DNA from: an uncultured Thermoleophilia bacterium
Lineage (GTDB): Bacteria; Actinomycetota; Thermoleophilia; Gaiellales; Gaiellaceae
Reading direction: 5' to 3'
NCBI GenBank assembly: GCA_963844235.1
Contig: CAWJNF010000005.1
Span: 65,899-129,898, forward strand
DNA length: 64,000 nucleotides
Part shown: positions 1-64,000 of the stretch, one piece after another
Layout: each line of letters begins with the position of its first letter
Position numbering within the stretch: the first letter of the stretch is position 1
Program-made: the position numbers and the translations under genes
Notes under the pieces: model-generated
The model's database searches: none
What the model was told of the DNA's origin: nothing
The model's input: only the letters and a program-made list of their open reading frames with translations

Positions 1-453
1 GGTGCCGTGCGCCTCTTCGCCTCTAGCGCCAGCGTCGGCCGGCTCGTGCCGGCCATGGGTCCGGCGCGGGGGGTGGGGGGCGTGCAGTCGGCGGTCTTCA
101 AGGCAGGCCTTTTCAAGGTTAGCCAGCGGCTGCAGCTGGCCAAGCTCATCACGCGGCTCGTCCTGACGGGCGGCGATTTCTCCCAATGCCGGTCTGGTCC
201 GGGCCAGTCTCCTCCTCGGAAACGCGTGCGAAGGATCTCGGGCGAGGGCGAGGGCGCGTTTGCCACGAAGGGCAGGTACGGCACGGCGACGTCGTCGAGC
301 ACGCTGCAGACGAAGTGGAGCACCGTCGATCAGTGCAGGGGGACGCTGATGCAGGCGAGCACAGGAGGGTTGACCGTCCGCGACCTCGTCCGCGGCAAGA
401 CGGTCCACCTCGGTCCCGGCGAGCGCTACCTTGCCAAGAAGCCCGGCTCCTAG
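1..453 (+). CDS. hypothetical protein, C-terminal fragment (5' end outside window)
   Basis: Frame open from nt 1 to the stop at 451-453. The C-terminal peptide ...TVDQCRGTLMQASTGGLTVRDLVRGKTVHLGPGERYLAKKPGS has normal, non-shadow composition. A hairpin follows. Confidence 0.35.
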   Translation, partial: GAVRLFASSASVGRLVPAMGPARGVGGVQSAVFKAGLFKVSQRLQLAKLITRLVLTGGDFSQCRSGPGQSPPRKRVRRISGEGEGAFATKGRYGTATSSSTLQTKWSTVDQCRGTLMQASTGGLTVRDLVRGKTVHLGPGERYLAKKPGS

Positions 454-482
454 CCACGCGCCCAGCTCACACCGCCCGCCCC

Positions 483-520
483 GCGCCCGCCGCAGGGCCC
501 CGTCCGCGAGCGGCGGGCGC
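483..520 (+). terminator. GC-rich hairpin (11-bp stem GCGCCCGCCGC/GCGGCGGGCGC)
   Basis: Perfect inverted repeat 30 nt after the stop of the partial CDS. No U-tract. Confidence 0.35.
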
Positions 521-607
521 GGCGAGCGCTGAAGCACGCGAAGTCCGTACCCGTGTGCTCCTCGGCATGGGCCGTTCGGACGGGGCCGGCGGATACGATC
601 CGCGGCG

Positions 608-1930
608 ATGACGCCGGAGGAGCTCGCCAACGCCGGAGTGCGGGCCATGGCTCTCGTGCTCGTCGACAACGCCGGCATCGCGCGCATGAAGTGCGTCTCG
701 ATCGATCGCCTCGACCGCGCTGCCAGACGCGGAATCGGGTGGGCCGAGCTGTGGGGGCTTTCGCTCTCCGACGACTCGTTCGCGCATCCGCCGGAGCTCT
801 ACAGCCCGACCGGGGATCTGCGGCTGCGGGCCGACCTCGCTGCGGCGCGACCGGTCGGAGGGGCGCCGGGATGGGGCTGGGCGCCGATCGATCACCACCT
901 CCAGTCCGGTACGCCCTGGCCGGGATGCCAGCGCGGCTTCCTCCGGCGGATAGTCGACGAGGCACGGGAGCGTGGCTACGAGCTGCAGGCCGCCTGGGAG
1001 CTGGAGTGCGTCGTCGGCGCAGACCACTCGGAGGGCTTCGAGGCGCTTCACAAGGGCCCGGGGTACGGCGCGGTGACATTCGGCGCCACGAACTGGTTCA
1101 TGCTCGAGCTGTTCGACGCGCTGGCGGTGTCGGGTGTCGAGGTAGAGCAGGTGCATCCCGAGTACGCGGACGGGCAGATGGAGCTCTCCCTCGCCGTTCG
1201 CGATCCGATCGCCGCCTGCGACGAGTCCGTCCTTGCCCGTCACCTCGTCGGCACCGTGGCGGGTAGGCACGGCTGGCGGGCCAGCTTCGCGCCGCGCGTC
1301 GTCGCCGGCTCGGTCGGGAACGGCGCTCACCTCCACGTCTCGGTCTGGCAGGACGGCGAGAACCAGCTGGCGGGCGGAACCGGGCCCGAGAGCCTGCGCC
1401 CGGCCGGGGCCGCATTCATCGCAGGGGCGCTCGAGCACCTCCCGGCACTCACGGCGATCGGCGCGCCCTCGCCCCTCTCCTACGTGCGGCTCGTCCCCGG
1501 CCACTGGTCGGGCGCCTACGTCTGCTGGGGCAACGAGAACCGCGAGGCGTCGCTGCGGCTGGAGGGCGCCGGCGGTCTCGGCGCCGGCCGCAGCGCGAAC
1601 GTCGAGTGGAAATCGGTCGACGGTGCGGCCAACCCGTACCTGGCACTGGGCGCCCTGATCGCGGCCGGGCTCGACGGTCTCGAGCGCGGGCTCGAGCTGC
1701 CGCCGCCCGTCCACGAAGACCCGGCTGCGCTGCCGGACTCGAGGCGCCCCGCCCGCTTGCCGGAGACGCTCACCGAAGCCGCCGAGGCCCTCGCCGGCTC
1801 GGCAGTCCTCCGCGATGCCATGGGCGAGTATCTCCACAGCCGGGTCGTGGCCGTACGCCGCGCCGAGGCGGAGCGCGCGGAGGGCCTCGACGAGACAGCG
1901 CTGGTCTCCCGCTACCGCTGGAGGTTCTAA
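608..1930 (+). CDS. glutamine synthetase family protein (GlnA-like / gamma-glutamyl-amine ligase type)
   Basis: 440-aa ORF with GS catalytic-domain motifs HPEYADGQMELSL, GNGAHLHVSVW and ANPYLALGALIAAGLDG. Confidence 0.85.
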   Translation: MTPEELANAGVRAMALVLVDNAGIARMKCVSIDRLDRAARRGIGWAELWGLSLSDDSFAHPPELYSPTGDLRLRADLAAARPVGGAPGWGWAPIDHHLQSGTPWPGCQRGFLRRIVDEARERGYELQAAWELECVVGADHSEGFEALHKGPGYGAVTFGATNWFMLELFDALAVSGVEVEQVHPEYADGQMELSLAVRDPIAACDESVLARHLVGTVAGRHGWRASFAPRVVAGSVGNGAHLHVSVWQDGENQLAGGTGPESLRPAGAAFIAGALEHLPALTAIGAPSPLSYVRLVPGHWSGAYVCWGNENREASLRLEGAGGLGAGRSANVEWKSVDGAANPYLALGALIAAGLDGLERGLELPPPVHEDPAALPDSRRPARLPETLTEAAEALAGSAVLRDAMGEYLHSRVVAVRRAEAERAEGLDETALVSRYRWRF

Positions 1931-2141
1931 CACGTGGGGAACCCGTGGTTCCCCCCGAGCCCCTCCTTGACTGTCACGCGTTTCTCGCGGCGCGGCGTCG
2001 CCGCGGCGAGGCATCGCCGGGCAACGGCGACGCCGAAACGGCCGAACGCCGCCGACGACACGTGACCCGGTCCTCGCCTGCGTGGCGCCGCAACAATAGC
2101 TCCGCGTCCAGCGTCCTCGGCCCGGGTAAGATCCGGCCCCT

Positions 2142-3314
2142 GTGATGGTCGACCTCACCGACGCCCCGGTCGTCGACGCCCACTGCCACCCGTGGCGCAA
2201 CGACGAGCTCGTCGAGCGGGACCCGCTCGGATTCGAGGACAGGGTGACCATGATGGGCATGTGCCTGATCTCCTCCGGACTCGCGGAGGAAGGGTCGGCC
2301 GAGCACCTGGCGCTCCTCACCGAGTCGACGCCGTTCGCGCTGACGATGCGCCGGCGTCTGGCGGAGCATCTTGGAGCCGAGGCGACGCGGGAGGCGGTCG
2401 CGAAGGCTCGCCATGATGCCCTGGCGCCGGACCCGATCGCCTACAACCGACGGCTCTGGGACACGGGGCGGGTGGCGGCGCTCGTGTACGACGAGGGGTA
2501 TCCGCAGCCGACGATCCCCCGCGAGACGTTCGTGACGGAAAGTGCGACCCGTGTCCACCGTGTGGCTCGTATCGAGCCAATCATTCTCGCGCTCCGTGGG
2601 CGCGCCGGCTCGTTCCACGACCTCGAGGACGCGTTCGTCGCCGAGCTCGAGGGGGCCGCGGCCGACCCGGAGCTCGTGGCGTTCAAGAGCGTCATTGCCT
2701 ACCGGACCGGTCTCGACGTCGAGAACCCGCCGGCCGACTACTGCGAGCGTTCTTTCAAGCTCTGGCGCGAGGACGACTTCGTGGAGACGCGCCAGCACGC
2801 GAAGCCGGTGCGCGACCGCCTGCTGCGCCGGACGCTCGAGGTGGCGAAGGCGCACGATAGGCCGGTTCACGTCCATTGCGGCGGCGGCGACCCCGCCATC
2901 GTGCTCGCGCACGCCCGGCCGCAGGATCTCTTTCCGCTGCTGTCCCAGCACGACGACCAGCCGGTGGTGCTCATCCACTCCGGCTGGCCGTGGCTGGAGG
3001 AGGGCGCATACGTCGCCTCCGTGCTTCCGCACGTATACCTCGAGATGTCGATCACGATGCCCTGGGGAACCCTCGCGATTGACCAGAAGCTCGAGGTGTT
3101 GCTCGGTGCCGCGCCACCGGCGAAGATCCTGTACGGCTCTGACGAGTCCACCGAGCCGGAGGTGATCTGGCTCTCGGCTCAGCTCGGTCGCGAAGCGCTT
3201 GGACGCGTGCTCGGCACGGCGGTCGAGCGCACCTGGCTCAGCGAGGTGGAGGCCCGCAGGATCGGTGAGAACGTGCTCGCGGGCAACGTCCGACGGCTCC
3301 ACGGACTGGGCTGA
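2142..3314 (+). CDS. amidohydrolase-2 family metal-dependent hydrolase
   Basis: 390-aa ORF with VVDAHCHPW near the N-terminus, plus VHVHCGGG and LIHSGWPW. Lies directly downstream of the GS-like gene. Confidence 0.75.
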   Translation: MMVDLTDAPVVDAHCHPWRNDELVERDPLGFEDRVTMMGMCLISSGLAEEGSAEHLALLTESTPFALTMRRRLAEHLGAEATREAVAKARHDALAPDPIAYNRRLWDTGRVAALVYDEGYPQPTIPRETFVTESATRVHRVARIEPIILALRGRAGSFHDLEDAFVAELEGAAADPELVAFKSVIAYRTGLDVENPPADYCERSFKLWREDDFVETRQHAKPVRDRLLRRTLEVAKAHDRPVHVHCGGGDPAIVLAHARPQDLFPLLSQHDDQPVVLIHSGWPWLEEGAYVASVLPHVYLEMSITMPWGTLAIDQKLEVLLGAAPPAKILYGSDESTEPEVIWLSAQLGREALGRVLGTAVERTWLSEVEARRIGENVLAGNVRRLHGLG

Positions 3315-3335
3315 GGGTCGCGCCCGAATCGATTC

Positions 3336-3357
3336 GGGGCCGAGCGAGCTCGGCCCC
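3336..3357. terminator. bidirectional hairpin GGGGCCGAGC-GA-GCTCGGCCCC
   Basis: Perfect inverted repeat between the convergent genes ending at 3314 (+) and 3381 (-). Confidence 0.45.
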
Positions 3358-3380
3358 GGCATGCGGCTGAACGTGGACGA

Positions 3381-3644
3381 TCAGGCGGTTTCCTGCTGCC
3401 TGGGAAGGGGCTCCTCGACGCCGTCGAGGGGCTCGGGCTGAACGACAGGGGCATGGGCGAACGGGTGGTTGAAGACGTCCAGCGCACTGTCTGCAGGCGC
3501 GGAGATGTCGAAGGCCATGCCCGTCCTCGCATCCGAGACGTGCACCGACAGCTCCTGGCCGCCGTGCCAGAAGAGGGTCACTTCGATCCCGTCTGAAGTC
3601 CTCTGTGCCAGCTCCACCGGATATGTGCGCTTCTTCCTTGGCAT
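3381..3644 (-). CDS. small conserved hypothetical protein
   Basis: 87-aa ORF with balanced composition (MPRKKRTYPVELAQRTSDGIEVTLFWHGGQELSVHVSDARTGMAFDI...). From memory it resembles small actinobacterial proteins of unknown function. Confidence 0.5.
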   Translation of the reverse strand: MPRKKRTYPVELAQRTSDGIEVTLFWHGGQELSVHVSDARTGMAFDISAPADSALDVFNHPFAHAPVVQPEPLDGVEEPLPRQQETA

Positions 3645-3750
3645 CTCCGCCCCTTTCAGCTCTGAACTCCCATGCTCAGAGGATCGACCCCACCCCTCAA
3701 GGGCCGGTCAACGGCGGCTCTACGGCTAGGCCCGGTGTCTGAAGGGGCTT

Positions 3751-6024
3751 CTAGCCCTCGGCGGCGCCGGCGAGCGACCAGGTGAAGCGCGTCTGCGCCT
3801 CGGCCGGCGCGAGGCCGCCGGGGCGCACTCCGCGCCGCACGAGCACGGTCGTCGGCCGCGCCGACCTGAGCACCGTCAGGCGCGTCTCGCCGAGGCCCTC
3901 GTCGCGCCATCGCGACGAGAGGCCTACGATCAGGAGCCCGGCCGGCTCGGACGCGCCGATCACGCCGTCGGGGCCGGGCTGGACGAGCAGGGGCTCGGTG
4001 GCGACTCCGAGCAGTCGCTGCACGACGAGTGCCGCCCCGGCGAGCAACCGGCTGGCATCGCGCTTTCCGGCCTCCGGAATGCCCGCGGTGCCGAGCAGCC
4101 GCAGCGGCGCCTTCGTCGCCGTGGCCAGCCAGGCCGCCAGCTCGAGCGCGGCCCAGTCGTGATCGGCGCCCCCGAAGGGCAGCATCACCGTGGTCGCCTC
4201 CGGGTCGGTGGAGCCCGGGCGGACGAGGGCGACGTCGCACGGAGCCTGCTCGAGGACGGTGGCGAGCCCGTCGTCGACCTCCCCCTGCTCGAGCAACGAG
4301 GCCGGACAGTCGGAGACGAGCAGGTCGACCTTCTGCTCGGTCGAGAGCCGAACGACGTCGGCGGCATCGTCGCTCGACGTGAAGGCAGCCGCGCGCGCGA
4401 CGAGGCCGCGCTCCTCCAGCCCAGCGCGCGTCTCGTTGAGGTTTGCGGCGGTCTCCGGCAGCGTCGCGGCCTTCTCGGCCGCCACGAGCTGCGCAAGGAT
4501 GAGCTCGTGGGGTGAGGCCGAGCGCGCGAGCGGCTCGACGAGGGCGACCAGGCCGTTCATGGCGTCTGGCGAGCGAGGCGCGACGAGGATCGAGCGCCCG
4601 ACCTGCTGCCCCGCGGCCGGCGCGTCCGGCTGGGAGGCCTCGGCAGCCGTGGCCGTGTGCAGCGGCGGAAAATCGGACAGGAGCCCGGGGCCCGTGAGCT
4701 GGTAGAGATGCTCGGGGGCCGGGAGATCCTTCAGCTCGTGCTCCCCGAGGTCGCGTACCCCGAGGTCGCCAAGCGCCTCGTCCCCGACGGCGAGCCGGGT
4801 CGCCTCCGAGACGAGCACCTGACCTCCGTGGCCGGCCGAGCAGATCCTCGCGCAGCGATGGACGTCGAGGCCGACGTACCCATCCTGCGTCCGCGCCGGC
4901 TGCCCCGTGTGGACGCCCATGCGCACCCGGACTTCCAGGCCTTCGGGCCAATCGTGGCCCGCCATCGCCCGCTGCGTTGCGGATGCGGCCAGCAAGCCGC
5001 CCCTCGCGCTCCGGAACGCGGCGAGGACGCTGTCCCCGACCGCGTCCACCTCCACGCCCTCCTGCGCGGCCACGGCCTCGCGGATCAGCTCCCTGTGCGT
5101 GGCGAGCAGCCCCGCGTAGCTGTCGCCGAGGGTGTCGAGCAGCCGCGTCGAGCCCTCGATGTCGCTGAGCAGAAGCGTCACCGTCCCACTCGGCAGACTC
5201 GCCCGTCTCGAGGCAAGCGTGTCGTCACCCGCCTTGATGGCCTGCCCGAGGCGCTCGAGCGAGCCTGCGGGCTGGATGCCGAGACTTCGGTCGAGAGCTT
5301 GCCTGGCATCCTCGAGCGTCGCCAGTGCTTCACCCGAGCGGCCCGCCCGATGGAGGGCGAGCATGAGCTGCCCGCGTAGGCGCTCGCGAAGCGGGTGCGC
5401 CGCGACCAGCGCCTGCAGCTCCTCGACGATCTCCGCATGGCGCTCGAGAGCGAGGTCGGCCTCGATGCGCTCCTCGATCGCCGAGAGCCGCAGCTCCTCG
5501 AGCCGGGCAATGGCTCCCTGGGCGAAGCGCTCGCGGCGGAAGTCGGCGAGCGCCGGCCCGCGCCACAGCTGGAGCGCCTCGTGCAGACGCAGGGACGCCT
5601 GCTGTGCCTGACCGGCGGCGAGCGCCGCTCGCCCATCCTCGACGAGCCCCTCGAAACGCCGCAGGTCGAGGTCGTCGTCCTCGACCCGCACGAGATAGCC
5701 GGGGAAGCGCGCGGCGAGCGCATCGCGTCCGATCACGCGCCGGAGACTGTCGACGTGCGTCTCGACCAGGCGCGCGGCGGCGGCGCGCGGCTCCTCGCCC
5801 CAGAGCTCCTCCGCGAGCAGCTCCGTGGAGACGACCTCGCCGGCGTGGAGGAGCAGAAACGCGAGCAGCGCACGCTGCCGATCGCCCGCGAGCTGAACTG
5901 GAGCGCCGTCGCGCCGGATTTCGAGCGGGCCAAGAATCGAAAACTGCACCGCAGGCTCCCCAGCAGGCGAACGTAGCACGCAAGCGGGATCCCTGCCGTC
6001 TTGGAGCCATGAGCGATTGCCCAT
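3751..6024 (-). CDS. SARP (wHTH+BTAD) / class III adenylate-guanylate cyclase / tandem USP-like fusion regulator
   Basis: The conserved part starts at VQFSILGPLEI. BTAD helices are present (LWRGPALADF, RLEELRLSAIEERIEADLALERHAE). The cyclase core is VTLLLSDIEGSTRLL...GDSVLAAF...VRMGVHTG. About 300 aa of USP-like tail end in TRFTWS. Start placed at ATG 6024; GTG 5949 is an alternative, and the ORF-track start at 6411 is probably too long. Confidence 0.8.
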   Translation of the reverse strand: MGNRSWLQDGRDPACVLRSPAGEPAVQFSILGPLEIRRDGAPVQLAGDRQRALLAFLLLHAGEVVSTELLAEELWGEEPRAAAARLVETHVDSLRRVIGRDALAARFPGYLVRVEDDDLDLRRFEGLVEDGRAALAAGQAQQASLRLHEALQLWRGPALADFRRERFAQGAIARLEELRLSAIEERIEADLALERHAEIVEELQALVAAHPLRERLRGQLMLALHRAGRSGEALATLEDARQALDRSLGIQPAGSLERLGQAIKAGDDTLASRRASLPSGTVTLLLSDIEGSTRLLDTLGDSYAGLLATHRELIREAVAAQEGVEVDAVGDSVLAAFRSARGGLLAASATQRAMAGHDWPEGLEVRVRMGVHTGQPARTQDGYVGLDVHRCARICSAGHGGQVLVSEATRLAVGDEALGDLGVRDLGEHELKDLPAPEHLYQLTGPGLLSDFPPLHTATAAEASQPDAPAAGQQVGRSILVAPRSPDAMNGLVALVEPLARSASPHELILAQLVAAEKAATLPETAANLNETRAGLEERGLVARAAAFTSSDDAADVVRLSTEQKVDLLVSDCPASLLEQGEVDDGLATVLEQAPCDVALVRPGSTDPEATTVMLPFGGADHDWAALELAAWLATATKAPLRLLGTAGIPEAGKRDASRLLAGAALVVQRLLGVATEPLLVQPGPDGVIGASEPAGLLIVGLSSRWRDEGLGETRLTVLRSARPTTVLVRRGVRPGGLAPAEAQTRFTWSLAGAAEG

Positions 6025-6287
6025 GGTGCGTCTCTGGACCGTGCGGGCACATCTCGAAAGTTGGCGCACTTTGGGGATGACATGCCCTACGCGAGGTGCG
6101 ATCATCGTCCGTCTACTGTCAACCGCCCTCACCGCCTGGGGGTGAGGGCTCATCTGCGGCACTGCGGCGTACGAGCATCGGGGCTGAGCCCGATCCGGCT
6201 CGGCCTGCTCTCTCGAGGACGGGCAACGCTCCACCATTGCCGGGAGGGAAGGGAGGACCTGTGGAAGAGCGATCGAGCGTCTCGGCC

Positions 6288-7251
6288 ATGCGACGGACGG
6301 CGCGAGCGGTTCTCGCGCTGGGGGCGGGTGGCCACACGCGCCGGTGCGTCCACGGACGGATCCTGGTGAGTCTCGCCGTTGCCTTGCTAGCCGTCCTCTC
6401 GATGGCCTCACCAGCTGGCGCCGGCATCTTCAACGTCATTCCGGCGAACTCTGCCGAGGATCCCATCGACGAGATCCAGGACGACGATGCCCTTCTCGCA
6501 TTCGTACGTGTCGACCTGGCCGGGGGCGAGGTCTGCGTCGTCGACGGCGATACCGAGCTCCGATTCGATAACAGCCTGAGCTGCAAGGACCAGGGGGCTT
6601 ATTGGGCGTCGTCAAATCAGGTTTCGGGCATCGGAACCATGCTCATTCCGATCCAGCGCCCCTTTCTCCGCGTAGGCACGTGGAAGCTCCTCGGCGACGG
6701 AGGCTGTCTGACTCTCGCACGACGACGTCTGCGTCACCCCGTCAACAGACGCGCTGAGTCAGCCATTCACGGTCGTGCGTTGCCCACCGGGCGCTTGTGA
6801 CCCGACGATCGCCCAGGCGACACTCCAGCATTGGAAGAGTTGGGCTGGCGGCACGCTCGGCGATGCGGCGACCGCCTTCTGCGGGCTGGGTGCCGTCTGG
6901 AACAACCGCCCCGATGTCGGCGGGGCGAGGAAGAACTACGGCGCTGCCAAGCGAAGCGGTGACTGGGTGGAGGATGCCAATTGAGGACAAGACTCGGCGA
7001 TCTGATCGGGGATGTCGCAGAGGTCGGCATCACGATGTTTGGGTTCGGCATCCTTCAGTACGGGCCGGCGCTCCTCGATGTCCCGACCTCGTACAACGAG
7101 GCGATGCTTTCCATGGCGACCGACATCGTCTGCAAGCAGCGCAAGATGCTCCAGGACATCGAAGCAGATCCGCCGTCGCCCGACTACGACACGATTCAGC
7201 CAGCCGCAGTTCGAGCGGTGGCCGACCTCGTTCAATTCGATCGGCGATGCC
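6288..7251 (+). pseudogene. frame-disrupted 5' region (signal peptide plus ~300 codons in two alternating frames), probably the N-terminal part of the downstream adhesin-like gene
   Basis: The segment opens with MRRTARAVLALG...LAVALLAVLSMASPAGAG, a signal peptide. Coding-like sequence switches frame at about 6705-6712, 6975-6985 and 7235-7250. Example: ...AVADLVQF in one frame continues as NSIGDAMIDASEDF in the next. Confidence 0.45.
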
Positions 7252-9822
7252 ATGATCGACGCGAGCGAGGACTTTCATGCATACGGCAGGGCTCAGCTCG
7301 CCGCTGTCGAGCGATATCAGGGTGCGCTGGCCGACGGCCAGACGGGCTTCGTCCACACCCAATCGCTGGCCATAGCGATGAACGGCGACGGAATGGTCGA
7401 CGCGCTGAGACGAATGATCAGAAGCTTCGACGACTATCGCGACGAATTGGCGTCGACATCGGAGGGCAGCGAGGCCATTCTGGCTCTGGGCGACCGCTCC
7501 TTACTGGCGAGCCTCTTCCAGCGCGTGAGAGCCGACGGCTTTACGCCGGCCGAGCTCGACGAGCTAAGAGCACTCGGTCTTACGACTGGGATGATCGACT
7601 TTTATCGGTCGACGTACGACCGCCCTATCGAAGAGGCGCCAACGGGCATTTCCATGGCAGCTGCAGTGGGCACCCTCATCGAGGCGCTGGAGCTGAGCAT
7701 CGAGCCGGTTCAGCGACTTGCCAACGAGGCGGCGCATGTTGCCGCAATAACGAATCAGCCTCCTCCTACCAATCGCCTGCCGGTCGCCGTTGCGGATACC
7801 GGCGAGACAATAGGTGCGACGCCCGCGACGATCGACGTGCTTGCGAATGACACGGACCCGGACGGTGATCAGCTTACGGTGACCGGCACGCGAAACGTCT
7901 TCCGAGGCACCGCGTCGTGCACCCCATCTGGCAGCTGCACGTATACGCCCAACCCTGACTTCACATTCGGCGAGGGTTCGTTCGACTACGAGATTGCGGA
8001 TGGGCACGGCGGAACGGCGTCGGCGAACGTACGGATCACGATCCGATCGACCCGGCCCACGGCGGCGTTCACTGCGGCGCCAACCGAGGGATTCAGGTCG
8101 GTGACCGTGACATTCGACGCCTCCGCTTCATCAGATGCAAACGGATCCATCGAGTCGTACCGCTGGGAGTTCGGTGACGGCGAGACGGCAACCGGCGCGA
8201 TCGTCGAGCATACGTACACGGAACGCGGCACGTACAACGCCTTCCTGACGGTGACCGACGACGATGGCGAGACCGGGCGCACGGGCAGACAGATATTCGT
8301 GACGACTGAGCAGGATCTGAGTCTTCCCATCTGCGGCGATGCCGACGGCTCGGAAGTCCCATTCCAGCGACCGTGTCCGGCCCCGTTCGCCTACACGGAG
8401 GACGTGCAGTTGTTCCGCGTCCCGGGTACGGGCTCGGTCGACGTCCGGTTCGACTTCGTCAACAGAGCGGCCGCTCTCGCAAACGAGCTCGTAGCGGTTC
8501 GCGTCGATGACGGCTCAGGCAGAATCGACGGCTTGCTCCCCGGCGAGGACGGCTATTTGGCGCTGGCGCTCGAGCGCGCTCAGGTCGTGTTCCCGGGCGG
8601 GTCAGGAGCTGCGACGCCTGACGTGACGATGCGTTTCACGGGCGGCGATTTCCTCGTATTCGGGATCGCCCAAGCCTCGCTCGCGCAGCTGCGGCTGAAC
8701 AACCCCTCCAATTCCGCGGTGCCCGGCAACAGCGCGTTCTTCTCCCTCATCGCGCTCAATCCCGACGGCATACAGCACATGGTCGGATGGGAGCAGCAAA
8801 CCGGTGGCTTCGTCCAGTTCAGCTTCGAGGACATTCTTGGAGGCGGCGACTTCGACTACGACGACATCACGTGGAACGTCTACGGACTACAGCCGCTAGC
8901 TCCTGAGAGCCCGGTCGGCCCGGAATCCACCGACGACACGCTCGTGACCGATGAGGACACGGGCGGCCAGAAGGACGTGCTCGCCAACGACACCGGTCCG
9001 TCGTTGACCGTCACCGCCTTCACCCAGGGCACGCACGGCACCGTCTCCTGCACCACGGCGGGCGTCTGCACGTATACGCCGGAGCCGGGCTACTCGGGCC
9101 CGGACTCGTTCACCTACACGGCCTCGAACGCGGACGGCAACGACACGGCAATGGTCGACGTCACGGTCAACCCGGGCAACGACCCGCCGGTCGCGGTCAA
9201 CGATTCGGCGTCGACGCCCCAGGGTGTCGCGAAGGACGTGAACGTGCTCGGGAACGACTCCGATCCGGACGGCGATGTGCTTTCGGTATTGAGCAACTCG
9301 CAGGGAGCCAACGGCTCTGTCTCGTGCACTGCCGGTGGCATCTGCACGTACACGCCGAACGCCGGCTACTCCGGCCCGGATTCGTTCACCTACACGGTCT
9401 CGGACGGACACGGCGGATCGGCTACGGCGACCGTGAGCGTCACGGCCACGCCCGTGAGCCAGGTTGATGTCTCCGGCAAGGGCGTGTTCAACACGGGCGG
9501 CGACGGCAAGGTGACCTTCACGCTCTCCAGCGCCTCCGTGAAGCTGGCCCAGTCGAGCGGCAGGAAGTTCACCTTCGACGGCGCGGTCGCCAGCGTCGTG
9601 GGCGGCGCCGGCACGGCGACGATGACCGGATCCGGGAAGTGGAACGGCGCGTCCGGCTACACGTTCGAGATCACGGTCGTGGACAAGGGCTCGCCGGGCT
9701 ACCGGAAGGGCGACACGATCACGGTCGTGATTCGCAACCCGTCGGGAGCTCCGGTCTTCTCGTGGGGCCCGGAACGACTGAAGACGGGCGACATACGCGT
9801 CACCGGAGGTGCCGCTACCTAG
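7252..9822 (+). CDS. large secreted repeat protein (PKD-like domain plus cadherin/Ig-like 'VLANDxDPDGD' repeats)
   Basis: PKD-like segment YRWEFGDGETATG...YTERGTYNAFLTVTDDDGETG. Three repeats: IDVLANDTDPDGDQLTV, KDVLANDTGPSLTV, VNVLGNDSDPDGDVLSV. Also GGDFDYDDITWNV. The first in-frame ATG has no signal peptide, which supports a fusion with the upstream fragment. Confidence 0.8.
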   Translation: MIDASEDFHAYGRAQLAAVERYQGALADGQTGFVHTQSLAIAMNGDGMVDALRRMIRSFDDYRDELASTSEGSEAILALGDRSLLASLFQRVRADGFTPAELDELRALGLTTGMIDFYRSTYDRPIEEAPTGISMAAAVGTLIEALELSIEPVQRLANEAAHVAAITNQPPPTNRLPVAVADTGETIGATPATIDVLANDTDPDGDQLTVTGTRNVFRGTASCTPSGSCTYTPNPDFTFGEGSFDYEIADGHGGTASANVRITIRSTRPTAAFTAAPTEGFRSVTVTFDASASSDANGSIESYRWEFGDGETATGAIVEHTYTERGTYNAFLTVTDDDGETGRTGRQIFVTTEQDLSLPICGDADGSEVPFQRPCPAPFAYTEDVQLFRVPGTGSVDVRFDFVNRAAALANELVAVRVDDGSGRIDGLLPGEDGYLALALERAQVVFPGGSGAATPDVTMRFTGGDFLVFGIAQASLAQLRLNNPSNSAVPGNSAFFSLIALNPDGIQHMVGWEQQTGGFVQFSFEDILGGGDFDYDDITWNVYGLQPLAPESPVGPESTDDTLVTDEDTGGQKDVLANDTGPSLTVTAFTQGTHGTVSCTTAGVCTYTPEPGYSGPDSFTYTASNADGNDTAMVDVTVNPGNDPPVAVNDSASTPQGVAKDVNVLGNDSDPDGDVLSVLSNSQGANGSVSCTAGGICTYTPNAGYSGPDSFTYTVSDGHGGSATATVSVTATPVSQVDVSGKGVFNTGGDGKVTFTLSSASVKLAQSSGRKFTFDGAVASVVGGAGTATMTGSGKWNGASGYTFEITVVDKGSPGYRKGDTITVVIRNPSGAPVFSWGPERLKTGDIRVTGGAAT

Positions 9823-10892
9823 GCCGCCGGCAGCGTGAAGGAGATTCTGGCGCCGCCGCCGGGTCGCTGCTCGGCCCAGATCCGGCCGCCCTGGGCCTCG
9901 ACCAGTCCGCGTGCGATGGCGAGGCCCAGGCCGGCCCCGCCGCGCGCGCGGGCTCTCGACGGGTCGGCGCGCCAGAAGCGGTCGAAGACGCGAGGCTCGG
10001 CGCCCTCGGGGATCCCCTCGCCGGTGTCCTCCACGGTGACGCGGACCTGCTCGTCCCAGGGCTCGACCAGCACGGCGACCGAGCCGTCGGACGGCGTGTG
10101 GCGCAGAGCGTTCACGAGCAGGTTGAGGAGAACGCGCTCGACCTTGTCGGGCGCGCAGCGGACGGACGGCGTTCCGTCGGCCACCCGTGAGGCAAGCGCA
10201 ACGTGCCTGGCCTCCGCTTCCGCCTCCATGCCGCGCAGGCAGGACTCGACGAGGGCGGGCAAGGGCGCCTCCTGGAGCTCGAGGGTGAGAGCGCCGGCGT
10301 CGATTCGAGCGAGCTCGAACAGGTCGTCGACGAGCGCGCCGAGCGTCCGCACCTGCTCGCGCAGCGCCGGCAGGTACCGCTCCGGATCGGCGAGCCCGTC
10401 CTCGAGCGCCTCGAGCATCGCCTGCATGTTCGCGAGCGGCGTCCGCAGGTCGTGGCTCGCCCAGGCGACGAGCTGGCGGCGCGCGTCGAAGAGCCCCTCG
10501 ACGTTGGCGGCCATCTCGTTGAAGCTCGTGGCGAGCTCGGCCAGCTCGGTGGGGCCGTCCTCCGGGGCGCGTGCCGCCAGGTCGCCGCGAGCGAGGGCCG
10601 CCGACGCCGAGCGGACGCGCTCGATCGAGCCACCGATCCGGCGAGCGACGAGCAGCGCTCCGGCGAGCGCGGCCGTCGAGGACGCCACCGCCACGAGGAG
10701 GATCGTCATGTCGTGGCCGGAGCTGAACATCGCGACACCGGAGAGCGTCACGGCGGCGAGGGGCAGGCAGACGGCGGTGAGCGCGAGCGCGACGAGCTGC
10801 AGGCGGACGCTGTGGAGACGCGTAAGTAGGACAGCCGCGATCAGCCCGGCGCCGAAGGTTGCGACCGCCACGACGACCGCGAACGCGATCAC
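9819..10892 (-). CDS. sensor histidine kinase (TM-HAMP-HisKA-HATPase)
   Basis: H-box WASHDLRTPLA; ATPase motifs DTGEGIP and GGAGLGLAIARG. The start overlaps the response-regulator stop (GTGA). Confidence 0.85.
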   Translation of the reverse strand: MIAFAVVVAVATFGAGLIAAVLLTRLHSVRLQLVALALTAVCLPLAAVTLSGVAMFSSGHDMTILLVAVASSTAALAGALLVARRIGGSIERVRSASAALARGDLAARAPEDGPTELAELATSFNEMAANVEGLFDARRQLVAWASHDLRTPLANMQAMLEALEDGLADPERYLPALREQVRTLGALVDDLFELARIDAGALTLELQEAPLPALVESCLRGMEAEAEARHVALASRVADGTPSVRCAPDKVERVLLNLLVNALRHTPSDGSVAVLVEPWDEQVRVTVEDTGEGIPEGAEPRVFDRFWRADPSRARARGGAGLGLAIARGLVEAQGGRIWAEQRPGGGARISFTLPAA

Positions 10893-11605
10893 GGCGCCGT
10901 CCGCTGGCTCTCGCCGTCGGCAGGCGACGGCGACAAGAAGCGGTAGCCGACGCCCCAGACCGTCTGCAGATAGCGTGGATGGGCGGGATCGTCCTCGATC
11001 TTCTCCCGCAGTCTCCGAACGTGGACGGTCACGGTGCCGGTATCGAGCGCCGACGTGTATCCCCAGACGCGATCCATGAGCTGGTCGCGCGAGAACACCT
11101 GTCGCGGGTGGCTGGCGAGGAACCAGAGCAGGTCGAACTCCTTCGCGGTCAGCTTGAGCTCTCGGCCGCCCTTGCTCACCTCGCGCGTGCGCTGGTCGAT
11201 GGTGAGGTCGTCGACAGCGAGCTGCTCGCTTCCGGCCGCATGTGGCCCGGCGCGACGCAGCACCGTGCGCACGCGCGCGACGAGCTCGCGGGGCGAGAAC
11301 GGCTTCGTGACGTAGTCATCCGCCCCGAGCTCCAGCCCCACGATCCGGTCGGCCTCCTCACCGCGGGCTGTGAGCATGATCACGGGGAGCTCGGAGCGCC
11401 GCCGGATCCAGCGGCAGAGCTCGAGCCCGTCCGTGCCGGGGAGCATGAGGTCGAGCACCACGAGCGCCGGGCTCGAGCTTTCCACGAGCTCGCGGGCGCG
11501 GTCTCCGTCGGCGGCTTCGAGCGTGCGATAGCCCTCCCGCTGCAGGTAGCTGCACACGACCTCGCGGACGATCGATTCGTCGTCTACGACGAGAACGGTG
11601 GGCAT
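10889..11605 (-). CDS. OmpR-family response regulator
   Basis: Receiver domain MPTVLVVDDE...DLMLPGTDG; wHTH YLQTVWGVGYRF. The longer start at 11623 is possible. Confidence 0.9.
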   Translation of the reverse strand: MPTVLVVDDESIVREVVCSYLQREGYRTLEAADGDRARELVESSSPALVVLDLMLPGTDGLELCRWIRRRSELPVIMLTARGEEADRIVGLELGADDYVTKPFSPRELVARVRTVLRRAGPHAAGSEQLAVDDLTIDQRTREVSKGGRELKLTAKEFDLLWFLASHPRQVFSRDQLMDRVWGYTSALDTGTVTVHVRRLREKIEDDPAHPRYLQTVWGVGYRFLSPSPADGESQRTAP

Positions 11606-11727
11606 GTCCGGATTCAAGCCCATCGGAGCTTACGTAAGCGTGAAATCGGCGGTTTGCGGCGATTCACGAACTCGTAAGGCGGGCGTAAGCCCTGGGAAAC
11701 GGACTGTCCGTAGGGTCGGTCACGTTC

Positions 11728-12516
11728 GTGCACCGACACGGGAGGGCAGACATGGGTAGACGTACGCTCGCGGCGATCGTTACCGCCGTCCTGGTGCTTT
11801 CGGCGGCGGCCCCGGCCATGGCGGCGGTCGCCGCTCCTGCGGGGGCCCCGGAGGGCGACGTCCAGCACTTCCTCGACGAGCAGACTGTGGTACGCGGCTT
11901 CTTCCGCGGCCGGACCGTCCGCTATCTCGATCTGGGCGCCGTCAAGCTCGCGCCCGGCAACCGTGTGGCCCCGATCTGGGTCGTCACGAACGGGACGGGA
12001 ACGCAGCGGAACATCATCGACGTCGTGCCGGGGCGGGACGGCTACACGCCGCTTTGGCGCGTCACGATGGTGACGTGGAAGCGGGGCTTCACGCCACGGA
12101 CGCTGAAGTCGGCGGCCGCGGTGCGCGCTGCCGCTCGGGCCGGCAAGGTCACGCTGAAGCGCACCGGGATCGTCGTCAACTGCCCGGTGCTCGGCTTCGA
12201 CCAGCCGGAGACGCTCGGCTTCTACAAGGGCCAGACGGTCGCGTACCTCGATCTCGGCCTCGTCAAGCTGAGGCCCGGGAACGCGGTGGCCCCGATCTGG
12301 GCGGTTACGAACGGCACCGGCGACCAGCGCAACGTGATCGACGTCGTCCCCGGCGACGACGGGTACACGCCGCTCTGGAGCGTGCGGATGGTGACGTGGA
12401 AGGACGGGGTGGCGGCTCGCACCCTCCGCTCGGCCGAGGAGGTCGAAGCGGCGCTCGCTGCGGGTGAGGTGACCATCGAGGAGACGGATCTCGTCGTGAA
12501 CTGTCCGGTGGTCTGA
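11728..12516 (+). CDS. secreted protein built from two tandem ~115-aa repeats
   Basis: Signal peptide present. The segment ...YLDLG.VKL.PGN.VAPIW.VTNGTG.QRN.IDVVPG.DGYTPLW.V.MVTWK...VVNCPV occurs twice. Confidence 0.6.
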   Translation: MHRHGRADMGRRTLAAIVTAVLVLSAAAPAMAAVAAPAGAPEGDVQHFLDEQTVVRGFFRGRTVRYLDLGAVKLAPGNRVAPIWVVTNGTGTQRNIIDVVPGRDGYTPLWRVTMVTWKRGFTPRTLKSAAAVRAAARAGKVTLKRTGIVVNCPVLGFDQPETLGFYKGQTVAYLDLGLVKLRPGNAVAPIWAVTNGTGDQRNVIDVVPGDDGYTPLWSVRMVTWKDGVAARTLRSAEEVEAALAAGEVTIEETDLVVNCPVV

Positions 12517-12531
12517 GACGAATCGCGTCGT

Positions 12532-12564
12532 AGCGGCGGGCGGGGCTGGAACTCGCCCGCCGCT
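12532..12564. terminator. bidirectional hairpin (AGCGGCGGGCG / CGCCCGCCGCT)
   Basis: 11-bp inverted repeat between convergent genes ending at 12516 (+) and 12593 (-). Confidence 0.45.
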
Positions 12565-12592
12565 CTCCTTCGGCCGGTGGACTACTCGCGAG

Positions 12593-13009
12593 CTAGCCCC
12601 ACTGACCCGTGGTGAGGTCGATCTCACCCACGGTGAAGCGTTTCTGCATGCCCTGGCTGAGGTGGAAGCCGTTGAACACCGTGCAAACGGCCAGGTAGGA
12701 ACCCGGCCTCAGGTTGACCGTCATCTGCCGTGACTCGCCGCCGGCGATATCCCCTGTCTTGAACTTCCTTCCCTGCGCCACGTAGACGATGGTGAAGTTG
12801 TGCGGGAACTCGCCGTTGTTGCGGAACGTGAACGTGTAGCTGCCAGGCTCGTAGTTCTTCTTGACGTTGCCGAACCGAAACTCCCTCATCGTGATGGTCG
12901 CCGCGGTCGGCCCAGCACCGGTCTCTCGCGCGAGCGCGTAGCCGGAGAATGCGCCGGCGACGCACACGGCCGCGGCTATGAGCGCGATCGCTTTCCTCCT
13001 CATTCTCAC
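12593..13009 (-). CDS. secreted cupredoxin-like (type-1 copper) protein
   Basis: Signal peptide present. Ligand pattern His...Cys-x6-His-x4-Met (FPHNF ... AVCTVFNGFHLSQGM). Confidence 0.65.
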   Translation of the reverse strand: MRMRRKAIALIAAAVCVAGAFSGYALARETGAGPTAATITMREFRFGNVKKNYEPGSYTFTFRNNGEFPHNFTIVYVAQGRKFKTGDIAGGESRQMTVNLRPGSYLAVCTVFNGFHLSQGMQKRFTVGEIDLTTGQWG

Positions 13010-13082
13010 CTCCCGGTCGGCCCCGCCGGCCCCCAGCCCTACCCGGGCTTACGGCCGGTCAGCCGGAACGGATTCGGCGCGA

Positions 13083-13793
13083 TCAGGGCGGCAGCTCGGC
13101 GACTCCGTCGGCGACGGACACCAGGCCGTCCCGGGCGAGTGCGGCGACCGCATCGGCGTCCAGCTCGTCGAGCCGGCGTGGGCCGGCCGCGACGGCGCGC
13201 AGCGCTCTGGCGCGGCGCTGCCTGAACGAGCCCTCGAAGGGCCCCTGCTTGCGTTCGGGCGGGAAGGTCTTGCCGCGTGAGGGGCAGAGCGCTGCCAACG
13301 GGCATGCCGCGCACCTGGGGATGCGGGCCAGGCAGACGTTGGCGCCGAGGTCCATGAGCGCCGCCGCAGCCTCGGCGCTGAAGTGGACGCCGGTGCGGCC
13401 GAGCACGCGGCGCACGTTGACGTCGACGGGCAGCACGGCCCGTCCGTGCGCGAAGCGGGCGACAGCTGTGGCCGTGTATGTCCCCACCCCCGGCAATCTC
13501 GTGAGGTCGTCGGGCCAGCCCCGCGTAGCGATCTCGCGAGCCGCGCGGTGCAGGTTGAGCCCGCGGCGGTTGTAGCCGAGCCCTTGCCACTCGCGGATGA
13601 CGCTCGCGGGGGAGGCGGCGGCGAGAGACTCGACTGTCGGCCAGCGGGCGAGGAACGCGACGTAGCGTGGGACGACCCGCGGCACCTGCGTCTGCTGCAG
13701 CATCACCTCGGACACCAGGATCGCGTACGGGTCGCGTGTGCGGCGCCAGGGCAACCCGTGGCGCCCGTGCTCGGCGAACCAGCGGAGAAGCAT
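13083..13793 (-). CDS. mutY: A/G-specific adenine glycosylase / HhH-GPD base-excision glycosylase
   Basis: MLLRWFAEHGRHGLPWR, VSEVMLQQTQV, HhH motif LPGVGTYTA, and Fe-S Cys cluster C...CAACPLAALC. Start taken at ATG 13793. Confidence 0.8.
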   Translation of the reverse strand: MLLRWFAEHGRHGLPWRRTRDPYAILVSEVMLQQTQVPRVVPRYVAFLARWPTVESLAAASPASVIREWQGLGYNRRGLNLHRAAREIATRGWPDDLTRLPGVGTYTATAVARFAHGRAVLPVDVNVRRVLGRTGVHFSAEAAAALMDLGANVCLARIPRCAACPLAALCPSRGKTFPPERKQGPFEGSFRQRRARALRAVAAGPRRLDELDADAVAALARDGLVSVADGVAELPP

Positions 13794-13916
13794 GGTCTCG
13801 GCAGGGTGGGGCACTGCTCGGCGGACGCTACCCGTGCGAGCCGACAGGGTCGGCCTCGAGCGGTCTGATCGCGGCGCAGAACTTGGCACACCTCCGTCAC
13901 GAAGCTGGCGCATTCG

Positions 13917-13959
13917 GTCACACACGTGTAGGGGGTCTGACCCCATGGGTCAGACCCCT
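13917..13959. repeat. 43-nt palindrome-containing intergenic element, copy 1
   Basis: GTCACACACGTGTAGGGGGTCTGACCCCATGGGTCAGACCCCT is identical to 32008-32050. It contains ACACGTGT and a 12-bp-stem/3-nt-loop hairpin. Confidence 0.9.
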
Positions 13960-13990
13960 TCGTTTCGAGGGCTCGTATGCTCGAGACCCG

Positions 13991-14941
13991 ATGACGAGGC
14001 TCGTCGCAGCGACGCGGACGGGAATCTCGGTAGCCGAGGAGGCCCTTGCCTGGCGGACCGACCGAGTGCTCGCGGGAGAGGACGTGCGGTCGCTCGCCGC
14101 CGCAGGTGGGGGCTCCATGTACGCGGGCACGCAGGGTCGGGGGGTGTTCCGCTCGGGCGACGGCGGCGCGACGTGGTCGCCGTCCGGGCTGGAAGGAGCG
14201 ATCGTGAAGGCGCTCGCGGTCGGCCCCGACGGCGCGGTCTACGCCGGGACGAAGCCCCCCGGCCTTCACGTCTCCTACGACGCCGGGGAGACGTGGAGCG
14301 AGCTCGAGGCGTTCCGCGCCCTGCGCCGGTGGTACTGGCGCCAGCCGGCAGAGAAGCCGCACACACCCTACGTGCAGGCGCTCGCCGTGTCCCCCGCGCA
14401 AGCGGGCACGATCCTGGCTGGAATCGAGGCCTTCCGGATTCTGCGCACCGAGGACGGCGGTCGCACATGGGCGCGTCTGCGCCGGGGAGTCTGCCTCGAT
14501 TGCCACGACCTGGCCTTCCACCCGCGCCGCGGCGAGCACGTCTACGAGGGTGCCGGGCTCGGGGCGTCGTGGAGTCGCGACGGCGGCAGGACGTGGTCGC
14601 GGGCCACTGCGGGCCTCGACCGTCGCTACATCCTCTCGATCGCGGCCGACCCCAGCGATCCGGAGCTCTGGTACGCCGGGGCCGCGCCGATGCGCGCGGC
14701 ACACACGGCGAACTCGCGTGCCTGCCTTTTCCGGTGGACCGGCACCAGGTGGGAGAAGCTGGCGGGCGGCCTTCCTGACGAGCTCGAGCATCTACCCACC
14801 GCGCTTCTCAGTCCGCAGCCCGGTGTTGTGTACGCGGGGCTGCGCGACGGCACGGTGTGGCGCTCCACCGATCGGGGGGACTTCTGGGAACGGCTCGCCG
14901 TTGCGTTCGACGGCCTTCGCCGGCTTGCCGTGCTCACGTAG
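13991..14941 (+). CDS. BNR/Asp-box repeat (beta-propeller) protein
   Basis: Five Asp-box-like repeats: SGDGGATW, SYDAGETW, TEDGGRTW, SRDGGRTW, STDRGDFW. Start at ATG 13991 (MTRLVAATR). Confidence 0.65.
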   Translation: MTRLVAATRTGISVAEEALAWRTDRVLAGEDVRSLAAAGGGSMYAGTQGRGVFRSGDGGATWSPSGLEGAIVKALAVGPDGAVYAGTKPPGLHVSYDAGETWSELEAFRALRRWYWRQPAEKPHTPYVQALAVSPAQAGTILAGIEAFRILRTEDGGRTWARLRRGVCLDCHDLAFHPRRGEHVYEGAGLGASWSRDGGRTWSRATAGLDRRYILSIAADPSDPELWYAGAAPMRAAHTANSRACLFRWTGTRWEKLAGGLPDELEHLPTALLSPQPGVVYAGLRDGTVWRSTDRGDFWERLAVAFDGLRRLAVLT

Positions 14942-15002
14942 CGGTCTCGGGCTCGCCGCCGCCTTGAGGTCAGACTCTGCGCATGCCGCGACCCTGCGAG
15001 GC

Positions 15003-16127
15003 TCAGCTGCCGGTCTCGAGGTCGCCGATCCAGGCGGCGAAGAGGGGGTCGACGATCACATGCTTGCCGTCGACACGCTCGATCTCGGCCGTCGCGCTCA
15101 ACCGGGGCAGCGCCTTTCGCACCATGTCCTTCGTCAGCTGCAGCCGCCGGAGGACCGATTCTCGGTAGGGCGAGCCCTCGCCGGCGATCACGGCTCGCAT
15201 CGTCTTCTGCTGCGACGTGTCGAGCCCGCGCCACTCGGCGTCGAACTCGGCCGTCAGCTCGAGGAGCGCGGCAGCCCGGGCCGTGCTCCAGTCGTCGAGT
15301 GTGCCGCTGCCGCCCGGGGGGAGCTCCTCCCAGAGGCGGTGCGCGAGCAGCATGGAGCGTTGCGGGTGACCCGCCGCGAGCTCTACGAGGGGGTTGAGAG
15401 CCTCACCGGCGTTCCGCCCCGTCTGCTGAAACCGTTCGGCCACATATGTCGCGACGTCCTCCTGCGCGAGCCGACCGAGGCGCATCGGCACGGCAGAGCC
15501 GTAGAGAGGGCGATCTCTGCTCTCGAAGAGGTGCTTCATCAGCCCCGGCTCCGAGCCCGCGAACACGTACGACGCGACCTCGCCGTGATGCTGGATATGA
15601 CTTCTCACCAGCCCGTCGAGGTCGGGGATCTTGTCGATGTCCTGGAACTCGTCGAAGACGATGAACGCCCGGTAGCCGCCGCTTTCCTCCAGCCGCAGCG
15701 GAAGCGCGAGCAGCGCATGGAGGGCCGGCAGCGGAGCGAGCTTCGGGTCGAGCTGCAGCCGCGCGCTGATGCCGAACGCACCGAGCGAGAGGCCGATGCC
15801 GGTCTTCTGCAGGAAGTCCTCGATCCTCGCTCGAACCGCGCCTTTCAGCTGCCGGGCGTACGCGCGCTCGAGCCGGACGGCGACGTCGGCCAGGGAGACG
15901 ACCCGATAGAGATCGACGAGGATGGGAATCAGCCCCTCCCGCTCCTCGCCCTCCTGCAACGCCCGTCTGAGCAGGCTCGTCTTGCCGTACTTGCGCGGTG
16001 CGTAGAGACGCACGTAGTGGCCACCCACGACACTGCGAAGCAGCTGCTGCGTCTCGCCGTCTCGATCGATGACGTCCTCCGGCGGCACCGGGCGGGAGTA
16101 CACGAAGGGATTCACATCGCTGATCAT
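15003..16127 (-). CDS. AAA-type ATP-binding protein (archaeal-ATPase-like)
   Basis: Walker A YAPRKYGKTSL; Walker B IVFDEFQDI. Start at MISDVNPF; the ORF could extend to 16193. Confidence 0.65.
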   Translation of the reverse strand: MISDVNPFVYSRPVPPEDVIDRDGETQQLLRSVVGGHYVRLYAPRKYGKTSLLRRALQEGEEREGLIPILVDLYRVVSLADVAVRLERAYARQLKGAVRARIEDFLQKTGIGLSLGAFGISARLQLDPKLAPLPALHALLALPLRLEESGGYRAFIVFDEFQDIDKIPDLDGLVRSHIQHHGEVASYVFAGSEPGLMKHLFESRDRPLYGSAVPMRLGRLAQEDVATYVAERFQQTGRNAGEALNPLVELAAGHPQRSMLLAHRLWEELPPGGSGTLDDWSTARAAALLELTAEFDAEWRGLDTSQQKTMRAVIAGEGSPYRESVLRRLQLTKDMVRKALPRLSATAEIERVDGKHVIVDPLFAAWIGDLETGS

Positions 16128-16219
16128 GACCGTCCAAGAGACTACCAGATAGTCGTCTGATGGACTACTGAATGTAAGTCCAACGAGACGCAACGCCGGG
16201 CATGCTCTAGATTCCGCGC

Positions 16220-17284
16220 GTGGTCAGAGTGCGCTTTGCGCCCAGCCCGACCGGGGCCCTCCATCTCGGCTCGGCGCTCACCGCGGTCGCGAACAGGCGC
16301 TTCGCCGACGAGCGCTCCGGCTTGCTCACCCTGCGGATCGACGACACCGACGTCGCTCGGGTCGATCCCGAGGCCGAGGCCGGCATCCTGCGTGACCTCG
16401 AATGGCTGGACGTGATCTGGGACGAGGGGCCGCTCCGGCAGAGCGACCGAATCGGTCTCTATCGCGATGCCTCCACGCGATTGCTCGAGGAGGGTCATGC
16501 GTACGACGATCGCGGTGCGGTCAGGTTCCAGGGCGAGCGCAATGCGACGCTGCTGCGGTCTGACGGCAGCGCCACGTACCACCTCGCCTCGGTGGTAGAC
16601 GATGCGCAGCTCGCGATCACGCACGTCATCCGGGGCCGCGACCACCTGCCCAACACCGAGCTGCACCGGGCGCTGGCACGTGCCCTCGGTGCGGAGCCGC
16701 CCGAGTACGTCCACCACGGGCTCCTGGTCGGAGCGGACGGCCAGAAGCTCTCGAAGCGCCACGGCGCCGCCTCCGTGGCAGACCTCCGCGGCGAAGGTAT
16801 CCCGGCGGAGGCCGTGCGCGCCTACCTCGAGGAGCTCGATCTTCCCCGCCACGACGTGCAGCTCGATCTCGCCCGGGTCAGGCGGCTGTCGGTCGACGCG
16901 ATCACCGCCCTGCCCGACGAGGAGCTCTGTGCCCGAGTCGACGCTCCACCGCGGTTCGCCGCCGCCCTGCGGGGAGCCCGGACGCTCGCGGAGGCGCGGG
17001 ACATCGCCGCTCAGCTCGCGCAACGGCCGGCGGTGGTAGAGCTCGACGAGCGCGGAAGGCTCACGGCCGAGCGGTTCAGGGAGCTGCGGGAGCGGATACC
17101 GGGCGACCTGGACGCAGACGCCGCCCGCACGCTGCTGCGCGAGCTGAAGGCGGTCGGGGGGGATCTCCGCAGCCTGCGTCTCGTCCTCACCGGTGTGACC
17201 AGCGGTCCCGAGCTGTGGGCGGTGCTCGTCGTCCTGACGCGAGAGGAGACACTGGCTCGCGTGAGCGCCGGCTCGCACAATTAG
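16220..17284 (+). CDS. gltX: glutamyl-tRNA synthetase-like class I ligase, unusually short (354 aa)
   Basis: HIGH-type PSPTGALHLG; KMSKS-type KLSKRHG; LLRSDGSATYHLASVVDD. The connective region between HAYDD and LLRSDG is very short. Confidence 0.7.
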   Translation: MVRVRFAPSPTGALHLGSALTAVANRRFADERSGLLTLRIDDTDVARVDPEAEAGILRDLEWLDVIWDEGPLRQSDRIGLYRDASTRLLEEGHAYDDRGAVRFQGERNATLLRSDGSATYHLASVVDDAQLAITHVIRGRDHLPNTELHRALARALGAEPPEYVHHGLLVGADGQKLSKRHGAASVADLRGEGIPAEAVRAYLEELDLPRHDVQLDLARVRRLSVDAITALPDEELCARVDAPPRFAAALRGARTLAEARDIAAQLAQRPAVVELDERGRLTAERFRELRERIPGDLDADAARTLLRELKAVGGDLRSLRLVLTGVTSGPELWAVLVVLTREETLARVSAGSHN

Positions 17285-17294
17285 CATCCTTGGG

Positions 17295-18578
17295 GTGCGC
17301 CTCTACAGCTCGTTCAGCCGCCGCCTCGAGGAGGCGCCGCCACCGCCCGGCCCGATCGGCATGTACTTCTGTGGCCCGACGGTCTACCAGCGGATCCACG
17401 TCGGCAACGCGCGGCCGTTCGTCATCTCGATGTGGCTGCGGAACTGGCTGGCGTTGCGCGGCTACGACGTGACACTCGTGGAGAACATCACCGACATCAA
17501 CGACAAGATCTACGACGCGGCTCCAGGCGCGAGCGCGCAGCTCGCCGAGCAGGCCTCCCGGTGGTACGTGGAGGACACCGACCGGCTCGGGCTCGGCAGG
17601 CCGGACTACGAGCCGAAGGCGTCGGAGACCGTGGCCGAGATCGTGGCGCTGATCGAGGAGCTGGTCGGCCGGGGGCTCGCCTACGAGGCCGGCGGCGACG
17701 TGTACTTCCGCGTGGCGCGCTTCGAGGACTATGGCCGGCTGTCGGGTCAGCGTCCCGACGAGGTTCAGGAGCAGGAGCCGAACCCACTCAAGGATGACCC
17801 GCGCGACTTCGCCCTCTGGAAGACGACGAAGCCGGGCGAGGACACGCACTGGGAGTCGCCGTGGGGCCCAGGCCGGCCCGGCTGGCACATCGAGTGCTCG
17901 GCCATGGCCGAGAAGTATCTCGGCCCGTCGTTCGAGATCCACGGCGGCGGGCTCGACCTCGTCTTCCCCCACCACGAGAACGAGCTCGCCCAGTCACGCG
18001 GGGCAGGGCGGGAGTTCGCGCGCATCTGGATGCACAACGGGATGCTGCGCCTCACCGGCGAGAAGATGTCGAAGTCGCTCGGCAACATCGCCACGCTGCA
18101 GGAGGTGCTGGACGAGTGGGGTCGGGAGACCCTGCTGCTCTTCTTCATGACCGCGCACTGGCGCAAGCCGCTCGACTTCTCCGAGGAGACGATGGGAGCA
18201 GCCCGGGCTCAGGTCGACGGCTTTCGCAACGTGCTCGTCGAGCCCGGCAACGAGCCCGTGGACGAGGAGCAGTGGTCCCGTCTGGCGGCCGCCCTCGACG
18301 ACGACTTCAACACGCCGGAGGCGTTGGCGGTTCTGCACGAGTGGCGGAGCAGGGGAGAAGCCGGCGCCTTGGTGCGCGGCCTGTCGCTCTTCGGCCTCGA
18401 GTCTCTGGCGCGACGCGCGAAGGCACCCGAGGAGGTTCGGCTGCTGCAGCGACGTCGCGACGAAGCGCGAGACCGGCGCGACTTCGCCGAGGCCGACCGG
18501 CTGCGCGACGAGATTCTCGCCCACGGCTGGGAGCCGCGCGACTCCGCCGACGGCACAGCGCTCGTGCCCCGCGAATGA
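17295..18578 (+). CDS. cysS: cysteinyl-tRNA synthetase
   Basis: CGPTVYQRIHVGNARPF, WHIECS, HHENE, KMSKSLGN. Confidence 0.9.
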   Translation: MRLYSSFSRRLEEAPPPPGPIGMYFCGPTVYQRIHVGNARPFVISMWLRNWLALRGYDVTLVENITDINDKIYDAAPGASAQLAEQASRWYVEDTDRLGLGRPDYEPKASETVAEIVALIEELVGRGLAYEAGGDVYFRVARFEDYGRLSGQRPDEVQEQEPNPLKDDPRDFALWKTTKPGEDTHWESPWGPGRPGWHIECSAMAEKYLGPSFEIHGGGLDLVFPHHENELAQSRGAGREFARIWMHNGMLRLTGEKMSKSLGNIATLQEVLDEWGRETLLLFFMTAHWRKPLDFSEETMGAARAQVDGFRNVLVEPGNEPVDEEQWSRLAAALDDDFNTPEALAVLHEWRSRGEAGALVRGLSLFGLESLARRAKAPEEVRLLQRRRDEARDRRDFAEADRLRDEILAHGWEPRDSADGTALVPRE

Positions 18579-19300
18579 CGGCGCCTCGAGAGCTCGTCTA
18601 CGGCCGCCACCCGGTGCGCGAGGTGCTCCGTGCGGGCCGCCGCGAGATACACGAGCTGCTCGTCTCGCAGCGCGCGCTCGAGTCGGAGGCGTGGCTGCGA
18701 GAGACACCCGGCCTGCGGGTCAAGGTCGTCGCCGACGCGCGACTGAGCGCTGCGTCGGCAACGAGGGATCACCAGGGCGTCGTCGCGTACTGTGAGCCCT
18801 ACCGCTACGCGGACGCGTGGGAGCTGGCGGCCGGCGATCGGCGGCTGATCGTCTGCTTGGACGGGGTCACCGACCCGCACAATCTCGGGGCTGTCTGCCG
18901 GAGCGCCGAGGGAGCGGGCGCGTCCGGCGTCGTTCTCCCCGAGCGGGGCGCGGCGCGGGTCACGCCCGCCGTGTGTCACGCCTCCGCCGGCGCGGTCGAG
19001 CACCTGCCGGTGGCAGTCGTCGTCAACCTCGCCCGCTACCTCGGCGAGGTGAAGCGCGCCGATCTGTGGGCGTGGGCGGCGACCGAGCGGGCCGAGCAGC
19101 CGGTCTGGGAGGCCGACCTCGCCGGCGGCACCGCGCTCGTCTTCGGCGCGGAGGGTAAGGGCGTGCGGCCCGGCGTGCGGCGCGCCTGTGACGGCGCTTT
19201 CGCGATCCCGCTCGCGGGTCACGTCGAGTCGCTGAACGTCAGCGTGGCCGCCGGCATCGCGCTCTTCGAGGCCGCTCGCCAGCGCGGTCCCTCTACCTGA
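18575..19300 (+). CDS. rlmB: 23S rRNA 2'-O-methyltransferase, SpoU/TrmH family (RlmB/YacO-like)
   Basis: YGRHPVREVL, GVTDPHNLGAVCRSAEGAG, ESLNVSVAAGIALFE. ATG 18575 overlaps the cysS stop (ATGA). Confidence 0.85.
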   Translation: MTAPRELVYGRHPVREVLRAGRREIHELLVSQRALESEAWLRETPGLRVKVVADARLSAASATRDHQGVVAYCEPYRYADAWELAAGDRRLIVCLDGVTDPHNLGAVCRSAEGAGASGVVLPERGAARVTPAVCHASAGAVEHLPVAVVVNLARYLGEVKRADLWAWAATERAEQPVWEADLAGGTALVFGAEGKGVRPGVRRACDGAFAIPLAGHVESLNVSVAAGIALFEAARQRGPST

Positions 19301-20931
19301 TGCCTGGACCAGCCTACCGCGTCGAGACAGCTCGCCTCGTGCTCCGCTGCTGGAGGCCGGAGGATGCCGAGTTGCTCGAGCAGGCCGTGGTCGAGAGCCT
19401 CGACCACCTTCGCCCCTGGATGCCCTGGGCGGCCGACGAGCCCATCGATCTCGCCGCCAGAGTCGAGCTGCTTCGCACATTCCGGGGCAGGTTCGATCTC
19501 GGCGAGGAGTTCGTCTACGCCGTTCTCGATCGCGGCGAGAGCCGCGTCCTCGGCGGCACGGGGCTCCACCTGAGGAGCGGCCCGGCCTCGCGGGAGATCG
19601 GCTACTGGATCCACGCCGACCATGTCGGACGCGGTCTTGCGACCGAGGCAGCCGGAGCGCTGACACGCGTCGCGATCGAGATCGACGGTGTGTCTCGGGT
19701 CGAGATTCGTTGCGACCCGGCGAACGCCGCGAGCGCGCGGGTGCCCGCGAAGCTCGGGTTCAGGCACGAGGCGACGCTGCGCCGGATCCTGACTGGTTCG
19801 GACGGCTCGCCCCGTGACGCGATGATCTGGGCGCTGCTCGCCGACGAGCATCCCGGAAGCCCGGCCGCGGTCGTCGAGCTGGCGGCCTTCGACGCGGCCG
19901 GAGCCAGGCTCTTGTAGAGGCTGCCGAGCGGCCGGTGCGCCTGCTCGAGCACGATCCCGCTCTGCAAGCGCTGCTCGTCGAGCACTGTGAGCCGGGTGTG
20001 CAGCTGTGGGGAGTTCCCGAGGAGGAAGCTGCCGCCGCTCGCGGTGCACCGCGACCCCGAGCACGACGAGCGCGACACCCACGACCTCGATCCACGTCGG
20101 CAGCTGAAGCAGCACAGCGATCCCGATGACGGTCGCGGTCGCCGGGAGCAGGGCCACGAAGAGCGCGTACGTTGCCCGGGCCATACGCGCCATCGCGAGC
20201 TGGTCGCAGACGTATGGGATGACGGACGAGGTGACCGCGACCCCGATCGCGGCGCCGAGGGTTACAGGGTCGATCAGCGCCGGAGCGGCGCTCCAGCCGC
20301 CGATCGGCGTCACCACGACCGCAGCCACGAGCATGGCCCCGGCCAGGCCGTCGATGCCGCCGGTCGGGCCCCTCTGCGCGACCCGGTGGGCGAGGACGAT
20401 GTAGACGGCGAAGAGCGCCGCGTTCACGAAGGCGAGGACGATTCCAACCACGTTGCCCTCGATGCGCACGTCGACGAGCAGGTAGACGCCCGCCGCGGCG
20501 GCGATCAGGGCGAGGGCGTTGCGGGCCGTGCGCGCCCCGGCCGCTGCGAGCGCGATAACCGGCAGGAACTCGATCGCCGCCACGGTGGCGAGCGGGAGCC
20601 GGTCGATCGCCACGTAGAAGCACGCGTTCATGACGGCCAGCACGGCACCCAGGGCAAGCAACAAGCGGCGGCCGCCGCCGTCGAGCGCGGCGAAGCAGCG
20701 CCACGGCCGGCGCCAGAGCGCGTAGATCGCCGCCGCGCACGTGATGCGAAGCCACGCCGCGCCCAGCGGCTCCACGCGGGCGAAGAGAAGGACGGCGAAC
20801 GCCGGGCCGAGGTAGTGGAAGACGGCGCTGCCGACGAAGAACGCGGCGGGCGGGGCCGAAGCCGCGAGGCCGCCGGCACGGCCGCCGGCGAGCCCCGTCG
20901 TCGCTGAACGGACAGCCGCGGAGAACCCCAC
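19219..20931 (-). CDS. EamA/DMT-family transporter; conserved part ends near 20030, but there is no in-frame stop until 19219
   Basis: About 300 aa and 10 TM helices of typical EamA sequence (20931 to ~20030). The frame then stays open for ~270 more codons, antisense to the GNAT gene. Confidence 0.6.
   Translation of the reverse strand: MGFSAAVRSATTGLAGGRAGGLAASAPPAAFFVGSAVFHYLGPAFAVLLFARVEPLGAAWLRITCAAAIYALWRRPWRCFAALDGGGRRLLLALGAVLAVMNACFYVAIDRLPLATVAAIEFLPVIALAAAGARTARNALALIAAAAGVYLLVDVRIEGNVVGIVLAFVNAALFAVYIVLAHRVAQRGPTGGIDGLAGAMLVAAVVVTPIGGWSAAPALIDPVTLGAAIGVAVTSSVIPYVCDQLAMARMARATYALFVALLPATATVIGIAVLLQLPTWIEVVGVALVVLGVAVHRERRQLPPRELPTAAHPAHSARRAALAERDRARAGAPAARQPLQEPGSGRVEGRQLDDRGRASGMLVGEQRPDHRVTGRAVRTSQDPAQRRLVPEPELRGHPRARGVRRVATNLDPRHTVDLDRDACQRSGCLGRKTASDMVGVDPVADLPRGRAAPQVEPRAAEDAALAAIENGVDELLAEIEPAPECAKQLDSGGEIDGLVGRPGHPGAKVVEALDHGLLEQLGILRPPAAEHEASCLDAVGWSRHQVEGPRWRAASKSAMPAATLTFSDST
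19300..19917 (+). CDS. GNAT family N-acetyltransferase (RimJ/RimL-like)
   Basis: RLVLRCWRPEDAELL...IGYWIHADHVGRGLATEAAGAL...ARVPAKLGFRHEATLRR. Confidence 0.8.
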   Translation: MPGPAYRVETARLVLRCWRPEDAELLEQAVVESLDHLRPWMPWAADEPIDLAARVELLRTFRGRFDLGEEFVYAVLDRGESRVLGGTGLHLRSGPASREIGYWIHADHVGRGLATEAAGALTRVAIEIDGVSRVEIRCDPANAASARVPAKLGFRHEATLRRILTGSDGSPRDAMIWALLADEHPGSPAAVVELAAFDAAGARLL

Positions 20932-20993
20932 GACCTCATTGTCCTGACCGAGGTACGATTCCGACAGAGCCGATCAAAGGCATTCAAAGCCAA

Positions 20994-21482
20994 GTGCCTA
21001 CGTACCAGAGGAAGAACCGCCCGATCGCCTACGAACGCGATCTGCTCGACGATGTCAACCGGCGCATCCTCGGCGAGCTCCAGGCGGACGCGCGGCTCAG
21101 CATGGCGGAGCTGGGCCGCCGCGTGAGCCTTTCGCCGCCGGCGGTCGCCGAGCGTGTCCAGCGCCTCGAGCAGGCCGGCGTGATCACCGGCTACCGCGCC
21201 GAGGTCGACCCGAAGGCGATCGGCTTTCCGATCGCCGTGGTCGTCCGCGTGGCCCCCGCCAGCCGGCAGGTGCACCGGATCCCCGAGATCGCGCGCGAGA
21301 CGCCCGAGGTGGTCGAGTGCTACCGGATCACGGGCGAGGACTGCTTCTTCCTCAAGCTGCACCTCCGCTCGATGGACGACCTCGAGGCCATCCTCGATCG
21401 CTTCGTGCTCTACGGCCGCACGACCACGTCGATCGTCCACTCCGCTCCCGTGGCCCGGCGCACGCTCCCCCTCGACGAGTAG
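20994..21482 (+). CDS. Lrp/AsnC family transcriptional regulator
   Basis: HTH LSMAELGRRVSLSPPAVAERVQRLE plus a C-terminal RAM-like domain. Divergent from the EamA exporter gene. Confidence 0.9.
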   Translation: MPTYQRKNRPIAYERDLLDDVNRRILGELQADARLSMAELGRRVSLSPPAVAERVQRLEQAGVITGYRAEVDPKAIGFPIAVVVRVAPASRQVHRIPEIARETPEVVECYRITGEDCFFLKLHLRSMDDLEAILDRFVLYGRTTTSIVHSAPVARRTLPLDE

Positions 21483-21490
21483 ACCGGCAC

Positions 21491-21931
21491 ATGCCCGAGC
21501 CGACGCTCTACGTGTTCGACGGCTACAACCTGCTCCACGCAGGGACGAGCGACTCCCGCGACGAGCTCGTCGACAGGCTTGCCGGCTTCGTCGCGCTTCG
21601 CGGTGCCCGCGGCGTCGTGGTGTTCGACGGCGAAGGTGAGGAGCGACGCGTCGGCTCGCTCGAGGTGCGCTTCGCGAGGCATGCGGACACGCTCGTCGAG
21701 CGCCTCGCCGCCGAGCGCCGCGGCAGCGAGCGGGTCGCCGTCGTCTCGTCCGACGCCGCGGTTCGCGAGACGGCGGGCCCGTGGGTCGAGCGGCGCTCCT
21801 CGCGGAGCTTCATGCGCGAGCTCGAGAGCGAGCGGCCGCCGCCTCCGAGCCCAGCGGGCCGCTTCCAGGTGGAGAGCGCGCTCGACCCGGAGACCCGGGA
21901 CAGGCTCGAACGACTGCGGCGGGGCCGGTAG
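21491..21931 (+). CDS. NYN-domain protein, YacP/Rae1-like ribonuclease
   Basis: MPEPTLYVFDGYNLLHA...VVVFDG...VRFA...ADTLVE...VVSSD pattern. Confidence 0.75.
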   Translation: MPEPTLYVFDGYNLLHAGTSDSRDELVDRLAGFVALRGARGVVVFDGEGEERRVGSLEVRFARHADTLVERLAAERRGSERVAVVSSDAAVRETAGPWVERRSSRSFMRELESERPPPPSPAGRFQVESALDPETRDRLERLRRGR

Positions 21932-22007
21932 TGGTCGGTGGGAGTGGGGAGGGCGGCCGGTTGACGCCGGCCCCGCCTTCGCCCACCATGGCCTCCTAGG
22001 TGCAACC

Positions 22008-24065
22008 ATGGCTCGCAACCTCTACATCACGGGAATGGAGCCGCGTAGCGGGAAATCCGTCGTCGCGCTCGGCGTGATGGAGCTGCTCTCGGCGCGTGTG
22101 GAGAGGCTCGGCTTCTTCCGGCCGATCGTGCCCTCGAGGACCGAGCGAGATCCCCAGCTCGAGCTCGTTCGCCGCCGCTACAAGCTCGCCGCCTCCTACG
22201 AGGAGATGCATGCGCTCGCCGAGGAAGAGGCGAGCGAGATCGAGTACGAGGAGCTGCGCAAGCGGGTCGTCGGGGCCTATAAGGCGCTCGAGCAGCGCTG
22301 CGACTTCGTCGTCTGCGAGGGCACCGACTTCGGCGGCGCGGCAGCGCTCGCCTTCGGCCGGAACGCGGACCTCGCGAACGAGCTTGGCGCTCCGGTGCTC
22401 GTCGTCGTCCGAGGCGGCACACCGGAGGAGACCCTGGCCTCGGTCCGCGCCGCCCGCGGGTCGCTCGACCACAAGGACTGCGCGATCTTCGGGGTCGTCG
22501 TGAATCGGGTCGACCCGGAGAACATGGCCGACGTGGCCGCCAGGCTCGCCGGGACGGACGGAGAGGAGCCCGTCTACGTCCTTCCGGAGCGCCCGGAGCT
22601 GGCCTATCCCACCGTGGCCGAGATCGCGGCGCAGCTGGACGCGACGATCCTCTTCGACCCCCGCGAGGCGCTTCACCGGGAGGTGCGCGACGTCAGGGTC
22701 GCGGCCATGAGCGTCGAGCACTTCATCGACAATCTCGTCGACGGTGCACTCGTCATCGTCCCCGGCGACAGACCGGACATCCTCGTCACGGCGTTCGCGT
22801 CCACGATCTCGGCCGCGATTCCGACGGTCTCGGGAGTCGTGCTCACCGGCGGGTACCCGCCGAGCGAGCCCGTCCGCCGGCTGCTGGAGAGCGCGCCCTT
22901 CCCCGTGCTCGAGGCCACGCAGCTCACCCATGAGGTGGCTGCCGCGGTGCAGTCGGTTCAGCCGGTCATCGGGCCCGAGGACGAACGCAAGGTCGCCACC
23001 GCGCTCGGTCTGTTCGAGGCCTCTGTCGACACGGGCGAGCTGGAGCGGCGAATCGCCCTCGACCGGCCCGCGCGGGTGACGCCGATCATGTTCGAGTACG
23101 AGCTGATGGAGCGCGCCAAGGCGCGCAGGACGCACATCGTCCTACCGGAAGGCGAGGACGAGCGCGTTCTCCGCGCCGCCGAGATCCTGCTCAGGCGTGA
23201 CGTCGTCGATCTGACCATCCTCGGCGGGGTCGAGGACGTCCGTGGGCAGGCTGCCTCGCTCGGTCTCGATCTCGGCCGCGCCGCGCTGGTCGACCCGGTC
23301 GACTCGCCGCTGCGGCAGGACTACGCGAACCGATACTTCGAGCTGCGCAAGCACAAGGGGGTGACCGAAGAGCTGGCGTTCGACGTGGTCGCCGATCCGA
23401 GCTATTTCGGCACGCTGATGGTGCAGTCGGACGCGGTCGACGGCATGGTGTCGGGCGCCGCGCACACGACCGGCGACACGGTGCGGCCGGCGTTCGAGAT
23501 CATCAAGGCGCGCGAGGGCGTCTCCGTGGTCTCTAGCGTGTTCTTCATGTGCCTCGCCGATCGAGTGCTGGTATACGGCGACTGCGCCGTCAACCCCAAG
23601 CCGGACACCGCGCAGCTCGCCGACATCGCGATCAGCTCGGCCGAGACCGCGGCCGCGTTCGGCATCGAGCCGCGGATCGCGATGCTCTCCTACTCCACCG
23701 GCGAATCGGGCCGCGGCGAGGACGTCGAGGCCGTTCGCGCCGCGACAGACGCGGTCCGGGAACGCCGGCCCGACCTCAAGGTCGAGGGCCCGATCCAGTA
23801 CGACGCCGCCGTGGACGCGAGCGTCGCGAAGCTGAAGCTTCCGGGGAGCGAGGTCGCGGGTCACGCGACCGTCTTCATCTTCCCCGACCTCGACACCGGG
23901 AACGTGGCCTACAAGGCCGTCCAGCGCTCGGCCCACGCACTGGCCCTCGGACCGGTCCTGCAGGGGCTGCGCAAGCCCGTGAACGACCTCAGCCGCGGTT
24001 GCACGGTCGCCGACATCGTCAACACGGTCGCGATTACCGCCATCCAGGCTCAGAGCAACGGCTGA
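22008..24065 (+). CDS. pta: phosphate acetyltransferase, long form (N-terminal DRTGG/CobQ-like plus PTA domain)
   Basis: MARNLYITGMEPRSGKS...; C-terminal domain HIVLPEGEDERVLRAA, SGAAHTTGDTVRPA, DCAVNPKP, LQGLRKPVNDLSRG. Confidence 0.9.
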   Translation: MARNLYITGMEPRSGKSVVALGVMELLSARVERLGFFRPIVPSRTERDPQLELVRRRYKLAASYEEMHALAEEEASEIEYEELRKRVVGAYKALEQRCDFVVCEGTDFGGAAALAFGRNADLANELGAPVLVVVRGGTPEETLASVRAARGSLDHKDCAIFGVVVNRVDPENMADVAARLAGTDGEEPVYVLPERPELAYPTVAEIAAQLDATILFDPREALHREVRDVRVAAMSVEHFIDNLVDGALVIVPGDRPDILVTAFASTISAAIPTVSGVVLTGGYPPSEPVRRLLESAPFPVLEATQLTHEVAAAVQSVQPVIGPEDERKVATALGLFEASVDTGELERRIALDRPARVTPIMFEYELMERAKARRTHIVLPEGEDERVLRAAEILLRRDVVDLTILGGVEDVRGQAASLGLDLGRAALVDPVDSPLRQDYANRYFELRKHKGVTEELAFDVVADPSYFGTLMVQSDAVDGMVSGAAHTTGDTVRPAFEIIKAREGVSVVSSVFFMCLADRVLVYGDCAVNPKPDTAQLADIAISSAETAAAFGIEPRIAMLSYSTGESGRGEDVEAVRAATDAVRERRPDLKVEGPIQYDAAVDASVAKLKLPGSEVAGHATVFIFPDLDTGNVAYKAVQRSAHALALGPVLQGLRKPVNDLSRGCTVADIVNTVAITAIQAQSNG

Positions 24066-24125
24066 GGCTCGCGCGGACCCGTCCCTCGAGGCGTCGGGCC
24101 TGTCTCGGTGCTGCCACCGTCTTGC

Positions 24126-24145
24126 GGGCCGGACATGTCCGGCCC
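24126..24145 (+). terminator. hairpin GGGCCGGACA/TGTCCGGCCC
   Basis: Perfect 20-nt palindrome 61 nt after the pta stop. Member of a recurring GGGCCGGA...TCCGGCCC hairpin family. Confidence 0.4.
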
Positions 24146-24205
24146 CTACATTCGTTCCCCCGCCGGTGTCGGCCTTAGCGGGGGCCGCACTAGACTTCAC
24201 CGGCC

Positions 24206-25618
24206 GTGGTCGACCTCGACCTCAGCTACACGCCCGCGACGGAGCTCACGCGGCTCATCCGGGCAGGCGAGCTCTCTGCGGCCGAGGCGGTGCGGAACAG
24301 CCTCGAGCGCATCGAGCAGGTCAATCCGACGCTCAACTGCTTCTGCTTCGTCTATCCGGACGAGGCGCTCGAGCGAGCGGCCGAGGCGGACCGGGCGGCC
24401 GCCGCCGGCGGCGGGCTGGGGCCCCTGCACGGCGTTCCGGTCGCGATCAAGGACCTGACGCCGACGGCGGGCAAGACGACGACGATGGGCTCGTACGCCT
24501 TCGAGCACTTCGTTCCCGACCGAAGCGCGCTCATCGTCGACAGGCTGCTCGGGGCGGGCGCGATCATGGTCGGCAAGACGACCACGCCGGAGTTCGCCTA
24601 CTCGAGCTTCACGGAGAGCCCGCTGTGGGGGATCACGCGGAACCCGTGGAATCCCGAGAGGACGCCCGGCGGCTCCTCCGGCGGCGCCGGCGCGGCGGTG
24701 GCGTCCGGCTGCGTACCACTCGCCGAGGGAAGCGACATGGGCGGATCGATACGCATCCCGGCGGCGTGGTCGGGCACGGTCGGGCTGAAGCCGAGCTTCG
24801 GCCGCGTCCCGCTCGACTTCCTGCCAACGCAGTTCGACACGATCCAGCACGTGGGGCCGCTCGCGCGCACTGTCGCCGACGCGAGGCTCTTCCTCGCGTG
24901 CGCCCAGGGCCCGGACGAGCGCGACATCATGTCGCTCGCGCCCGCGCTCGACCTGTCCGGGCCGCTCGACGACTCGGCCGAGGGGCTGCGCCTTGCGCTC
25001 GACGTCGATCTCGGCCACTACGCGATCGACCCGGAGGTCGAGGCAGCGACCCGCGAGGCCGCGGCGGCCCTCGCCGAGGCGGGCGCGGAGGTCGAGGAGG
25101 TCGACCTGCGCTGGACGCGAGAGCTTGCCGATGCCTGGGTCGACCACTGGGGCGTCTACCTCGCCGCGATCTTCGGGCACACGCTGCCGGAGTTCCGCGA
25201 CAGGATGGATCCCAGAGTCGTCAGGCTGATGGACAAGGGGCTCGCCATGAGCGCGGTCGACTTCAAGCGGCTCGAGTTCGTGCGCACGCGGGCCTGGCAG
25301 GAGCTCGCCCCGATCCTCGAGCGTCACGACGCCTTCCTGTGCCCGACGATGTCGGTCCCGGCGCCGCCGGTGGACAAGGACGACTTCGAGTTCTACAGGG
25401 ACCGGGGCGACGGCCTCTACCACGCGCTCGACATCACGTGTCAGTTCAACTACGTAAGCCAGTGCCCGGTGCTCTCGGTCCCGTCGGGCTGGAGCGCCGA
25501 CGGCCTGCCGATCGGGCTTCAGATCGTCGCCCGCCGTTACCAGGACGACCTGGCGCTGCGTATCGGGGCCGCCCTGGAGCGGGTGTCTCCCTGGGCGCAC
25601 CGCCGCCCACCCGTCTGA
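24206..25618 (+). CDS. amidase-signature family amidase
   Basis: GVPVAIKDL and the Gly/Ser-rich signature GGSSGGAGAAVASG...GSDMGGSIRIPAAW. Confidence 0.85.
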   Translation: MVDLDLSYTPATELTRLIRAGELSAAEAVRNSLERIEQVNPTLNCFCFVYPDEALERAAEADRAAAAGGGLGPLHGVPVAIKDLTPTAGKTTTMGSYAFEHFVPDRSALIVDRLLGAGAIMVGKTTTPEFAYSSFTESPLWGITRNPWNPERTPGGSSGGAGAAVASGCVPLAEGSDMGGSIRIPAAWSGTVGLKPSFGRVPLDFLPTQFDTIQHVGPLARTVADARLFLACAQGPDERDIMSLAPALDLSGPLDDSAEGLRLALDVDLGHYAIDPEVEAATREAAAALAEAGAEVEEVDLRWTRELADAWVDHWGVYLAAIFGHTLPEFRDRMDPRVVRLMDKGLAMSAVDFKRLEFVRTRAWQELAPILERHDAFLCPTMSVPAPPVDKDDFEFYRDRGDGLYHALDITCQFNYVSQCPVLSVPSGWSADGLPIGLQIVARRYQDDLALRIGAALERVSPWAHRRPPV

Positions 25619-25702
25619 CGCGGTCGAGGCCGGCCAGGGGCAGTGCTCGGGGCCTGTTCGCACTCGATTTGAGACGATCAAACTGAAACTTTGCAAAACC
25701 CC

Positions 25703-25731
25703 TTGAAGTTCATTGCATAAGGTGCTAGTCT
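25703..25731 (+). promoter_or_regulatory. candidate sigma-70-type promoter (TTGAAG - 17 nt - TAGTCT)
   Basis: Sits in the only clearly AT-richer stretch of this intergenic region, ~50 nt upstream of the GGGGAGGG Shine-Dalgarno and GTG 25782 of the sigH-like gene. Confidence 0.35.
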
Positions 25732-25781
25732 CCCTGACCTCAAGTAGAGGTTCATGTTCGCGGGCAAATCGGGGAGGGATT

Positions 25782-26444
25782 GTGCCGCCACGGCTCCTCA
25801 CAGCGGCTCAACAGCAGGCTAAGGCTCAACGTGAAGTTGAGGATCTCCATCTCGTGCTGCGTGCCCGCAACGGCGACGACGTCTCGCTCGACGCGCTCAT
25901 CCGCCGCTACACGGGCTTCGTGCGGCTGAAGGCGAGCTCGTACTTCATCGCCGGCGGAGAGTCCGAGGATCTGATCCAGGAGGGGCTGATCGGGCTCTAC
26001 AAGGCCGTGCGCGACTTCCGCTCCGACAAGGAGACGTCGTTTCGCAGCTTCGCCGAGCTCTGTATCACGCGCCAGATCATCACGGCCATCAAGACGGCGA
26101 CGCGGTACAAGCACTCGCCGCTCAACACGTACGTCTCCTTCAGTCAGACGCCCGCAGGCCAGGAGGACTCCGACGTGACGCTCGGCGACGCGCTTGCCGG
26201 GCCCGGCGTCGACGATCCGGTCATCTGCGTGATCTCGACCGAGGAGCTGCAAAGCCTCGTCTTCGCGCTCGGCACGGGTCTCTCCCAGCTGGAGGCCGAC
26301 GCCCTGCGCCTCTACCTCGAGGGGCTCTCCTACGAGCAGATGGCGGAAGAGCTCGACTGCGACACGAAGACGATCGACAACGCTCTGCAGCGTGTGAAGC
26401 GCAAGGTGCTCGCTCACCAGGCGTCCCGCGCCGTGCCGGCCTGA
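25782..26444 (+). CDS. sigH: sigma-70 family sigma factor, Bacillus SigH-like
   Basis: LIQEGLIGLYKAVRDFRSDKETSFRSFAELCITRQIITAIKTATRYKHSPLNTYVSF and IDNALQRVKRKV closely track B. subtilis SigH as recalled from memory. GTG 25782 is preceded by GGGGAGGG. Confidence 0.85.
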   Translation: MPPRLLTAAQQQAKAQREVEDLHLVLRARNGDDVSLDALIRRYTGFVRLKASSYFIAGGESEDLIQEGLIGLYKAVRDFRSDKETSFRSFAELCITRQIITAIKTATRYKHSPLNTYVSFSQTPAGQEDSDVTLGDALAGPGVDDPVICVISTEELQSLVFALGTGLSQLEADALRLYLEGLSYEQMAEELDCDTKTIDNALQRVKRKVLAHQASRAVPA

Positions 26445-26480
26445 GTCGGGTTCGGTTCGGCCCGTATCATTTCCGGCGTT

Positions 26481-26553
26481 GCCGGAGTAGCTCAGCTGGC
26501 AGAGCACTCGCCTTGTAAGCGAGATGTCGCGGGTTCGAGTCCCGCCTCCGGCT
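26481..26553 (+). tRNA. tRNA-Thr (anticodon UGU)
   Basis: Cloverleaf checked by hand: acceptor GCCGGAG/CTCCGGC, anticodon stem CTCGC/GCGAG with loop CTTGTAA, T-arm GCGGG-TTCGAGT-CCCGC. No encoded CCA. Confidence 0.9.
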
Positions 26554-26589
26554 TGCGATCGCGCTGACGCGATCGCCGCGCCCGCGGCG

Positions 26590-26949
26590 TCAGGCGAAGA
26601 ACGTGTCCTCGTGGCGGTACGGCGGCGCGCAGCAGCAGAGAAAGCGCAGCTCCTGGCCCTCATCGGCGCGGATCTGGTGCCAGGCGCCGGGCGGGATCAG
26701 GATCGCATCCCCCGGTGCGACGTCGCGTCGCTCGCCGTCGAGCTCCATCTCGCCCGAGCCCTCGACGAGGTAGTAGATCTCCTCGCTCTCGCGGTGGTAG
26801 TGGCGCTCGGTCGCGCCTCCCGCCGGCAGGCTGGCCTCCGCGAGGCTCTGGTTACGGGCCGACGAGGTGGGCAACCCGAGCAGTTCCCGTATCGTCGAGC
26901 CGTCCTTCGTGGTGAATGGCTCGGCCTGGGCGAGCGAGCGGATCTCCAC
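26590..26949 (-). CDS. cupin domain protein
   Basis: VEIRSLAQAEPFTTKDGSTIRELLG...ERHYHRESEEIYYLVEGSGEMELDGE...PGAWHQI, a cupin two-motif pattern. Confidence 0.7.
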   Translation of the reverse strand: MEIRSLAQAEPFTTKDGSTIRELLGLPTSSARNQSLAEASLPAGGATERHYHRESEEIYYLVEGSGEMELDGERRDVAPGDAILIPPGAWHQIRADEGQELRFLCCCAPPYRHEDTFFA

Positions 26950-27011
26950 GCCCGCACCGTAGCCGAGGGAGCCCCTCGTCCTACACCCAGGAGGCCCTTC
27001 GCTGCAGGCCG

Positions 27012-27515
27012 TCAGTCGCCGCGTTGCGTATCCGGCCGCGGCTCGAGCCTGGTCTCCGCGCTGCGCGCCCGCCACAGGTGACCGACGAGGAGGGCGACCA
27101 GACCGAGCGTCACGGCCAGGTCGGCGAGGTTGAAGGCGCCACCTGCACCGCGGTCGACGAAGTCCGTGACGTAGCCGAGCCGCAAGCGGTCGACGAGGTT
27201 GCCGAGGCCACCTCCGAGCAGAAGACCGAAGCCGATGACCGACAGCGGCCCCGGATTGCGTCGGCGCAGGACGTAGACGACGAGCGCGGCCAGGCCGAGC
27301 GCACTCGCGAACGCGATCGGGACGGCGGTCCCCTGCAGATGCCCTCCGAGGATGCCGCTGTTGCGGACGTGGTGGATCGAGAACGGACCGACCGCAGGCA
27401 CGGCCTCCCCGAGGTCGAGCGTGGCGCGCACGATCGCCTTTGTCGCCTGGTCGGCGGCGAGCGCCACTGCGGCCACGGCTGCGAAGGCGACCCAGTGCGT
27501 GCGGCGAGCGTGCAT
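27012..27515 (-). CDS. lspA: lipoprotein signal peptidase (signal peptidase II)
   Basis: Four TM helices; DQATKAIV, VRNSGILGG, DFVD...GAFNLADLAV. Confidence 0.8.
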   Translation of the reverse strand: MHARRTHWVAFAAVAAVALAADQATKAIVRATLDLGEAVPAVGPFSIHHVRNSGILGGHLQGTAVPIAFASALGLAALVVYVLRRRNPGPLSVIGFGLLLGGGLGNLVDRLRLGYVTDFVDRGAGGAFNLADLAVTLGLVALLVGHLWRARSAETRLEPRPDTQRGD

Positions 27516-27598
27516 CGGTCTGACACTAGCGCGGACGGGGCTTGGGCGCGCAAAACCCATGTTTCACCCGTCGCCGGCGAGGTCGCCCGGCAGCCGGC

Positions 27599-28273
27599 TC
27601 AGGGAACCGCCTCCACGGGCGGAATCGTCTCCAGTGAGAAGCACCCGACGAAGCGTTCGAGCGATTCCTGGTCGCCCGCGATCCGAATCGAGCCGCTCTC
27701 GACCGCGGCTGCCGGGCTCTGCCGGCCGCTGAGCAGCGCGTGTAGGCCGGCCGCGTCCGTCTCGAGCTCGAGGTCGGGATCGGCCAGCTCTCCCGCCCCG
27801 ATCTCGAGCTCGTCGATGCCGACCGAGAGGTTGACGACGACGTCGTCGACCCGGAGCACGTAACGCACGGGCGGTCCGGCTGCGCGATCCGGTTTGAACA
27901 TCGCGCCCAATGCGAGGCGCAGCGAGTCGCCGTTCAGCGTGTCTCCGGGGCGGGGCTCGCCCATCATCCTGGCGCCCCAGAGGCCCAAGCGCACCACGAC
28001 GTCCTCGAGCTCGAGCCCGTAGTCGGTGAGCTCGTAGACGACCGGTCCACCCGGTAACGGTGAGAGCGAACGCCGGACAACCCCGCCGCGCTCGAGCTCC
28101 TTGAGCCGGGACGAGAGGACGTTCGTGGGGATCCGAGGCAGCCCGCGCCGCAGGTCGGTGAAGCGCTTCGGTCCGAGGATCAGATCCCGGACGACGAGCA
28201 GCGCCCAACGCTCGCCGACGAGCTCGAGCGCATGGGCCAGCCCGCAGATCTGGCCGTAGCCGCGGCCTCGCAT
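27599..28273 (-). CDS. HxlR-family wHTH regulator with C-terminal SCP2-like domain
   Basis: CGLAHALELVGERWALLVVRDLILGPKRFTDLRRGLPRIPTNVLSSRLKELE. Divergent from the MFS gene. Confidence 0.8.
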   Translation of the reverse strand: MRGRGYGQICGLAHALELVGERWALLVVRDLILGPKRFTDLRRGLPRIPTNVLSSRLKELERGGVVRRSLSPLPGGPVVYELTDYGLELEDVVVRLGLWGARMMGEPRPGDTLNGDSLRLALGAMFKPDRAAGPPVRYVLRVDDVVVNLSVGIDELEIGAGELADPDLELETDAAGLHALLSGRQSPAAAVESGSIRIAGDQESLERFVGCFSLETIPPVEAVP

Positions 28274-28360
28274 CAGACCATTCTAGCGTGTCAACTTGCA
28301 AAGACAGATTCTAGTTGTATATAACAACTTCAATTCGTTAGAACAACTAGGAGGCGCAGC

Positions 28361-29860
28361 ATGAGCACGGCATCCGACGACCTGCAGCTGACTTCCGCCG
28401 CTGCCAACGCCGCTCGCCCCGATCCCCGGCGGTGGTGGGCCCTGGCGCTCTTGTGCGGTGCGTTCTTCATGGTGATCCTCGACGCGGCAATCGTGAACGT
28501 GGCATTGCCGTCGATCCAGCAGGAGCTCGACTTCTCGCGCCAGGGCTTGCAGTGGGTGGTCAGCGCCTACGCTCTGACGTTCGCCGGCTTGCTTCTGCTG
28601 GGCGGCCGAGCGGCCGACCTCCTCGGGCGCCGGCGCATGCTCATGGTCGGTCTGGCTCTGTTCACGCTGGCCTCGCTGCTGTGCGGGTTGGCGTGGTCTG
28701 CCGAGGCGCTGATCGGAGCACGCGCGCTGCAGGGTGTCGGTGCCGCGATCATGACGCCGACGGCGCTGTCCATCATCACGACGACGTTTCAGGAGGGCTC
28801 GGAGCGCAACAAGGCGCTCGGGATCTGGGGCTCGCTGGGTGGCATCGGCGCCACCGCAGCGTGGCTGATCGGCGGCCCGCTCGTCGACGGCCCCGGCTGG
28901 GGATGGATCTTCTTCATCAATGTCCCCCTGGGGATCGGCGCCTTGCTGCTCGTCCCGATGCTCATCAGCGAGAGTCGAGCCTCCACAGCTCGGCGGAGTT
29001 TCGACCCTGGGGGTGCGCTGACCGTCAGCGGCGGCCTGTTCCTGCTCGTCTACGCGCTCGTCGATGCGCCGGACGCCGGTTGGAGCAGCGCTCAGACGAT
29101 CCTCCTGTTCGCCGGCTCCGCCGCGCTGCTGGGGATCTTCACGGCGATCGAAGCACGCCACTCCGCGCCGTTGCTACCGCTTCGCATCCTCCGCTCCCGC
29201 ACGCTCGTGGGCGCGAACGTGGCGATGCTCCTGTTCGGAGCGACGGCCTTCGGGATGCCGTTCGTACTCACTCTGTACGCGCAGCAGGTGTTGGGCTTCT
29301 CGGCGGTGAAGTTCGGTGCGACCTCCGTCGTGTTCCCGGTGATGGCGGCGATCGGGTCGATCCTGGGCCAGTCGATCGTGCTGCGGGTTGGCTTCCGGCC
29401 GGTCGCCTCCGTCGGGATGGCGCTGATGATCGGGGGCTGTGCCCTGCTCACCCAGGTCTCCGTGGACGGCACCTACTTCGGCGATCTCTTCCCTGCTCTG
29501 GTTCTCTTCGGGGCCGGGGTGGGCCTCGCCTTCGTGACGGCGACGATCGCGGCGCTCGCAGGAGTTCACGAGCGCGAAGCCGGGCTCGCGTCGGGCCTCA
29601 ACAACACCGCGTTCCAGATCGGTGCCGCCCTCGGCACAGCCATCGTGTCGACCGTGCTCGTCTCGAGAAGCGAGGCCTTCATGGCGGCCAATCCTGACGC
29701 CGACCCGCTACTCGGGCTCACCGAGGGTTTCCAGTCAGGGTTCGCGGCGGCGATCGTCTTCCCCGCGCTCGGCCTGCTCGTCTCCCTGCTCCTGCTCGGC
29801 CGGCCGCCGCGTCCGGCCGAGCAGCCCTTCGAGGCGGTGCCGGCGCCGGTCAGAGACTGA
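28361..29860 (+). CDS. MFS transporter, DHA2 (14-TM drug:H+ antiporter) type
   Basis: 499 aa and about 14 hydrophobic segments; LGGRAADLLGRRRML motif. Confidence 0.85.
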   Translation: MSTASDDLQLTSAAANAARPDPRRWWALALLCGAFFMVILDAAIVNVALPSIQQELDFSRQGLQWVVSAYALTFAGLLLLGGRAADLLGRRRMLMVGLALFTLASLLCGLAWSAEALIGARALQGVGAAIMTPTALSIITTTFQEGSERNKALGIWGSLGGIGATAAWLIGGPLVDGPGWGWIFFINVPLGIGALLLVPMLISESRASTARRSFDPGGALTVSGGLFLLVYALVDAPDAGWSSAQTILLFAGSAALLGIFTAIEARHSAPLLPLRILRSRTLVGANVAMLLFGATAFGMPFVLTLYAQQVLGFSAVKFGATSVVFPVMAAIGSILGQSIVLRVGFRPVASVGMALMIGGCALLTQVSVDGTYFGDLFPALVLFGAGVGLAFVTATIAALAGVHEREAGLASGLNNTAFQIGAALGTAIVSTVLVSRSEAFMAANPDADPLLGLTEGFQSGFAAAIVFPALGLLVSLLLLGRPPRPAEQPFEAVPAPVRD

Positions 29861-29977
29861 GCTTCTCTCGCCAAGTACCTCCCGGGTGGGCGGCACTGCG
29901 CTGCGCGGCGCCGCCCACCCGGACGGGGACACCGCCGCTGCCGGCGCCGCCGCCGCCTGCCAAGCGACAATCAGCAG

Positions 29978-31006
29978 ATGCGCATCCTGCTCGTCTCGCA
30001 GATGTACCCGGGCCCCGCCGACCCGGATCTCGGCATCTTCGTCGCCGGGCTCGAGCGCGAGCTGGTCGCGCAAGGCCACGAGCTCGAGCGCGCCGTGATC
30101 GACCACCGCGGCGGTTCGCGGACGAAGTACGTCCGTCTGGGCGCCGAGGCCGTCCGCGTGGCCTGGCGATTCCAGCCTGACGTCGTCTACGCGCATTTCC
30201 TCGCCCCGGCCGGGGCGCTCGCCGCGCTCGCGTCCCTCGCCGGGATGGCGCCGCTCGTGGTGACGGCGCACGGACGGGACGTCCGCAACATCGGGGCCAT
30301 CCCGGGGGTATGGCAGGCGACCCGTGCCGCGTGTCGGCGCGCCGGCGCGGTGATCGCGGTCTCGGACTACCTGCGCCGGGAGCTTCTCGCCAAGCTGCCT
30401 GAGCTCGACGGCAAGATCGAAGTCGTCAACTGTGGCGTCGACCTCAGGCGCTTTCGCGCTCGCGATCCCGAGGAAGCGCGGCGCGCCGTCGGCTGGGACG
30501 GCGAGGGGCCTCGCTTCCTCTTCGTGGGCACCCTCGACGATCGTAAGAACCCGCTTCGCCTCGCAGCCGCGCGCGAGCGTCTCGGCGAGGGGCAGCTGGC
30601 ACTGATCGGTGACGGCCCCCTGCTTCCGAAGCTCGCAGGGCGGGAGGGGATTCGCCTCGTCGGCCGCGTTCCGCACCCACGCGTCGCCGACTGGATCGCG
30701 GCGTGCGACGTGCTCGTGCAGCCCAGCCTCGTCGAGCCGTTCGGGCAGGCCATTCTCGAGGCGATGGCGAGCGAGCGCAGCGTCGTCGCGACGCGGGTCG
30801 GCGGCCCGCCCGAGTTCGTGGTGCCCGAGGCGGGCGTCCTCGTCGACCCGCTGAGCGTGGACTCGATCGCGGACGGCCTGCGCCGAGCCGCCGAGCTGCC
30901 GTCCCCCAACGCGGCCGCGCGGCGTGCCGCGGAGAAGCACGACGTGCGCGCGCAGGCGCGTAAGGTGGCCGCCGTGCTCGAGCGGGCCGTCCGAAAGAGC
31001 CGATGA
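29978..31006 (+). CDS. GT4-family glycosyltransferase
   Basis: MRILLVSQMYP...; C-terminal EPFGQAILEAMASERSVVATRVGGPPEFV (E-x7-E-like motif). Confidence 0.8.
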   Translation: MRILLVSQMYPGPADPDLGIFVAGLERELVAQGHELERAVIDHRGGSRTKYVRLGAEAVRVAWRFQPDVVYAHFLAPAGALAALASLAGMAPLVVTAHGRDVRNIGAIPGVWQATRAACRRAGAVIAVSDYLRRELLAKLPELDGKIEVVNCGVDLRRFRARDPEEARRAVGWDGEGPRFLFVGTLDDRKNPLRLAAARERLGEGQLALIGDGPLLPKLAGREGIRLVGRVPHPRVADWIAACDVLVQPSLVEPFGQAILEAMASERSVVATRVGGPPEFVVPEAGVLVDPLSVDSIADGLRRAAELPSPNAAARRAAEKHDVRAQARKVAAVLERAVRKSR

Positions 31007-31968
31007 CGGCGGGACACGAGCACGTCGGCCGTGGGCATGACCACGCCGGCCACGATCTGCCCGGGCACGGCCATTCGCACGGGCTGCGCGGCGTCCGGAA
31101 CGTTCGCATTCTCGCTATCTCGCTCGGGCTGGTGCTCGCGACCATGGCCGCCGAGGTCGTGGCAGGCGCCGTCGCCGGCTCGCTCGCGCTGCTCGCCGAC
31201 GCCGGCCACATGCTCACCGACGCGGTTGCGCTCGGCCTTGCGCTATTCGCGTCGTGGGCTGCTGCGAAACCGCCGCGAGGCCGCTACACGTTCGGCTTCA
31301 AGCGCGCCGAGATCCTGGCGGCGCAGGCGAACGGCCTCGTCCTGGCGGGCCTCGCCGTCTGGATCCTCGTGGAGGGCGTCCGCCGGCTGATCGACCCTTC
31401 CGAGGTTCGCGCCGAGCTCATGGGCTGGGTCGCGCTCGCCGGAGTTCTCGTCAGCATCGCGATCTCCGCCCTGCTTGCCCGCGCGCAGGGCGAGAGCCTG
31501 AACATGAGAGCCGCCTACCTGCACGTCGTGCTCGACGTCGTCGCCTTCGCGGGCACGGGGATCGCCGCCGCGCTGATCGTCCTGACCGGATGGGACCGGT
31601 TCGATCCCATCGCTTCGATGCTCGTCGCCGTGCTGCTCGCCCGCGGAAGCTACGAGCTCCTGAGGGAGACGACGCAGATCTTCCTCGAGGGGGCGCCCTC
31701 GTCCGCGCCGCCGGAGGCGGTGGGCCGCTCGATCGCGGCGCACCCCGGCGTCGTCGAGACGCACGACCTCCACGTCTGGACGGTCACGAGCGGTTTCCCG
31801 GCGCTGTCCGCCCACGTCCTCGTCGAGCCCCGCGCCGACTGTCACCGCATCCGTCTCGAGCTCGAGGCGATGCTGCGCGACCGCTACGGGCTCGAGCATA
31901 CGACGCTCCAGGTGGAGCATGTGGGCGCTACCAGCGGGCTCGAGATCCGCTCCAGCCAGCGCCCGTGA
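31003..31968 (+). CDS. cation diffusion facilitator family metal exporter (CzcD/ZitB-like)
   Basis: His-rich N-terminus GHEHVGRGHDHAGHDLPGHGHSHG; HMLTDAVALGLA; HVVLDV. ATGA overlap with the upstream gene. Confidence 0.85.
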   Translation: MTAGHEHVGRGHDHAGHDLPGHGHSHGLRGVRNVRILAISLGLVLATMAAEVVAGAVAGSLALLADAGHMLTDAVALGLALFASWAAAKPPRGRYTFGFKRAEILAAQANGLVLAGLAVWILVEGVRRLIDPSEVRAELMGWVALAGVLVSIAISALLARAQGESLNMRAAYLHVVLDVVAFAGTGIAAALIVLTGWDRFDPIASMLVAVLLARGSYELLRETTQIFLEGAPSSAPPEAVGRSIAAHPGVVETHDLHVWTVTSGFPALSAHVLVEPRADCHRIRLELEAMLRDRYGLEHTTLQVEHVGATSGLEIRSSQRP

Positions 31969-32007
31969 CGCTTTCGTCACACTCGCGCGCACGAATCGGC
32001 ACGGTCA

Positions 32008-32050
32008 GTCACACACGTGTAGGGGGTCTGACCCCATGGGTCAGACCCCT
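32008..32050. repeat. 43-nt palindrome-containing intergenic element, copy 2
   Basis: Identical to 13917-13959. Lies between the CDF stop (31968) and the secG start (32110). Confidence 0.9.
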
Positions 32051-32109
32051 CGACGCTCTGCGAGCGTGGGAGGTCGGTCAAAGCCGCTCCAGTAGCTATC
32101 CTTTGGGCC

Positions 32110-32328
32110 TTGCTCGCCGCCGTTGCAGTTCTGTGCGTCCTCCTCGCGATCGCGCTCATCGTGCTCGTGCTCATGCACTCGGGTCGCGACACAGGATTCG
32201 GTGGGATGGGGTTCACCCCGTTCTCTCACGGAGGCCAGCACATCGTCGAGCGCAACCTGACGCGGCTTACCGTCGTCGTGGCGATCGCGTTCGTTGTGAC
32301 GACGATCGGGCTCTACTACTTGCTCTGA
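32110..32328 (+). CDS. secG: preprotein translocase subunit SecG
   Basis: 72 aa, two TM helices; LVLMHSGRDTGFGGMG motif. Confidence 0.8.
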   Translation: MLAAVAVLCVLLAIALIVLVLMHSGRDTGFGGMGFTPFSHGGQHIVERNLTRLTVVVAIAFVVTTIGLYYLL

Positions 32329-32346
32329 GCCTGCCTTGGCGCCGGC

Positions 32347-32367
32347 GGGCCGGATGCGATCCGGCCC
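32347..32367 (+). terminator. hairpin GGGCCGGAT-GCG-ATCCGGCCC
   Basis: 19 nt after the secG stop; same hairpin family as 24126, 54241 and 55201. Confidence 0.45.
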
Positions 32368-32407
32368 CTACGGATCGCGGGAGCTGGGGCCGTTTGAGAT
32401 CCGGTCC

Positions 32408-32956
32408 CTACGGGTGTGGGCGGCGAGGCGCGAGCGCCGCCGTGAGCTGGCGATCCGTCGAGGCGTTCACGAGCTCGACCGGGACGCCGTAGTCGCGCAG
32501 CCCGCGGGCCACTGTCTCGGCCGGGAGCGCCGACCGGGCGGCATGACGCCAGCGTCCCCGGTACCCGGATGGGACGTAGAGCGCGTCCGGGTAGCCGTAC
32601 GAGGCGCGCCAGCCCGCTTCCGCCTCGACCACGCGTCCCCACAACGTCACCCGGCCGACCACCCGGTGCACCGTGTCGGCCCTACGGCTGACGCCACGCG
32701 AGTACGCGAGGGTGTGCGCGACCGTTCGCGTCGCGTACAGGCCGCAGGTGCACTCCTCGGCAGGTGCCGTGTGCGGAGCCAGAGCTCCCGGGCTCGCGAC
32801 CCAGCTCCGCCGGCACGTCGCGGTCGCCTCGCAGCGCGGGAGCCAGATCGACCAGAACGCGAGCGAGCACAGGCGTAGGGCTCCGTCGAGCTCCACGACG
32901 TCCCAAACGCGCCAGCCGACGACCGGATCGATCGAGTCGGGGACGATGTCACGCAT
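32408..32956 (-). CDS. conserved hypothetical protein (Cys-containing)
   Basis: MRDIVPDSIDPVVGWRVWDV...LPRCEATATC...EECTCGLYA... Coding-like composition, no known motif recognised. Confidence 0.5.
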   Translation of the reverse strand: MRDIVPDSIDPVVGWRVWDVVELDGALRLCSLAFWSIWLPRCEATATCRRSWVASPGALAPHTAPAEECTCGLYATRTVAHTLAYSRGVSRRADTVHRVVGRVTLWGRVVEAEAGWRASYGYPDALYVPSGYRGRWRHAARSALPAETVARGLRDYGVPVELVNASTDRQLTAALAPRRPHP

Positions 32957-33008
32957 CACGGCAAACTGTAGGTGCCGGCGACTCCGACCCCTACAGTTGC
33001 AGGGGCTC

Positions 33009-35270
33009 TCAGCCGCCGCGTTGCAGCACGAGGCGCTCACCGCCGGGTTGGGTGACGTCCTCGGCCGCGACCCACAGGCGATAGGGGGCGTACTGGAGGA
33101 TCTGCTCGGTCGGCTCGTCGTACGTCACGATCGCAGCGACGACGTCGTAGCCCTCGTCGAGCACTCGACGAAGAGCTGCCCCGCCCAGGCGGCCCTCGAA
33201 GCTCGGCTTCAGCTTCAGCCGGTGGATGAACGCGTGCCGCGGCCGGTCCGAGCGGTAGCCCACCAGCTGGACCGTGAACCCGGTCACCCTGGTCGGTCGC
33301 ACCTGGGATGTCGAGCGGAAGCCGTCGAGCGAGCTACCGTCCGAGATGGACTGGTCGCCGACGCTCACGTCGTCGATCCACCAGCCGGGCAGGTCCACGC
33401 CGGAGTCGGTCACGTAGCGGAAGGCGACGAGGATCGTCTCGCCTCTGTACGAGGAGAGGTCCCACCGGCTGTCCACCCAACTCGCCTCCTCGCCGCCGCC
33501 CGAGATCCCGGTGAGCCCTGGGAGGTTCTCGACCACGGTAGGAATGGCGCCGGGGTCGTACTCGTCGGTCGTCAGGTCACTCGCAAGGCTCCTGAACGTC
33601 TCGCCACCGTCGGTCGAGACCTGGACGAAGCCGTAGTCCCATAGGACCTCCGTGTCGTAACGCGTCTCGAATCTGAGCGTCGGCTGCGCCTCGGGAACCG
33701 TCACCTCGAAGATGATCGCCCGGTCCAAGTTCGAGCCCGAGCCCGAGTGGAGGGCGGGATCGCCCTCGTGCCCGGGCGGGCTGGGGTCGACCTCCCACTC
33801 GACCGGCAGCGTCGGGAGCGTCTCGGCCCCGTCGAACGCGATCGAGCGGATCTGGCTCGCCCGCAGGTAGTTTCCGGCACCGCCGCGCAGACGCACGTAG
33901 TCGGAGCCGTTGGGCGGTGCGCCGGCATCTGCGTAGGCGTCGTCCGCGTCCCAGTTGATCGCCGCGTCGATCCCGCTCGCCCGGTAGCGACCGTAAGGGC
34001 CGCCGTTGAGGGACCAGCCGCGATCCACCACGCTGTCGAGCGCGAGCGTCGCGGCCCAGTCGTGCAGGACCTCGCGCGCAGCACGCTGGGACGCGCCTTC
34101 CCGGCGCAGCACTGCTCGCAGGGACGGCAGCCCGTTCGCGTCGTCGACGTGGAGAGCCGACAGCACGCCGGGCCCTCGCTGTGTCGCGAGGTAGACCATG
34201 AGCGCCTGGGCGGCGCCGTAGTCGCAGGAGAGCTCGGAGTCGCCCTGGTCTCCCCATAGGGTAAGCGAGTTCTCCGGCCCGCCCAGCCCGGTGAGGCCGG
34301 GCTCGCCCATGTTGCCGAGCAGGCACTGGATCTCGAAGCTGAAGCCGACGTCGCCGATTGGCTTCTCGAGGTCGAAGTAGCCGAGCAGCCACTCCGCGTA
34401 CATCGAAAGCCCCTCGTTCATCCACGTCGTCTCGTCGGGGTCGGTGTAGTTGTGCAGCAGGTGCTGGTACTCGTGCGCGAAGGTCGCCTCGAAGAGGTAC
34501 GGGATTGCCGGCCGGTCGAGGCAGGGATTGTCCGGGAACGGTTCGTTTGGCGGGCTGGCGCCGAGGCGGTGGAGCCAGTCGAACGCGTCCACCGTCATCA
34601 CGTTGCGGTCGGCCAGCTCGTTGAACACGGAGTAGAAGAAGCCGATGATGTACCCGTACCCGCTCTGATCGTTCGGGTCGTAGAAGTTGTCGTCGCGGAC
34701 GTTGTCGACGAGCACGACGACGTTGTCGCCTTCCCCGGCCCAGTAGCCGTCTGGAAGCCCGACGTCCGCGGTCAGCGCGAGGCTGCCGTCTCTGGCGGGA
34801 GCGACGCTGAACGCTTCGCTTTCGGCCGGCAGGATTCTGCGCTCGAACTCGCGGATCATGGCCTGGATCTGGTCGTCCTTCACGTCGACGCTGTCGTTGC
34901 GACAGTCGCCGGCCGGGAACTGCGTGCCCGTCGAGACCTCGTCCGAGTCGCTTGCCACCCAGACTTCGATGTGGTCGCCGATCGCACGCAGCGTGTAGTT
35001 CTTCAGGTAGATCGTCCCGAGCACGTCGTCCGTCGCGAACCACATGCGTTCGTCGCCGACCGCGGCCACCGGCGCCGTTCCGTGCACCGCCCGCGCGGCG
35101 GCCCGGGCCGTCGCCCTCGTCCCGGGGGCAAACGGAAGCGTCTTGCCACCGTTGTAGTCGGCGCCGGTATCGACTGCTGTGCCGGCTCCGACGAGCGAGC
35201 CGGCGTGCGCCGAGCCTGCAACGGCAAGCGCTGCGACCGCGGCAGCAACGAGGAGTCGCACTGCCCTCAT
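33009..35270 (-). CDS. secreted M6-family (immune inhibitor A-like) metalloprotease
   Basis: Signal peptide MRAVRLLVAAAVAALAVAGSAHA; zinc motif FAHEYQHLLH; 753 aa. Confidence 0.85.
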   Translation of the reverse strand: MRAVRLLVAAAVAALAVAGSAHAGSLVGAGTAVDTGADYNGGKTLPFAPGTRATARAAARAVHGTAPVAAVGDERMWFATDDVLGTIYLKNYTLRAIGDHIEVWVASDSDEVSTGTQFPAGDCRNDSVDVKDDQIQAMIREFERRILPAESEAFSVAPARDGSLALTADVGLPDGYWAGEGDNVVVLVDNVRDDNFYDPNDQSGYGYIIGFFYSVFNELADRNVMTVDAFDWLHRLGASPPNEPFPDNPCLDRPAIPYLFEATFAHEYQHLLHNYTDPDETTWMNEGLSMYAEWLLGYFDLEKPIGDVGFSFEIQCLLGNMGEPGLTGLGGPENSLTLWGDQGDSELSCDYGAAQALMVYLATQRGPGVLSALHVDDANGLPSLRAVLRREGASQRAAREVLHDWAATLALDSVVDRGWSLNGGPYGRYRASGIDAAINWDADDAYADAGAPPNGSDYVRLRGGAGNYLRASQIRSIAFDGAETLPTLPVEWEVDPSPPGHEGDPALHSGSGSNLDRAIIFEVTVPEAQPTLRFETRYDTEVLWDYGFVQVSTDGGETFRSLASDLTTDEYDPGAIPTVVENLPGLTGISGGGEEASWVDSRWDLSSYRGETILVAFRYVTDSGVDLPGWWIDDVSVGDQSISDGSSLDGFRSTSQVRPTRVTGFTVQLVGYRSDRPRHAFIHRLKLKPSFEGRLGGAALRRVLDEGYDVVAAIVTYDEPTEQILQYAPYRLWVAAEDVTQPGGERLVLQRGG

Positions 35271-35356
35271 GTCCCCTTCTTCGGCTGTCCTTCCGGGCGC
35301 GCTCCACCCTCCCAGGTGTCACGCCGGCGACATCCTCGGCGTTGCCTACGAGGAAG

Positions 35357-36496
35357 TCAAGCGCCGCGGGCGAGCCTGTAGATCGTGCCCTCGTGACTCA
35401 CCAGGAAGAGCTGACCGGCGGGGCCTTCGCCGAACGAGCTCAGCGCCTCCACCCGGAAGCTGTGGCTGCGCACGTCGGTCGCCTCGCCGCCTCGCACGAC
35501 CAGACTCCAGACGGTCCCGGAGCAGAAGTCGCCGAAGAAGTACCTACCCTCGGCGGCCGGTATGCGCGATCCGCGGTAGACGTAGCCGCCCGTCACGGAG
35601 CAACCGGCGCTGTGGGAGTACTCGTGGATCGGGAAGACGAGCTCGCCGCCACCCTGATCAGCGTCCTCGAACTCGTGGTCGCCCTCGTACAGGTCCCAAC
35701 CGTAGTTCTCGAGGCCGGGGCTCGGTCGGGGCGTGTAGTCGATCTCCTCGTACTCGTTCTGGCCCACGTCTCCGATGTAGAGCGCGCCGGTGCGTCGGTC
35801 GAAGCTGAAGCGCCAGGGATTTCGGAGGCCGAGGCCGACGATCTGCCAGTCGAGACGCGCCTTGCTGACGTCGGCCCTCAGCAGCTTGCCGAGGCGCGAG
35901 GAGAGGTTCTGGGCCCTGTCCTCGGGATCGGCACGGGAGCCCCCATCGCCCATCCCGACGTAGAGAAACCCGTCGGGACCGAACTGGAGCTGCCCGCCGT
36001 TGTGGTTCGCATACGGCTGGTCGACGAACAGGAGCTCGCGCACCTGCTGCGGGCTGCGGCCCGGCCGCGCTCGGTACTCGACGACGCGGGTGTCGCCGCT
36101 CGAGTCCGTGTAGTTCACGTAGAAGAGCCGGTTGTCGGCGTAGCTCGGATGGAACGCCATCGAGAGGAGGCCCTGCTCGCCCCGGTCATCGGTGAGGCCC
36201 TGGATGTCGAGGAACGGGGTCGAGAGGACGCGTCCCCGCTCGACGATGCGGATGCGGCCGATCTGCTCGACGACGTAAATCCGCCTCGGCTGGCTCGGCG
36301 TCGTGGCGACGTAGACGGGGTGCTCGAAGCCTTTGGCCACGGTGACCAGGCGCAGGCTCGGCTCGCCGGTGGCCGATCCCGGCGCCGCCGTCCCGTCAGC
36401 GGAGCCGTCGCTCCCTCCTCTGTTGGCCGGGGCCTGGCTCGCGCCACAGGCCGCGAGGACAGCGGCCAGCACTCCGATGCCGAGCAGCTTCAGCAT
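35357..36496 (-). CDS. PQQ-dependent sugar (glucose/sorbosone) dehydrogenase-like lipoprotein
   Basis: Lipobox LAACG; FHPSYADNRLFYVNYT; NHNGGQLQFGPDGFLYVGMGDGGS. Confidence 0.8.
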   Translation of the reverse strand: MLKLLGIGVLAAVLAACGASQAPANRGGSDGSADGTAAPGSATGEPSLRLVTVAKGFEHPVYVATTPSQPRRIYVVEQIGRIRIVERGRVLSTPFLDIQGLTDDRGEQGLLSMAFHPSYADNRLFYVNYTDSSGDTRVVEYRARPGRSPQQVRELLFVDQPYANHNGGQLQFGPDGFLYVGMGDGGSRADPEDRAQNLSSRLGKLLRADVSKARLDWQIVGLGLRNPWRFSFDRRTGALYIGDVGQNEYEEIDYTPRPSPGLENYGWDLYEGDHEFEDADQGGGELVFPIHEYSHSAGCSVTGGYVYRGSRIPAAEGRYFFGDFCSGTVWSLVVRGGEATDVRSHSFRVEALSSFGEGPAGQLFLVSHEGTIYRLARGA

Positions 36497-36573
36497 TTTT
36501 CCTCCGTATCGGCCGGGGGGTCAGCCCCTCACGGTAGCGGCGAGGCTTTGGCTCTTTGTAAGGAACCGTCGGC

Positions 36574-37989
36574 TCACCGGCCGAGCCGCCGCAGCGCCGC
36601 TCGCGCGGCCCAGTAGCCGCACATGCCGTGGACTCCTCCGCCCGGCGGCGTGGACGACGAGCACAGGAAGACACCGGGCAGCGGTGTCTCGTACGGGACG
36701 AGCCTCGCCACGGGCCTGGTGAGGAGCTGGCGCAGGTCCTGGAGGCCGCCGTTGATGTCGCCGCCGACGTAGTTGGCGTTGTAGCGCTCGAGCTCCTGCG
36801 GGCCCAGAACGTGCTGCGCGATCACTCGTTCGCGAAAGCCGGGCGCAAAGCGCTCGATCTGGGCCTCGATCCGCGCCGTCATGTCGACCCGGGACCCATT
36901 CGGCACGTGGCAGTAAGCCCAGACGGTGTGCTTGCCCGGCGGCGCCCGGCTCGGGTCGAAGAGGCTCTGCTGCGCGAGCAGAACGTAGGGCCGCTCCGAT
37001 GTACGCCCTGCGGCCACCGCAGCCTCGGACGCGGCGATCTCCTCGAGCGTCCCGCCGAGATGGACGGTGCCGGCGCGCGCGCACTCGGGAGCCCGCCACG
37101 GGATCGGGCCGTCGACGGCCAGGTCGAGCTTGAACGCGCCGGGCCCGTAGCGAAATCGCTCGAGGCGGCGGCGATAGCCGGCCGGCAAGCGGCTACCGGC
37201 GAGGCGGAGAAGTTGCCGTGGCGTGACGTCGAGGAGCACGGTGCGTGCGCGCGGCAGCTCGGCCAGGGATTCCACACGCCGGCCGAGCTCGAGCTCACCC
37301 CCGAGCGAGCGCAGGCAGGCGGCGAGCGCTTCGGCGAGCGACTGCGAGCCACCTCGGGGCATGGGCCAGCCGACGTGATGGCCGAGCAGGCCGAGCGTGA
37401 GACCGAAGCCCGCGCTCGGCGAGCTGGTGAGAGGAAGCAGCGAATGCGCGGCGAGCCCTGCGAAGAGGGCACGGGCCCGGGGGCTCGCAAAGCGACGGCG
37501 GGCCAGGCCGACGGCCGACTGGGCTCCGAGCAGGCCGAAGCGGGCGAGCGGCACGGGATGCTCGGGAACGCGGAGCGGGCCGAGGATGTCGGCGAGGAGA
37601 TCGTCGGCGTCCGCGACGAGCGGTCCCATGAGCCTGCGATAGGCGCCCGCGTCGGCCCCGAGCCCCTGTGCTGTCGCCTCGACGGAGCGCTCGAGGAGCG
37701 CGGCCGTTCCGTCGTCGAAGGGGTGGGCCAGCGGCGCCGGCGGCTGGATCCACTCGAGGCCGTGCCGCTCGAGCTCGAGCGTTCCGAGGAACGGGGAGCC
37801 GAGACCGAGCGGATGGATGGCGGAGCAGACGTCGTGGCGGAAACCCGGAAGCGTCAGCTCCTGCGTTCGCATCCCACCGCCCGCGGTCGGCGCCGCCTCC
37901 AGGACGAGCACGGAGCAGCCCGCGCGCGCCAGCAGGATCGCTGCGGCGAGGCCGTTTGGCCCGGAGCCGACGACGACCGCGTCGTGCAT
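36574..37989 (-). CDS. FAD-dependent oxidoreductase, phytoene-desaturase (CrtI) family
   Basis: MHDAVVVGSGPNGLAAAILLARAG (Rossmann GxGxxG); C-terminal SSSTPPGGGVHGMCG. Confidence 0.8.
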   Translation of the reverse strand: MHDAVVVGSGPNGLAAAILLARAGCSVLVLEAAPTAGGGMRTQELTLPGFRHDVCSAIHPLGLGSPFLGTLELERHGLEWIQPPAPLAHPFDDGTAALLERSVEATAQGLGADAGAYRRLMGPLVADADDLLADILGPLRVPEHPVPLARFGLLGAQSAVGLARRRFASPRARALFAGLAAHSLLPLTSSPSAGFGLTLGLLGHHVGWPMPRGGSQSLAEALAACLRSLGGELELGRRVESLAELPRARTVLLDVTPRQLLRLAGSRLPAGYRRRLERFRYGPGAFKLDLAVDGPIPWRAPECARAGTVHLGGTLEEIAASEAAVAAGRTSERPYVLLAQQSLFDPSRAPPGKHTVWAYCHVPNGSRVDMTARIEAQIERFAPGFRERVIAQHVLGPQELERYNANYVGGDINGGLQDLRQLLTRPVARLVPYETPLPGVFLCSSSTPPGGGVHGMCGYWAARAALRRLGR

Positions 37990-37992
37990 CCT

Positions 37993-38724
37993 CTAACCGC
38001 GCGCCTGATTCCTCCCGCGGCGTGGGCGCATTGCGTGCAGGGTCGAGCGGATGGGCGCCGAGTGCCTGACGTTTCCGGCCTTCGACCACTGGCGCCGGCG
38101 GTCGACGCAGACGACCTGCGTCTCGACGGGGGCCGTGACACCGAGGTGGGCGGCAAGGTTGGCCAGCGTCTGCTCCCAGAAGCGGTCCTCCACGCGGTGC
38201 CCGCCGAGAGCGAGTCCGAGCTCTGTCAGGGGGTCCTGCGCCCGTACGAGCAGTTGTGCCTGAGCCACGGTCTCCCCATCCTGCTCGTGGGCGCTGAACG
38301 TGATCCAGCCGGCGAGCATGTGACCCTGGGGCGTCATCTCCGTGAACGACACGTCGTCGGCGTGGAGTGTCATCACACCGGTCGAGAGCTTGAGCCCGGC
38401 GGGTCCGGCCGCCTTGATCAACGCGACCTCGCCCGGCTCGATGCCGGTGAGCGACGGGTAGAAGGTGTTCCCTTCCGGCCAGAACTCGGCGAACCGTTCC
38501 TTCCAGATGCCGATCACCTCTGCCGGGGTGAGCTGCGAGCCCTCCAGCCGGACGCGGTACGTCTTCTGCCACATCTTCCCGAAGCCCTGGAGCGGGCCGA
38601 GCAGGCGCTTGCCCTCGACGAGGTTGGCGGCTCCCTCCGGCACGGACTCGACGTGCAGCGTCGAGACCGGCTTCGCCCAGTGCCCTGCGTCGCGCGGTGT
38701 CTCGTTCATCGTCTCCTCCTTCAC
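37993..38724 (-). CDS. DUF1990-like protein
   Basis: 243-aa ORF with good composition. Family assignment is from memory of the ...FGKMWQKTYRVRL... type. The start abuts the STAS stop. Confidence 0.6.
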   Translation of the reverse strand: MKEETMNETPRDAGHWAKPVSTLHVESVPEGAANLVEGKRLLGPLQGFGKMWQKTYRVRLEGSQLTPAEVIGIWKERFAEFWPEGNTFYPSLTGIEPGEVALIKAAGPAGLKLSTGVMTLHADDVSFTEMTPQGHMLAGWITFSAHEQDGETVAQAQLLVRAQDPLTELGLALGGHRVEDRFWEQTLANLAAHLGVTAPVETQVVCVDRRRQWSKAGNVRHSAPIRSTLHAMRPRRGRNQARG

Positions 38725-39075
38725 TCAGGCGACGGCTGCGAGCGCGTCGGCCTCCGAGTCGTAGATTCCGATGGCTTCGTCGAGGCGGGTGAGCTCGAAG
38801 ATCTGCCGGTAGTGCTCGTTGAGGCCGACGGCGAGCAGCTTCTGCTTCGCCCGATTCGCTCGCACGAGCACGGTGACGAGCAGTCCGATCCCGCTCGAGT
38901 TCATGTACTCGAGCTCGCTGAAGTTGAGCACGAGCGCCCGCACTTCCTCGCCTCCCGCGCGGGCGTAGGCGTCCATCAGCGCTTCCTCGCTTGCGGCCGT
39001 GAGCTCGCCGCGTACGTCCACGACCCGGGCGCCGTGACCGGCGTCCCGCACCTCCAGGTTGAGCGTCGTCTGCAT
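38725..39075 (-). CDS. STAS-domain anti-sigma-factor antagonist (RsbV/SpoIIAA-like)
   Basis: 116 aa; LVLNFSELEYMNSSGIGLLV with the phosphorylatable Ser context. Confidence 0.85.
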   Translation of the reverse strand: MQTTLNLEVRDAGHGARVVDVRGELTAASEEALMDAYARAGGEEVRALVLNFSELEYMNSSGIGLLVTVLVRANRAKQKLLAVGLNEHYRQIFELTRLDEAIGIYDSEADALAAVA

Positions 39076-39088
39076 GCGTCCTCCTTCC

Positions 39089-39424
39089 TCAGCTCGCGTC
39101 CTCGTCCGGAAGGATCCGGACGAAGTCCGCGATGCGGGTGATCTCGAAGATCTCGCGGTAGTGGTCGGTGAGGCCTCGGGCCTCGAGCTCCACGCGGTCA
39201 CGGCGTCCCTTCGCAAGCAGCCCGACGAGGAGCGCAATGCCGGTCGAGTTGATGTATCCGACGCGGCTGAAGTCGAGTGTGACGACCCGCGCCCCGTTGC
39301 CCGTCGCCTCCGCGTAGGCGGCTTCCAGCGCAGCTTCGGCGCCACTGTCGACGTCGCCCTCGAGCTCGACGACAGCCGTCTCGGCCGCCGGCGACACGCG
39401 CGCCTCAAACCGACTCGTCTGCAT
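39089..39424 (-). CDS. STAS-domain anti-sigma-factor antagonist (second copy)
   Basis: 111 aa; VTLDFSRVGYINSTGIALLV. Its start overlaps the upstream gene by 20 nt. Confidence 0.85.
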   Translation of the reverse strand: MQTSRFEARVSPAAETAVVELEGDVDSGAEAALEAAYAEATGNGARVVTLDFSRVGYINSTGIALLVGLLAKGRRDRVELEARGLTDHYREIFEITRIADFVRILPDEDAS

Positions 39425-41024
39425 CCACGTCTCCTCCCAGCCGGAACGCGAGCTCGAGCGTGTGGCTCTCGCCCTCGGTCCACGTCTCGATGTCGTCAGC
39501 CATGTGCTCGATCAGAAACAGGCCCCAGCCGCGTGGCTTTTGCTCGCCCGCGAGCTTCGCCTCGAGGTCGGGTCGTTCGGGCTCGACGATCGGGCGCGCT
39601 CCGCCGCCGTCCGTGATTCGCACACGGAGCCGCTCGCTGTCGGCGAGCACCTCGATGGCAACAGGCACCTCGGGTCGTGAGTCGTTGCCGTGCTCGATCG
39701 CGTTCATGGCAGCCTCGGAGACGGCTGTCCGCAACCGTTCGAGCGTCGTCGCCGGAACGGCGAGTCGCGCGACTGCCGTCGTGACACGCTCCATGGCCTC
39801 CCGCTCGTTGCCGGGCACGCTCGCCAGCTCGAATGCGGCGAGCACCGTGCCGTTTCCGCCTGCAGAGGTCACCGGCTGCGGCGCCCGTTCGAGCGCGACA
39901 AGCGTGATGTCGTCCTCCTGCTCCCAGGCCGAGCCCGTGAAGCGGTCGAGCTCAGCGAGCAGCCCCTCGACCGGTGAGGTCGAGGCGGTCGAGAGCCCCA
40001 TGAGCTCCCGCAGGCGCGGGAAGCCGAACATCTCGCCGCCCGGATCGTGCGCCTCCACGAGGCCGTCCGAGTAGAGGAGCAGGCACTCGCCGGGCTCGAG
40101 CACGGCCTCCTTCTCGTCGTACTCCATCTCCGGCATCAGGCCCAGCGGCATGCCCGTTGCGCGAAGCTCCACCGAGCCGCTCGCCGTGCGCACGCACGGC
40201 AGGTTGTGGCCGGCGTTCGCGTAGCGGAGCACCCCGGTCGACGGCTCGAGAACAGCGAAGAGGCACGTGACGAACATCTTCGGCGGCATGTCGGGGCAGA
40301 GCAGGTCGTTCGCTCGGCGCAACACCGCCGCGGGGGAGGACTGTCGCTGCGACGTAGCCCGCAAGATGCTCCGCGTCGCCGCCATCACCATCGCGGCCGG
40401 GACACCCTTGTCGGTCACGTCGCCGACCACGAAGGCGACTCGGCCACCGTCGAGCTCGATGACGTCGTAGAAGTCGCCGCCGACCTCTCGGGCCGGCTTG
40501 TAGTGGGCCGAGATCTCCCAGCCGGCGAGATCGGGGAGCTCGCGCGGAAGGAAGTTCTGCTGGATGAGCCGGGCGACCTCGAGCTCCTGCTCGATCCGCT
40601 CGTGCTGACGCGCCTGTATCTCCTGCTCGCGCACGAGCTGGCCGACCCGGAGTGCCGGCGCGGCCTGGGCCGCGAGGCTGTCGAGCAGCCGGCGATCGTC
40701 CGTCGAGTAGTCCTGATCCGAGAGCCGCGGCCCGAGGTTGAGCAGGCCGATCAGCTCGCCCTGGCTGACGAGCGGCACGACGAGCTTCACACCCGTCGCT
40801 CGTAGCGCCGCGAGCGCCGGCGAGTCGAGGTCGAGGCTGTCGACGTCGATTGCGCCAGAGGCGCTCTCGAAGTACGCGACGAGCGGGTCGTTGGGAGCGA
40901 TGTCGAGATCGAGCGCTCCGGCAGGCGTCGCCGGCGTGTGCGCGGCGAGATCTCTCGCTTCGTCCGACGGAAGCGCGGGATCCTGTGGCTGCGCTCGACG
41001 GAAGATGTGGGACAAACGCGTCAT
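39405..41024 (-). CDS. GAF / PP2C (SpoIIE-type) phosphatase / RsbW-like HATPase fusion protein
   Basis: GAF-like LVVPLVSQGELIGLLNLG. PP2C motifs GGDFYDV...VGDVTDKGVPAA...NAGH...LYSDGLVE. C-terminal EAAMNAIEHGN...ITDGGGA...GWGLFLI. Confidence 0.85.
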   Translation of the reverse strand: MTRLSHIFRRAQPQDPALPSDEARDLAAHTPATPAGALDLDIAPNDPLVAYFESASGAIDVDSLDLDSPALAALRATGVKLVVPLVSQGELIGLLNLGPRLSDQDYSTDDRRLLDSLAAQAAPALRVGQLVREQEIQARQHERIEQELEVARLIQQNFLPRELPDLAGWEISAHYKPAREVGGDFYDVIELDGGRVAFVVGDVTDKGVPAAMVMAATRSILRATSQRQSSPAAVLRRANDLLCPDMPPKMFVTCLFAVLEPSTGVLRYANAGHNLPCVRTASGSVELRATGMPLGLMPEMEYDEKEAVLEPGECLLLYSDGLVEAHDPGGEMFGFPRLRELMGLSTASTSPVEGLLAELDRFTGSAWEQEDDITLVALERAPQPVTSAGGNGTVLAAFELASVPGNEREAMERVTTAVARLAVPATTLERLRTAVSEAAMNAIEHGNDSRPEVPVAIEVLADSERLRVRITDGGGARPIVEPERPDLEAKLAGEQKPRGWGLFLIEHMADDIETWTEGESHTLELAFRLGGDVDADESV

Positions 41025-42290
41025 TGCTGTGCTCCTGTTGTACGGCCACGCCGTCCGGCGGGCGTTACGGCATCCGTTACGGCGGGACGAAGCCAGAGCG
41101 ACACACGCTCGGGCTCCAGCGTTCCCCGCACCACGCTGGTGAGCTCGCCGTGGAGCGTGGCGATGTCGATCTCGTCGCGCAGCCGGGCGGAGAAGGCCTC
41201 GAGCGTGCGCTGGGCGTCATAGCGGCGGCGGTAGAAGCGCCGGTCGACCGCTCGCTGAACTCGGGCCCGCACGGGACGAAAGAGCGCGGCCACGGCGAGC
41301 GTGGAGACGGCGATGGCCAGGTCGGAGCCACCGCCGAAGGAGGAGAAGACCTCCTGGAGCCCGAGCACGGTCCCGAAGTAGACGCCGACGAGCAGCGCCG
41401 AGACGGCGGCGTACACGACGGCCCGGTTGACAATCCGGTCGATGTCGTAGAGCCGGTAGCGAAGAATGGCGATTCCGGCCGCCAGCGGGATCGTGGCGAT
41501 GGCCAGGAGCAGCAGCGGCTCCCAGACGGCGCCATCGTCGATGTACCAGAAGAGGAGCGGGCCGCTCGCAAAGGTGGCGCCCACGAGGCCGGCGGCGCTC
41601 GCGACCCACTTGAGCTGCTGGCGCTCGAGCCCTGTTGCCCGGCGGAAGCGGAGGACGAGCGAGGCTGCCGAGACGACAATCCCGACGAACATGAGAATGG
41701 AGGCGACAGTCGCGACGCTTTCGAGCGCGTCCGCGAGAGGGCCTTCGGCTGCGTATGGATTCGTCAGAGGCTCGAAGTCCTCGAGCGTGTGGGGGCTGAA
41801 CATCTCTCCGAGCAGAGCGAGCACGATGGCGCCGACAACGATCCAGACGACAGGCACCCAGCGCCTGGACAGCAGGCGACCCTCGGGGAAGAGGAGGAAG
41901 AGGAGTGTCGCGGCGAGGAACAGCGGTGGCAGAAGGAGCCACGACCCCAGCCAGGCCATGGTCTCGCCGGCCGGAAGGGAGCCGGGCTCGGTCAGCAGCG
42001 CGTAGAGGGCGTACTGGTTCGCGAAAGCAGCGACCGCGAACAGGCTTCCCAGGCCGACGAAGATCCAGCCGATCGGGTTCTGAGGGCGGCGAGAGGCGAT
42101 GAGGGCGCCGACGGCCGGAAAGGTCAGCGACGACGATACCGAACAGGGCGTCGCCGATCCGTGACGACCCGAAATTGCTGACGCCAGGCGTCGAGCTGTT
42201 GAGGATCAGGAAGACGAGCGCGGCGAACGCCAGCGCGATCGCGATCGCGCAAACCGCCCAGGCCAGACGGGTCGTGCCCCGCCGGCTCAT
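41021..42290 (-). pseudogene. membrane-module paralogue P7 (one frameshift near 42121-42128)
   Basis: [13 protein letters not shown]...GIVV, then shift, then LTFPAVGALIASRRPQNPIGW...LLFLLFPEGRLLSRRW...ERQQLKW...LRYRLYDIDRIV...[19 protein letters not shown]...SLWLRP. ATGA overlaps at both ends. Confidence 0.75.
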
Positions 42291-43505
42291 CGCTGCACCT
42301 TCGGTCCTCGGAGCCAGAGCGACACCTGATCGGGTTCCAGCGTTCGCCCCACCACGTCGGTGAGCTCGCCCTGGAGCGACGCGATGTCGACCTCGTCGCG
42401 GAGGCGGGCCGCGAACGCCTCGAGCGTCCTCTGCGCGTCGTAGCGCCGGCGGTAGAAGCGCCGGTCGACTGTCCGCTGGACTCGGGTCCGCAATGGGCCG
42501 GAAGAGCGCGGCGACGGCGAGCGTGGAAACGGCGATGGCCAGGTCGGAGCCGCCGCCGAAGGATGAGAACACCTCCTGGAGCCCGAGGACGATCCCGAAG
42601 TACGCGCCGGCGAGGAGCGCCGAGACCGCGCCGTAGACGACCGCGCGGTTGACGATACGGTCGAGCTCGTAGAGGCGGTAGCGGAGGATTGCGATCCCGG
42701 CCGCGATGGGGATGGTGGCGACTGCAAGCAGCAGAACCGGCTCCCAGGGCCCGTCGTCGATCCACCAGAAGAGGAGCGGGCCGCTGGCCCACGCGACAGC
42801 CACCAGGCCCGCTGCGCTCGCCACCCATTTGAGCTGCTGCCGCTCGAGTCCTGTCGACCGGCGAAACCGCAGGATCAGCGAGATCGCCGACGCGATGAGG
42901 CTTGCGAGCATCAGCACGAACGCGACGTTCGCGACGATCTCGAGGGCATCGGCAGCCGCACCTGCGACTGCGTACGGGTTCTCGATCGACTCGAAGTCCT
43001 CGAGCGGGCCGGGCAAGAACATCTCGGCGAGCAGGGCCAGCACGATCCCGCCCGCGGAGGCCCAGAGGACCGGCAGCCAGCGCCGCGAGAGAAGACGGCC
43101 GTTGGGGAAGAGGAGGAAGACCAGGGTTCCGCTCAGGATGAGCGGAGCCAGGAAGAGCCAGGACTGCACCCAGGCCATCGCCATGCCTGCCGGCAGCGCC
43201 CCCGGCTCGGCGACGAGCGCGTAGGTCGCGTACTCGTTTGCGAAGGCCGAGATCGCGAACATCGCTCCCAGGCTGAGGAAGATCCAGCCGATCGGGTTCT
43301 CGGGTCGGCGGGAGGCGACGAGCGCCCCTACGGTCGAGAACGTGAGCAGAGCGACTAGGAAGAACGCGTTACCGACCTGCGACCCGATCGTGCTCTCGTC
43401 GGAGTTCGAATGGTTGAGAAAGACGAACGCAAGAGCGGCCGAGGTCAGTACGACGGACGCCGCGAAAGCGCCCCAGGCGAGGCGGGTAGCCGTGCGGCTG
43501 CTCAC
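42287..43505 (-). pseudogene. membrane-module paralogue P6 (one frameshift near 42498-42501)
   Basis: Intact frame from GTG 43505 through ...STLAVAALF. An extra C in CTCTTC(C)GGCCC breaks the frame; the tail [27 protein letters not shown]...SLWLRG continues in the next frame to 42287. Confidence 0.75.
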
Positions 43506-44842
43506 CGCTCCACCTCGGCGGCGAAGAGCTGACGCTCGCCCTGCACGCCCTTGAGCTCACGGGTGCGAGGGTCTTCGAAGCTCACGCCGGAGCCGGCCAC
43601 GAGCTCGCGGACAGTGCTCGAGACGAGGATCTCGCCGGCGCCGGCCATCTCGGCGACCCGCGCTCCGATGTGCACCGCGATGCCGCCCAGGTCGTCGCCG
43701 TGGAGCTCGCACTCTCCTGCGTGGACACCGGCGCGGAGCTCGAGACCGAGCGGCCGGACGCTGTCCCGAACGGCGGCGGCGCAGCGGATCGCCTGTGTCG
43801 GGCTGTCGAAGGCCGCGAAGAAGCCGTCGCCGGTCGTCCGGAGCTCGCGACCGCGGAAGCGATCGAGCTCCCTTCGCATCAGCTCGTTGTGCCGCTCGAG
43901 CAGCTCCTTCCAGCGACTGTCGCCGAGCCTCGTCACGAGCTCCGTCGAGCCGACGATGTCGGTGAAGAGCAGGGTCGTGAGCACACGCTCGGGCTCGGGA
44001 GCAGTCCGGCGCGCACCGGTCACGAGCTCCTCGACCTCGCCGACGAGCGTCTCCGCGTCGCCGGCGAACGGCCAGTGGTCGTCCCCGGGCAGCTCGACGA
44101 GTCGCGCGCCGTGGATGTGATCGGCCAGGTAGCGGGAGTGACCGACGTCGACGAACCGGTCGCCCCTCCGGTGGAGGACGAGCGTTGGCGCCCGGAGCCC
44201 GTCGAGCCGATCGCGCACGTCGAGCGCGGTGTTCATCCGCATGAGCGAGACCGCGCGCCCGGGGCTCGCTCCGAGCCGCAGGAGCCGGGCGAACCAGCTC
44301 CGGTAGGCCTCGTCGTCTGCCAGGCTCGGCGCAAGAAGCGCGGCGCCGTCGGCGGAGCCCCAGCCCTCCTCGGTCGCCGAAAGGTAGAGCTGGATCGCTG
44401 CCGGCGACCAGCCGAGGTCGTAGCCGTCGCCCTGTGTGAACTTCGCCAGGCCGGCGTAGAGGGCGAGAGCCGCCACGCGCTCGGGGTGCTCGGCGGCGAA
44501 GAGCGCGGCCAGCGCAGCGCCGTCGAACACGCCGAGGAGGGCTGCGCGCTCGGAGCCGGCCGCGTCGAGCACGGCGCTGATATCCCCGATCCGCGCCTCC
44601 GGGGCGGGTAGGCCGTCCACGGGATCGGACATGCCCGTGCCGCGCTTGTCGAACACGATCAGGCGCGAGAAGGCCGCGAGCCGCCGCAGGAAGCGGGCAG
44701 ACGCCGGCAGCTCCCAGCTCAATTCAGCGTGCGACAGGAACCCCGGCACGAGCATCAGATCGACTGGCCCCTCGCCCACGACCTGGTACGCGATCGTGAC
44801 CTCGCCGCTGCGGGCGTAGCGCGTGTCGACTTGTGGCGTCAT
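43502..44842 (-). CDS. alpha/beta-hydrolase-fold / class III adenylate cyclase fusion
   Basis: N-terminal VDLMLVPGFLSH...VFDKRGTGMSD...; C-terminal LLFTDIVGSTEL...TTGDGFFAAF...LRAGVHAGE. Intact. ATGA and GTGA overlaps with the flanking paralogues. Confidence 0.85.
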   Translation of the reverse strand: MTPQVDTRYARSGEVTIAYQVVGEGPVDLMLVPGFLSHAELSWELPASARFLRRLAAFSRLIVFDKRGTGMSDPVDGLPAPEARIGDISAVLDAAGSERAALLGVFDGAALAALFAAEHPERVAALALYAGLAKFTQGDGYDLGWSPAAIQLYLSATEEGWGSADGAALLAPSLADDEAYRSWFARLLRLGASPGRAVSLMRMNTALDVRDRLDGLRAPTLVLHRRGDRFVDVGHSRYLADHIHGARLVELPGDDHWPFAGDAETLVGEVEELVTGARRTAPEPERVLTTLLFTDIVGSTELVTRLGDSRWKELLERHNELMRRELDRFRGRELRTTGDGFFAAFDSPTQAIRCAAAVRDSVRPLGLELRAGVHAGECELHGDDLGGIAVHIGARVAEMAGAGEILVSSTVRELVAGSGVSFEDPRTRELKGVQGERQLFAAEVER

Positions 44843-46055
44843 GTCGCACGACCCCGGAGCCAGACCGAGACATGCGCAGGTCGCATCGCCTCGTCGGCCG
44901 TGGCAGCGAGCTCCGCCTCGAGCGCGGCGAGCTCGACCTTCTCGCGCACGTGGCTTGCGAACGCCTCGAGGGTGCCCTGAGCGTCGTACTTGCGCCGGTA
45001 GAAGCGGCGATCGACGAGGGACTGGATGCGGTTCCGGACCGGGCGAAAGAGCGCGAACGCGATCAGCGTCGACGCCGCGATCGCGAGATCGCCGCCTCCG
45101 GCAACCGACGAGAACACCTGCTGGAAGAGCAGGACGATGGCGAGGTAGAGGCCGGCGAGGGCCACGGTCGCCGTGCCGTAGACGAGCGTGCGGCGGATGA
45201 TCAGGTCGATGTCGTAGAGGCGGTACCGCAAGATCGAGATGGTGGTCGCGACCGGGATACCGACCACAAGGGCGATCACCGCGACGCCCCAGAGAACGTC
45301 CGCGGCCAGTCCCGGGTCCACTACGGCGACGAGCAGAACCGCCGCTATCGGAGCGGCGACGACGAACGCAAGCCACTTGAGCTGCTGACGCTCGCACGCC
45401 TCTGGCCGCGCCGGAAGCGAAGCGTCAGCGAGAGCAGTGCCGCTGCGAGGCTCGCGGCAAGGAGCGCTGCGCCCGCTATGCCGAATCGCCGTTGAGCACG
45501 CCTTCCATGTCGATGCCGACGGGGTTGGCGAGCCCTCCGGTGAGCGGATCGGGGTGAAGAGCTTCCGCCAGGACGATGACCACCGTCCCGACCGCAGCCA
45601 GCCACACAGCGAGGCGCCACCGAGGCGTGAGCGGTTGGCCCTCCGGGAAGAGGAGCAGGAGAGATGGCACTGAGCCCGAACGCGGGCCAGACAGCCCATT
45701 CGTACATCCACGCGAGCACCTGAGGTACCGGCAGCGACCCAGGCTTGGCCGCGACGATCTCCGCCGCGGTCTCGGCGATGCCGACGACGCCCCAGACGAG
45801 CGAGAGGCTGCACATCAACCAGCCGACGGCATTCTCGGGCCGGCGAGAGGCCACAAGCGCGCCGGTCGTCGCGAACACGGCGAGCCCGAGGTCACCGAGA
45901 ATCTTGAGCCAAAGCGGAGCGACGTCAGCCAGCGGCGCGACGTCAGCCTCCGGCGCTGAAGAAGCACCGTAGACGGCGAGAGCGATCCCGAGCCCGGTAA
46001 GGGCCAGGTAAGCCCAGACGGACCAGGCGAGGCGGGTTGTTGTGCGCGTGCTCAC
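44839..46055 (-). pseudogene. membrane-module paralogue P5 (three frameshifts: ~45657, ~45485, ~45400)
   Basis: MSTRTTTRLAWSV...SRRPENAVGW...AIS, shift, LLLFPEGQPLTPRW...NPVGIDMEGVLNG, shift, FGIAGAALL...LRFRRGQ, shift, ERQQLKW...LRYRLYDIDLII...[19 protein letters not shown]...SVWLRG. Confidence 0.7.
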
Positions 46056-47223
46056 GTTCGTTTTTCAGGCGGCCGTAACCAGAGCGAGACCTGCGCGGGC
46101 TGCAACGTCTCCCGCACGACGCCTCGGAGCTCCTCGCCGATCGCGTCGAGATCGATCTCGTCGCGCAGGCTGGCGGAGAAGCTCTCGAGGGTTCGTCTGA
46201 GCATCGTAGCGACGGCGATAGAACCGCCGGTCTACCAATTGCTGGATACGCCGCCGCGCAGGCCCGAACAGCGCGGCGACCGCGAGCGTCGAGACGGCGA
46301 CGGCGAGGTCGGAGCCACCCGCGAACGAGGAGAACACCTGTTGCAGGAGGAGCACGATGCCGAAGTAGAGGCCGGCCAGAGCTACCGTGGCGACGCCGTA
46401 GACGAGGGTTCGCTTGAGGACCAGCTCGAGGTCGTACAGCCGGTAGCGGAAGATCGCGATGCCTGCCGCGATCGGAAGACTCGAGAGTCCTATGGCTCCG
46501 AGCACGGACAGCACCTCGCCCGAGTCGATGAGGAAGAACGAGGCGATGAAGATCGGGGCCGCCGCGAGGAACCAGCGGAGCTGCTGCCGCTCGTCCGCCC
46601 CTGCAGATCGATATCGGACGAACACGGACACCACTGCGAGCAAGAGCGCGAGCATCGTCCCGAGCCACGCCCAGCCGCCGTCGGAAAACAACGGGAACTC
46701 GATCTCGATGGGCTTGTCTGCCCCTGTAACGCTCGAGAGCGTGCCCGGCCCGAGGGCGGTTCCCAGCCCCATCACGAATAGCGAGGCAGCGGCGAGCCAG
46801 GCGACGGGACGGAATCGTGGGGAGGTCAATTGCCCGGTCGGAAACAGGAGGAGGAGAAACACTCCGAGCGCCAGCGCAGCCACAGGAGCCATATCCGCCA
46901 CCAACCCTGCCCAGGAGCCGCCCGGCAGCGAGCCCGGCGACTGTCGAAGTGCGTAGATCGCGTATTCCTGGCAGAACAGCGCGATCTGAATTCCGAGTCC
47001 TGCCGCGAGGAAGATCCAGCCGACCCGGTTCCCGAACCGGCGCGACACGATCAAGGAGCCAACGGCCGAGTAGGCGAGGATCGAGACGATGAGGGCCGGG
47101 TCGGTCGCCCGCGGGAGGTCAGAGATCTCGAGTGAGCGCGTGAGGCGCCCACAGCGCGAGCCCCCCGGCGGCGAACGCGACGGAGAGCCCGAGGAGCGAC
47201 CAGGCTACGCGGCCGCTCGTCAC
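46052..47223 (-). pseudogene. membrane-module paralogue P4 (two frameshifts: ~47128-47140 and ~46196)
   Basis: VTSGRVAWSLLGL..., shift, ...IVSRRFGNRVGW...LLLLFPTGQLTSPRFRP...ERQQLRW...FRYRLYDLELV...[13 protein letters not shown]. An extra A (CAG-A-CGA) then garbles the tail. The corrected frame ends in a GTGA overlap with P5. Confidence 0.7.
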
Positions 47224-48425
47224 CGCTTCTCCTGAGCGGGCCGAAGCCAGAGCGAGACGTCGGAGGGTTGCATGGTGTCGCGAACGACGGTGCGTAGCTC
47301 GGTGCCGAGGGCGTCCAGGTCGACCTCGTCGCGGAGGCGGGCGGAGAAGCTCTCGAGTGTTCGCTGGGCGTCGTAGCGGCGGCGGTAAAAGCGCCGGTCG
47401 ACCGCGTGCTGGACCCGCCGGCGGGCAGGGCCGAACAGCGCCGCGACGGCGAGCGTCGAGACGGCGACGGCGAGGTCGGAGCCGCCCGCAAAGCCGCTGA
47501 AGACCTGCTGCAGAGCAAGCACGATGGCGAAGTAGAGGCCTACGAGCCCGGCGGTCACGACGCCGTAGACGAGCGTGCGCCGGATGATCACGTCGATCTC
47601 GTAGAGCCGGTACCGGAGGACGGCGACGCCGACGGCGATCGGTAAACCGATGAGGCCGACGAGAAAGGCCGCTCCGGCGGGGCCCGAAAACTCGAAGAAG
47701 TACTGGATCGGCAGCGTGGCGAGCAGCAGCCCCGCTGCTCCGGCGAACCACTTGAACTGTTGCCGCTCCTCTCCGCGGGAGCGGCGGAACCTCACGAGGA
47801 GATGGACCGCGGCCAGCGCCACGCTGAGGAGACAGATCGCGACGATCAGGTCGGCGGCGGCGGAGTAGCTCTCGCTGCTGGTCACCGCGAGCGGGTTCTC
47901 GAAAGCTTCGAACGGCGGGTCGAGATGGCCGGGCGACGTCGAGAGGATCGTCCAGACGAGGGCGAAGCCGATCAGAACGCACGTCGCGAACCAGCGCCAG
48001 CGCCGCGACGGCAGGCGGCCTGCCGGAAAGACGAGGAGGACCAGGAAGACGCCCGCCATCAACGTGGTCCAGCTGCCGCCGCCGACGACCGCAGCCGCCG
48101 CGCCGGCGGGGAGCCCCGCCTCGGGCTTCGCGAGGAGCGCCAGCTCCGCATAGAAGTCGAGTACGCCTCCGAGAAGAAGCCCGACGCCTGCGAGCGCCAG
48201 CGCCCAGCCGACGAGGTTGCCGGGACGCTTGAGCGTCAAGATCGCGCCGACGACGGGAAACGTGAGCACGAGAAGGATGTCTGGACCGAGACTTGCCCGC
48301 TCGGTGGGCTGGTACGACCCGTTGAGCGCGATTAGGAGTGCGAGCGCGACGAGGCCGAGGGCCACCAGAACGGTGACGACCAACAGCAGGCGGGCGAGCC
48401 TGGCTGCCGGCACACGCGTGCTCAT
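47220..48425 (-). CDS. membrane-module paralogue P3 (only copy with an uninterrupted frame, 401 aa)
   Basis: MSTRVPAARLARLLL...LKRPGNLVGW...LVLLVFPAGRLPSRRWRW...FENPLA...RFRRSRGEERQQFKW...LRYRLYEIDVII...[65 protein letters not shown]...VSLWLRP. About 10 TM helices. Confidence 0.8.
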   Translation of the reverse strand: MSTRVPAARLARLLLVVTVLVALGLVALALLIALNGSYQPTERASLGPDILLVLTFPVVGAILTLKRPGNLVGWALALAGVGLLLGGVLDFYAELALLAKPEAGLPAGAAAAVVGGGSWTTLMAGVFLVLLVFPAGRLPSRRWRWFATCVLIGFALVWTILSTSPGHLDPPFEAFENPLAVTSSESYSAAADLIVAICLLSVALAAVHLLVRFRRSRGEERQQFKWFAGAAGLLLATLPIQYFFEFSGPAGAAFLVGLIGLPIAVGVAVLRYRLYEIDVIIRRTLVYGVVTAGLVGLYFAIVLALQQVFSGFAGGSDLAVAVSTLAVAALFGPARRRVQHAVDRRFYRRRYDAQRTLESFSARLRDEVDLDALGTELRTVVRDTMQPSDVSLWLRPAQEKR

Positions 48426-49635
48426 TCCGACCCCTTCAACCACAGCGAGACCCCGGTCGGACGCATCGTCTCGTCGACGACGGCCACGAGCTCTGCGCGC
48501 AGCGTGTCGAGGTCGACCTCCTGCCGCAGCCGGCCGCTGAAGGCCTCGAGCGTGCGCTGGGCGTCGTACCCGCGGCGGTAGAAGCGACGGTCGACCGCGG
48601 TTTGAATTCGTCGGCGCGCCGGCCCGAACAGTGCGGCAACGGCGAGGGTCGAGACGGCGACGGCGAGGTCGGAGCCGCCGGCGAAGGACGAGAAGACCTG
48701 CTGCAGGGCGAGCACGATGCCGAAGTAGAGGCCGGCGAGGGCGGCGGTCACGGCGCCGTAGACGAGCGTGCGGCGGATGATCACGTCGATCTCGTAGAGG
48801 CGGTACCTGAATATCGCGAATGCCGATGGCGAGCGGGAGAGCCACGAGGCCGGCGACCAACGGCGCGGCGCCGATCGAAGACTCCCCGTCGTGGACGAGA
48901 GCGTGATGAATCCAGCTGCGAGGAGGGTGGCCGCGTAGGCGAACCACTTGAGCTGCTGGCGCTCGTCTCCCCTGGCACGGTGAAGGCGAAGCACGAACGA
49001 GCTCGCCGACGCGAGGATGCTGACGACGAGCAGCGTCCAGCCGGTGGAGCCTTCGAGCGAGTCGAGGAACCCTCCGGCGCGGTCGATCACGAACGGATTC
49101 TCGATCGAGGTGATGTCATCGAAGCCGCCCAGCGGGCCCGGCGAGAACGAGCCGAGGAAGAGGACGACGAGGGAGCCCGCTGCGAGCCACGCGACGGGTC
49201 GCCAGCGCCGGGACGGCAACGGACCGTCCGGGAAGAGGAGGAGGAGGAACGCTGCGGTGATACCCAGTCCGACGTAAGGCGTCCACGACCAGAGCCAACC
49301 CAACGCCTGACCGCTGGCAGCGAGCCGGGGTTTGTGAAGAGGGCGTAGATCGCGTAGCCCTGGGCGAAGCCGGAGATGGCAAAAGCACCCCCGGCGGCAA
49401 TGAGGATCCAGCCGATCGCATTGCCGGTCTGGCGCCTGGCGATGAGGGCTCCGACGGCCGAGAAAGGAAGGAAGACGAGTGCGAAGAGCGCCTCGTCGTA
49501 CTTCTCCTCGCCGTCCGGGAGCGGCGTCGAGAGGTTGAGCGCCAGGAAAACCAGGCTGAGGGCGGTGAGCACGAGCGAGAGCCGACGAGACCCAGGGCCA
49601 CCGGACCCAGATCGTGGTTGCCCCGGTCTCCTCAT
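48422..49635 (-). pseudogene. membrane-module paralogue P2 (three frameshifts: ~49313, ~48903, ~48819)
   Basis: MRRPGQ...ARRQTGNAIGW...NPGSLPA, shift, GQALGWLWSW...LLLLFPDGPLPSRRWRP...ERQQLKW...AAGFI. The stretch ALVHDGESSIGAAPLVAGLVALPLAIGI is read only in another frame. The original frame resumes at AIFRYRLYEIDVII...SLWLKG. Confidence 0.7.
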
Positions 49636-50114
49636 GCGAACCAGCCTGCTTCTGCCCGCCGGGTATGGGCCGGGCTTCGTCGGAACCGCCACGTGCGGAC
49701 AGCCACGACCTGAGCGATCAGGACGATGGCCAGCGCATTGACGACGTGCAGGGCAGCGAGCTTCGGTACGTGTCCTGGGCCAGGACGAGCAGGCTTTGCA
49801 CGATGGTCAGGACGGTGAGCAGGCCGGACGGTCGGAGGATCGCGCGCGACTGCCCGGCGATGCCGTGAGCAGGATGAGCGCGGCGATGAACGTGAGCACG
49901 CGCCGAGAATCCGGTGGGCACCGAAGCTCTGCCCATCGAAGACGGCTAGGCCTGCGAGCAAGAACTGGGTTACCAGCCCCGCGAGGAACGCGACGACGAA
50001 GATCCACTGAAGGGTTCGGGCTGCACGCGGCTGGGGCCTCCAGTGGAATCGTCGCCTCGTTGTTCGCGGCGACGAACCGAGCTTCGCCACGGGGCTGGTG
50101 CGAAGATCGCTCAC
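49632..50114 (-). pseudogene. small ~4-TM membrane protein (DUF6220-like, from memory) with three same-direction frameshifts (~49900, ~49864, ~49772)
   Basis: The first 72 and last ~45 codons are coding-like in one frame (...TLQWIFVVAFLAGLVTQFLLAGLAVFDG...; ...PKLAALHVVNALAIVLIAQVV...). The middle hydrophobic pieces RVLTFIAALILLTA and IAGQSRAILRPSGLLTVLTIVQSLLVLAQD sit in the other two frames. Confidence 0.55.
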
Positions 50115-51281
50115 CGACCGCTCCTGAGCCAGAGCGTGACGTGAGCCGGCTGCATCGTCTCCTCGACGACGCGGCCGAGCTCATCTCGCAGCGTGTACAG
50201 GTCGATCTCGTGCGCGCAGCCGGCCGCTGAACGCCTCGAGCGTGCGCTGGGCGTCGTAGCGGCGACGGTAGAAGCGGCGGTCCACCGCGGTTTGAATTCG
50301 TCGGCGCGCCGGCCCGAACAGTGCGGCGACGGCGAGGGTCGAGACGGCGACGGCGAGGTCTGAGCCGCCCGCGAACGACGAGAAGACCTGCTGCAGGGCG
50401 AGCACGATGCCGAAGTAGAGGCCCGCGAGCGCGGCGGTCGCGACGCCGTACACGAGCGTTCGGCGGACGATCAGATCGATGTCGTAGAGGCGGTACCTGA
50501 GAATGGCGAAGCCGGCGGCGATCGGAATGGCGGTGAGTGCTGCGACCGCCAATGCGCCGGCGAGCTCCTCGAAAACGGCCGAGCCCGTGTCTTCGGCGAA
50601 GCCCTCCATCAAGAACGCGACGGCGAAGAGCACGCCGGTGCTTGCCACCAACTTGAGCTGCTGACGCTCGACGGCTCCCGAGCGCCGGAAGCGCACGACG
50701 AGCGCCGCCGCGGCGAGTACGAGGCTCGGGAGGAGGATGAACCAACCGGCAGTTGCGGCGCTCCCGAGTACCTCAGGTGCGCCCTCGATGCGGAGCGGGT
50801 TCGCGACGTGCTCGAACGGTTCCGTGAGCATCTCGGGCTGGAGAACGCCGACGGCGTAGGCGAGAAGAGCGACAGCCTGGAGCCACACGAGGGGTCTCCA
50901 CCGGCGCGATGGGGGCACCCCCGTCGGGAACAGCAGCAGGATGAGCACCCCCGCGAAGAAGGCTATGGCCCAGACGTTCGCCCCGACGAATGCCGCGTAC
51001 TCGCCTCCGCGGAGGGAGCCGGGCTCCGCGACGAGCGCGTGGTAGCCGTACGCCGTGGCGAACACCGCGACGGCGAGGACGACGCCGACGACGCAGAAGA
51101 GCCAGCCAATGGGGTTTCCGGGCCGTCTCCTCGCGATCGTCGAGCCGACGCCGGCGAACGCGATGGCTGGAATGAGGACGACGGCGTCGTCCCAGCGACC
51201 GTCCACCACGCCGAAGGCGAGCGTGCCCGCAGCGAGCGCGAGGGACAGGCCGAGCGGCACCCAGGCGAGCGCCGCGCTCAT
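50111..51281 (-). pseudogene. membrane-module paralogue P1 (one frameshift near 50210-50216; as sequenced the ORF ends at 50181)
   Basis: MSAALAWVPLGL...ARRRPGNPIGW...LILLLFPTGVPPSRRWRP...RFRRSGAVERQQLKL...LRYRLYDIDLIV...[24 protein letters not shown]. An extra C then shifts the frame. The corrected tail DEIDLYTLRDELGRVVEETMQPAHVTLWLRSGR ends in a GTGA overlap with the next gene. Confidence 0.7.
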
Positions 51282-51368
51282 GTGGGAAGGACGGAGTGCC
51301 GTGATCAACGGATTCTCCGACACGGCGCCGTCACGCGCCACCTCGTGGACGCGAAGCGTCTCACGGGT

Positions 51369-51392
51369 GGAACGCTGCCGCGGCAGCGTTCC
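51369..51392. promoter_or_regulatory. perfect 24-nt palindrome GGAACGCTGCCG/CGGCAGCGTTCC in the divergent intergenic region
   Basis: Read directly from the sequence. Lies between the P1 start (51281, -) and the regulator start (51438, +). Confidence 0.4.
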
Positions 51393-51397
51393 GGGTC

Positions 51398-51416
51398 CGT
51401 TACGGCGACCGTAACG
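51398..51416. promoter_or_regulatory. second palindrome CGTTACGG-CGA-CCGTAACG
   Basis: 8-bp arms, 6 nt downstream of the first palindrome in the same intergenic region. Confidence 0.35.
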
Positions 51417-51437
51417 CGATCGAGGTACGTTGCGCTC

Positions 51438-54222
51438 GTGAGCAGCTTGACGATCGCGCTTCTCGGGCCGCCGCGTATCGAGGTGGACGGCCTGCCGTTA
51501 CGCGTCGACACTCGCAAGGCGGTGGCGCTGCTGGCCTACCTGGCAGTCACCGGCCGGCCTTCCCGGCGCGAGCTGCTGGCCGATCTGCTCTGGCCCGAGT
51601 ACGAGCCGGCCAAGGGACGTGCGGCGTTACGCCGCACGTTGTCGGTGCTTCGCGCCGCCCTGGGCGCTCGCTGGCTCTCGGCGTCGCGCGACATCGTGAG
51701 CCTCGACGAGCACGGCGTCAACCTGGATGTCGATCGCTTCCGCCGGCTGCTCGTCGAGCGCCGGGCGCACGAGGCGGTCGCGCTCTACCGCGGCGACTTC
51801 CTCGAGGGGTTCGAGCTACGCGACAGCGCGGAGTTCGATCACTGGCAGATCGCAGAGGCTCAGGCGCTGCACCGCGAGCTCGGCGCCGGCCTCGAACAGG
51901 TGGCGCTCGAGCGGGCCGAGGCCGGAGATCTCGAGGCGGCGATCGTGCATGGGCGCCGCCGGCTCGAGCTCGATCCGCTGGCCGAATCGGGATATCGCCT
52001 CCTGATCAGGCTATACGCCTGGGTGGGCGATCGGGGCGCCGCGATCGAGCAGTACCGGGCCTGCGTCCGCACGCTGCATCGCGAGCTCGGCGTCGCCCCG
52101 CTCGCCGAGACGACCGAGCTCTACGAGCAGGTCAGCACCGGCAAGATCGTCCAGCCGGCCCCGCAGCCGCCGGCAGCGGCGACGCCTGTGCACGCTCCGG
52201 TCGCGCTCCCGCTCGTGGACCGGGACGCCGAGCTCGCGAGCCTGGTCTCGGCCTGGCAGAGCGCCGCACCCGACGGCCGCCTCGTCGTGATCGAGGGTGA
52301 GGCCGGCATCGGCAAGACGCGGCTCGCCGACGAGCTCGCGGCTCGGGCCGGCGCGGCTGGAGCCGTGCCTGTCGTCGTGCGCGCGGCCGAACCGGAGGCG
52401 GAGCTTCCGTACGCCGCCGTGCTCGACGCGATGCGACAGCTCAGCGCTCGGCCGGACGGTGCGCAGCGAATCGCGACCGTCCCGGCCCTGATCGCAGCGG
52501 AGGCCGCACGCCTCGTGCCGGAGGTGGCCGACCTGCGCCCGGGCCTGCCACCGGCGCCGCCGACAGACAGCCCCGGAGCGGGCAGCCGCTTCCTGAGCGC
52601 GCTCGCTGATGTCCTCACAGCCTTCACCGCCGGCACTCCGCCCGGGCTCATCGTCGTGGACGACGCTCAGTGGGTCGATGCCGCGTCGCTCGAGGTGCTG
52701 AGCTTCCTGGTGCGACGCCTCGAGGGCCGCGCGCTCTGCATCCTGCTGTCGTGGCGAGCCGAGGAGCTGCCGCTGGGCCACGCACTCCGCGAGCTGCTGG
52801 CAGACGCACGGCGCTCGAGACGGGGGCTTCTCGTGGCTCCGAAACGCCTCGGTCTGCGCGGCCGTAACGGAGCTGGCACGGGCAGCGGGCGCCGTATCGG
52901 AGATCGATCGGCTCTACGCCCAGACCGCCGGCCTGCCCCTCTTCGTCGTCGAGTACCTCGCGGCTCTCGGCGAGACGGCGGGTGGCGACGTGCCGGAGGG
53001 CGTGGCCGAGCTCCTGCGGCACCGGGCGGCGGCGGCGAGCGAGGGGGCTCGCCAGGTGCTCGCGGCAGCCGCGGTGCTCGGAACGTCCTTCGACCTGGAT
53101 GCGATCCGCGAGACGAGCGGGCGTAGCGACGAGGAGACCGTGGCCGCCCTCGAGGAGCTCGAGGTACGAGGGCTGCTCAGCGAGGACGGCGAGAGCTACG
53201 CGTTCGCGCACGACTCGATGCGGTCCGTGATCTACACCGACACGAGCCTCGCTCGGAGGCGCTTGCTCCACCGGCGTGCCGCCGAGGCGCTCGCCGCGAG
53301 GTCGCCAAGCCACCGCGTCGAGCGTGCGGCGGTCATCGCAGAGCAGTACCGGCTGGCAGGACGAGACGCCGACGCGGCCGAGTATCACCGCCTGGCAGGT
53401 GAGCGGGCCCGAGAGCTGTTGGCGCCCTCGGAGGCGCTCGCACACTTCCGGGCCGCCCTCGCGCTCGGCCACCCGGACGAGGCCATCCTGCACGAGGCTG
53501 TCGGCGAGCTGCTCATGCTCATGGGCGAGTACGGGTCGGCGCTCACGAGCCTCGAAGCCGCCGCCGCTCTGGCGACCGATCGAGCACAGCTCGGCCGGAT
53601 CGAGCACGAGCTCGGCGCCGTTCGTCATCGGCAGGGTGAGTGGGAGCTCGCCGCAGCACGCTACGAGGCCGCCGCGGCCGCGCTCGAAGGCGACGTGGGG
53701 CAGCTCGCGCGCATCGAGGCCGACCGCAGCCTCAACGAGCACCGGAGGGGTCGTGGCGAGGCCGCCACCGCACTGGCGCACAGGGCGCTCGAGCTTGCGG
53801 AGCGGGCCGGGGACACCGCGGCGCTCGCGCAGGCGCACAACATCCTCGGAATCCTGGCCTCGAGCGACGGCGCGCTCGGCGAGGCCCGCACGGAGCTCCG
53901 CCAGAGCCTGGAGCTCGCCGGCGCGCTCGGCGACCCCGGTGCGCGCGTGGCGGCGCTGAACAACCTCGCGCTCCTCGAGCGAACAGAGGGGGATCTCGCC
54001 GAGGCGCAGCGGCTCACGCGGGAGGCCCTTGCGCTGTGCGTGGCCCAGGGCGATCGTCACCGCGAGGCGGCACTGCACAACAACCTCGCGGATCTCCTGC
54101 ACGCAGCCGGCGACCCTGACTCTGCGATGGCGGAGCTCAAGCAGGCCGTGGCGATCTTCGCGGAGATCGGCGGCGACGCCGCCGAGGCTCAGGTCGAGAT
54201 CTGGAAGCTCGTCGAATGGTGA
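51438..54222 (+). pseudogene. AfsR-like SARP (wHTH+BTAD) / STAND ATPase / TPR regulator, one frameshift near 52850-52860
   Basis: VSSLTIALLGPPRIEVDGLPL...; BTAD YRGDFLEGF...LIRLYAWVGDRGAAIEQY; Walker A VIEGEAGIGKTRL; Walker B LIVVDDAQWVD. After ...ELLADARRS... the coding signal moves to the +1 frame (...AAVTELARAAGAVSEIDRLYAQTAGLPLFVVEYL...). TPR-like repeats run to 54222. Confidence 0.75.
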
Positions 54223-54240
54223 CGGAGCCCCCGTAGGCTC

Positions 54241-54262
54241 GGGGCCGGATTGCTCCGGCCCC
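54241..54262. terminator. hairpin GGGGCCGGA-TTGC-TCCGGCCCC
   Basis: 19 nt after the regulator stop and 9 nt beyond the 3' end of the convergent tRNA-Leu. Confidence 0.5.
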
Positions 54263-54270
54263 GTCCAGAG

Positions 54271-54354
<84 letters not shown>

Positions 54355-54425
54355 TGGCTGCGCCATTGTAGCGAGGCCGGCCGGGAGGGTTTGACGCCGT
54401 CCGCCCGGCGCGCTACTCTCAGATA

Positions 54426-54439
54426 CGAACATACGTTCG
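54426..54439 (+). promoter_or_regulatory. LexA operator (SOS box) CGAACATACGTTCG
   Basis: Perfect GAAC-N4-GTTC palindrome of the Gram-positive type, 18 nt upstream of the lexA ATG. Confidence 0.8.
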
Positions 54440-54456
54440 CGACATACGGGGGGGCC

Positions 54457-55083
54457 ATGGTTTCGGAGCGCCAGCAGGAGATCTACGACTTCATCGTCGT
54501 CTACGCGCGCAAGCACGGCTACCCGCCGACCGTGCGGGAGATCGGCGCACGCGTCGGTCTGGCGTCCCCGTCGACCGTGCACGTCCATCTCGCGAAGCTG
54601 GAGCAGGCCGGGTACCTGCGCCGCGACCCGACGAAGCCACGCGCGCTCGAGCTGGTCGGACGCGGGGAAGATGCGGCGCCGGAGAACGGTCGTGTCGTCC
54701 CGCTGCTGCCGCTGGTGGGCGAGATCGCCGCGGGCTCGCCATTGCTCGCCGAGGAGAACGTCGAGGACTACGTCGCCGTGCCGGAGCCGCTCGCGCGAGG
54801 AGAGGACGAGTTCCTCCTGCGCGTGCGTGGCGACAGCATGGTCCAGGCCGGGATCATGTCCGGCGATTACGTCGTCATCCGGCGCCAGCAGACGGCCGCG
54901 AACGGCGACGTGGTGGCGGCGCTCGTGGGCGAGGACGAGTCGGCGTCCGAGGCGACGGTGAAGACGTACTACCACGAGGACGGCCGCATCCGTCTGCAGC
55001 CGGAGAACGACGAGCTCGAGCCTCTGTACCCCCAGCACGTCCAGATCCTGGGAAAGGTCGTGGGGCTCTTCCGTCGGCTATGA
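54457..55083 (+). CDS. lexA: LexA repressor
   Basis: N-terminal wHTH YPPTVREIGARVGLASPSTVHVHLAKLEQAGYL; cleavage site region VGEIAAG; Ser/Lys dyad context RGDSM...VKTY. Confidence 0.9.
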   Translation: MVSERQQEIYDFIVVYARKHGYPPTVREIGARVGLASPSTVHVHLAKLEQAGYLRRDPTKPRALELVGRGEDAAPENGRVVPLLPLVGEIAAGSPLLAEENVEDYVAVPEPLARGEDEFLLRVRGDSMVQAGIMSGDYVVIRRQQTAANGDVVAALVGEDESASEATVKTYYHEDGRIRLQPENDELEPLYPQHVQILGKVVGLFRRL

Positions 55084-55200
55084 GTGTCGCCGCCCTCATC
55101 GACCACCAGCTCGCCGAGCGAGAGAGCGTCGGAGGAGATGGCGAGGCCGAAGCTGTGCTGCTACCCGGAGGTTGCGGTGAGGCCCGCAGGGACGAAGTAG

Positions 55201-55221
55201 GGGCCGGAGCTCATCCGGCCC
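55201..55221 (+). terminator. hairpin GGGCCGGA-GCTCA-TCCGGCCC
   Basis: 118 nt after the lexA stop; same hairpin family as the others. Confidence 0.4.
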
Positions 55222-55235
55222 GCACGTTCTCGGAT

Positions 55236-55421
55236 ATGGAGCAGCCCACGCTCGAGGCTACGCTGATCGCGCTGCTCCAGGGCGAGACGGACGCATGCCT
55301 CGTGTGCGGCGAGCCGGTCGAGGGCGAAGAGGAGCGCGTCGAGTGTCCCGCCTGCGGGTCGGTGCTCGAGCCGGCGCCGAGGGAGGTGATCTCCGGGCAG
55401 ATGACGTTGATCGACGGCTGA
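55236..55421 (+). CDS. small zinc-ribbon-like hypothetical protein
   Basis: 61 codons, MEQPTLEATLIALLQGETDACLVCGEPV...VECPACGSVLEP (CxxC...CxxC). Good GC3 only from this ATG onward. Confidence 0.4.
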   Translation: MEQPTLEATLIALLQGETDACLVCGEPVEGEEERVECPACGSVLEPAPREVISGQMTLIDG

Positions 55422-55432
55422 CCCTGCGGCGA

Positions 55433-56281
55433 TTACGCCTTACGGCCCCAGGCCTGGACGAACACGTGGGAGAGAACGAGGGTCATCGGGTCGTCCAGAT
55501 GGCGCGACAAGGCCGCCGTACAGCTCGCGAACTCGGCTTCCGAGATCAATCCCTCCGCGACGATCCGCTCGCGAAGGTTGTTGACGAACTGAAGGAAGAT
55601 CGGCCGGCGGCTGTGACCCGGTCCGTAGGCGTGGATCAGTGGGTTTACGCGAACATCGGACAGACCGGCAGCCGCCAGCAGGCGAGGGAGCCTGCGCCCG
55701 ACGAACAGGTCGATGCTGTTCCGCGTGGCGTAGGCCTCGAGCGCGGCCATCAGGCGATCCCATTCGAGTAGGGGCGGGTCGCAGACATGAGCGCGCCAGT
55801 CGGCCTCGTGCAGCGCCACTGTGCCTCCGGGCCTGACGAGAGCGACCATCTCGGCAACGAGAGCTTCCGGCTCCGGGATGTTCACGAGCACGAGGCGTGC
55901 GGTTGCGAGATCGAAAGACTCGTGGGGGAGGGCGGCGCTCTTCGCGTCCCCGCGTAGCACCTGGGCGTTGGTGATCCGGCGTTCGTCGAGGAACGCTCGA
56001 GCCAGCTCGACCGCCTCGTCGCTGATCTCGATGCCCACCACGGATCCTTCGACGCCGACTCGCTCGGAAAGGAGCTCGAGGCAGCCTTGCGGGCCGCAGC
56101 CGACCTCGACCACGTGGGCCCCGGGTCGAATCCCGATCCGATCGAAGAGCCACGCGGATTCTTCCGCGAGCTCTTCGGCTTGCTGCCGAAGGCGCTGCTG
56201 CTCGGCTGATGCGTGGCCCAGGAAGTACTGGTCGCGCCCGCCCTCCAAGTGAGCCGACATACGGCGGCGAATCGTACGCAA
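55433..56281 (-). CDS. class I SAM-dependent methyltransferase
   Basis: Motif I VVEVGCGPQGCL; IEISDEAV; post-I and motif II pattern. The start may be ATG 56260. Confidence 0.8.
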   Translation of the reverse strand: MRTIRRRMSAHLEGGRDQYFLGHASAEQQRLRQQAEELAEESAWLFDRIGIRPGAHVVEVGCGPQGCLELLSERVGVEGSVVGIEISDEAVELARAFLDERRITNAQVLRGDAKSAALPHESFDLATARLVLVNIPEPEALVAEMVALVRPGGTVALHEADWRAHVCDPPLLEWDRLMAALEAYATRNSIDLFVGRRLPRLLAAAGLSDVRVNPLIHAYGPGHSRRPIFLQFVNNLRERIVAEGLISEAEFASCTAALSRHLDDPMTLVLSHVFVQAWGRKA

Positions 56282-56296
56282 GGTCGGGCGCGCCGG

Positions 56297-57016
56297 TCAG
56301 GGCAGCTCGGGGTACGGGCAAACCGCGAGGCTCTTGTCGACCGGCACGATCGCCGGGCCGGTTTCCGGGTCGACGAGCAAGCCGAGAACGCCGTACGTGT
56401 CGCCGCTGCTCCCGTCTCCGGTCTCGAAGTACGCGAACACTCCGAGCTCGTAGGCACCGGGCTCGAGCTCGACGGCCCACGACATGCTCGCGCTCTCGAG
56501 CTCGAAGTCGGCCACGGCCCGATCGGGGCCGCACCCGAGCGGGTAGACGGCGACGGTCGACGACGCACCGGATGACGCATCGGGAAGGCTGAGCGCTGCA
56601 TCCGAGAGCTCGATCGTCACGGCCTCGCCGGGCGCGACGACGCTCAGCTGGGTCGGATGCACGAATGAGGCGTCGGCGCAGGCGCCCTGTCCCTCGCCGC
56701 TCTCGCTCACCACCGTGACGCAGTAGCTCCCCTGGACCGCCTCCTGACGACCGGCAGCGGTGACGAGAACGATCGGCGGGGGCGTCGGCTCGGAGCTCGG
56801 AGGGCGCTCGGGCGCGGTCGCGGTGGTCGCCAACTCGCCACTGCCGGTCTCGACGAATCCGCTCGTGTCGGTCGACGCGTCCGTCTCCGCCGGCGGCGCC
56901 CCAAGATCGGGCGGTGGCGCCTCGGGCTCTGCGGCCGGAGCGGTGCCGCCACAGGAGGCGAGCGCCGCACTCGCGAGCAGCGGGACCAGCACCGGCAGGA
57001 GGCGGCTGCGCGGCAT
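56297..57016 (-). CDS. lipoprotein of unknown function
   Basis: MPRSRLLPVLVPLLASAALASCGG (lipobox), a low-complexity linker, then a Cys-containing globular part. Start at ATG 57016. Confidence 0.6.
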   Translation of the reverse strand: MPRSRLLPVLVPLLASAALASCGGTAPAAEPEAPPPDLGAPPAETDASTDTSGFVETGSGELATTATAPERPPSSEPTPPPIVLVTAAGRQEAVQGSYCVTVVSESGEGQGACADASFVHPTQLSVVAPGEAVTIELSDAALSLPDASSGASSTVAVYPLGCGPDRAVADFELESASMSWAVELEPGAYELGVFAYFETGDGSSGDTYGVLGLLVDPETGPAIVPVDKSLAVCPYPELP

Positions 57017-57077
57017 CGTCCCATCTTGGACTACGGCGCCGCTCCGATGGTTCCGCCTGCCGCGGGCTACACTGTGC

Positions 57078-57428
<351 letters not shown>

Positions 57429-57431
57429 ACG

Positions 57432-57459
57432 GAAAGAGCCCTGGTAACGGGGCTCTTTC
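57432..57459 (+). terminator. intrinsic terminator GAAAGAGCCC-loop-GGGCTCTTTC
   Basis: 10-bp stem immediately after rnpB, followed by T-rich CTTTCTATGTCTCTT. Confidence 0.6.
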
Positions 57460-57700
57460 TATGTCTCTTCCCACCGGACTCGTCAGCGCAGGGCGGGTTA
57501 CGGCGGTCTCTGGAACCGCTCGGCGCGGGCGCCCGGTGTGGCCTCGCAGCCGGTGCCGGCTACGAACGACCGCACGCGAAGACGTCGACAGCGGCGGCGG
57601 CTCGTGCGCCCGGCGGTGAAGAGGACAGTCCGGGCGTGGTCCATGAGGGAGCGGTCGCACGCGTACGATGCGGGCGAGTTGGTGCAAGAGCGTTGCCTCG

Positions 57701-58329
57701 TTAGCTCGTCCCGAGCCACACGACACGAGGATTCGAGGTCGCCTGGGATCCCAAGAGCCGCGGGGTGTTCACGTCGAGTCGCCGTATAGAAGCGTCCGTA
57801 GCTCGACGAGGAGCGAGGAGCGATCGCGGGCACCGGCAGTGAGCGACCCCAACCACGAGCTCGGCAGCATGTCGAGCCTGACCGACGCCCGCGAAGAGAT
57901 CGGGGGTGGAGAAGTCCGCCGACGGCGCGAACGGTAGCGCATCAGCACGTCGCGCCCGGAACCGAGATCCGCACCCTGCGCCCCGTCGAAGGCGATCACC
58001 GGCAGAGGTGCAAGCGACCGGACACGCTCGATTTCTGGCTCATTGGCCAAGCCGCAGAGCACGACGAGGTCCGCATCCTCGACATCGTCAGCGCGTGGTA
58101 GATCACCGAGACGCAGTTGGCCGTCGAGTTGAACGCCGTACTCGTGGTCACCGGCGACGACGATGGCGCGACACCCCGCGCATTTCACGTCCTGAGCAAG
58201 GCGGATGGCGACTTCCGTATCTCGGGCGACGAGGCGGAACACCGTTCCTCGGTGGTCCGCGGGATGATCCTCGCAACCGGGTTCGTCAGCCCGGGTCACG
58301 CCCGCCCATGTCGCCATTGGGGCGATCAA
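57701..58329 (-). pseudogene. 5'-truncated, frameshifted remnant of a type-1 periplasmic (Leu/Ile/Val-type) solute-binding protein gene
   Basis: ...TVFRLVARDTEVAIRLAQDV...RAIVVAGDHEYGVQL...DLVVLCG...PVIAFDGAQGADLGSGRDVLMR, then a shift (~57925) to LPFAPSADFSTPDLFAGVGQ... No signal peptide or N-terminal lobe. Confidence 0.35.
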
Positions 58330-58394
58330 GGGGAGCCCCTCGCGGCGCAGTTGCCTCTACCGTCTCGGCAACATGCCCGCGACCGGACCGGACC

Positions 58395-58627
58395 GATCAA
58401 CGCCGGGCGGATCACGCGCTTGATTCGTCCTCTACGAGTGCTCGCGGACCCGCGCCTCGAGCGCGAGAGCGAGCTCGCGGTCGTATACGCGCACCTGAAC
58501 GAGCCGCCACCGCTTCCTCGCTGCCAGGCATGACCTCCGGAGCACTCGACCGCCGCCTCCAGCCGCGGGGGAAGCGCCGAGTGAACGACTACGCGAGCGA
58601 AGTTGCCGGGAGCACGCGCGGCGCTGC
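58395..58627 (+). pseudogene. relics of a Ser/Thr protein kinase C-lobe and juxtamembrane region spread over three frames
   Basis: FVLYEC (58424-58441), ESELAVVYAHLNEPPPLP (58465-58518) and ALDRRLQPRGKRRVNDYASEVAG (~58540-58610) each lie in a different frame. No catalytic-loop or DFG region upstream. Confidence 0.4.
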
Positions 58628-59231
58628 GTGGCAAAACCATCCCGCCCGAAGGCGCCGCCGACGCGTGCGCTCCTCGCGGTCGCCTTTGCGCTGCTCGCCG
58701 CGGCGGTGGCAGCCGGCGGTTTCGTCGCGTCTAGAGGCTCGCACGATACGACTACGATCACCGAGAAGGCGCTCGGCGGGCTCGAGCTCGCCTCGGCCGA
58801 CACCGACTACGACCCCGCCTGGGGCCCGAGCGCGATCACGCCGCTGAGGTATCCGGAGAACTACGCGAAGCGCACGTTCGGAGACCGCAAGGTCGGGGTG
58901 TACTTCGCCAGTGGAGATATCCAGGGAGCGATCCGGAACGGCGACGCGAGGATCGTCGAGATCACGACCTGGAACGAATCGAACCGGATCGAAAAAGACA
59001 TCGGGCCCTGCTCGACGGTCGAGGAGCTGAAGGCCGCGTACGGTAGCGCGCTCGCGCCTGTGGAGGCCAACATTATCGAGGGCAAGGTGTACGGATACAC
59101 GGTGGGAAACCATCTGTTCTTCGCCGTGGGGTCCGCTCGGGACGCCCACCCGTGTCTCGTCGGTCGCGGTGTACGCCAATCCCCTGCAATTCGCCGGCTT
59201 CAACGCTCTCGGCGAGGCGACGTGCGCGTGA
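58628..59231 (+). pseudogene. membrane-anchored extracytoplasmic domain (probable C-terminal part of the decayed kinase), frameshift near 59140
   Basis: TM LLAVAFALLAAAVAAGGFVA, then a clearly coding, lower-GC segment ...YPENYAKRTFGDRKVGVYFASGDIQGAIRNGDARIVEITTWNESNRIEKDIGPCSTVEELKAAYG... The end continues in another frame (VSSVAVYANPLQFAGFNALGEATCA, stop 59229-59231). Confidence 0.5.
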
Positions 59232-59273
59232 CCCGAAAGGTCGCATCGCGCTCGTTTCGGCTCACGGAGACGA

Positions 59274-60874
59274 TCAGCCTCCGATCGACCAGCTGAACCG
59301 GCTGCGGCTCTCGCGCGGCGCAATGCCGCTGGGTCGCGGCCCCGCGTGCACGAGCAGGACGGGCGGACGAGCGTCCTCGACGAGCGCATGCCTGGCTGTG
59401 CCGAGACCCTCGTGTCGCCAGCGCGGTGAGATGCCGACGACGACCAGCGAGGCCGCACCGACAGCCGTGACCAGCGCGAACTCGCTCGGCTCGACGAGAA
59501 CCGGCTCGCTTTCGAGTCCCACGATTCGCTGGACAGCGAGAGACGCGTCGGCCAGCAACCGGCTGGCATCGCGCCGGCCGCGGCTCGGATCGGCTGCCAG
59601 GCCGACCAGTCGGAGCGGCGCGCCCGTCGCCGTAGAAAGCCACGCACCCAGCTCGAGCGCCGCCCAGTCGTGCGTGCCTCCCCCGAACGGCACGAACACG
59701 CCGTCGCCTCTCCTGAGATCGACTGCACCTGCAAGCAGAGCGACGTCGGTAGGCGAACGCTCGAGGATCACTCCGAGATCGCCAGGAAAGGGGCCGCGCT
59801 CGAGGTTTGCGGGAACGCCGATGAGAACGAGGTCCACGTCGTACGCAGTCGCCAGGCGAACGGCATCGAGCGCGGGGTCGAGCGTAGTGAAGGCCGCAGT
59901 CCGCACGGGGACTTGCAACATCGCGCGCCTTGCGTTCAGCGAAGACGCCGTGCAGGCGAGCTGGGTGTCGTCGGAGAGCAAGCGCGCGATGATCAGCTCC
60001 GCCCGGGAAGCGCGGCGAGGGGCTCGGCGACCGCGAGCAGCGCGTCGACCTGCTCCTCGCCCGCCGGGACGACAAGCACGGATCGATCGGGATCCAGTCG
60101 CACCGCGCCCCGCCCGGAGCCCGGACGCTCGATGTCAAGGGCGGGATCCTGGCGGAGGATCGCACGCTCGAGGTTGCGGAGCGCCGGAGTCGGCTCGATA
60201 CCGAACTCAGCGACGAGAGCCTCCCGGGTCCACCGATAGACATCGAGCGCCTCGGTCTGCCGGCCTGACCGGTAGAGCGCGAGCATCAGCTGCCCGTGAA
60301 ATCGCTCGTGAAGACTATGCTCGGCGACGAGCTGCTCGAGCTCGCCTACCAATTCCGCGTGCCTGCCGAGAGCCAGCTCGGCTTCGATCTTATCTGCGCG
60401 CACAGGGAGGCTCAGCTCCTCGAGCCAAGCTCGATGGCGGGCTGAGCAAACAGCTCGTCGGCAAGGTCGGCCAGGGGCGGCCCGCGCCAGGCGCCGAGCG
60501 CCTGCAACAGAAGCTCGGCGGCGCGCTGTGCGTCGACGCGTTGAGCGCCTCACGTCCTCCCTCAGTCGACGCTCGAAGAGGTTCAGGTCGAGCTGCGCCG
60601 GGGACACGTGAAGCACATAGCCGGGCGAGCGCGTCTCGATCGTCGACGCAGAGCCGAGCGCCTTGCGAAGCTCGGAGATCTGCCGCTGAACCTGGGTGAC
60701 GGCAGTGACGGGCGCCGCGCCTGCGTAGAGCTCGTCCGCGAGCCGTTCGACGGAGACGACTCGATTCGCGCTGAGCAGCAGAATCGCGAGCGTCGCACGC
60801 TGTCTCGGCCTCCGAGTCGTACCGGGACGGCGTCGCCGAACACCTCGAGCGGGCCAGATCCGGAAATCGAGCAT
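59274..60874 (-). pseudogene. SARP (wHTH+BTAD) / USP-like regulator, cyclase-less paralogue of 3751-6024, at least 6 frameshifts
   Basis: MLDFRI, shift, GPLEVFGDAVPVRLGG, shift, RATLAILLLSANRVVSVERLADELY... The BTAD middle is split over three frames (GREALNA / DAQRAAELLLQALGAWRGPPLADLADELFAQPAIE / LEELSLPVRADKIEAELALGRHAE). The tail FGGGTHDWAALELGAWLSTATGAPLRLVG...SRFSWS matches the tail of 3751-6024. Confidence 0.6.
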
Positions 60875-60934
60875 TCGCTGGGACGGTAGCCGTCGATGCG
60901 ACAAGGCGCCGCCGGCCGCGTCTTGGCCGGCAGC

Positions 60935-61579
60935 TCAAGCCGGCATCCGACTTTCCTTCCAGTCGATCGGTGTCCTGTCGGGGTCGAGGAGCGTCCGGTA
61001 GGCGCGGCGGTGGTAGAGGAGCGGCGTCCCGGCGCGGGAGGCGCGTACCGCCCGAATGTGGCCGAAGAGGACGGAGTGGTCGGCGACTTGACGGCTTCCG
61101 CGAGTTCGCAATCGAGGTGGGCGAGCGCTCCCGCAACGACCGGGCTCGCACTCTCCCCGGCGCCGGATTCGGTGAACGGCTCGAGGAACTTCGTCGCCCC
61201 GGCGCCGAGCCGTAGCGAGCCACGGGGAGCTGGTCGGCCGCCAGGATGCTGACCCCGAAGCTTCGCGTGTCCGAGATCGCGCGGGCGCTCGTGGCTTCTG
61301 ATCGGAGCGAGACGAGGACCGTGGGCGGATCGATCGAGACCGAGGCGAAAGCCGTGACGGTCATCCCCCACGGCCTGTCGCCGACCAGCAGGTGACGAGC
61401 ACGACGCTGCTCGCGAGTGCGCTCATCGCGGCGGCGAATTCCGTGATCGGCGCGGGCAGAGGCGTCGGGTCGGCGACGAGCTGTAGGTCAGGAGCCATGG
61501 GGAGTTTTCCAGAGCGGCCTGTCGTCGAAGACGGCCGAGCGCTGCCGTGCGCGCGGATCGTCTCGGCGGCTGTACTCAT
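60935..61579 (-). pseudogene. flavin reductase-like (FMN-binding split-barrel) gene, about 3 frameshifts
   Basis: ITEFAAAMSALASSVVLVTC / GMTVTAFASVSIDPPTVLVSLRSEATSARAI...FGVSILAADQ / ...VVAGALAHLDCELAEAV / GDHSVLFGHIRAVRASRAGTPLLYHRRAYRTL lie in different frames. Confidence 0.55.
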
Positions 61580-62004
61580 TCGATCTCCTCCTTGCTGATA
61601 GTCGGGCCCCTGCCGGAGCGGTCGTGCCTAGGAGACACGAGCGCGGTTGATGCTCGGTTGAGAAGCAGGTAAAGCCGCGGTAGCAGCAGGAGCGCGCGTC
61701 GAGGTGCCTGGGCCGAGCGCTCCGTCCTCGCGGAGAGGCTCCACGGTTACGGCCGCATATCGCTGAACATGGCCACGTGGCAGCCGTGGGCGGCACCGGA
61801 CGGCGTCCTGGCGGAGCGCCGGTCTACCGCCGTCTCGGTCGGCCTTACAGACGCGTGCGCATTGGCGAGGTTGGCCGCTCCTGGATCCGGCGGGGCGTGA
61901 CCGCTGCCTTCGCCGCCCTGCCGCACGGGTGTGACGGTGACCGGTCCCCGTTTGTCGGTCCGGGCCGTTATGAGAGTGGGGCTGTTTCTGCTTGGCTCCT
62001 TCGG

Positions 62005-63106
62005 TCACGGTAGCGGCGAAGGCGGCGGGAGTTCTCCAGCCGTGGCTGGCGCGGCGGGCAGTTGCACCGTGGCGCGGAGCCCACCAGCGGCCCGGGGGGT
62101 GAGGGTGAGGGTTCCGTCGCAGTGCTTGGGTGATGCTCTTGACGAGTGCCAGGCCGAGGCCGACACCTGCGTGGTCGGTGCGTATGCGTTCGGTGCCGCG
62201 AAGAAACGGCTCGGCAAGCGTGGCAACTAGCTGTGGGTTGAGCTTCTCGCCGGTGTTCTCGACAGTGAGCACCACACTCTTGGGGTGAGCGCCGGTCGTG
62301 ACCCACACGGTGCCGTGTTCAGGCAGGTTGTGGACGATCGCGTTGTGCACGAGGTTCGTGCTCAGCTGCAGCAGGAGCGCGTGTGAGCCGACGGTGGGGG
62401 TCAGGTCGCCAGAGGTCTCGATCGTGAGGCCGCGTTCTTCTGCGAGGGGGAGCAGCGCTTCAGTGGCTTCTTCCGCGATGAGGGACAGGTCGACGTGTTC
62501 TCGGGTGAAGGACCGTTGGTCGGCGCGGCTGAGCAGGAGCAATGCTTCAGTGAGGTCGATCGCTCGGGTGTTGACGGCGTGAAGGCGGTCGACGAGTTCG
62601 CGGGCGTCGCCGTTCGGATCGTTGCGGGCGACGTCGAGCAGTGTCTGCGTGATCGCCAGCGGGGTGCGCAGTTCGTGGGAGGCGTTGGCGGCGAATCTCT
62701 GCTGCTCGGCGACGTGTGCTTCGAGGCGCGCGAGCATGGTGTCGAATGCGTCGGCGAGTTCGCGGAACTCGTCGCTGCGGCCCGGTAGTCGGATTCGGTG
62801 GGAGAGCGATCCGGTCGCGGCCGTTCGTGTGGCGTCTGTGATTCGGGCCAGTGGGGCGAGCATGCGGCCGGCGAGAAGCCACCCTCCCAGCAGACCGAAT
62901 ACCAGCAGGAACGCCAGCACGATGGCCGCTGGCAGGCCTAAGCCGTTCAGGGGGTCGGAGCGGTTGGGTGGGAACCACGGGAGGCCGTAGGTCACCTCGT
63001 CGGGTATGTATCGCAGGAGGGAGACCCACACGACCGCGAGCAGCAAGGCGCTTGCGAGCATGAGGAAGCCGGCGTAGCTGAGGGTGAGCTTGAGGCGAAC
63101 ACTCAA
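62005..63106 (-). pseudogene. sensor histidine kinase (TM-HAMP-HisKA-HATPase), frameshift near 62130 in the last ~40 codons
   Basis: MSVRLKLTLSYAGF...; H-box ANASHELRTPLA; NLVHNAIVHN; GVGLGLALVKSITQA. The normal-looking end DGTLTLTPRAAGGLRATVQLPAA is in the next frame (stop 62005). TTG start 63106. Confidence 0.7.
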
Positions 63107-63116
63107 ACCAGGGGCT

Positions 63117-63812
63117 CTATCCACAATCTCCTCCCTCGGGCCCGGTGTCTGGTTGCGTCTCGATGCGGTAGCCGACGCCGGCCACGGTGGCGATGATCCA
63201 GGGTTCGCCGAGGCGTTTGCGCAGTCCCGAGACCGTGATGCGCACGGCGTTTGTGAACGGGTCTGCGTTCTCATCCCACGCCCGTTTCAGGAGCTCTTCG
63301 GCGCTGACGACACCGCCTTCGGCAGCGACGAGGACTTCGAGCACTGCGAACTGCTTCCTGGTCAGCGCGATGTAGCGGCCGTCGCGGTAGACCTCTCGGC
63401 GGAACGGATCCAGCCGGAGACCAGCGATCTCGAGCACGGGTGGCCTGTTGTGGGCGCGCCTGCGGTCGAGTGCTCTGAGACGGAGCACGAGTTCTCGGAG
63501 TTCGAACGGCTTCGTGAGGTAGTCGTCGGCGCCGAGCTCGAACCCGGTGGCCTTGTCGTCGAGACGGTCGGCAGCGGTGAGCATGAGGATCGGCATGCCG
63601 CTGCCGGAAGCGACGATGCGTTCGGCGATCTCGTCGCCGGTAGGTCCGGGAATGTCTCGGTCGAGGACGGCGATGTCGTAGGCGTTGACGCTCAGCAGCT
63701 CCAGAGCGGTGTCGCCGTCACCTGCGATGTCTGCCGCGATCGCCTCCAGGCGTAGGCCATCGCGGATGGCTTCCGCCATAAAGGGTTCGTCTTCGACGAT
63801 CAACACACGCAT
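63117..63812 (-). CDS. OmpR-family response regulator
   Basis: MRVLIVEDEPFMAEAI...VLDRDIPGPTGDE...; wHTH ...IATVAGVGYRIE. Intact. Confidence 0.9.
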   Translation of the reverse strand: MRVLIVEDEPFMAEAIRDGLRLEAIAADIAGDGDTALELLSVNAYDIAVLDRDIPGPTGDEIAERIVASGSGMPILMLTAADRLDDKATGFELGADDYLTKPFELRELVLRLRALDRRRAHNRPPVLEIAGLRLDPFRREVYRDGRYIALTRKQFAVLEVLVAAEGGVVSAEELLKRAWDENADPFTNAVRITVSGLRKRLGEPWIIATVAGVGYRIETQPDTGPEGGDCG

Positions 63813-63898
63813 GCTCCGATGCTACGAGCTGGCGCATATCGTCGGCATATCGAAAACCAGATACGTGCTGGCAACACCGCGCTGCCTTGAATGGAGGC

Positions 63899-64000
63899 AT
63901 GACCGACGGCCAACGAGCACGAACAACGACCCGTCGGATTCCCAGAGTCCTTGTCGCCGGCCTGCTAGTCGTCATCGCGGCGATCGCCGCATCCCTCGCC
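63899..64000 (+). CDS. possible start of a membrane/secreted protein (3' end outside window)
   Basis: ATG 63899: MTDGQRARTTTRRIPRVLVAGLLVVIAAIAASLA..., i.e. positive N-region plus hydrophobic helix. Only 34 codons are visible. Confidence 0.3.
   Translation, partial: MTDGQRARTTTRRIPRVLVAGLLVVIAAIAASLA

Follow-up and report, generated by a model that had tools for sequence, protein, structure and literature searches.

The window analyzed here is a 64,000-nucleotide stretch of DNA from an uncultured soil actinobacterium. Between positions 36574 and 51281, 14 minus-strand genes are arranged head to tail. The first of them, P1 (50111..51281; +1 frame change near 50210), encodes a 10-TM membrane module and is followed by a small membrane-protein gene (49632..50114; 160 codons, the middle third seemingly out of frame) and then by P2 (48422..49635; −1 frame change near 49290, with tblastn matches in two frames), P3 (47220..48425; 401 aa, the sole P copy with an uninterrupted frame), P4 (46052..47223; +1 frame change, an extra A, near 46197) and P5 (44839..46055; frame change near 45385). 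An intact gene for a LipJ-like alpha/beta-hydrolase joined to a class III adenylyl cyclase (43502..44842; 446 aa) precedes P6 (42287..43505; +1 frame change, an extra G, near 42497), and P7 (41021..42290; frame change near 42130-42165) completes the array. In a tblastn search with P3, P1 matched in two frames, residues 50-365 at 51% identity and residues 367-395 at 59%. P3 has more than 6884 homologues of ~400 aa, none of them named, and a Pfam search of P3 returned no family at threshold; the small membrane protein matched DUF6220 weakly (E 7e-4), below the cut-off.

Downstream of the array lies a gene (39405..41024) for a 539-aa protein in which a partial GAF segment (GAF') is followed by a PP2C phosphatase domain of the SpoIIE family (Pfam SpoIIE, 180 bits) and an RsbW-like Ser kinase domain (HATPase_c_2, 75 bits). 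It carries the motifs GDVTDKG, YSDGLVEA, EQEDDITL, EAAMNAIEHG, ITDGGG and GWGLFLI, and its orthologues (24 + 19 loci) are 52 to 81% identical; among NCBIfam names, the PP2C domain came closest to SiaA (60 bits; cut-off, 700). Two STAS genes follow. STAS-1 (39089..39424; 111 aa; Pfam STAS 3.3e-11, STAS_2 4.5e-12) has a Ser in YINSTG, with N-S-(T/S)-G retained in its orthologues, and STAS-2 (38725..39075; 116 aa; Pfam STAS 4.9e-16) has a Ser in YMNSSG. The next gene (37993..38709) encodes U243, a conserved START/Bet v 1-fold protein of 243 aa that has the motif GFGKMWQKTYR and belongs to no Pfam family. Its alignment holds 18 orthologues (mean identity, 64%), and Foldseek comparison of its AF2 model (pLDDT 72) with the PDB retrieved START/SRPBCC proteins with E values down to 8e-6. 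The last gene (36574..37989) encodes a 471-aa CrtI/CrtO-family FAD/NAD(P) oxidoreductase (Pfam Amino_oxidase and NAD_binding_8; NCBIfam CrtO, 126 bits with a cut-off of 1000, and crtI_fam, 67 bits with a cut-off of 238), whose orthologues at the same position are 57 to 67% identical. Pfam and NCBIfam thus bore out most of the gene identities proposed in an earlier, sequence-only reading of this DNA (SpoIIE, HATPase_c_2, partial GAF, two STAS, Abhydrolase_1 plus Guanylate_cyc and the FAD/NAD oxidoreductase). The exception was the name “DUF1990-like” for the 243-aa protein, because only 2 of the 18 orthologues matched DUF1990 (E 0.013), below threshold.

All nine of the four-base overlaps that had been described for the array were found at the claimed coordinates, each with the minus-strand sequence ATGA or GTGA (50111-50114, GTGA; 49632-49635, ATGA; 48422-48425, ATGA; 47220-47223, GTGA; 46052-46055, GTGA; 44839-44842, ATGA; 43502-43505, GTGA; 42287-42290, ATGA; 41021-41024, ATGA), and a purine-rich, Shine-Dalgarno-like stretch lies 6 to 10 nt 5' of most of them. 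Such overlaps make up 35% of tight same-strand frame-switch junctions genome-wide (490/1386), and the nine are not nine independent events, since the P junctions descend from a single duplicated unit. Of the spacings given for the downstream genes, three stood: PP2C and STAS-1 overlap by 20 nt (39405-39424), 13 nt lie between STAS-1 and STAS-2, and 3 nt separate U243 from the CrtI-like gene. The “0-nt” junction between STAS-2 and U243 did not: it needs a GTG at 38724, whereas the start used in the orthologues corresponds to the ATG at 38709, preceded by AAGGAGGAG, so that the gap is ~15 nt. NTGA overlaps at the P-to-P and P-to-PP2C junctions were seen again in the orthologous clusters of other genomes, as was a PP2C-to-STAS overlap of 14 or 20 nt; tight coupling is therefore conserved. 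Within the string we found no promoter-like sites (0.5 expected by chance) and three terminator-like sites (6.3 expected), none above chance. These results agree with the earlier proposal of a single unit, and the string appears to be one operon, probably with its promoter in the divergent intergenic region and under the control of a neighboring SARP activator.

This SARP/AfsR-like regulator is encoded divergently on the plus strand (51438..54222) and consists of a wHTH-BTAD region (BTAD 1.1e-16), an AAA_16 ATPase (3.2e-23) and TPRs (TPR_12 2.4e-18); in the assembly the gene is broken by a frame change at ~52990-53126 into ORFs 50808..53126 and 52990..54222. In the 156-nt divergent intergenic region we identified a candidate SARP operator (51386..51415, minus strand) composed of the direct repeats GTTACGG, GTAACGG and GGAACGC with a period of 11 to 12 nt. 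The pattern CGTAACG-n4-GG(A/G)ACG recurs at the equivalent place in ~25 orthologous SARP-P intergenic regions. A divergent SARP gene adjoins the cluster at 18/24 loci found with a P seed and 12/20 found with a U243 seed. The string had been described as devoid of a DNA-binding output; this overlooked the SARP gene, and since both regulator and candidate operator are conserved beside the string, a DNA-binding component is not missing.

The order of divergent SARP, 1 to 12 P modules, GAF'-PP2C-HATPase, STAS, STAS, START-fold protein and CrtI-like oxidoreductase is conserved across many uncultured bacteria, in Thermoleophilia/Gaiellales, other Actinomycetota and Chloroflexota MAGs. P-PP2C-STAS-STAS-U243(-CrtI), with 1 to 11 copies of P, was present at 24 of 77 loci seeded with P3, and an independent sample seeded with U243 contained PP2C and STAS at 19/20 loci, CrtI at 15/20, P at 16/20 and SARP at 12/20. 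The proposed link of the membrane array to PP2C, HATPase and STAS is thus borne out by co-occurrence in other genomes, and its gene order marks the string as this lineage's version of a conserved cluster. We found no published description of this layout in the literature. As had been noted, the string contains no sigma factor; the closest sigma-70 gene, at a distance of ~10 kb, does not belong to the conserved neighborhood.

GAF models match the 539-aa protein by their C-terminal half alone (profile positions ~52/65-133), and the “GAF input” of the earlier reading is therefore only the C-terminal part of such a domain, the first helix and strand being located at the end of each P protein. The P tails carry ...LxxLxxVVxxTMQPxxVSLWLRP, so that each P protein comprises a membrane module plus the first GAF helix and strand, and P7 ends in ...VSLWLRP plus 20 residues, with its stop codon overlapping the PP2C start. 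The soluble protein opens with the GAF remainder (IAPNDPL...VVPLVSQGELIGLLNLG...) and continues through a long linker helix into PP2C and HATPase_c_2. The gene boundary is thus inside a small GAF-like domain, past its first helix and strand.

A search with PP2C residues 38 to 150 as the query retrieved proteins of 735 to 1008 aa in which this segment lies at ~390-610, behind a P module, and a second search found many more P-GAF-PP2C(-HATPase) fusions (730 to 1122 aa), annotated merely as RsbU/RsbW-like. Such single chains occur in many bacteria and consist of a ~10-helix membrane module, a small GAF-like domain, PP2C and, in many cases, an RsbW-like serine kinase. In the fusions ...SLWL(R) is followed by a variable linker of 10 to 70 aa and then by IAPxDPL. 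The split PP2C proteins have a basic leader of ~40 residues, conserved in character, that the fusions lack. Downstream of the fused gene we found STAS, STAS and a U243 orthologue (61%) at one locus (L118) and STAS and a CrtI orthologue (66%) at another (L120). In the AF2 model of one fusion, P0231 (mean pLDDT 83), a helix at 370-385 is followed by a strand at 390-394, FSLWL (pLDDT 76 to 88; its pairing is taken from the DSSP strand assignment alone), a linker at 395-413, the GAF' helices and strands at 414-463 (pLDDT ~90) and a linker helix of 50 residues that leads to PP2C. A profile of the junction region matched only GAF domains in the PDB, weakly (E 0.003 to 0.35) and colinearly, with the tail helix on GAF helix 1 and the PP2C N terminus on the GAF C-terminal half. 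Joining the P7 tail to the PP2C N terminus extended the Pfam GAF match from 65-133 to 9-133, with a small gain in score (32.5 to 36.9 bits). Genome-wide, the P tails number exactly seven and GAF' occurs once, and all of them lie in the operon.

As the GAF helix and strand missing from the phosphatase end each P protein, the P modules are better seen as its detached input domain than as independent upstream parts. We consider it fairly likely (probability, about 0.6) that several membrane inputs dock on one partner-switching core via a GAF domain split over two genes. Four things are observed directly: synteny is conserved, fusions exist, the gene boundary falls within the domain, and the two halves stand at 7:1. 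From these we infer trans-complementation, a route of signal flow and a target. In this scheme, the gene that is single-chain elsewhere would be cut inside the GAF-like domain and the membrane input domain detached from the phosphatase and multiplied. Each P tail would complete the truncated GAF in trans and so tether the phosphatase-kinase to the membrane, and the state of the P module's divergent N-terminal helices would pass from the tail along the linker helix to the switch element of PP2C. The balance between PP2C and kinase would then set the phosphorylation of the conserved Ser in both STAS proteins. These may in turn bind or release a target, one that is not a locally encoded sigma factor. 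For the target or a ligand-handling arm, the best candidates would be the START-fold protein and the CrtI-like oxidoreductase of the same cluster.

It is also conceivable, if unlikely, that the P proteins are coexpressed with the core and do not dock on it, sensing or scaffolding alone or for other partners such as orphan kinases, in which case the fusions would be the sign of a shared pathway and nothing more. At ~50 of the 77 P-seeded loci, about two thirds, one P gene stands by itself, lacking PP2C, STAS and U243 genes within 10 kb, and the neighbors are heterogeneous. This implies that P modules can work alone or with other partners; P-like modules that head HisKA_3 histidine kinases fit the same idea. 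Against it, the gene boundary falls within a predicted compact domain and not between domains, the genome pairs seven tails with one tail-less GAF, and the P-to-PP2C overlap junction is conserved. Furthermore, the tails are the conserved part of the P paralogues: within arrays the N-terminal ~250 residues are 29 to 37% identical, and the last three helices plus tail are 63 to 78% identical.

The single-base frame changes that interrupt P genes in the assembly count against the docking of several inputs. Three of them affect a junction, as described earlier, but six of the seven P genes are shifted, not three. If these shifts were real, six P genes would be pseudogenes, only P3 and the soluble core would function, and the multi-input layout would be a relic. 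Six net frame changes fall in ~8.5 kb of P genes and none in the ~5.8 kb of LipJ, PP2C, STAS, U243 and CrtI genes, and a genome-wide scan picked up three of the P-gene shifts where ~0.6 would be expected from the genome average. We nevertheless regard such decay as quite improbable. The sister genome, L047, has the frame-keeping base count at 5/6 shift sites (P5 is ambiguous), lacking the extra base in P1 and having one base more in P2. The sister's private frameshifts reach even LipJ, PP2C, STAS-1 and U243, and the same scan gave ~355 candidate frameshifts genome-wide, with the adjoining SARP gene also affected. Differences from the sister concentrate at codon position 3 (positions 1/2/3: 8/5/32 in P4 and 13/14/51 in P6), by which measure the P genes are under purifying selection. 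Relatives are MAGs built from Nanopore reads alone and polished in a single Medaka round (PMC12313526), which also counts against real frameshifts, and polishing presumably errs most in repeats. The P-gene frameshifts are probably long-read assembly errors.

The sequence-only reading had tied the array to cAMP, and the membrane modules might indeed mainly control the LipJ-like cyclase, with cAMP as an output modulated or read by the partner-switching module. The intact cyclase gene shares ATGA/GTGA overlaps with P5 and P6, its catalytic domain is close to that of Rv1900c (structure 1YBT; E 1.3e-48 over 156 residues), five other loci have a single P gene ~0.3 to 1 kb from a same-strand LipJ-like gene, and SiaABCD sets a precedent for a partner switch controlling a nucleotide cyclase (PMC8457831). 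We think this very unlikely, however, because the cyclase is confined to the window, sister L047 and L024 and is missing from 21/24 P-seeded and 20/20 U243-seeded clusters; it lies outside the conserved system, and the cAMP link is local. By Pfam, moreover, the cyclase has no GAF remainder able to accept a P tail, and the string has no cNMP-binding domain. The small membrane gene is confined to the window and L047, and on these distributions both genes are recent inserts of this lineage.

Finally, ribosomes shifting by −1 at the CAA-TGA/ATG overlap would join the P7 and PP2C frames into one chain, as in the single-chain forms elsewhere, but such recoding is extremely improbable given that the junction has no slippery heptamer, that its start codon and Shine-Dalgarno-like stretch are conserved in other genomes, that the conserved leader of the split PP2C proteins begins at the overlap ATG and that the identical overlap occurs at every P-to-P junction, where fusion would be senseless.

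Like RsbU/RsbP-RsbW-RsbV and SpoIIE-SpoIIAB-SpoIIAA of Bacillus subtilis, the core combines a phosphatase of the PPM/SpoIIE family with a GHKL serine kinase and a STAS antagonist whose Ser can be phosphorylated, and in phosphatases of this type an N-terminal sensor domain regulates activity via a linker helix (PMC12143880). Here, in contrast, a single chain carries both phosphatase and kinase, two STAS proteins are encoded, START-fold and CrtI-like genes accompany them, no sigma factor is found in or near the conserved cluster, and the input would be a detached, multiplied membrane module. Rv1364c of Mycobacterium tuberculosis and OsaC of Streptomyces coelicolor are described as actinobacterial fusions of a PAS/GAF sensor, PP2C and an RsbW-like kinase domain (PMC12143880). 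Likened by domain architecture, they are soluble, single-input proteins tied to SigF/SigB (with the STAS in cis in Rv1364c), whereas here the sensor is membrane embedded and split off and the STAS proteins are encoded separately. SiaABCD of Pseudomonas aeruginosa is likewise a sigma-less partner switch, with the PP2C SiaA and a kinase, whose substrate controls a nucleotide cyclase (PMC7647112, PMC8457831); it differs in that the substrate is SiaC and the output a diguanylate cyclase, the cyclase here being a class III adenylyl cyclase and not a conserved member. That enzyme has the two-domain lipase-adenylyl cyclase architecture of LipJ/Rv1900c of M. tuberculosis (NF058673, 457 bits, below the equivalog cut-off of 800), and the nucleophile elbow of its hydrolase domain reads GVFDG. 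The SARP shares BTAD, a STAND ATPase and TPRs with AfsR/SARP regulators of Streptomyces, as well as direct repeats of ~11-nt period in the target promoter region, but this cluster has candidate repeats (GTAACG/GGAACG) and a regulon of its own. PYR/PYL/RCAR abscisic acid receptors, which act with clade A PP2Cs in plants, also bring a START-fold ligand-binding protein together with a PP2C, and PYL-PP2C complexes were among the U243 fold matches (TM 0.4 to 0.65, 12 to 17% identity), a likeness at the fold level only, as generic START proteins match equally or better.

Further counterparts are the single-chain P-GAF-PP2C(-HATPase) proteins (e.g., P0210, 947 aa; P0277, 908 aa; P0231, 758 aa; 52 to 75% identity in the junction region), which are annotated merely as “RsbU” or “SpoIIE family phosphatase” and of which we found no experimental characterization in the literature. 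They share the membrane module, GAF-like domain, PP2C and kinase and the downstream STAS, U243 and CrtI genes and differ in having one gene, one input and, in the L118 and L120 contexts, no SARP neighbor. For the multiplication of inputs the parallel is the B. subtilis stressosome, in which the paralogous soluble STAS-domain sensors RsbRA to RsbRD form a large complex and feed one RsbT/RsbU. In both arrangements several paralogous sensors, variable at the sensing end and conserved at the docking end, serve one phosphatase pathway, but the P sensors are membrane proteins of 10 helices and are proposed to dock by completing a split GAF fold.

The genome (5.24 Mb in 8 contigs, ~70% GC) carries the fourteen genes head-to-tail on the minus strand of the window, at 36574-51281. 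The sequence-only reading had proposed nine ATGA or GTGA overlaps along this string, all of which were found, and its spacings for the downstream genes also held, apart from the start of the 243-aa gene (U243) that defined the 0-nt junction; judged on sequence, the true start is more likely the ATG at 38709, which lies 3' of AAGGAGGAG and is the start used by orthologues. Because the P junctions derive from duplication of a single unit and four-base overlaps make up 35% of tight same-strand frame-switch junctions genome-wide, a run of nine overlaps is unremarkable per se. What counts, rather than the length of the run, is that the same overlap junctions recur in the clusters of other genomes. 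A scan for consensus promoters and terminators carries no information in an actinobacterium of 70% GC.

When P3 was used as the seed, 24 of 77 loci contained, in identical order, one to eleven P genes, the PP2C-HATPase gene, STAS-1, STAS-2, U243 and usually then the CrtI-like gene, with each protein showing 50 to 70% identity to its window counterpart; the divergent SARP gene lay upstream in 18 of the 24. Of 401 genomes sampled across the phylum, 58 carried U243, and these were concentrated in four families (15/26, 18/21, 9/10, and 12/31). Twenty regions around U243 matches from the 401-genome sample gave an independent sample, in which PP2C and STAS genes accompanied U243 in 19 regions, P genes in 16 (up to 12 copies), the CrtI-like gene in 15, and the SARP gene in 12. 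Several genomes (L105, L106, L109, L110, and L115) carry U243 as a tandem duplicate, and in some (L106, L111, and L109) the core has P arrays on either side, with 10 to 12 P copies within 20 kb. In two related clusters, a small additional SRPBCC/polyketide-cyclase-like gene (L032:8489-8995 and L037:6878-7420) separates the P array from the PP2C gene.

Pfam and NCBIfam gave the identities of the LipJ-like gene, the PP2C gene, the STAS pair, and the CrtI-like gene but assigned no family to the P proteins or to the 243-aa protein. The PP2C protein matched the full SpoIIE model (5e-53, positions 1-191 of 192), as expected of a PPM/SpoIIE-family phosphatase, and its metal-binding motifs (GDVTDKG, YSDGL, and EQEDDIT) vary little or not at all among 45 homologues. 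The same protein has a predicted GHKL serine kinase domain (HATPase_c_2, 5.7e-21, positions 5-125 of 127) with N, G1, and G2 boxes reading EAAMNAIEHG, ITDGGG, and GWGLFLI. Both STAS proteins were recognized by Pfam, and the serine of their YINSTG and YMNSSG motifs, a putative phosphorylation site, is kept in 17 and 22 orthologues, respectively. The string had been described as lacking a sigma factor, and this was borne out: no Sigma70_r2 match that could represent the target of the partner switch occurs in it. The nearest such gene (25707-26444, plus strand) is the sole sigma-70-family gene in the window and was not found in related clusters; the cluster itself includes no sigma factor. L071, L074, and L076 have a 73%-identical sigma-70 gene ~9 kb away from single-copy P genes and not close to the conserved cluster.

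P3, read by hydropathy and the positive-inside rule, has ten membrane helices followed by a cytoplasmic tail. Neither P3, P7, nor P1 matched any Pfam family, and thus none matched HisKA_7TM (PF16927) at the gathering threshold; a precomputed PF16927 match was present in 2 of 120 P homologues among the matches listed, and the P proteins matched the membrane region of PrsK weakly (E 5e-4; Pfam/NCBIfam). P-like modules also head HisKA_3 histidine kinases, so the relation of P modules to HisKA_7TM is functional and architectural.

The isolated P tail had no Pfam match. More informative are single-chain proteins of 735 to 1122 aa in which a P module is followed by GAF, PP2C, and often HATPase_c_2 domains. 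In these fusions the P sequence ends in SLWL(R) and is joined through a variable linker of 10 to 70 residues to IAPxDPL, where the conserved part of the window PP2C protein begins. The fused gene is followed by two STAS genes and a U243 orthologue in one locus (L118) and by a STAS gene and a CrtI orthologue in another (L120). In the AF2 model of a 758-aa fusion (P0231; pLDDT 83), the tail forms a helix (370-385) and a strand (390-394, FSLWL), after which come a low-confidence linker, the helices of the GAF remainder with a VVPLIS/ELIGLLNL hairpin (pLDDT ~90), and a 50-residue helix running into PP2C. A profile of the tail/GAF region matched only GAF domains in the PDB, colinearly and with the tail on GAF helix 1. 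The GAF of the window PP2C protein is incomplete: the protein covers only positions ~52/65-133 of the GAF profile, the first helix and strand of the fold are carried by the P proteins, and once the P7 tail is joined to the PP2C N terminus the Pfam GAF match widens from positions 65-133 to positions 9-133. The fusions, the AF2 model, the PDB profile matches, and the wider Pfam match place the boundary between the P7 and PP2C genes within a small GAF-like domain, and homology extends this placement to the ends of all P genes. The genome holds exactly seven P tails and one tail-less GAF. Among the P proteins of an array, identity is 63 to 78% in the tails and last helices, compared with 29 to 37% in the N-terminal ~250 residues. 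By homology and modelling, the P modules are thus predicted to be the input domain of the phosphatase, detached from it.

A basic leader of ~40 residues (M-x-x-x-x-H/Q-x-x-R-R; residues 1-37, window 40914-41024) is common to split PP2C proteins and missing from the single-chain forms; it could contact the membrane or a P protein. Among the downstream neighbors of single-copy P genes we found no common partner starting with a GAF remainder; these neighbors are heterogeneous and often on the opposite strand, and there is therefore no general partner rule for single-copy P genes.

A tblastn search with the intact P3 revealed that, of the seven P genes, six undergo a net change of frame, in each case through one base gained or lost at a non-homologous, non-slippery site. 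The sister genome (L047), which shows 86 to 96% DNA identity, has a frame-keeping length at five of the six sites (P5 is ambiguous), and its assembly contains private frameshifts of its own in LipJ, PP2C, STAS-1, and U243. The P genes appear to be under purifying selection, since differences between the window and L047 fall mainly at third codon positions. A codon-score scan returned ~355 candidate frameshifts across the genome, a rough count from a home-made method whose thresholds were re-tuned after the scores had been viewed and whose sensitivity was ~50% on six known sites. The array is about 5-fold enriched in detected shifts (3 found versus 0.6 expected), which we tentatively attribute to polishing errors in repeats, and many of the relatives' metagenome-assembled genomes (MAGs) come from the Nanopore-only Microflora Danica set (PMC12313526). 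On this sequence comparison, the six P-gene frameshifts are probably long-read assembly errors and not biological; programmed frameshifting was rejected on the basis of the non-homologous positions, the lack of slippery motifs, and the fact that five of the six shifts are private to the assembly. The SARP gene also changes frame, at 52990-53126, between its ATPase and TPR parts, and orthologues elsewhere align as one gene. The codon-score scan gave a further candidate at 20021-20069 (minus strand), in an unrelated gene. Annotators of long-read MAGs should be aware that gene calling yields broken genes for arrays of this kind and records the split GAF as a normal one.

The window and L047 further differ in P copy arrangement, by a single unit at each of two places (window 48440-47662 and 43507-41088), the sister having one fewer near P2/P3 and one more near P6/P7, which argues for unequal crossing-over within the array. 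The small membrane gene (49632-50114) has an Arg/Pro/Ser-rich central third between two hydrophobic parts. L047 matches both of its ends in different frames, suggesting compensating indels.

Synthesis of cAMP had been proposed as part of the system, a claim that the comparison does not support for the conserved cluster: the LipJ-like cyclase gene occurs in 0 of the 20 U243-seeded regions and is confined, among clusters, to the window, L047, and the related locus L024. Other clusters lack both the cyclase gene and the small membrane gene, which are therefore inserts of this lineage. The LipJ-like protein has the LipJ architecture and scores 457 bits against LipJ NF058673 (positions 9-448 of 449), below the equivalog cutoff of 800, and is therefore a paralogue or homologue, not an equivalog. 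Its cyclase domain is close to Mycobacterium tuberculosis LipJ/Rv1900c (1YBT, E 1.3e-48), and the Guanylate_cyc match (7.2e-10) and the alignment of FTDIVGST and TTGDGF with Rv1900c predict a class III nucleotidyl cyclase. The alpha/beta-hydrolase domain has GVFDG in place of the G-x-S-x-G nucleophile elbow and may be non-catalytic or Asp-using; its PDB sequence matches include the strigolactone/karrikin receptor hydrolases. A P gene adjoins a LipJ-like gene in five other loci, so a looser P/LipJ association may exist. A recurring trio (L041:11087-11587, L058:11087-11587, and L053:11072-11446) consists of a single P gene, a gene whose ~167-aa product has four cysteines and an N-terminal membrane or signal segment, and a LipJ-like hydrolase-cyclase gene.

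The string had also been said to lack a DNA-binding output. The divergent gene next to P1 is nevertheless a conserved neighbor, with a candidate operator between the two, and the system thus has an adjacent DNA-binding component; the product of the divergent gene is SARP/AfsR-like (BTAD, 1.1e-16; AAA_16, 3.2e-23; TPR_12, 2.4e-18), with a winged helix-turn-helix recognized by eye. A CGTAACG-n4-GG(A/G)ACG direct repeat stands at the equivalent intergenic position in ~25 loci, and the three direct repeats in the window (51415-51386, minus strand) are a good candidate for a SARP box driving the operon. Two palindromes noted earlier at 51369-51416 (CGTTACGG-TCG-CCGTAACG and GGAACGCTGCCGCGGCAGCGTTCC) overlap these repeats; the direct-repeat core, GTAACG n5 GGAACG, is kept in other genomes, whereas the palindromic extensions are not obviously so.

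U243 had been called DUF1990-like, an assignment we do not retain: the window protein did not match DUF1990 (PF09348), and 2 of 18 orthologues did so at E 0.013, below threshold. Its AF2 model (pLDDT 72, moderate) has the beta-alpha-alpha-beta6-long alpha-beta topology of a START/SRPBCC helix-grip fold, and in a fold search each of the 50 PDB matches at E ≤ 1e-3 was a START/SRPBCC or Bet v 1-like protein; searching the PDB with a sequence profile gave no match, so that the fold was placed by structure search alone. In the clusters examined, U243 always co-occurs with STAS genes and is at times duplicated. The CrtI-like protein scored 67 bits against crtI_fam (TIGR02734; cutoff, 238) and 126 against CrtO (cutoff, 1000), below both, and its sequence places it as a predicted FAD/NAD(P) oxidoreductase of the phytoene desaturase superfamily. 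The fold and company of U243, the extra SRPBCC-like genes, and the CrtI-like oxidoreductase point to a role for a small hydrophobic molecule at some step of the circuit. U243 might be the target of the STAS proteins, might sense a ligand for PP2C in the manner of plant PYL proteins, or might play another part.

Partner-switching phosphatases rank among the major signalling devices of bacteria, and to our knowledge the way in which signals reach them is known for few, soluble cases. Our model starts from the observed synteny, fusions, split point, and stoichiometry. In the key step, which is inferred, each P tail would supply in trans the part that the GAF of PP2C-HATPase lacks. The linker helix would then relay the state of the P module to the switch element of PP2C, in line with the general mechanism described for RsbU and with models of PPM phosphatases linked to GAF and PAS domains (PMC12143880). 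The balance of phosphatase and kinase would set phosphorylation of the conserved serine in STAS-1 and STAS-2, which would act on a non-sigma target. A bolder version, to which we give a probability of only about 0.3, is that the seven P halves compete to complete the one tail-less GAF, so that fold complementation rewires the switch among inputs, and that U243 and the CrtI-like protein make or bind a hydrophobic, isoprenoid-like ligand acting on PP2C or STAS, as a bacterial counterpart of plant PYL-PP2C logic.

The architecture itself is solid, widespread, and testable. The cluster provides a defined and widespread case in which a membrane module serves as the input, has been cut from its enzyme at a precise intradomain point, and has been multiplied up to ~12 times, and split and single-chain versions coexist in nature. 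Whether a GAF can be completed in trans, whether several sensors converge on one output, and what a sigma-less STAS pair acts on thereby become accessible to standard binding and phosphorylation assays. Two large unnamed families, the ~400-aa P proteins (>6800 homologues) and the START-fold "GFGKMWQKTYR" protein, now have a functional context. A literature search found no description of this cluster, and we could find no published description of the membrane module as a PP2C input, the separation within a GAF, the amplification of the array, or the fixed company of START, CrtI-like, and SARP genes. The parts, in comparison, are those of textbook partner switching: fused phosphatase-kinases are already known (Rv1364c and OsaC), and a sigma-less switch has a precedent in SiaABCD (PMC7647112, PMC8457831).

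Follow-up and report, generated by a model that had tools for sequence, protein, structure and literature searches.

A seven-copy array of membrane modules beside a partner-switching phosphatase/kinase: a candidate sensor bank with a split GAF domain

Partner-switching phosphatases are central stress regulators, and how species-specific signals reach them is, to our knowledge, largely undescribed. The locus analysed here poses this question directly: what do seven tandem genes for polytopic membrane proteins contribute to the single phosphatase/kinase gene that follows them? The window, i.e., the whole stretch of DNA that was analysed, comprises 64,000 nucleotides from an uncultured Thermoleophilia bacterium (GCA_963844235.1 CAWJNF010000005.1:65899-129898). 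On balance, we favour the reading that the seven paralogues, P1–P7, are a functional, anciently diverged sensor bank that docks in trans on one partner-switching phosphatase/kinase by way of a split GAF domain. On this view, a single switch of the stress type probably receives interchangeable inputs from the array.

Organization and integrity of the array

A tblastn search with P3 as query returned seven colinear minus-strand copies at a spacing of ~1.2 kb, confirming that the seven tandem paralogues described in an earlier note, made from the sequence alone, are real and lie where it had placed them. The regularity ascribed to the array was only partly upheld: the copy number of seven stood, but the copies do not form a uniform run, as a DUF6220 and a hydrolase-cyclase gene are interposed. 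The gene order is P1, DUF6220, P2–P5, hydrolase-cyclase, P6–P7, PP2C/kinase, STAS, STAS. Each gene junction, from P1 through P7/PP2C, consists of a 4-nt ATGA or GTGA overlap, the P7 stop overlapping the PP2C start (ATGA). The features of the locus are as follows.

51420–54222, plus strand: SARP/AfsR-like regulator (BTAD, AAA_16, TPR), divergent; two ORFs in the window
50114–51281, minus strand: P1, a paralogue of the sensor module, frameshifted once in its cytoplasmic tail (extra base near 50212)
49632–50114, minus strand: DUF6220-like membrane protein, small, overlapping P1 and P2 by 4 nt each; rich in indels in the assembly
48422–49635, minus strand: P2, a paralogue of the sensor module, frameshifted three times (near 49268–49311, 48890–48903 and 48819)
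47220–48425, minus strand: P3, 401 aa, the sole intact copy; 10 TM helices
46052–47223, minus strand: P4, a paralogue of the sensor module, frameshifted twice (near 47143 and 46196–46199)
44839–46055, minus strand: P5, a paralogue of the sensor module, frameshifted three times (near 45661, 45480 and 45394)
43502–44842, minus strand: 446-aa protein with an alpha/beta-hydrolase and a class III nucleotidyl cyclase domain, inside the array (Abhydrolase_1 2e-11, Guanylate_cyc 7e-10)
42287–43505, minus strand: P6, a paralogue of the sensor module, frameshifted once (extra base, 42491–42500); intact, 405 aa, in contig L081
41021–42290, minus strand: P7, a paralogue of the sensor module, frameshifted once (extra base, 42128); intact, 422 aa, in contig L081
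39405–41024, minus strand: GAF (without alpha1/beta1), SpoIIE-type PP2C phosphatase and HATPase_c_2 (RsbW-like kinase), a product of 539 aa on which the module tails are proposed to dock
39089–39424, minus strand: STAS protein 1, 111 aa; presumed phosphatase/kinase substrate
38725–39075, minus strand: STAS protein 2, 116 aa
37993–38724, minus strand: conserved 243-aa protein with no assigned function, found 3' of the STAS genes in relatives
36574–37989, minus strand: FAD amine-oxidase/phytoene-desaturase-like oxidoreductase; conserved end of the gene cluster

Pfam matches in the window to SpoIIE (5e-53), HATPase_c_2 (5.7e-21) and STAS (5e-16), together with the second STAS gene, identify, by domain content, a partner-switching set of the RsbU/RsbW/RsbV type, encoded together. 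The operon yielded no identifiable gene for a sigma factor, the downstream genes being those of the 243-aa protein and the FAD oxidoreductase, and the PADLOC anti-phage profiles found no match in the module, PP2C, cyclase or 243-aa protein. The tie of the hydrolase-cyclase to the modules is weaker than that of the PP2C, its basis being adjacency in 7 loci only. The SARP/AfsR-like regulator adjoins arrays in 22 of 77 related loci; its window sequence has one extra base at 52855 relative to L027, which may be a frameshift that splits the gene.

The earlier note overlooked that six of the seven copies are frameshifted in this assembly, P3 being the only intact ORF. There are 11 single-base frameshifts, one each in P1, P6 and P7, two in P4, and three each in P2 and P5. 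Such a number, together with the concentration of indel differences in the array and the presence of two of the sites in an independent long-read assembly (L083), is what would be expected if most copies in this strain were decaying pseudogenes, the array a graveyard, and P3 (elsewhere a few others) the functional remainder; recent inactivation of some copies is conceivable. However, there is no in-frame nonsense codon in any of the seven copies, and third-position substitutions, counted in the corrected frame against two relatives, were 2–5 times as frequent as second-position ones in each of them, a codon-position signature indicative of purifying selection throughout. Moreover, P6 and P7 are intact in L081, a short-read (Illumina) contig 97.1% identical to the window, which differs from it by one base exactly at the P6 and P7 frameshift sites and lacks the extra bases. 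L082 likewise has none of the 11 frameshifts but carries its own elsewhere, including within P3, which is intact in the window, and the same noise is seen in read-through 'fusion' proteins of other long-read assemblies. An Illumina MAG locus (L001) contains three intact module copies with 4-nt overlaps. Because L081 is intact at the P6 and P7 sites and all copies bear the mark of purifying selection, the window frameshifts are most likely long-read consensus errors, and wholesale decay of the array is very improbable. Repeat collapse, which the note had named as a possible refutation, was also checked; the array is not such an artefact, since the N-terminal parts of the copies are diverged (25–46% amino-acid identity, about 50–60% nucleotide identity) and the array was found again in independent assemblies, short-read contigs included. 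More generally, paralogue arrays in long-read MAGs can contain dense indel errors, through which spurious pseudogenes and spurious fusion proteins enter databases.

The membrane module and its kinship to histidine-kinase sensors

Although the module had been called an orphan, 26,832 cluster representatives were retrieved at E ≤ 1e-3, mostly from soil Thermoleophilia, other Actinomycetota and Chloroflexota. The claim that it contains no recognisable domain was correct in that no Pfam, NCBIfam or PADLOC family scored above threshold, and neither Pfam nor NCBIfam has a model for the family. The motifs listed earlier for each copy (e.g., SRRPxNPIGW, ENP, RFRRxxxxERQQLKW and VSLWLR) were indeed present in all seven upon alignment, but the tail is less than 'near-invariant', the RYRLY-to-end portion of the module being 55–83% identical among copies. 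The AF2 model of P3 (pLDDT 86) and the positive-inside rule both agree with the previous estimate of about 10 TM helices; the predicted topology is N-in/C-in, with 33 Lys plus Arg residues on odd loops versus 2 on even loops. In the P3 model, a long cytoplasmic helix (317–367) is followed by a helix at 370–385 and a low-confidence VSLWLR end, and the tail modelled alone had a pLDDT of <50.

Polytopic proteins of 10 TM helices in which no domain is recognised could in principle be transporters, permeases or other non-signalling membrane proteins that lie near signalling genes by chance, and one JGI homologue (P0015) is in fact labelled 'MFS family permease'. Nevertheless, no transporter match was obtained in Pfam or NCBIfam, and Foldseek against the PDB found no transporter fold, the best matches being generic helical bundles with TM ≤ 0.36. 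BLASTP aligned P3 residues 49–386 with a GAF-HisKA_3 kinase of Deinococcus peraridilitoris (WP_015231682.1) at 31% identity (E 7e-43), and in Rubrobacter the module is fused to GAF-PP2C. By homology, then, the whole module corresponds to the half of GAF-HisKA_3 histidine kinases that serves as their membrane sensor, a kinship that the earlier note had suggested, and a transport function is extremely improbable. The Deinococcus kinase shares RxPxNxxGW, FPxGxLPSRxWR, ERxQFKW and LRYRLYDID, followed by the signalling helix and GAF alpha1, but its chain runs on into a complete GAF, HisKA_3 and HATPase_c, whereas the window modules stop after GAF beta1 and are multiplied. Accordingly, Pfam detected no kinase domains in P3, the chain of which ends 15 residues past GAF alpha1, and the modules are, as the note had it, stand-alone and amplified.

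The sensor domain of GAF-HisKA_3 kinases has no name of its own. HisKA_7TM (PF16927) did not match P3 even at E ≤ 1, and a precomputed PF16927 match was present in only 2 among the 120 homologues listed. Membership in PrsK, the XrtA/PEP-CTERM kinase (TIGR02916), was rejected, as P3 scored 18.7 bits against a cut-off of 300 bits (E 5e-4, profile positions 209–350 only).

Proposed coupling to the phosphatase/kinase through a divided GAF domain

Among the 77 related loci, 24 contain 1–11 tandem modules adjacent to STAS genes and to a gene for GAF(partial)-PP2C-HATPase_c_2. The orthologous PP2C, 53–83% identical, is directly downstream of a module in 22 of the 77; in L001 and L085 another small gene lies between the last module and the PP2C. 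Of the 29 loci in which the module occurs at least twice, 21 have a PP2C neighbour, and the reverse search, from the PP2C, found modules upstream. Most single-copy loci (45/48) have no PP2C orthologue within 10 kb, yet the module retains the same tail in L021, the one such locus that was read; therefore, the tail must also have other partners or another role. Natural fusions of ~915 aa, in the order module, GAF, PAS, PP2C (SpoIIE), occur in Rubrobacter; such proteins are encoded on dozens of independent short-read contigs, and another fusion (P0128) consists of module, GAF, SpoIIE and HATPase_c_2. The link behind the proposed signalling in trans to the phosphatase/kinase is thus supported by gene order and in-frame fusions, while docking as a physical event, its effect on regulation, the nature of the signals and the eventual output are what we infer.

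The fusions offered a view of the GAF domain that the separate proteins do not. A profile of the fusion segment aligned colinearly with the complete, solved GAF of 4MCW (profile 2–155 on chain 13–169, E 4.4e-6), the module tail falling on alpha1/beta1, whereas a profile built from the PP2C N-terminus alone extended over no more than the final third of GAF domains (E ≥ 0.1). Similarly, the Pfam GAF match covered positions 65–133 for the PP2C N-terminus and 8–133 with the tail prepended, and the tail alone did not match GAF (PF01590). Neither stand-alone protein, in other words, has a complete GAF in one chain; positions 8–133 are covered only by natural fusions or by concatenation. The break point lies in the fusion linker after beta1, where stand-alone modules end and stand-alone PP2Cs begin. 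With the window's own tail and PP2C N-terminus concatenated, the Pfam GAF score rose by only about 5 bits, and the same concatenation, searched as a single sequence against the PDB, found no full-length GAF. Taken together, these profile alignments identify the soluble tail as the alpha1/beta1 start of a GAF domain, the rest of which is the PP2C N-terminus. The earlier note's working hypothesis of signalling in trans to the phosphatase/kinase is thereby made more specific.

The mechanism that we propose is concrete and physical, namely, trans-completion of the GAF domain. The paralogues would be 10-TM intramembrane or envelope sensors, as in some GAF-HisKA_3 kinases and the Rubrobacter membrane PP2Cs, in which TM1–8 would form the fast-evolving sensing part, and the Arg-rich cytoplasmic loops, TM9–10 and the long signalling helix the conserved transducer, ending in a tail that offers the GAF first helix and strand only. 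In the translationally coupled gene downstream, a PP2C of RsbU type is joined to a kinase of RsbW type, and the N-terminal GAF of the product lacks exactly these two elements. A sensor tail would complete the PP2C GAF in trans and so hold the enzyme at the membrane. The balance between phosphatase and kinase action on both STAS proteins would then be set by way of the GAF and the coiled-coil linker, as in a partner-switching output, with the seven sensors as alternative inputs competing for one output enzyme. Control of PPM phosphatases through GAF/PAS-to-coiled-coil connections provides mechanistic precedent (PMC12143880). It is possible, and we suggest it tentatively, that this amounts to natural split-domain signalling, in which any of up to 11 fast-diversifying sensors plugs its alpha1/beta1 into one phosphatase/kinase, allowing combinatorial, competitive selection of inputs.

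The modules may instead be genuine PP2C/kinase sensors that are coupled by other means, such as the Arg-rich cytoplasmic face, the signalling helix, or hetero-dimers with module-bearing kinases or phosphatases, the tail being a dimerisation element or a vestige of gene fission. Synteny and fusions indeed give a functional link rather than a contact surface; the conserved motifs are mostly on the cytoplasmic face and common to the kinase-fused homologue; the tail is kept in modules without a nearby PP2C; and the AF2 prediction of the natural fusion P0297 is of low confidence, with pLDDT <50 over residues 371–669 (the GAF/PAS region). Such coupling would nonetheless leave unexplained why the break comes precisely behind beta1, with alpha1/beta1 and nothing else missing from the PP2C; a GAF deprived of this N-terminal helix and of its central strand is not likely to fold by itself. 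The tail is also strongly constrained in stand-alone proteins, its residues being at least 90% conserved among 115 such homologues. We therefore consider coupling by another surface unlikely, though not far-fetched, and retain docking through the split GAF as the preferred reading.

Comparison with known systems

A family of membrane sensors that has no name but is very common (~27,000 sequence clusters; present in abundant soil Actinomycetota and Chloroflexota) is indicated by the locus as an input device of partner switching. The same parts form an evolutionary series, in which they are joined first to a kinase, next to a phosphatase, and are finally found divided and in multiple copies. PrsK (TIGR02916) and LytS-type (5TMR-LYT-GAF) kinases also have a multi-TM sensor followed directly by a GAF; the window modules have no kinase domains, score far below the PrsK cut-off and are not members. 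Natural fusions of the two window proteins are the Rubrobacter 'SpoIIE family protein phosphatases' (e.g., P0281, P0297), with the same membrane module (42% identity to P3), tail and GAF remainder, but these are single polypeptides with an extra PAS and no HATPase_c_2, and P0297, in the sole context examined (contig L080), is a solitary gene and not part of an array.

In Bacillus subtilis, SpoIIE combines a 10-TM N-terminal domain with a PP2C that acts on the STAS protein SpoIIAA, the kinase being SpoIIAB. It is thus likewise a membrane-anchored partner-switching PP2C with a 10-TM region, the TM regions being alike by description only, but it is one chain with one sensor and has no GAF. Rv1364c of M. 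tuberculosis and OsaC of S. coelicolor, as in the window, have a PP2C fused to an RsbW-like HATPase, with GAF/PAS inputs and STAS partners (PMC12143880). They differ in being soluble with complete sensor domains in cis, whereas the enzyme in the window has only part of its input GAF, and the sensors are encoded apart from it as membrane proteins.

The RsbR proteins of the stressosome are soluble globin-STAS proteins that, in a large complex, signal via the kinase RsbT in the Bacillus sigma-B pathway (RsbU). In the stressosome, a single PP2C with a STAS protein as its target receives input from several paralogous sensors, whose N-terminal sensing parts vary and whose C-terminal connector is conserved (PMC12143880, and established knowledge). 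The logic proposed for the window is the same, with several paralogous sensors converging on one PP2C, but here they are integral membrane proteins and the connector is a GAF fragment. If true, the array would represent natural protein-fragment complementation used for signalling, and RsbR-like paralogy in membrane-protein form.

Layout of the array and its neighbors

A tblastn search with the product of 47220–48425 (P3) as query placed seven colinear copies of the membrane module on the minus strand at 41.0-51.3 kb, matching the seven copies (P1 to P7) described in the earlier note, and all of the motifs listed there were found in the three-frame translations. The earlier observation is real but needs important corrections. 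The architecture does recur seven times, but the copies do not form a homogeneous run: other genes are interspersed, as listed here.

Features of the array and its surroundings (window positions)
57077-57434, plus strand: RNase P RNA class A (253 bits)
54270-54354, minus strand: tRNA-Leu(GAG), between the SARP gene and lexA
51420-54222, plus strand: SARP/AfsR-like regulator (BTAD, AAA_16, TPR), divergent from the array
49632-50114, minus strand: small DUF6220-like membrane gene between P1 and P2, with a 4-nt overlap at either side
43502-44842, minus strand: alpha/beta-hydrolase-cyclase gene, between P5 and P6
39405-41024, minus strand: GAF-SpoIIE(PP2C)-HATPase_c_2 gene (the PP2C gene), directly after P7
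After the PP2C gene: two STAS genes
36574-38724, minus strand: conserved 243-aa gene, then FAD oxidoreductase, after the STAS pair
26481-26553, plus strand: tRNA-Thr(TGT)

A 4-nt ATGA or GTGA overlap was present at all junctions from P1 through the PP2C gene, which indicates one translationally coupled operon. In all relatives with downstream genes examined (L001, L082–L085), the STAS pair is followed by a conserved protein of 236–251 aa, for which a domain search returned no match, and a FAD amine-oxidase-like oxidoreductase; both may belong to the system's output. Elsewhere in the window, G+C falls to 0.636 at 6001-8000, compared to ~0.70 in the rest, and the codon-position signal there is weak.

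A large family related to histidine kinase sensors

P3 could not be assigned to any Pfam or NCBIfam family, and the PADLOC defence models gave no match; its similarity to the N-terminal part of PrsK is weak (18.7 bits, cut-off 300). The module is nonetheless far from being the orphan it was called in the earlier note, since exhaustive phmmer retrieved 26,832 cluster representatives at E <= 1e-3, of which 6,064 reached E <= 1e-30, and the best 150 matches were nearly all stand-alone proteins of 390–420 aa. The genome matches, all in uncultured MAGs, belonged to Thermoleophilia (Gaiellales, Solirubrobacterales), other Actinomycetota, Rubrobacter and Chloroflexota, and literature searches found no description of the module. 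The likeness to the N-terminal sensor halves of kinases, pointed out in the earlier note, was confirmed by a Deinococcus plasmid gene, annotated as a 717-aa 'GAF domain-containing sensor histidine kinase', which is 31% identical to P3 residues 49–386 (E 7e-43). It retains all the module motifs but, unlike P3, runs on into GAF, HisKA_3 and HATPase_c domains.

Hydropathy and the positive-inside rule assigned P3 ten TM helices in an N-in/C-in orientation, in line with the earlier estimate of about ten, with 33 Lys and Arg residues on the odd loops and tail against 2 on the even loops. The AF2 model of P3 was all-helical (pLDDT 86, pTM 0.73), and a Foldseek search of the PDB with this model returned no related solved structure, the best matches being GPCR-like helical bundles (E >= 9e-3, TM <= 0.36). 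Most of the invariant residues face the cytoplasm; since the external loops are short, the signals sensed are suggested to be membrane or envelope cues.

Divergence of the copies and the origin of the frameshifts

Amino-acid identity among the copies is 25–46% in the N-terminal parts (TM1–8; 65% for P6/P7) and 55–83% in the C-module (RYRLY to the end). Third-position identity is 0.52–0.67 for most pairs, i.e., near saturation, so that the copies are old duplicates, and recent gene conversion is ruled out for most pairs as the cause of the conserved tail and C-module. The C-module is conserved through selection, with the possible exception of P1/P2 (third-position identity 0.77). Orthologues are patchy: in arrays further removed, they are clear for P3 alone (56–60%), and L004, a syntenic relative, has counterparts orthologous to P1 and P4; the remaining N-terminal parts match distant arrays at the paralogue level only. 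In L027, a syntenic locus 92% identical (9000-19200), a P2/P3 hybrid gene leaves one repeat unit fewer, and an additional P7-like copy lies between the cyclase and P6, which together indicate unequal crossing-over inside the conserved C-module. The copies per locus ranged from 1 to 11 among 77 related loci. The largest array seen, 11 tandem modules upstream of PP2C and STAS genes (L039, JAJPIP010000035.1), is labelled a Proteobacteria MAG, at odds with all other hosts, which may reflect mis-binning.

In the window assembly, P3 is the sole intact ORF among the seven copies. Frameshift-aware alignment located 11 single-base frameshifts in the array, namely 1 in P1, 3 in P2, 0 in P3, 2 in P4, 3 in P5, 1 in P6 and 1 in P7, and there was no in-frame stop codon in any copy. 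These lesions could mean that the copies are real, recent pseudogenes, but we consider this very improbable. When the window was compared with L027 and L004 (92% and 79% nucleotide identity, respectively), third-position substitutions in the corrected frame were 2–5 times the second-position ones in every copy, indicating purifying selection on all seven. Moreover, in L081, a JGI short-read contig with 97.1% identity across window 38701–43484, P6 (405 aa) and P7 (422 aa) are both intact; the only two net indels are extra window bases at 42491 and 42129, i.e., one base at each of the P6 and P7 frameshift sites. The long-read contig L082 (98.2% identical) lacks all 11 window frameshifts and has others of its own elsewhere, some within P3, and an Illumina Gaiella MAG contains three intact copies with 4-nt overlaps. 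On the strength of the codon-position signal and these three assemblies, assembly error is the best explanation of the frameshifts.

The indel discrepancies are concentrated in the array: 50 of the 55 indel events between the window and L082 fall inside 42.1–50.4 kb, and indel differences among independent same-species long-read assemblies (L082, L083) are ~15 times denser in the array than in its flanks. Most relatives come from 'MFD' MAGs, which were taken as long-read on account of their very long contigs, the platform being inferred. Two of the window sites are common to L083, a third long-read assembly, and examination of the frameshift sites for a homopolymer or a common sequence motif found neither. 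The DUF6220-like gene is likewise indel-broken in the window, while L082 encodes a 156-aa protein with a clean DUF6220 match. The SARP gene appears as two overlapping ORFs (50808–53126 and 52990–54222), and this split is probably another consensus error, since the window carries one extra base at 52855 relative to L027. Five database proteins of 362–618 aa (P0004, P0072, P0086, P0121, P0127), considered as module-module or module-PP2C fusions, were rejected as read-throughs of frameshifted long-read contigs; such entries could mislead surveys of domain architecture.

The probable PP2C partner and a proposed GAF domain split between two proteins

The earlier note had proposed signaling in trans to both the phosphatase/kinase and the cyclase, and this is supported in part: the former link has synteny and fusions in its favor. 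Of the 77 loci, 24 have an orthologous PP2C/HATPase gene (53–83% identical) no more than 10 kb from a module. In 22 of these it comes immediately after the last module, in the same orientation, and 23 of the 24 also have a STAS match; a reverse search from the PP2C recovered modules upstream. The gene is present in 21 of the 29 loci with at least two module copies, and at least three of the eight without it end at a contig edge; the SARP regulator occurs in 22/77 loci. A search with the C-terminus of the module joined to the N-terminus of the PP2C, and then one with its match P0137, retrieved natural in-frame fusions: module-GAF-PAS-SpoIIE proteins of ~915 aa, named Rubrobacter 'SpoIIE family protein phosphatase' by NCBI, from dozens of independent short-read contigs, and P0128, which joins module, GAF, SpoIIE and HATPase_c_2. 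Such fusions are classical Rosetta-stone evidence of a functional link, and module and PP2C are, in our judgment, very probably linked.

For the cyclase, the case is weaker: 7 loci have a homologous hydrolase-cyclase no further than 10 kb from a module, and at least one of these modules, that of L021, keeps the same tail. The N-terminus of the cyclase is an alpha/beta-hydrolase domain; in B. subtilis, the PP2C RsbP is activated by the alpha/beta-hydrolase RsbQ (PMC12143880). Small ORFs between the module and the cyclase or PP2C had no domain matches in L001 and L021, and the one in L085 encodes a SRPBCC (polyketide-cyclase-like) protein.

When the fusions were aligned with the stand-alone forms of module and PP2C, the modules were seen to end a few residues past VSLWLR. 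In the PP2Cs, the conserved '(L/V)DIAPNDP...' is preceded by a variable segment and, at the very start of the protein, by a short basic motif (M-T-x-L-x-x-x-F-R-R); this places the break within the linker of about 20 residues that the fusions contain. A profile built from the fusion segment aligned colinearly with the GAF domain of PDB 4MCW (profile 2–155 against chain 13–169, E 4.4e-6), pairing the tail 'DLDAL..LIEVIKETMQPTRVSLWL' with alpha1/beta1 'DLRNVLLFLTDLAKEIMEADRASIFLYD'. Two controls support this split-GAF assignment: a profile of PP2C N-termini only covered just the last third of GAF domains (E >= 0.1), and Pfam GAF, which matched the window PP2C from profile position 65, matched from position 8 when the P7 tail was prepended, the score rising from 32.9 to 38.3 bits. 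Among stand-alone homologues, conservation of the tail residues is 90% or higher. A phmmer search of the PDB with the joined window tail and PP2C N-terminus gave only weak matches, confined to C-terminal portions of GAF domains. In AF2, the tail of isolated P3 was modelled without confidence, and the natural fusion P0297, run with a mixed alignment, stayed below a pLDDT of 50 throughout its GAF and PAS portion. A stand-alone GAF adjoining a Rubrobacter module (L086) was considered as a second split partner, but its GAF is complete.

The relationship to kinase sensor halves, the operon, the shared gene order, the fusions, the GAF assignment and the place of the break are shown; the mechanism is inferred. 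The tail of the sensor would complete the GAF domain of the PP2C in trans; its docking would tether the enzyme to the membrane, and the docked tail may control the enzyme via a GAF-to-coiled-coil route, one suggested to operate generally in PPM phosphatases (PMC12143880). This control would determine how far the two STAS proteins are phosphorylated, and the seven paralogues would provide alternative inputs. We regard this account, trans-complementation included, as the best explanation, with moderate confidence; a more ambitious, combinatorial reading is put forward only tentatively. Partner-switching signaling with membrane input is of a known kind, and what is distinctive here is the split domain together with an array of interchangeable sensors, the logic of which resembles that of the RsbR paralogues of the stressosome.
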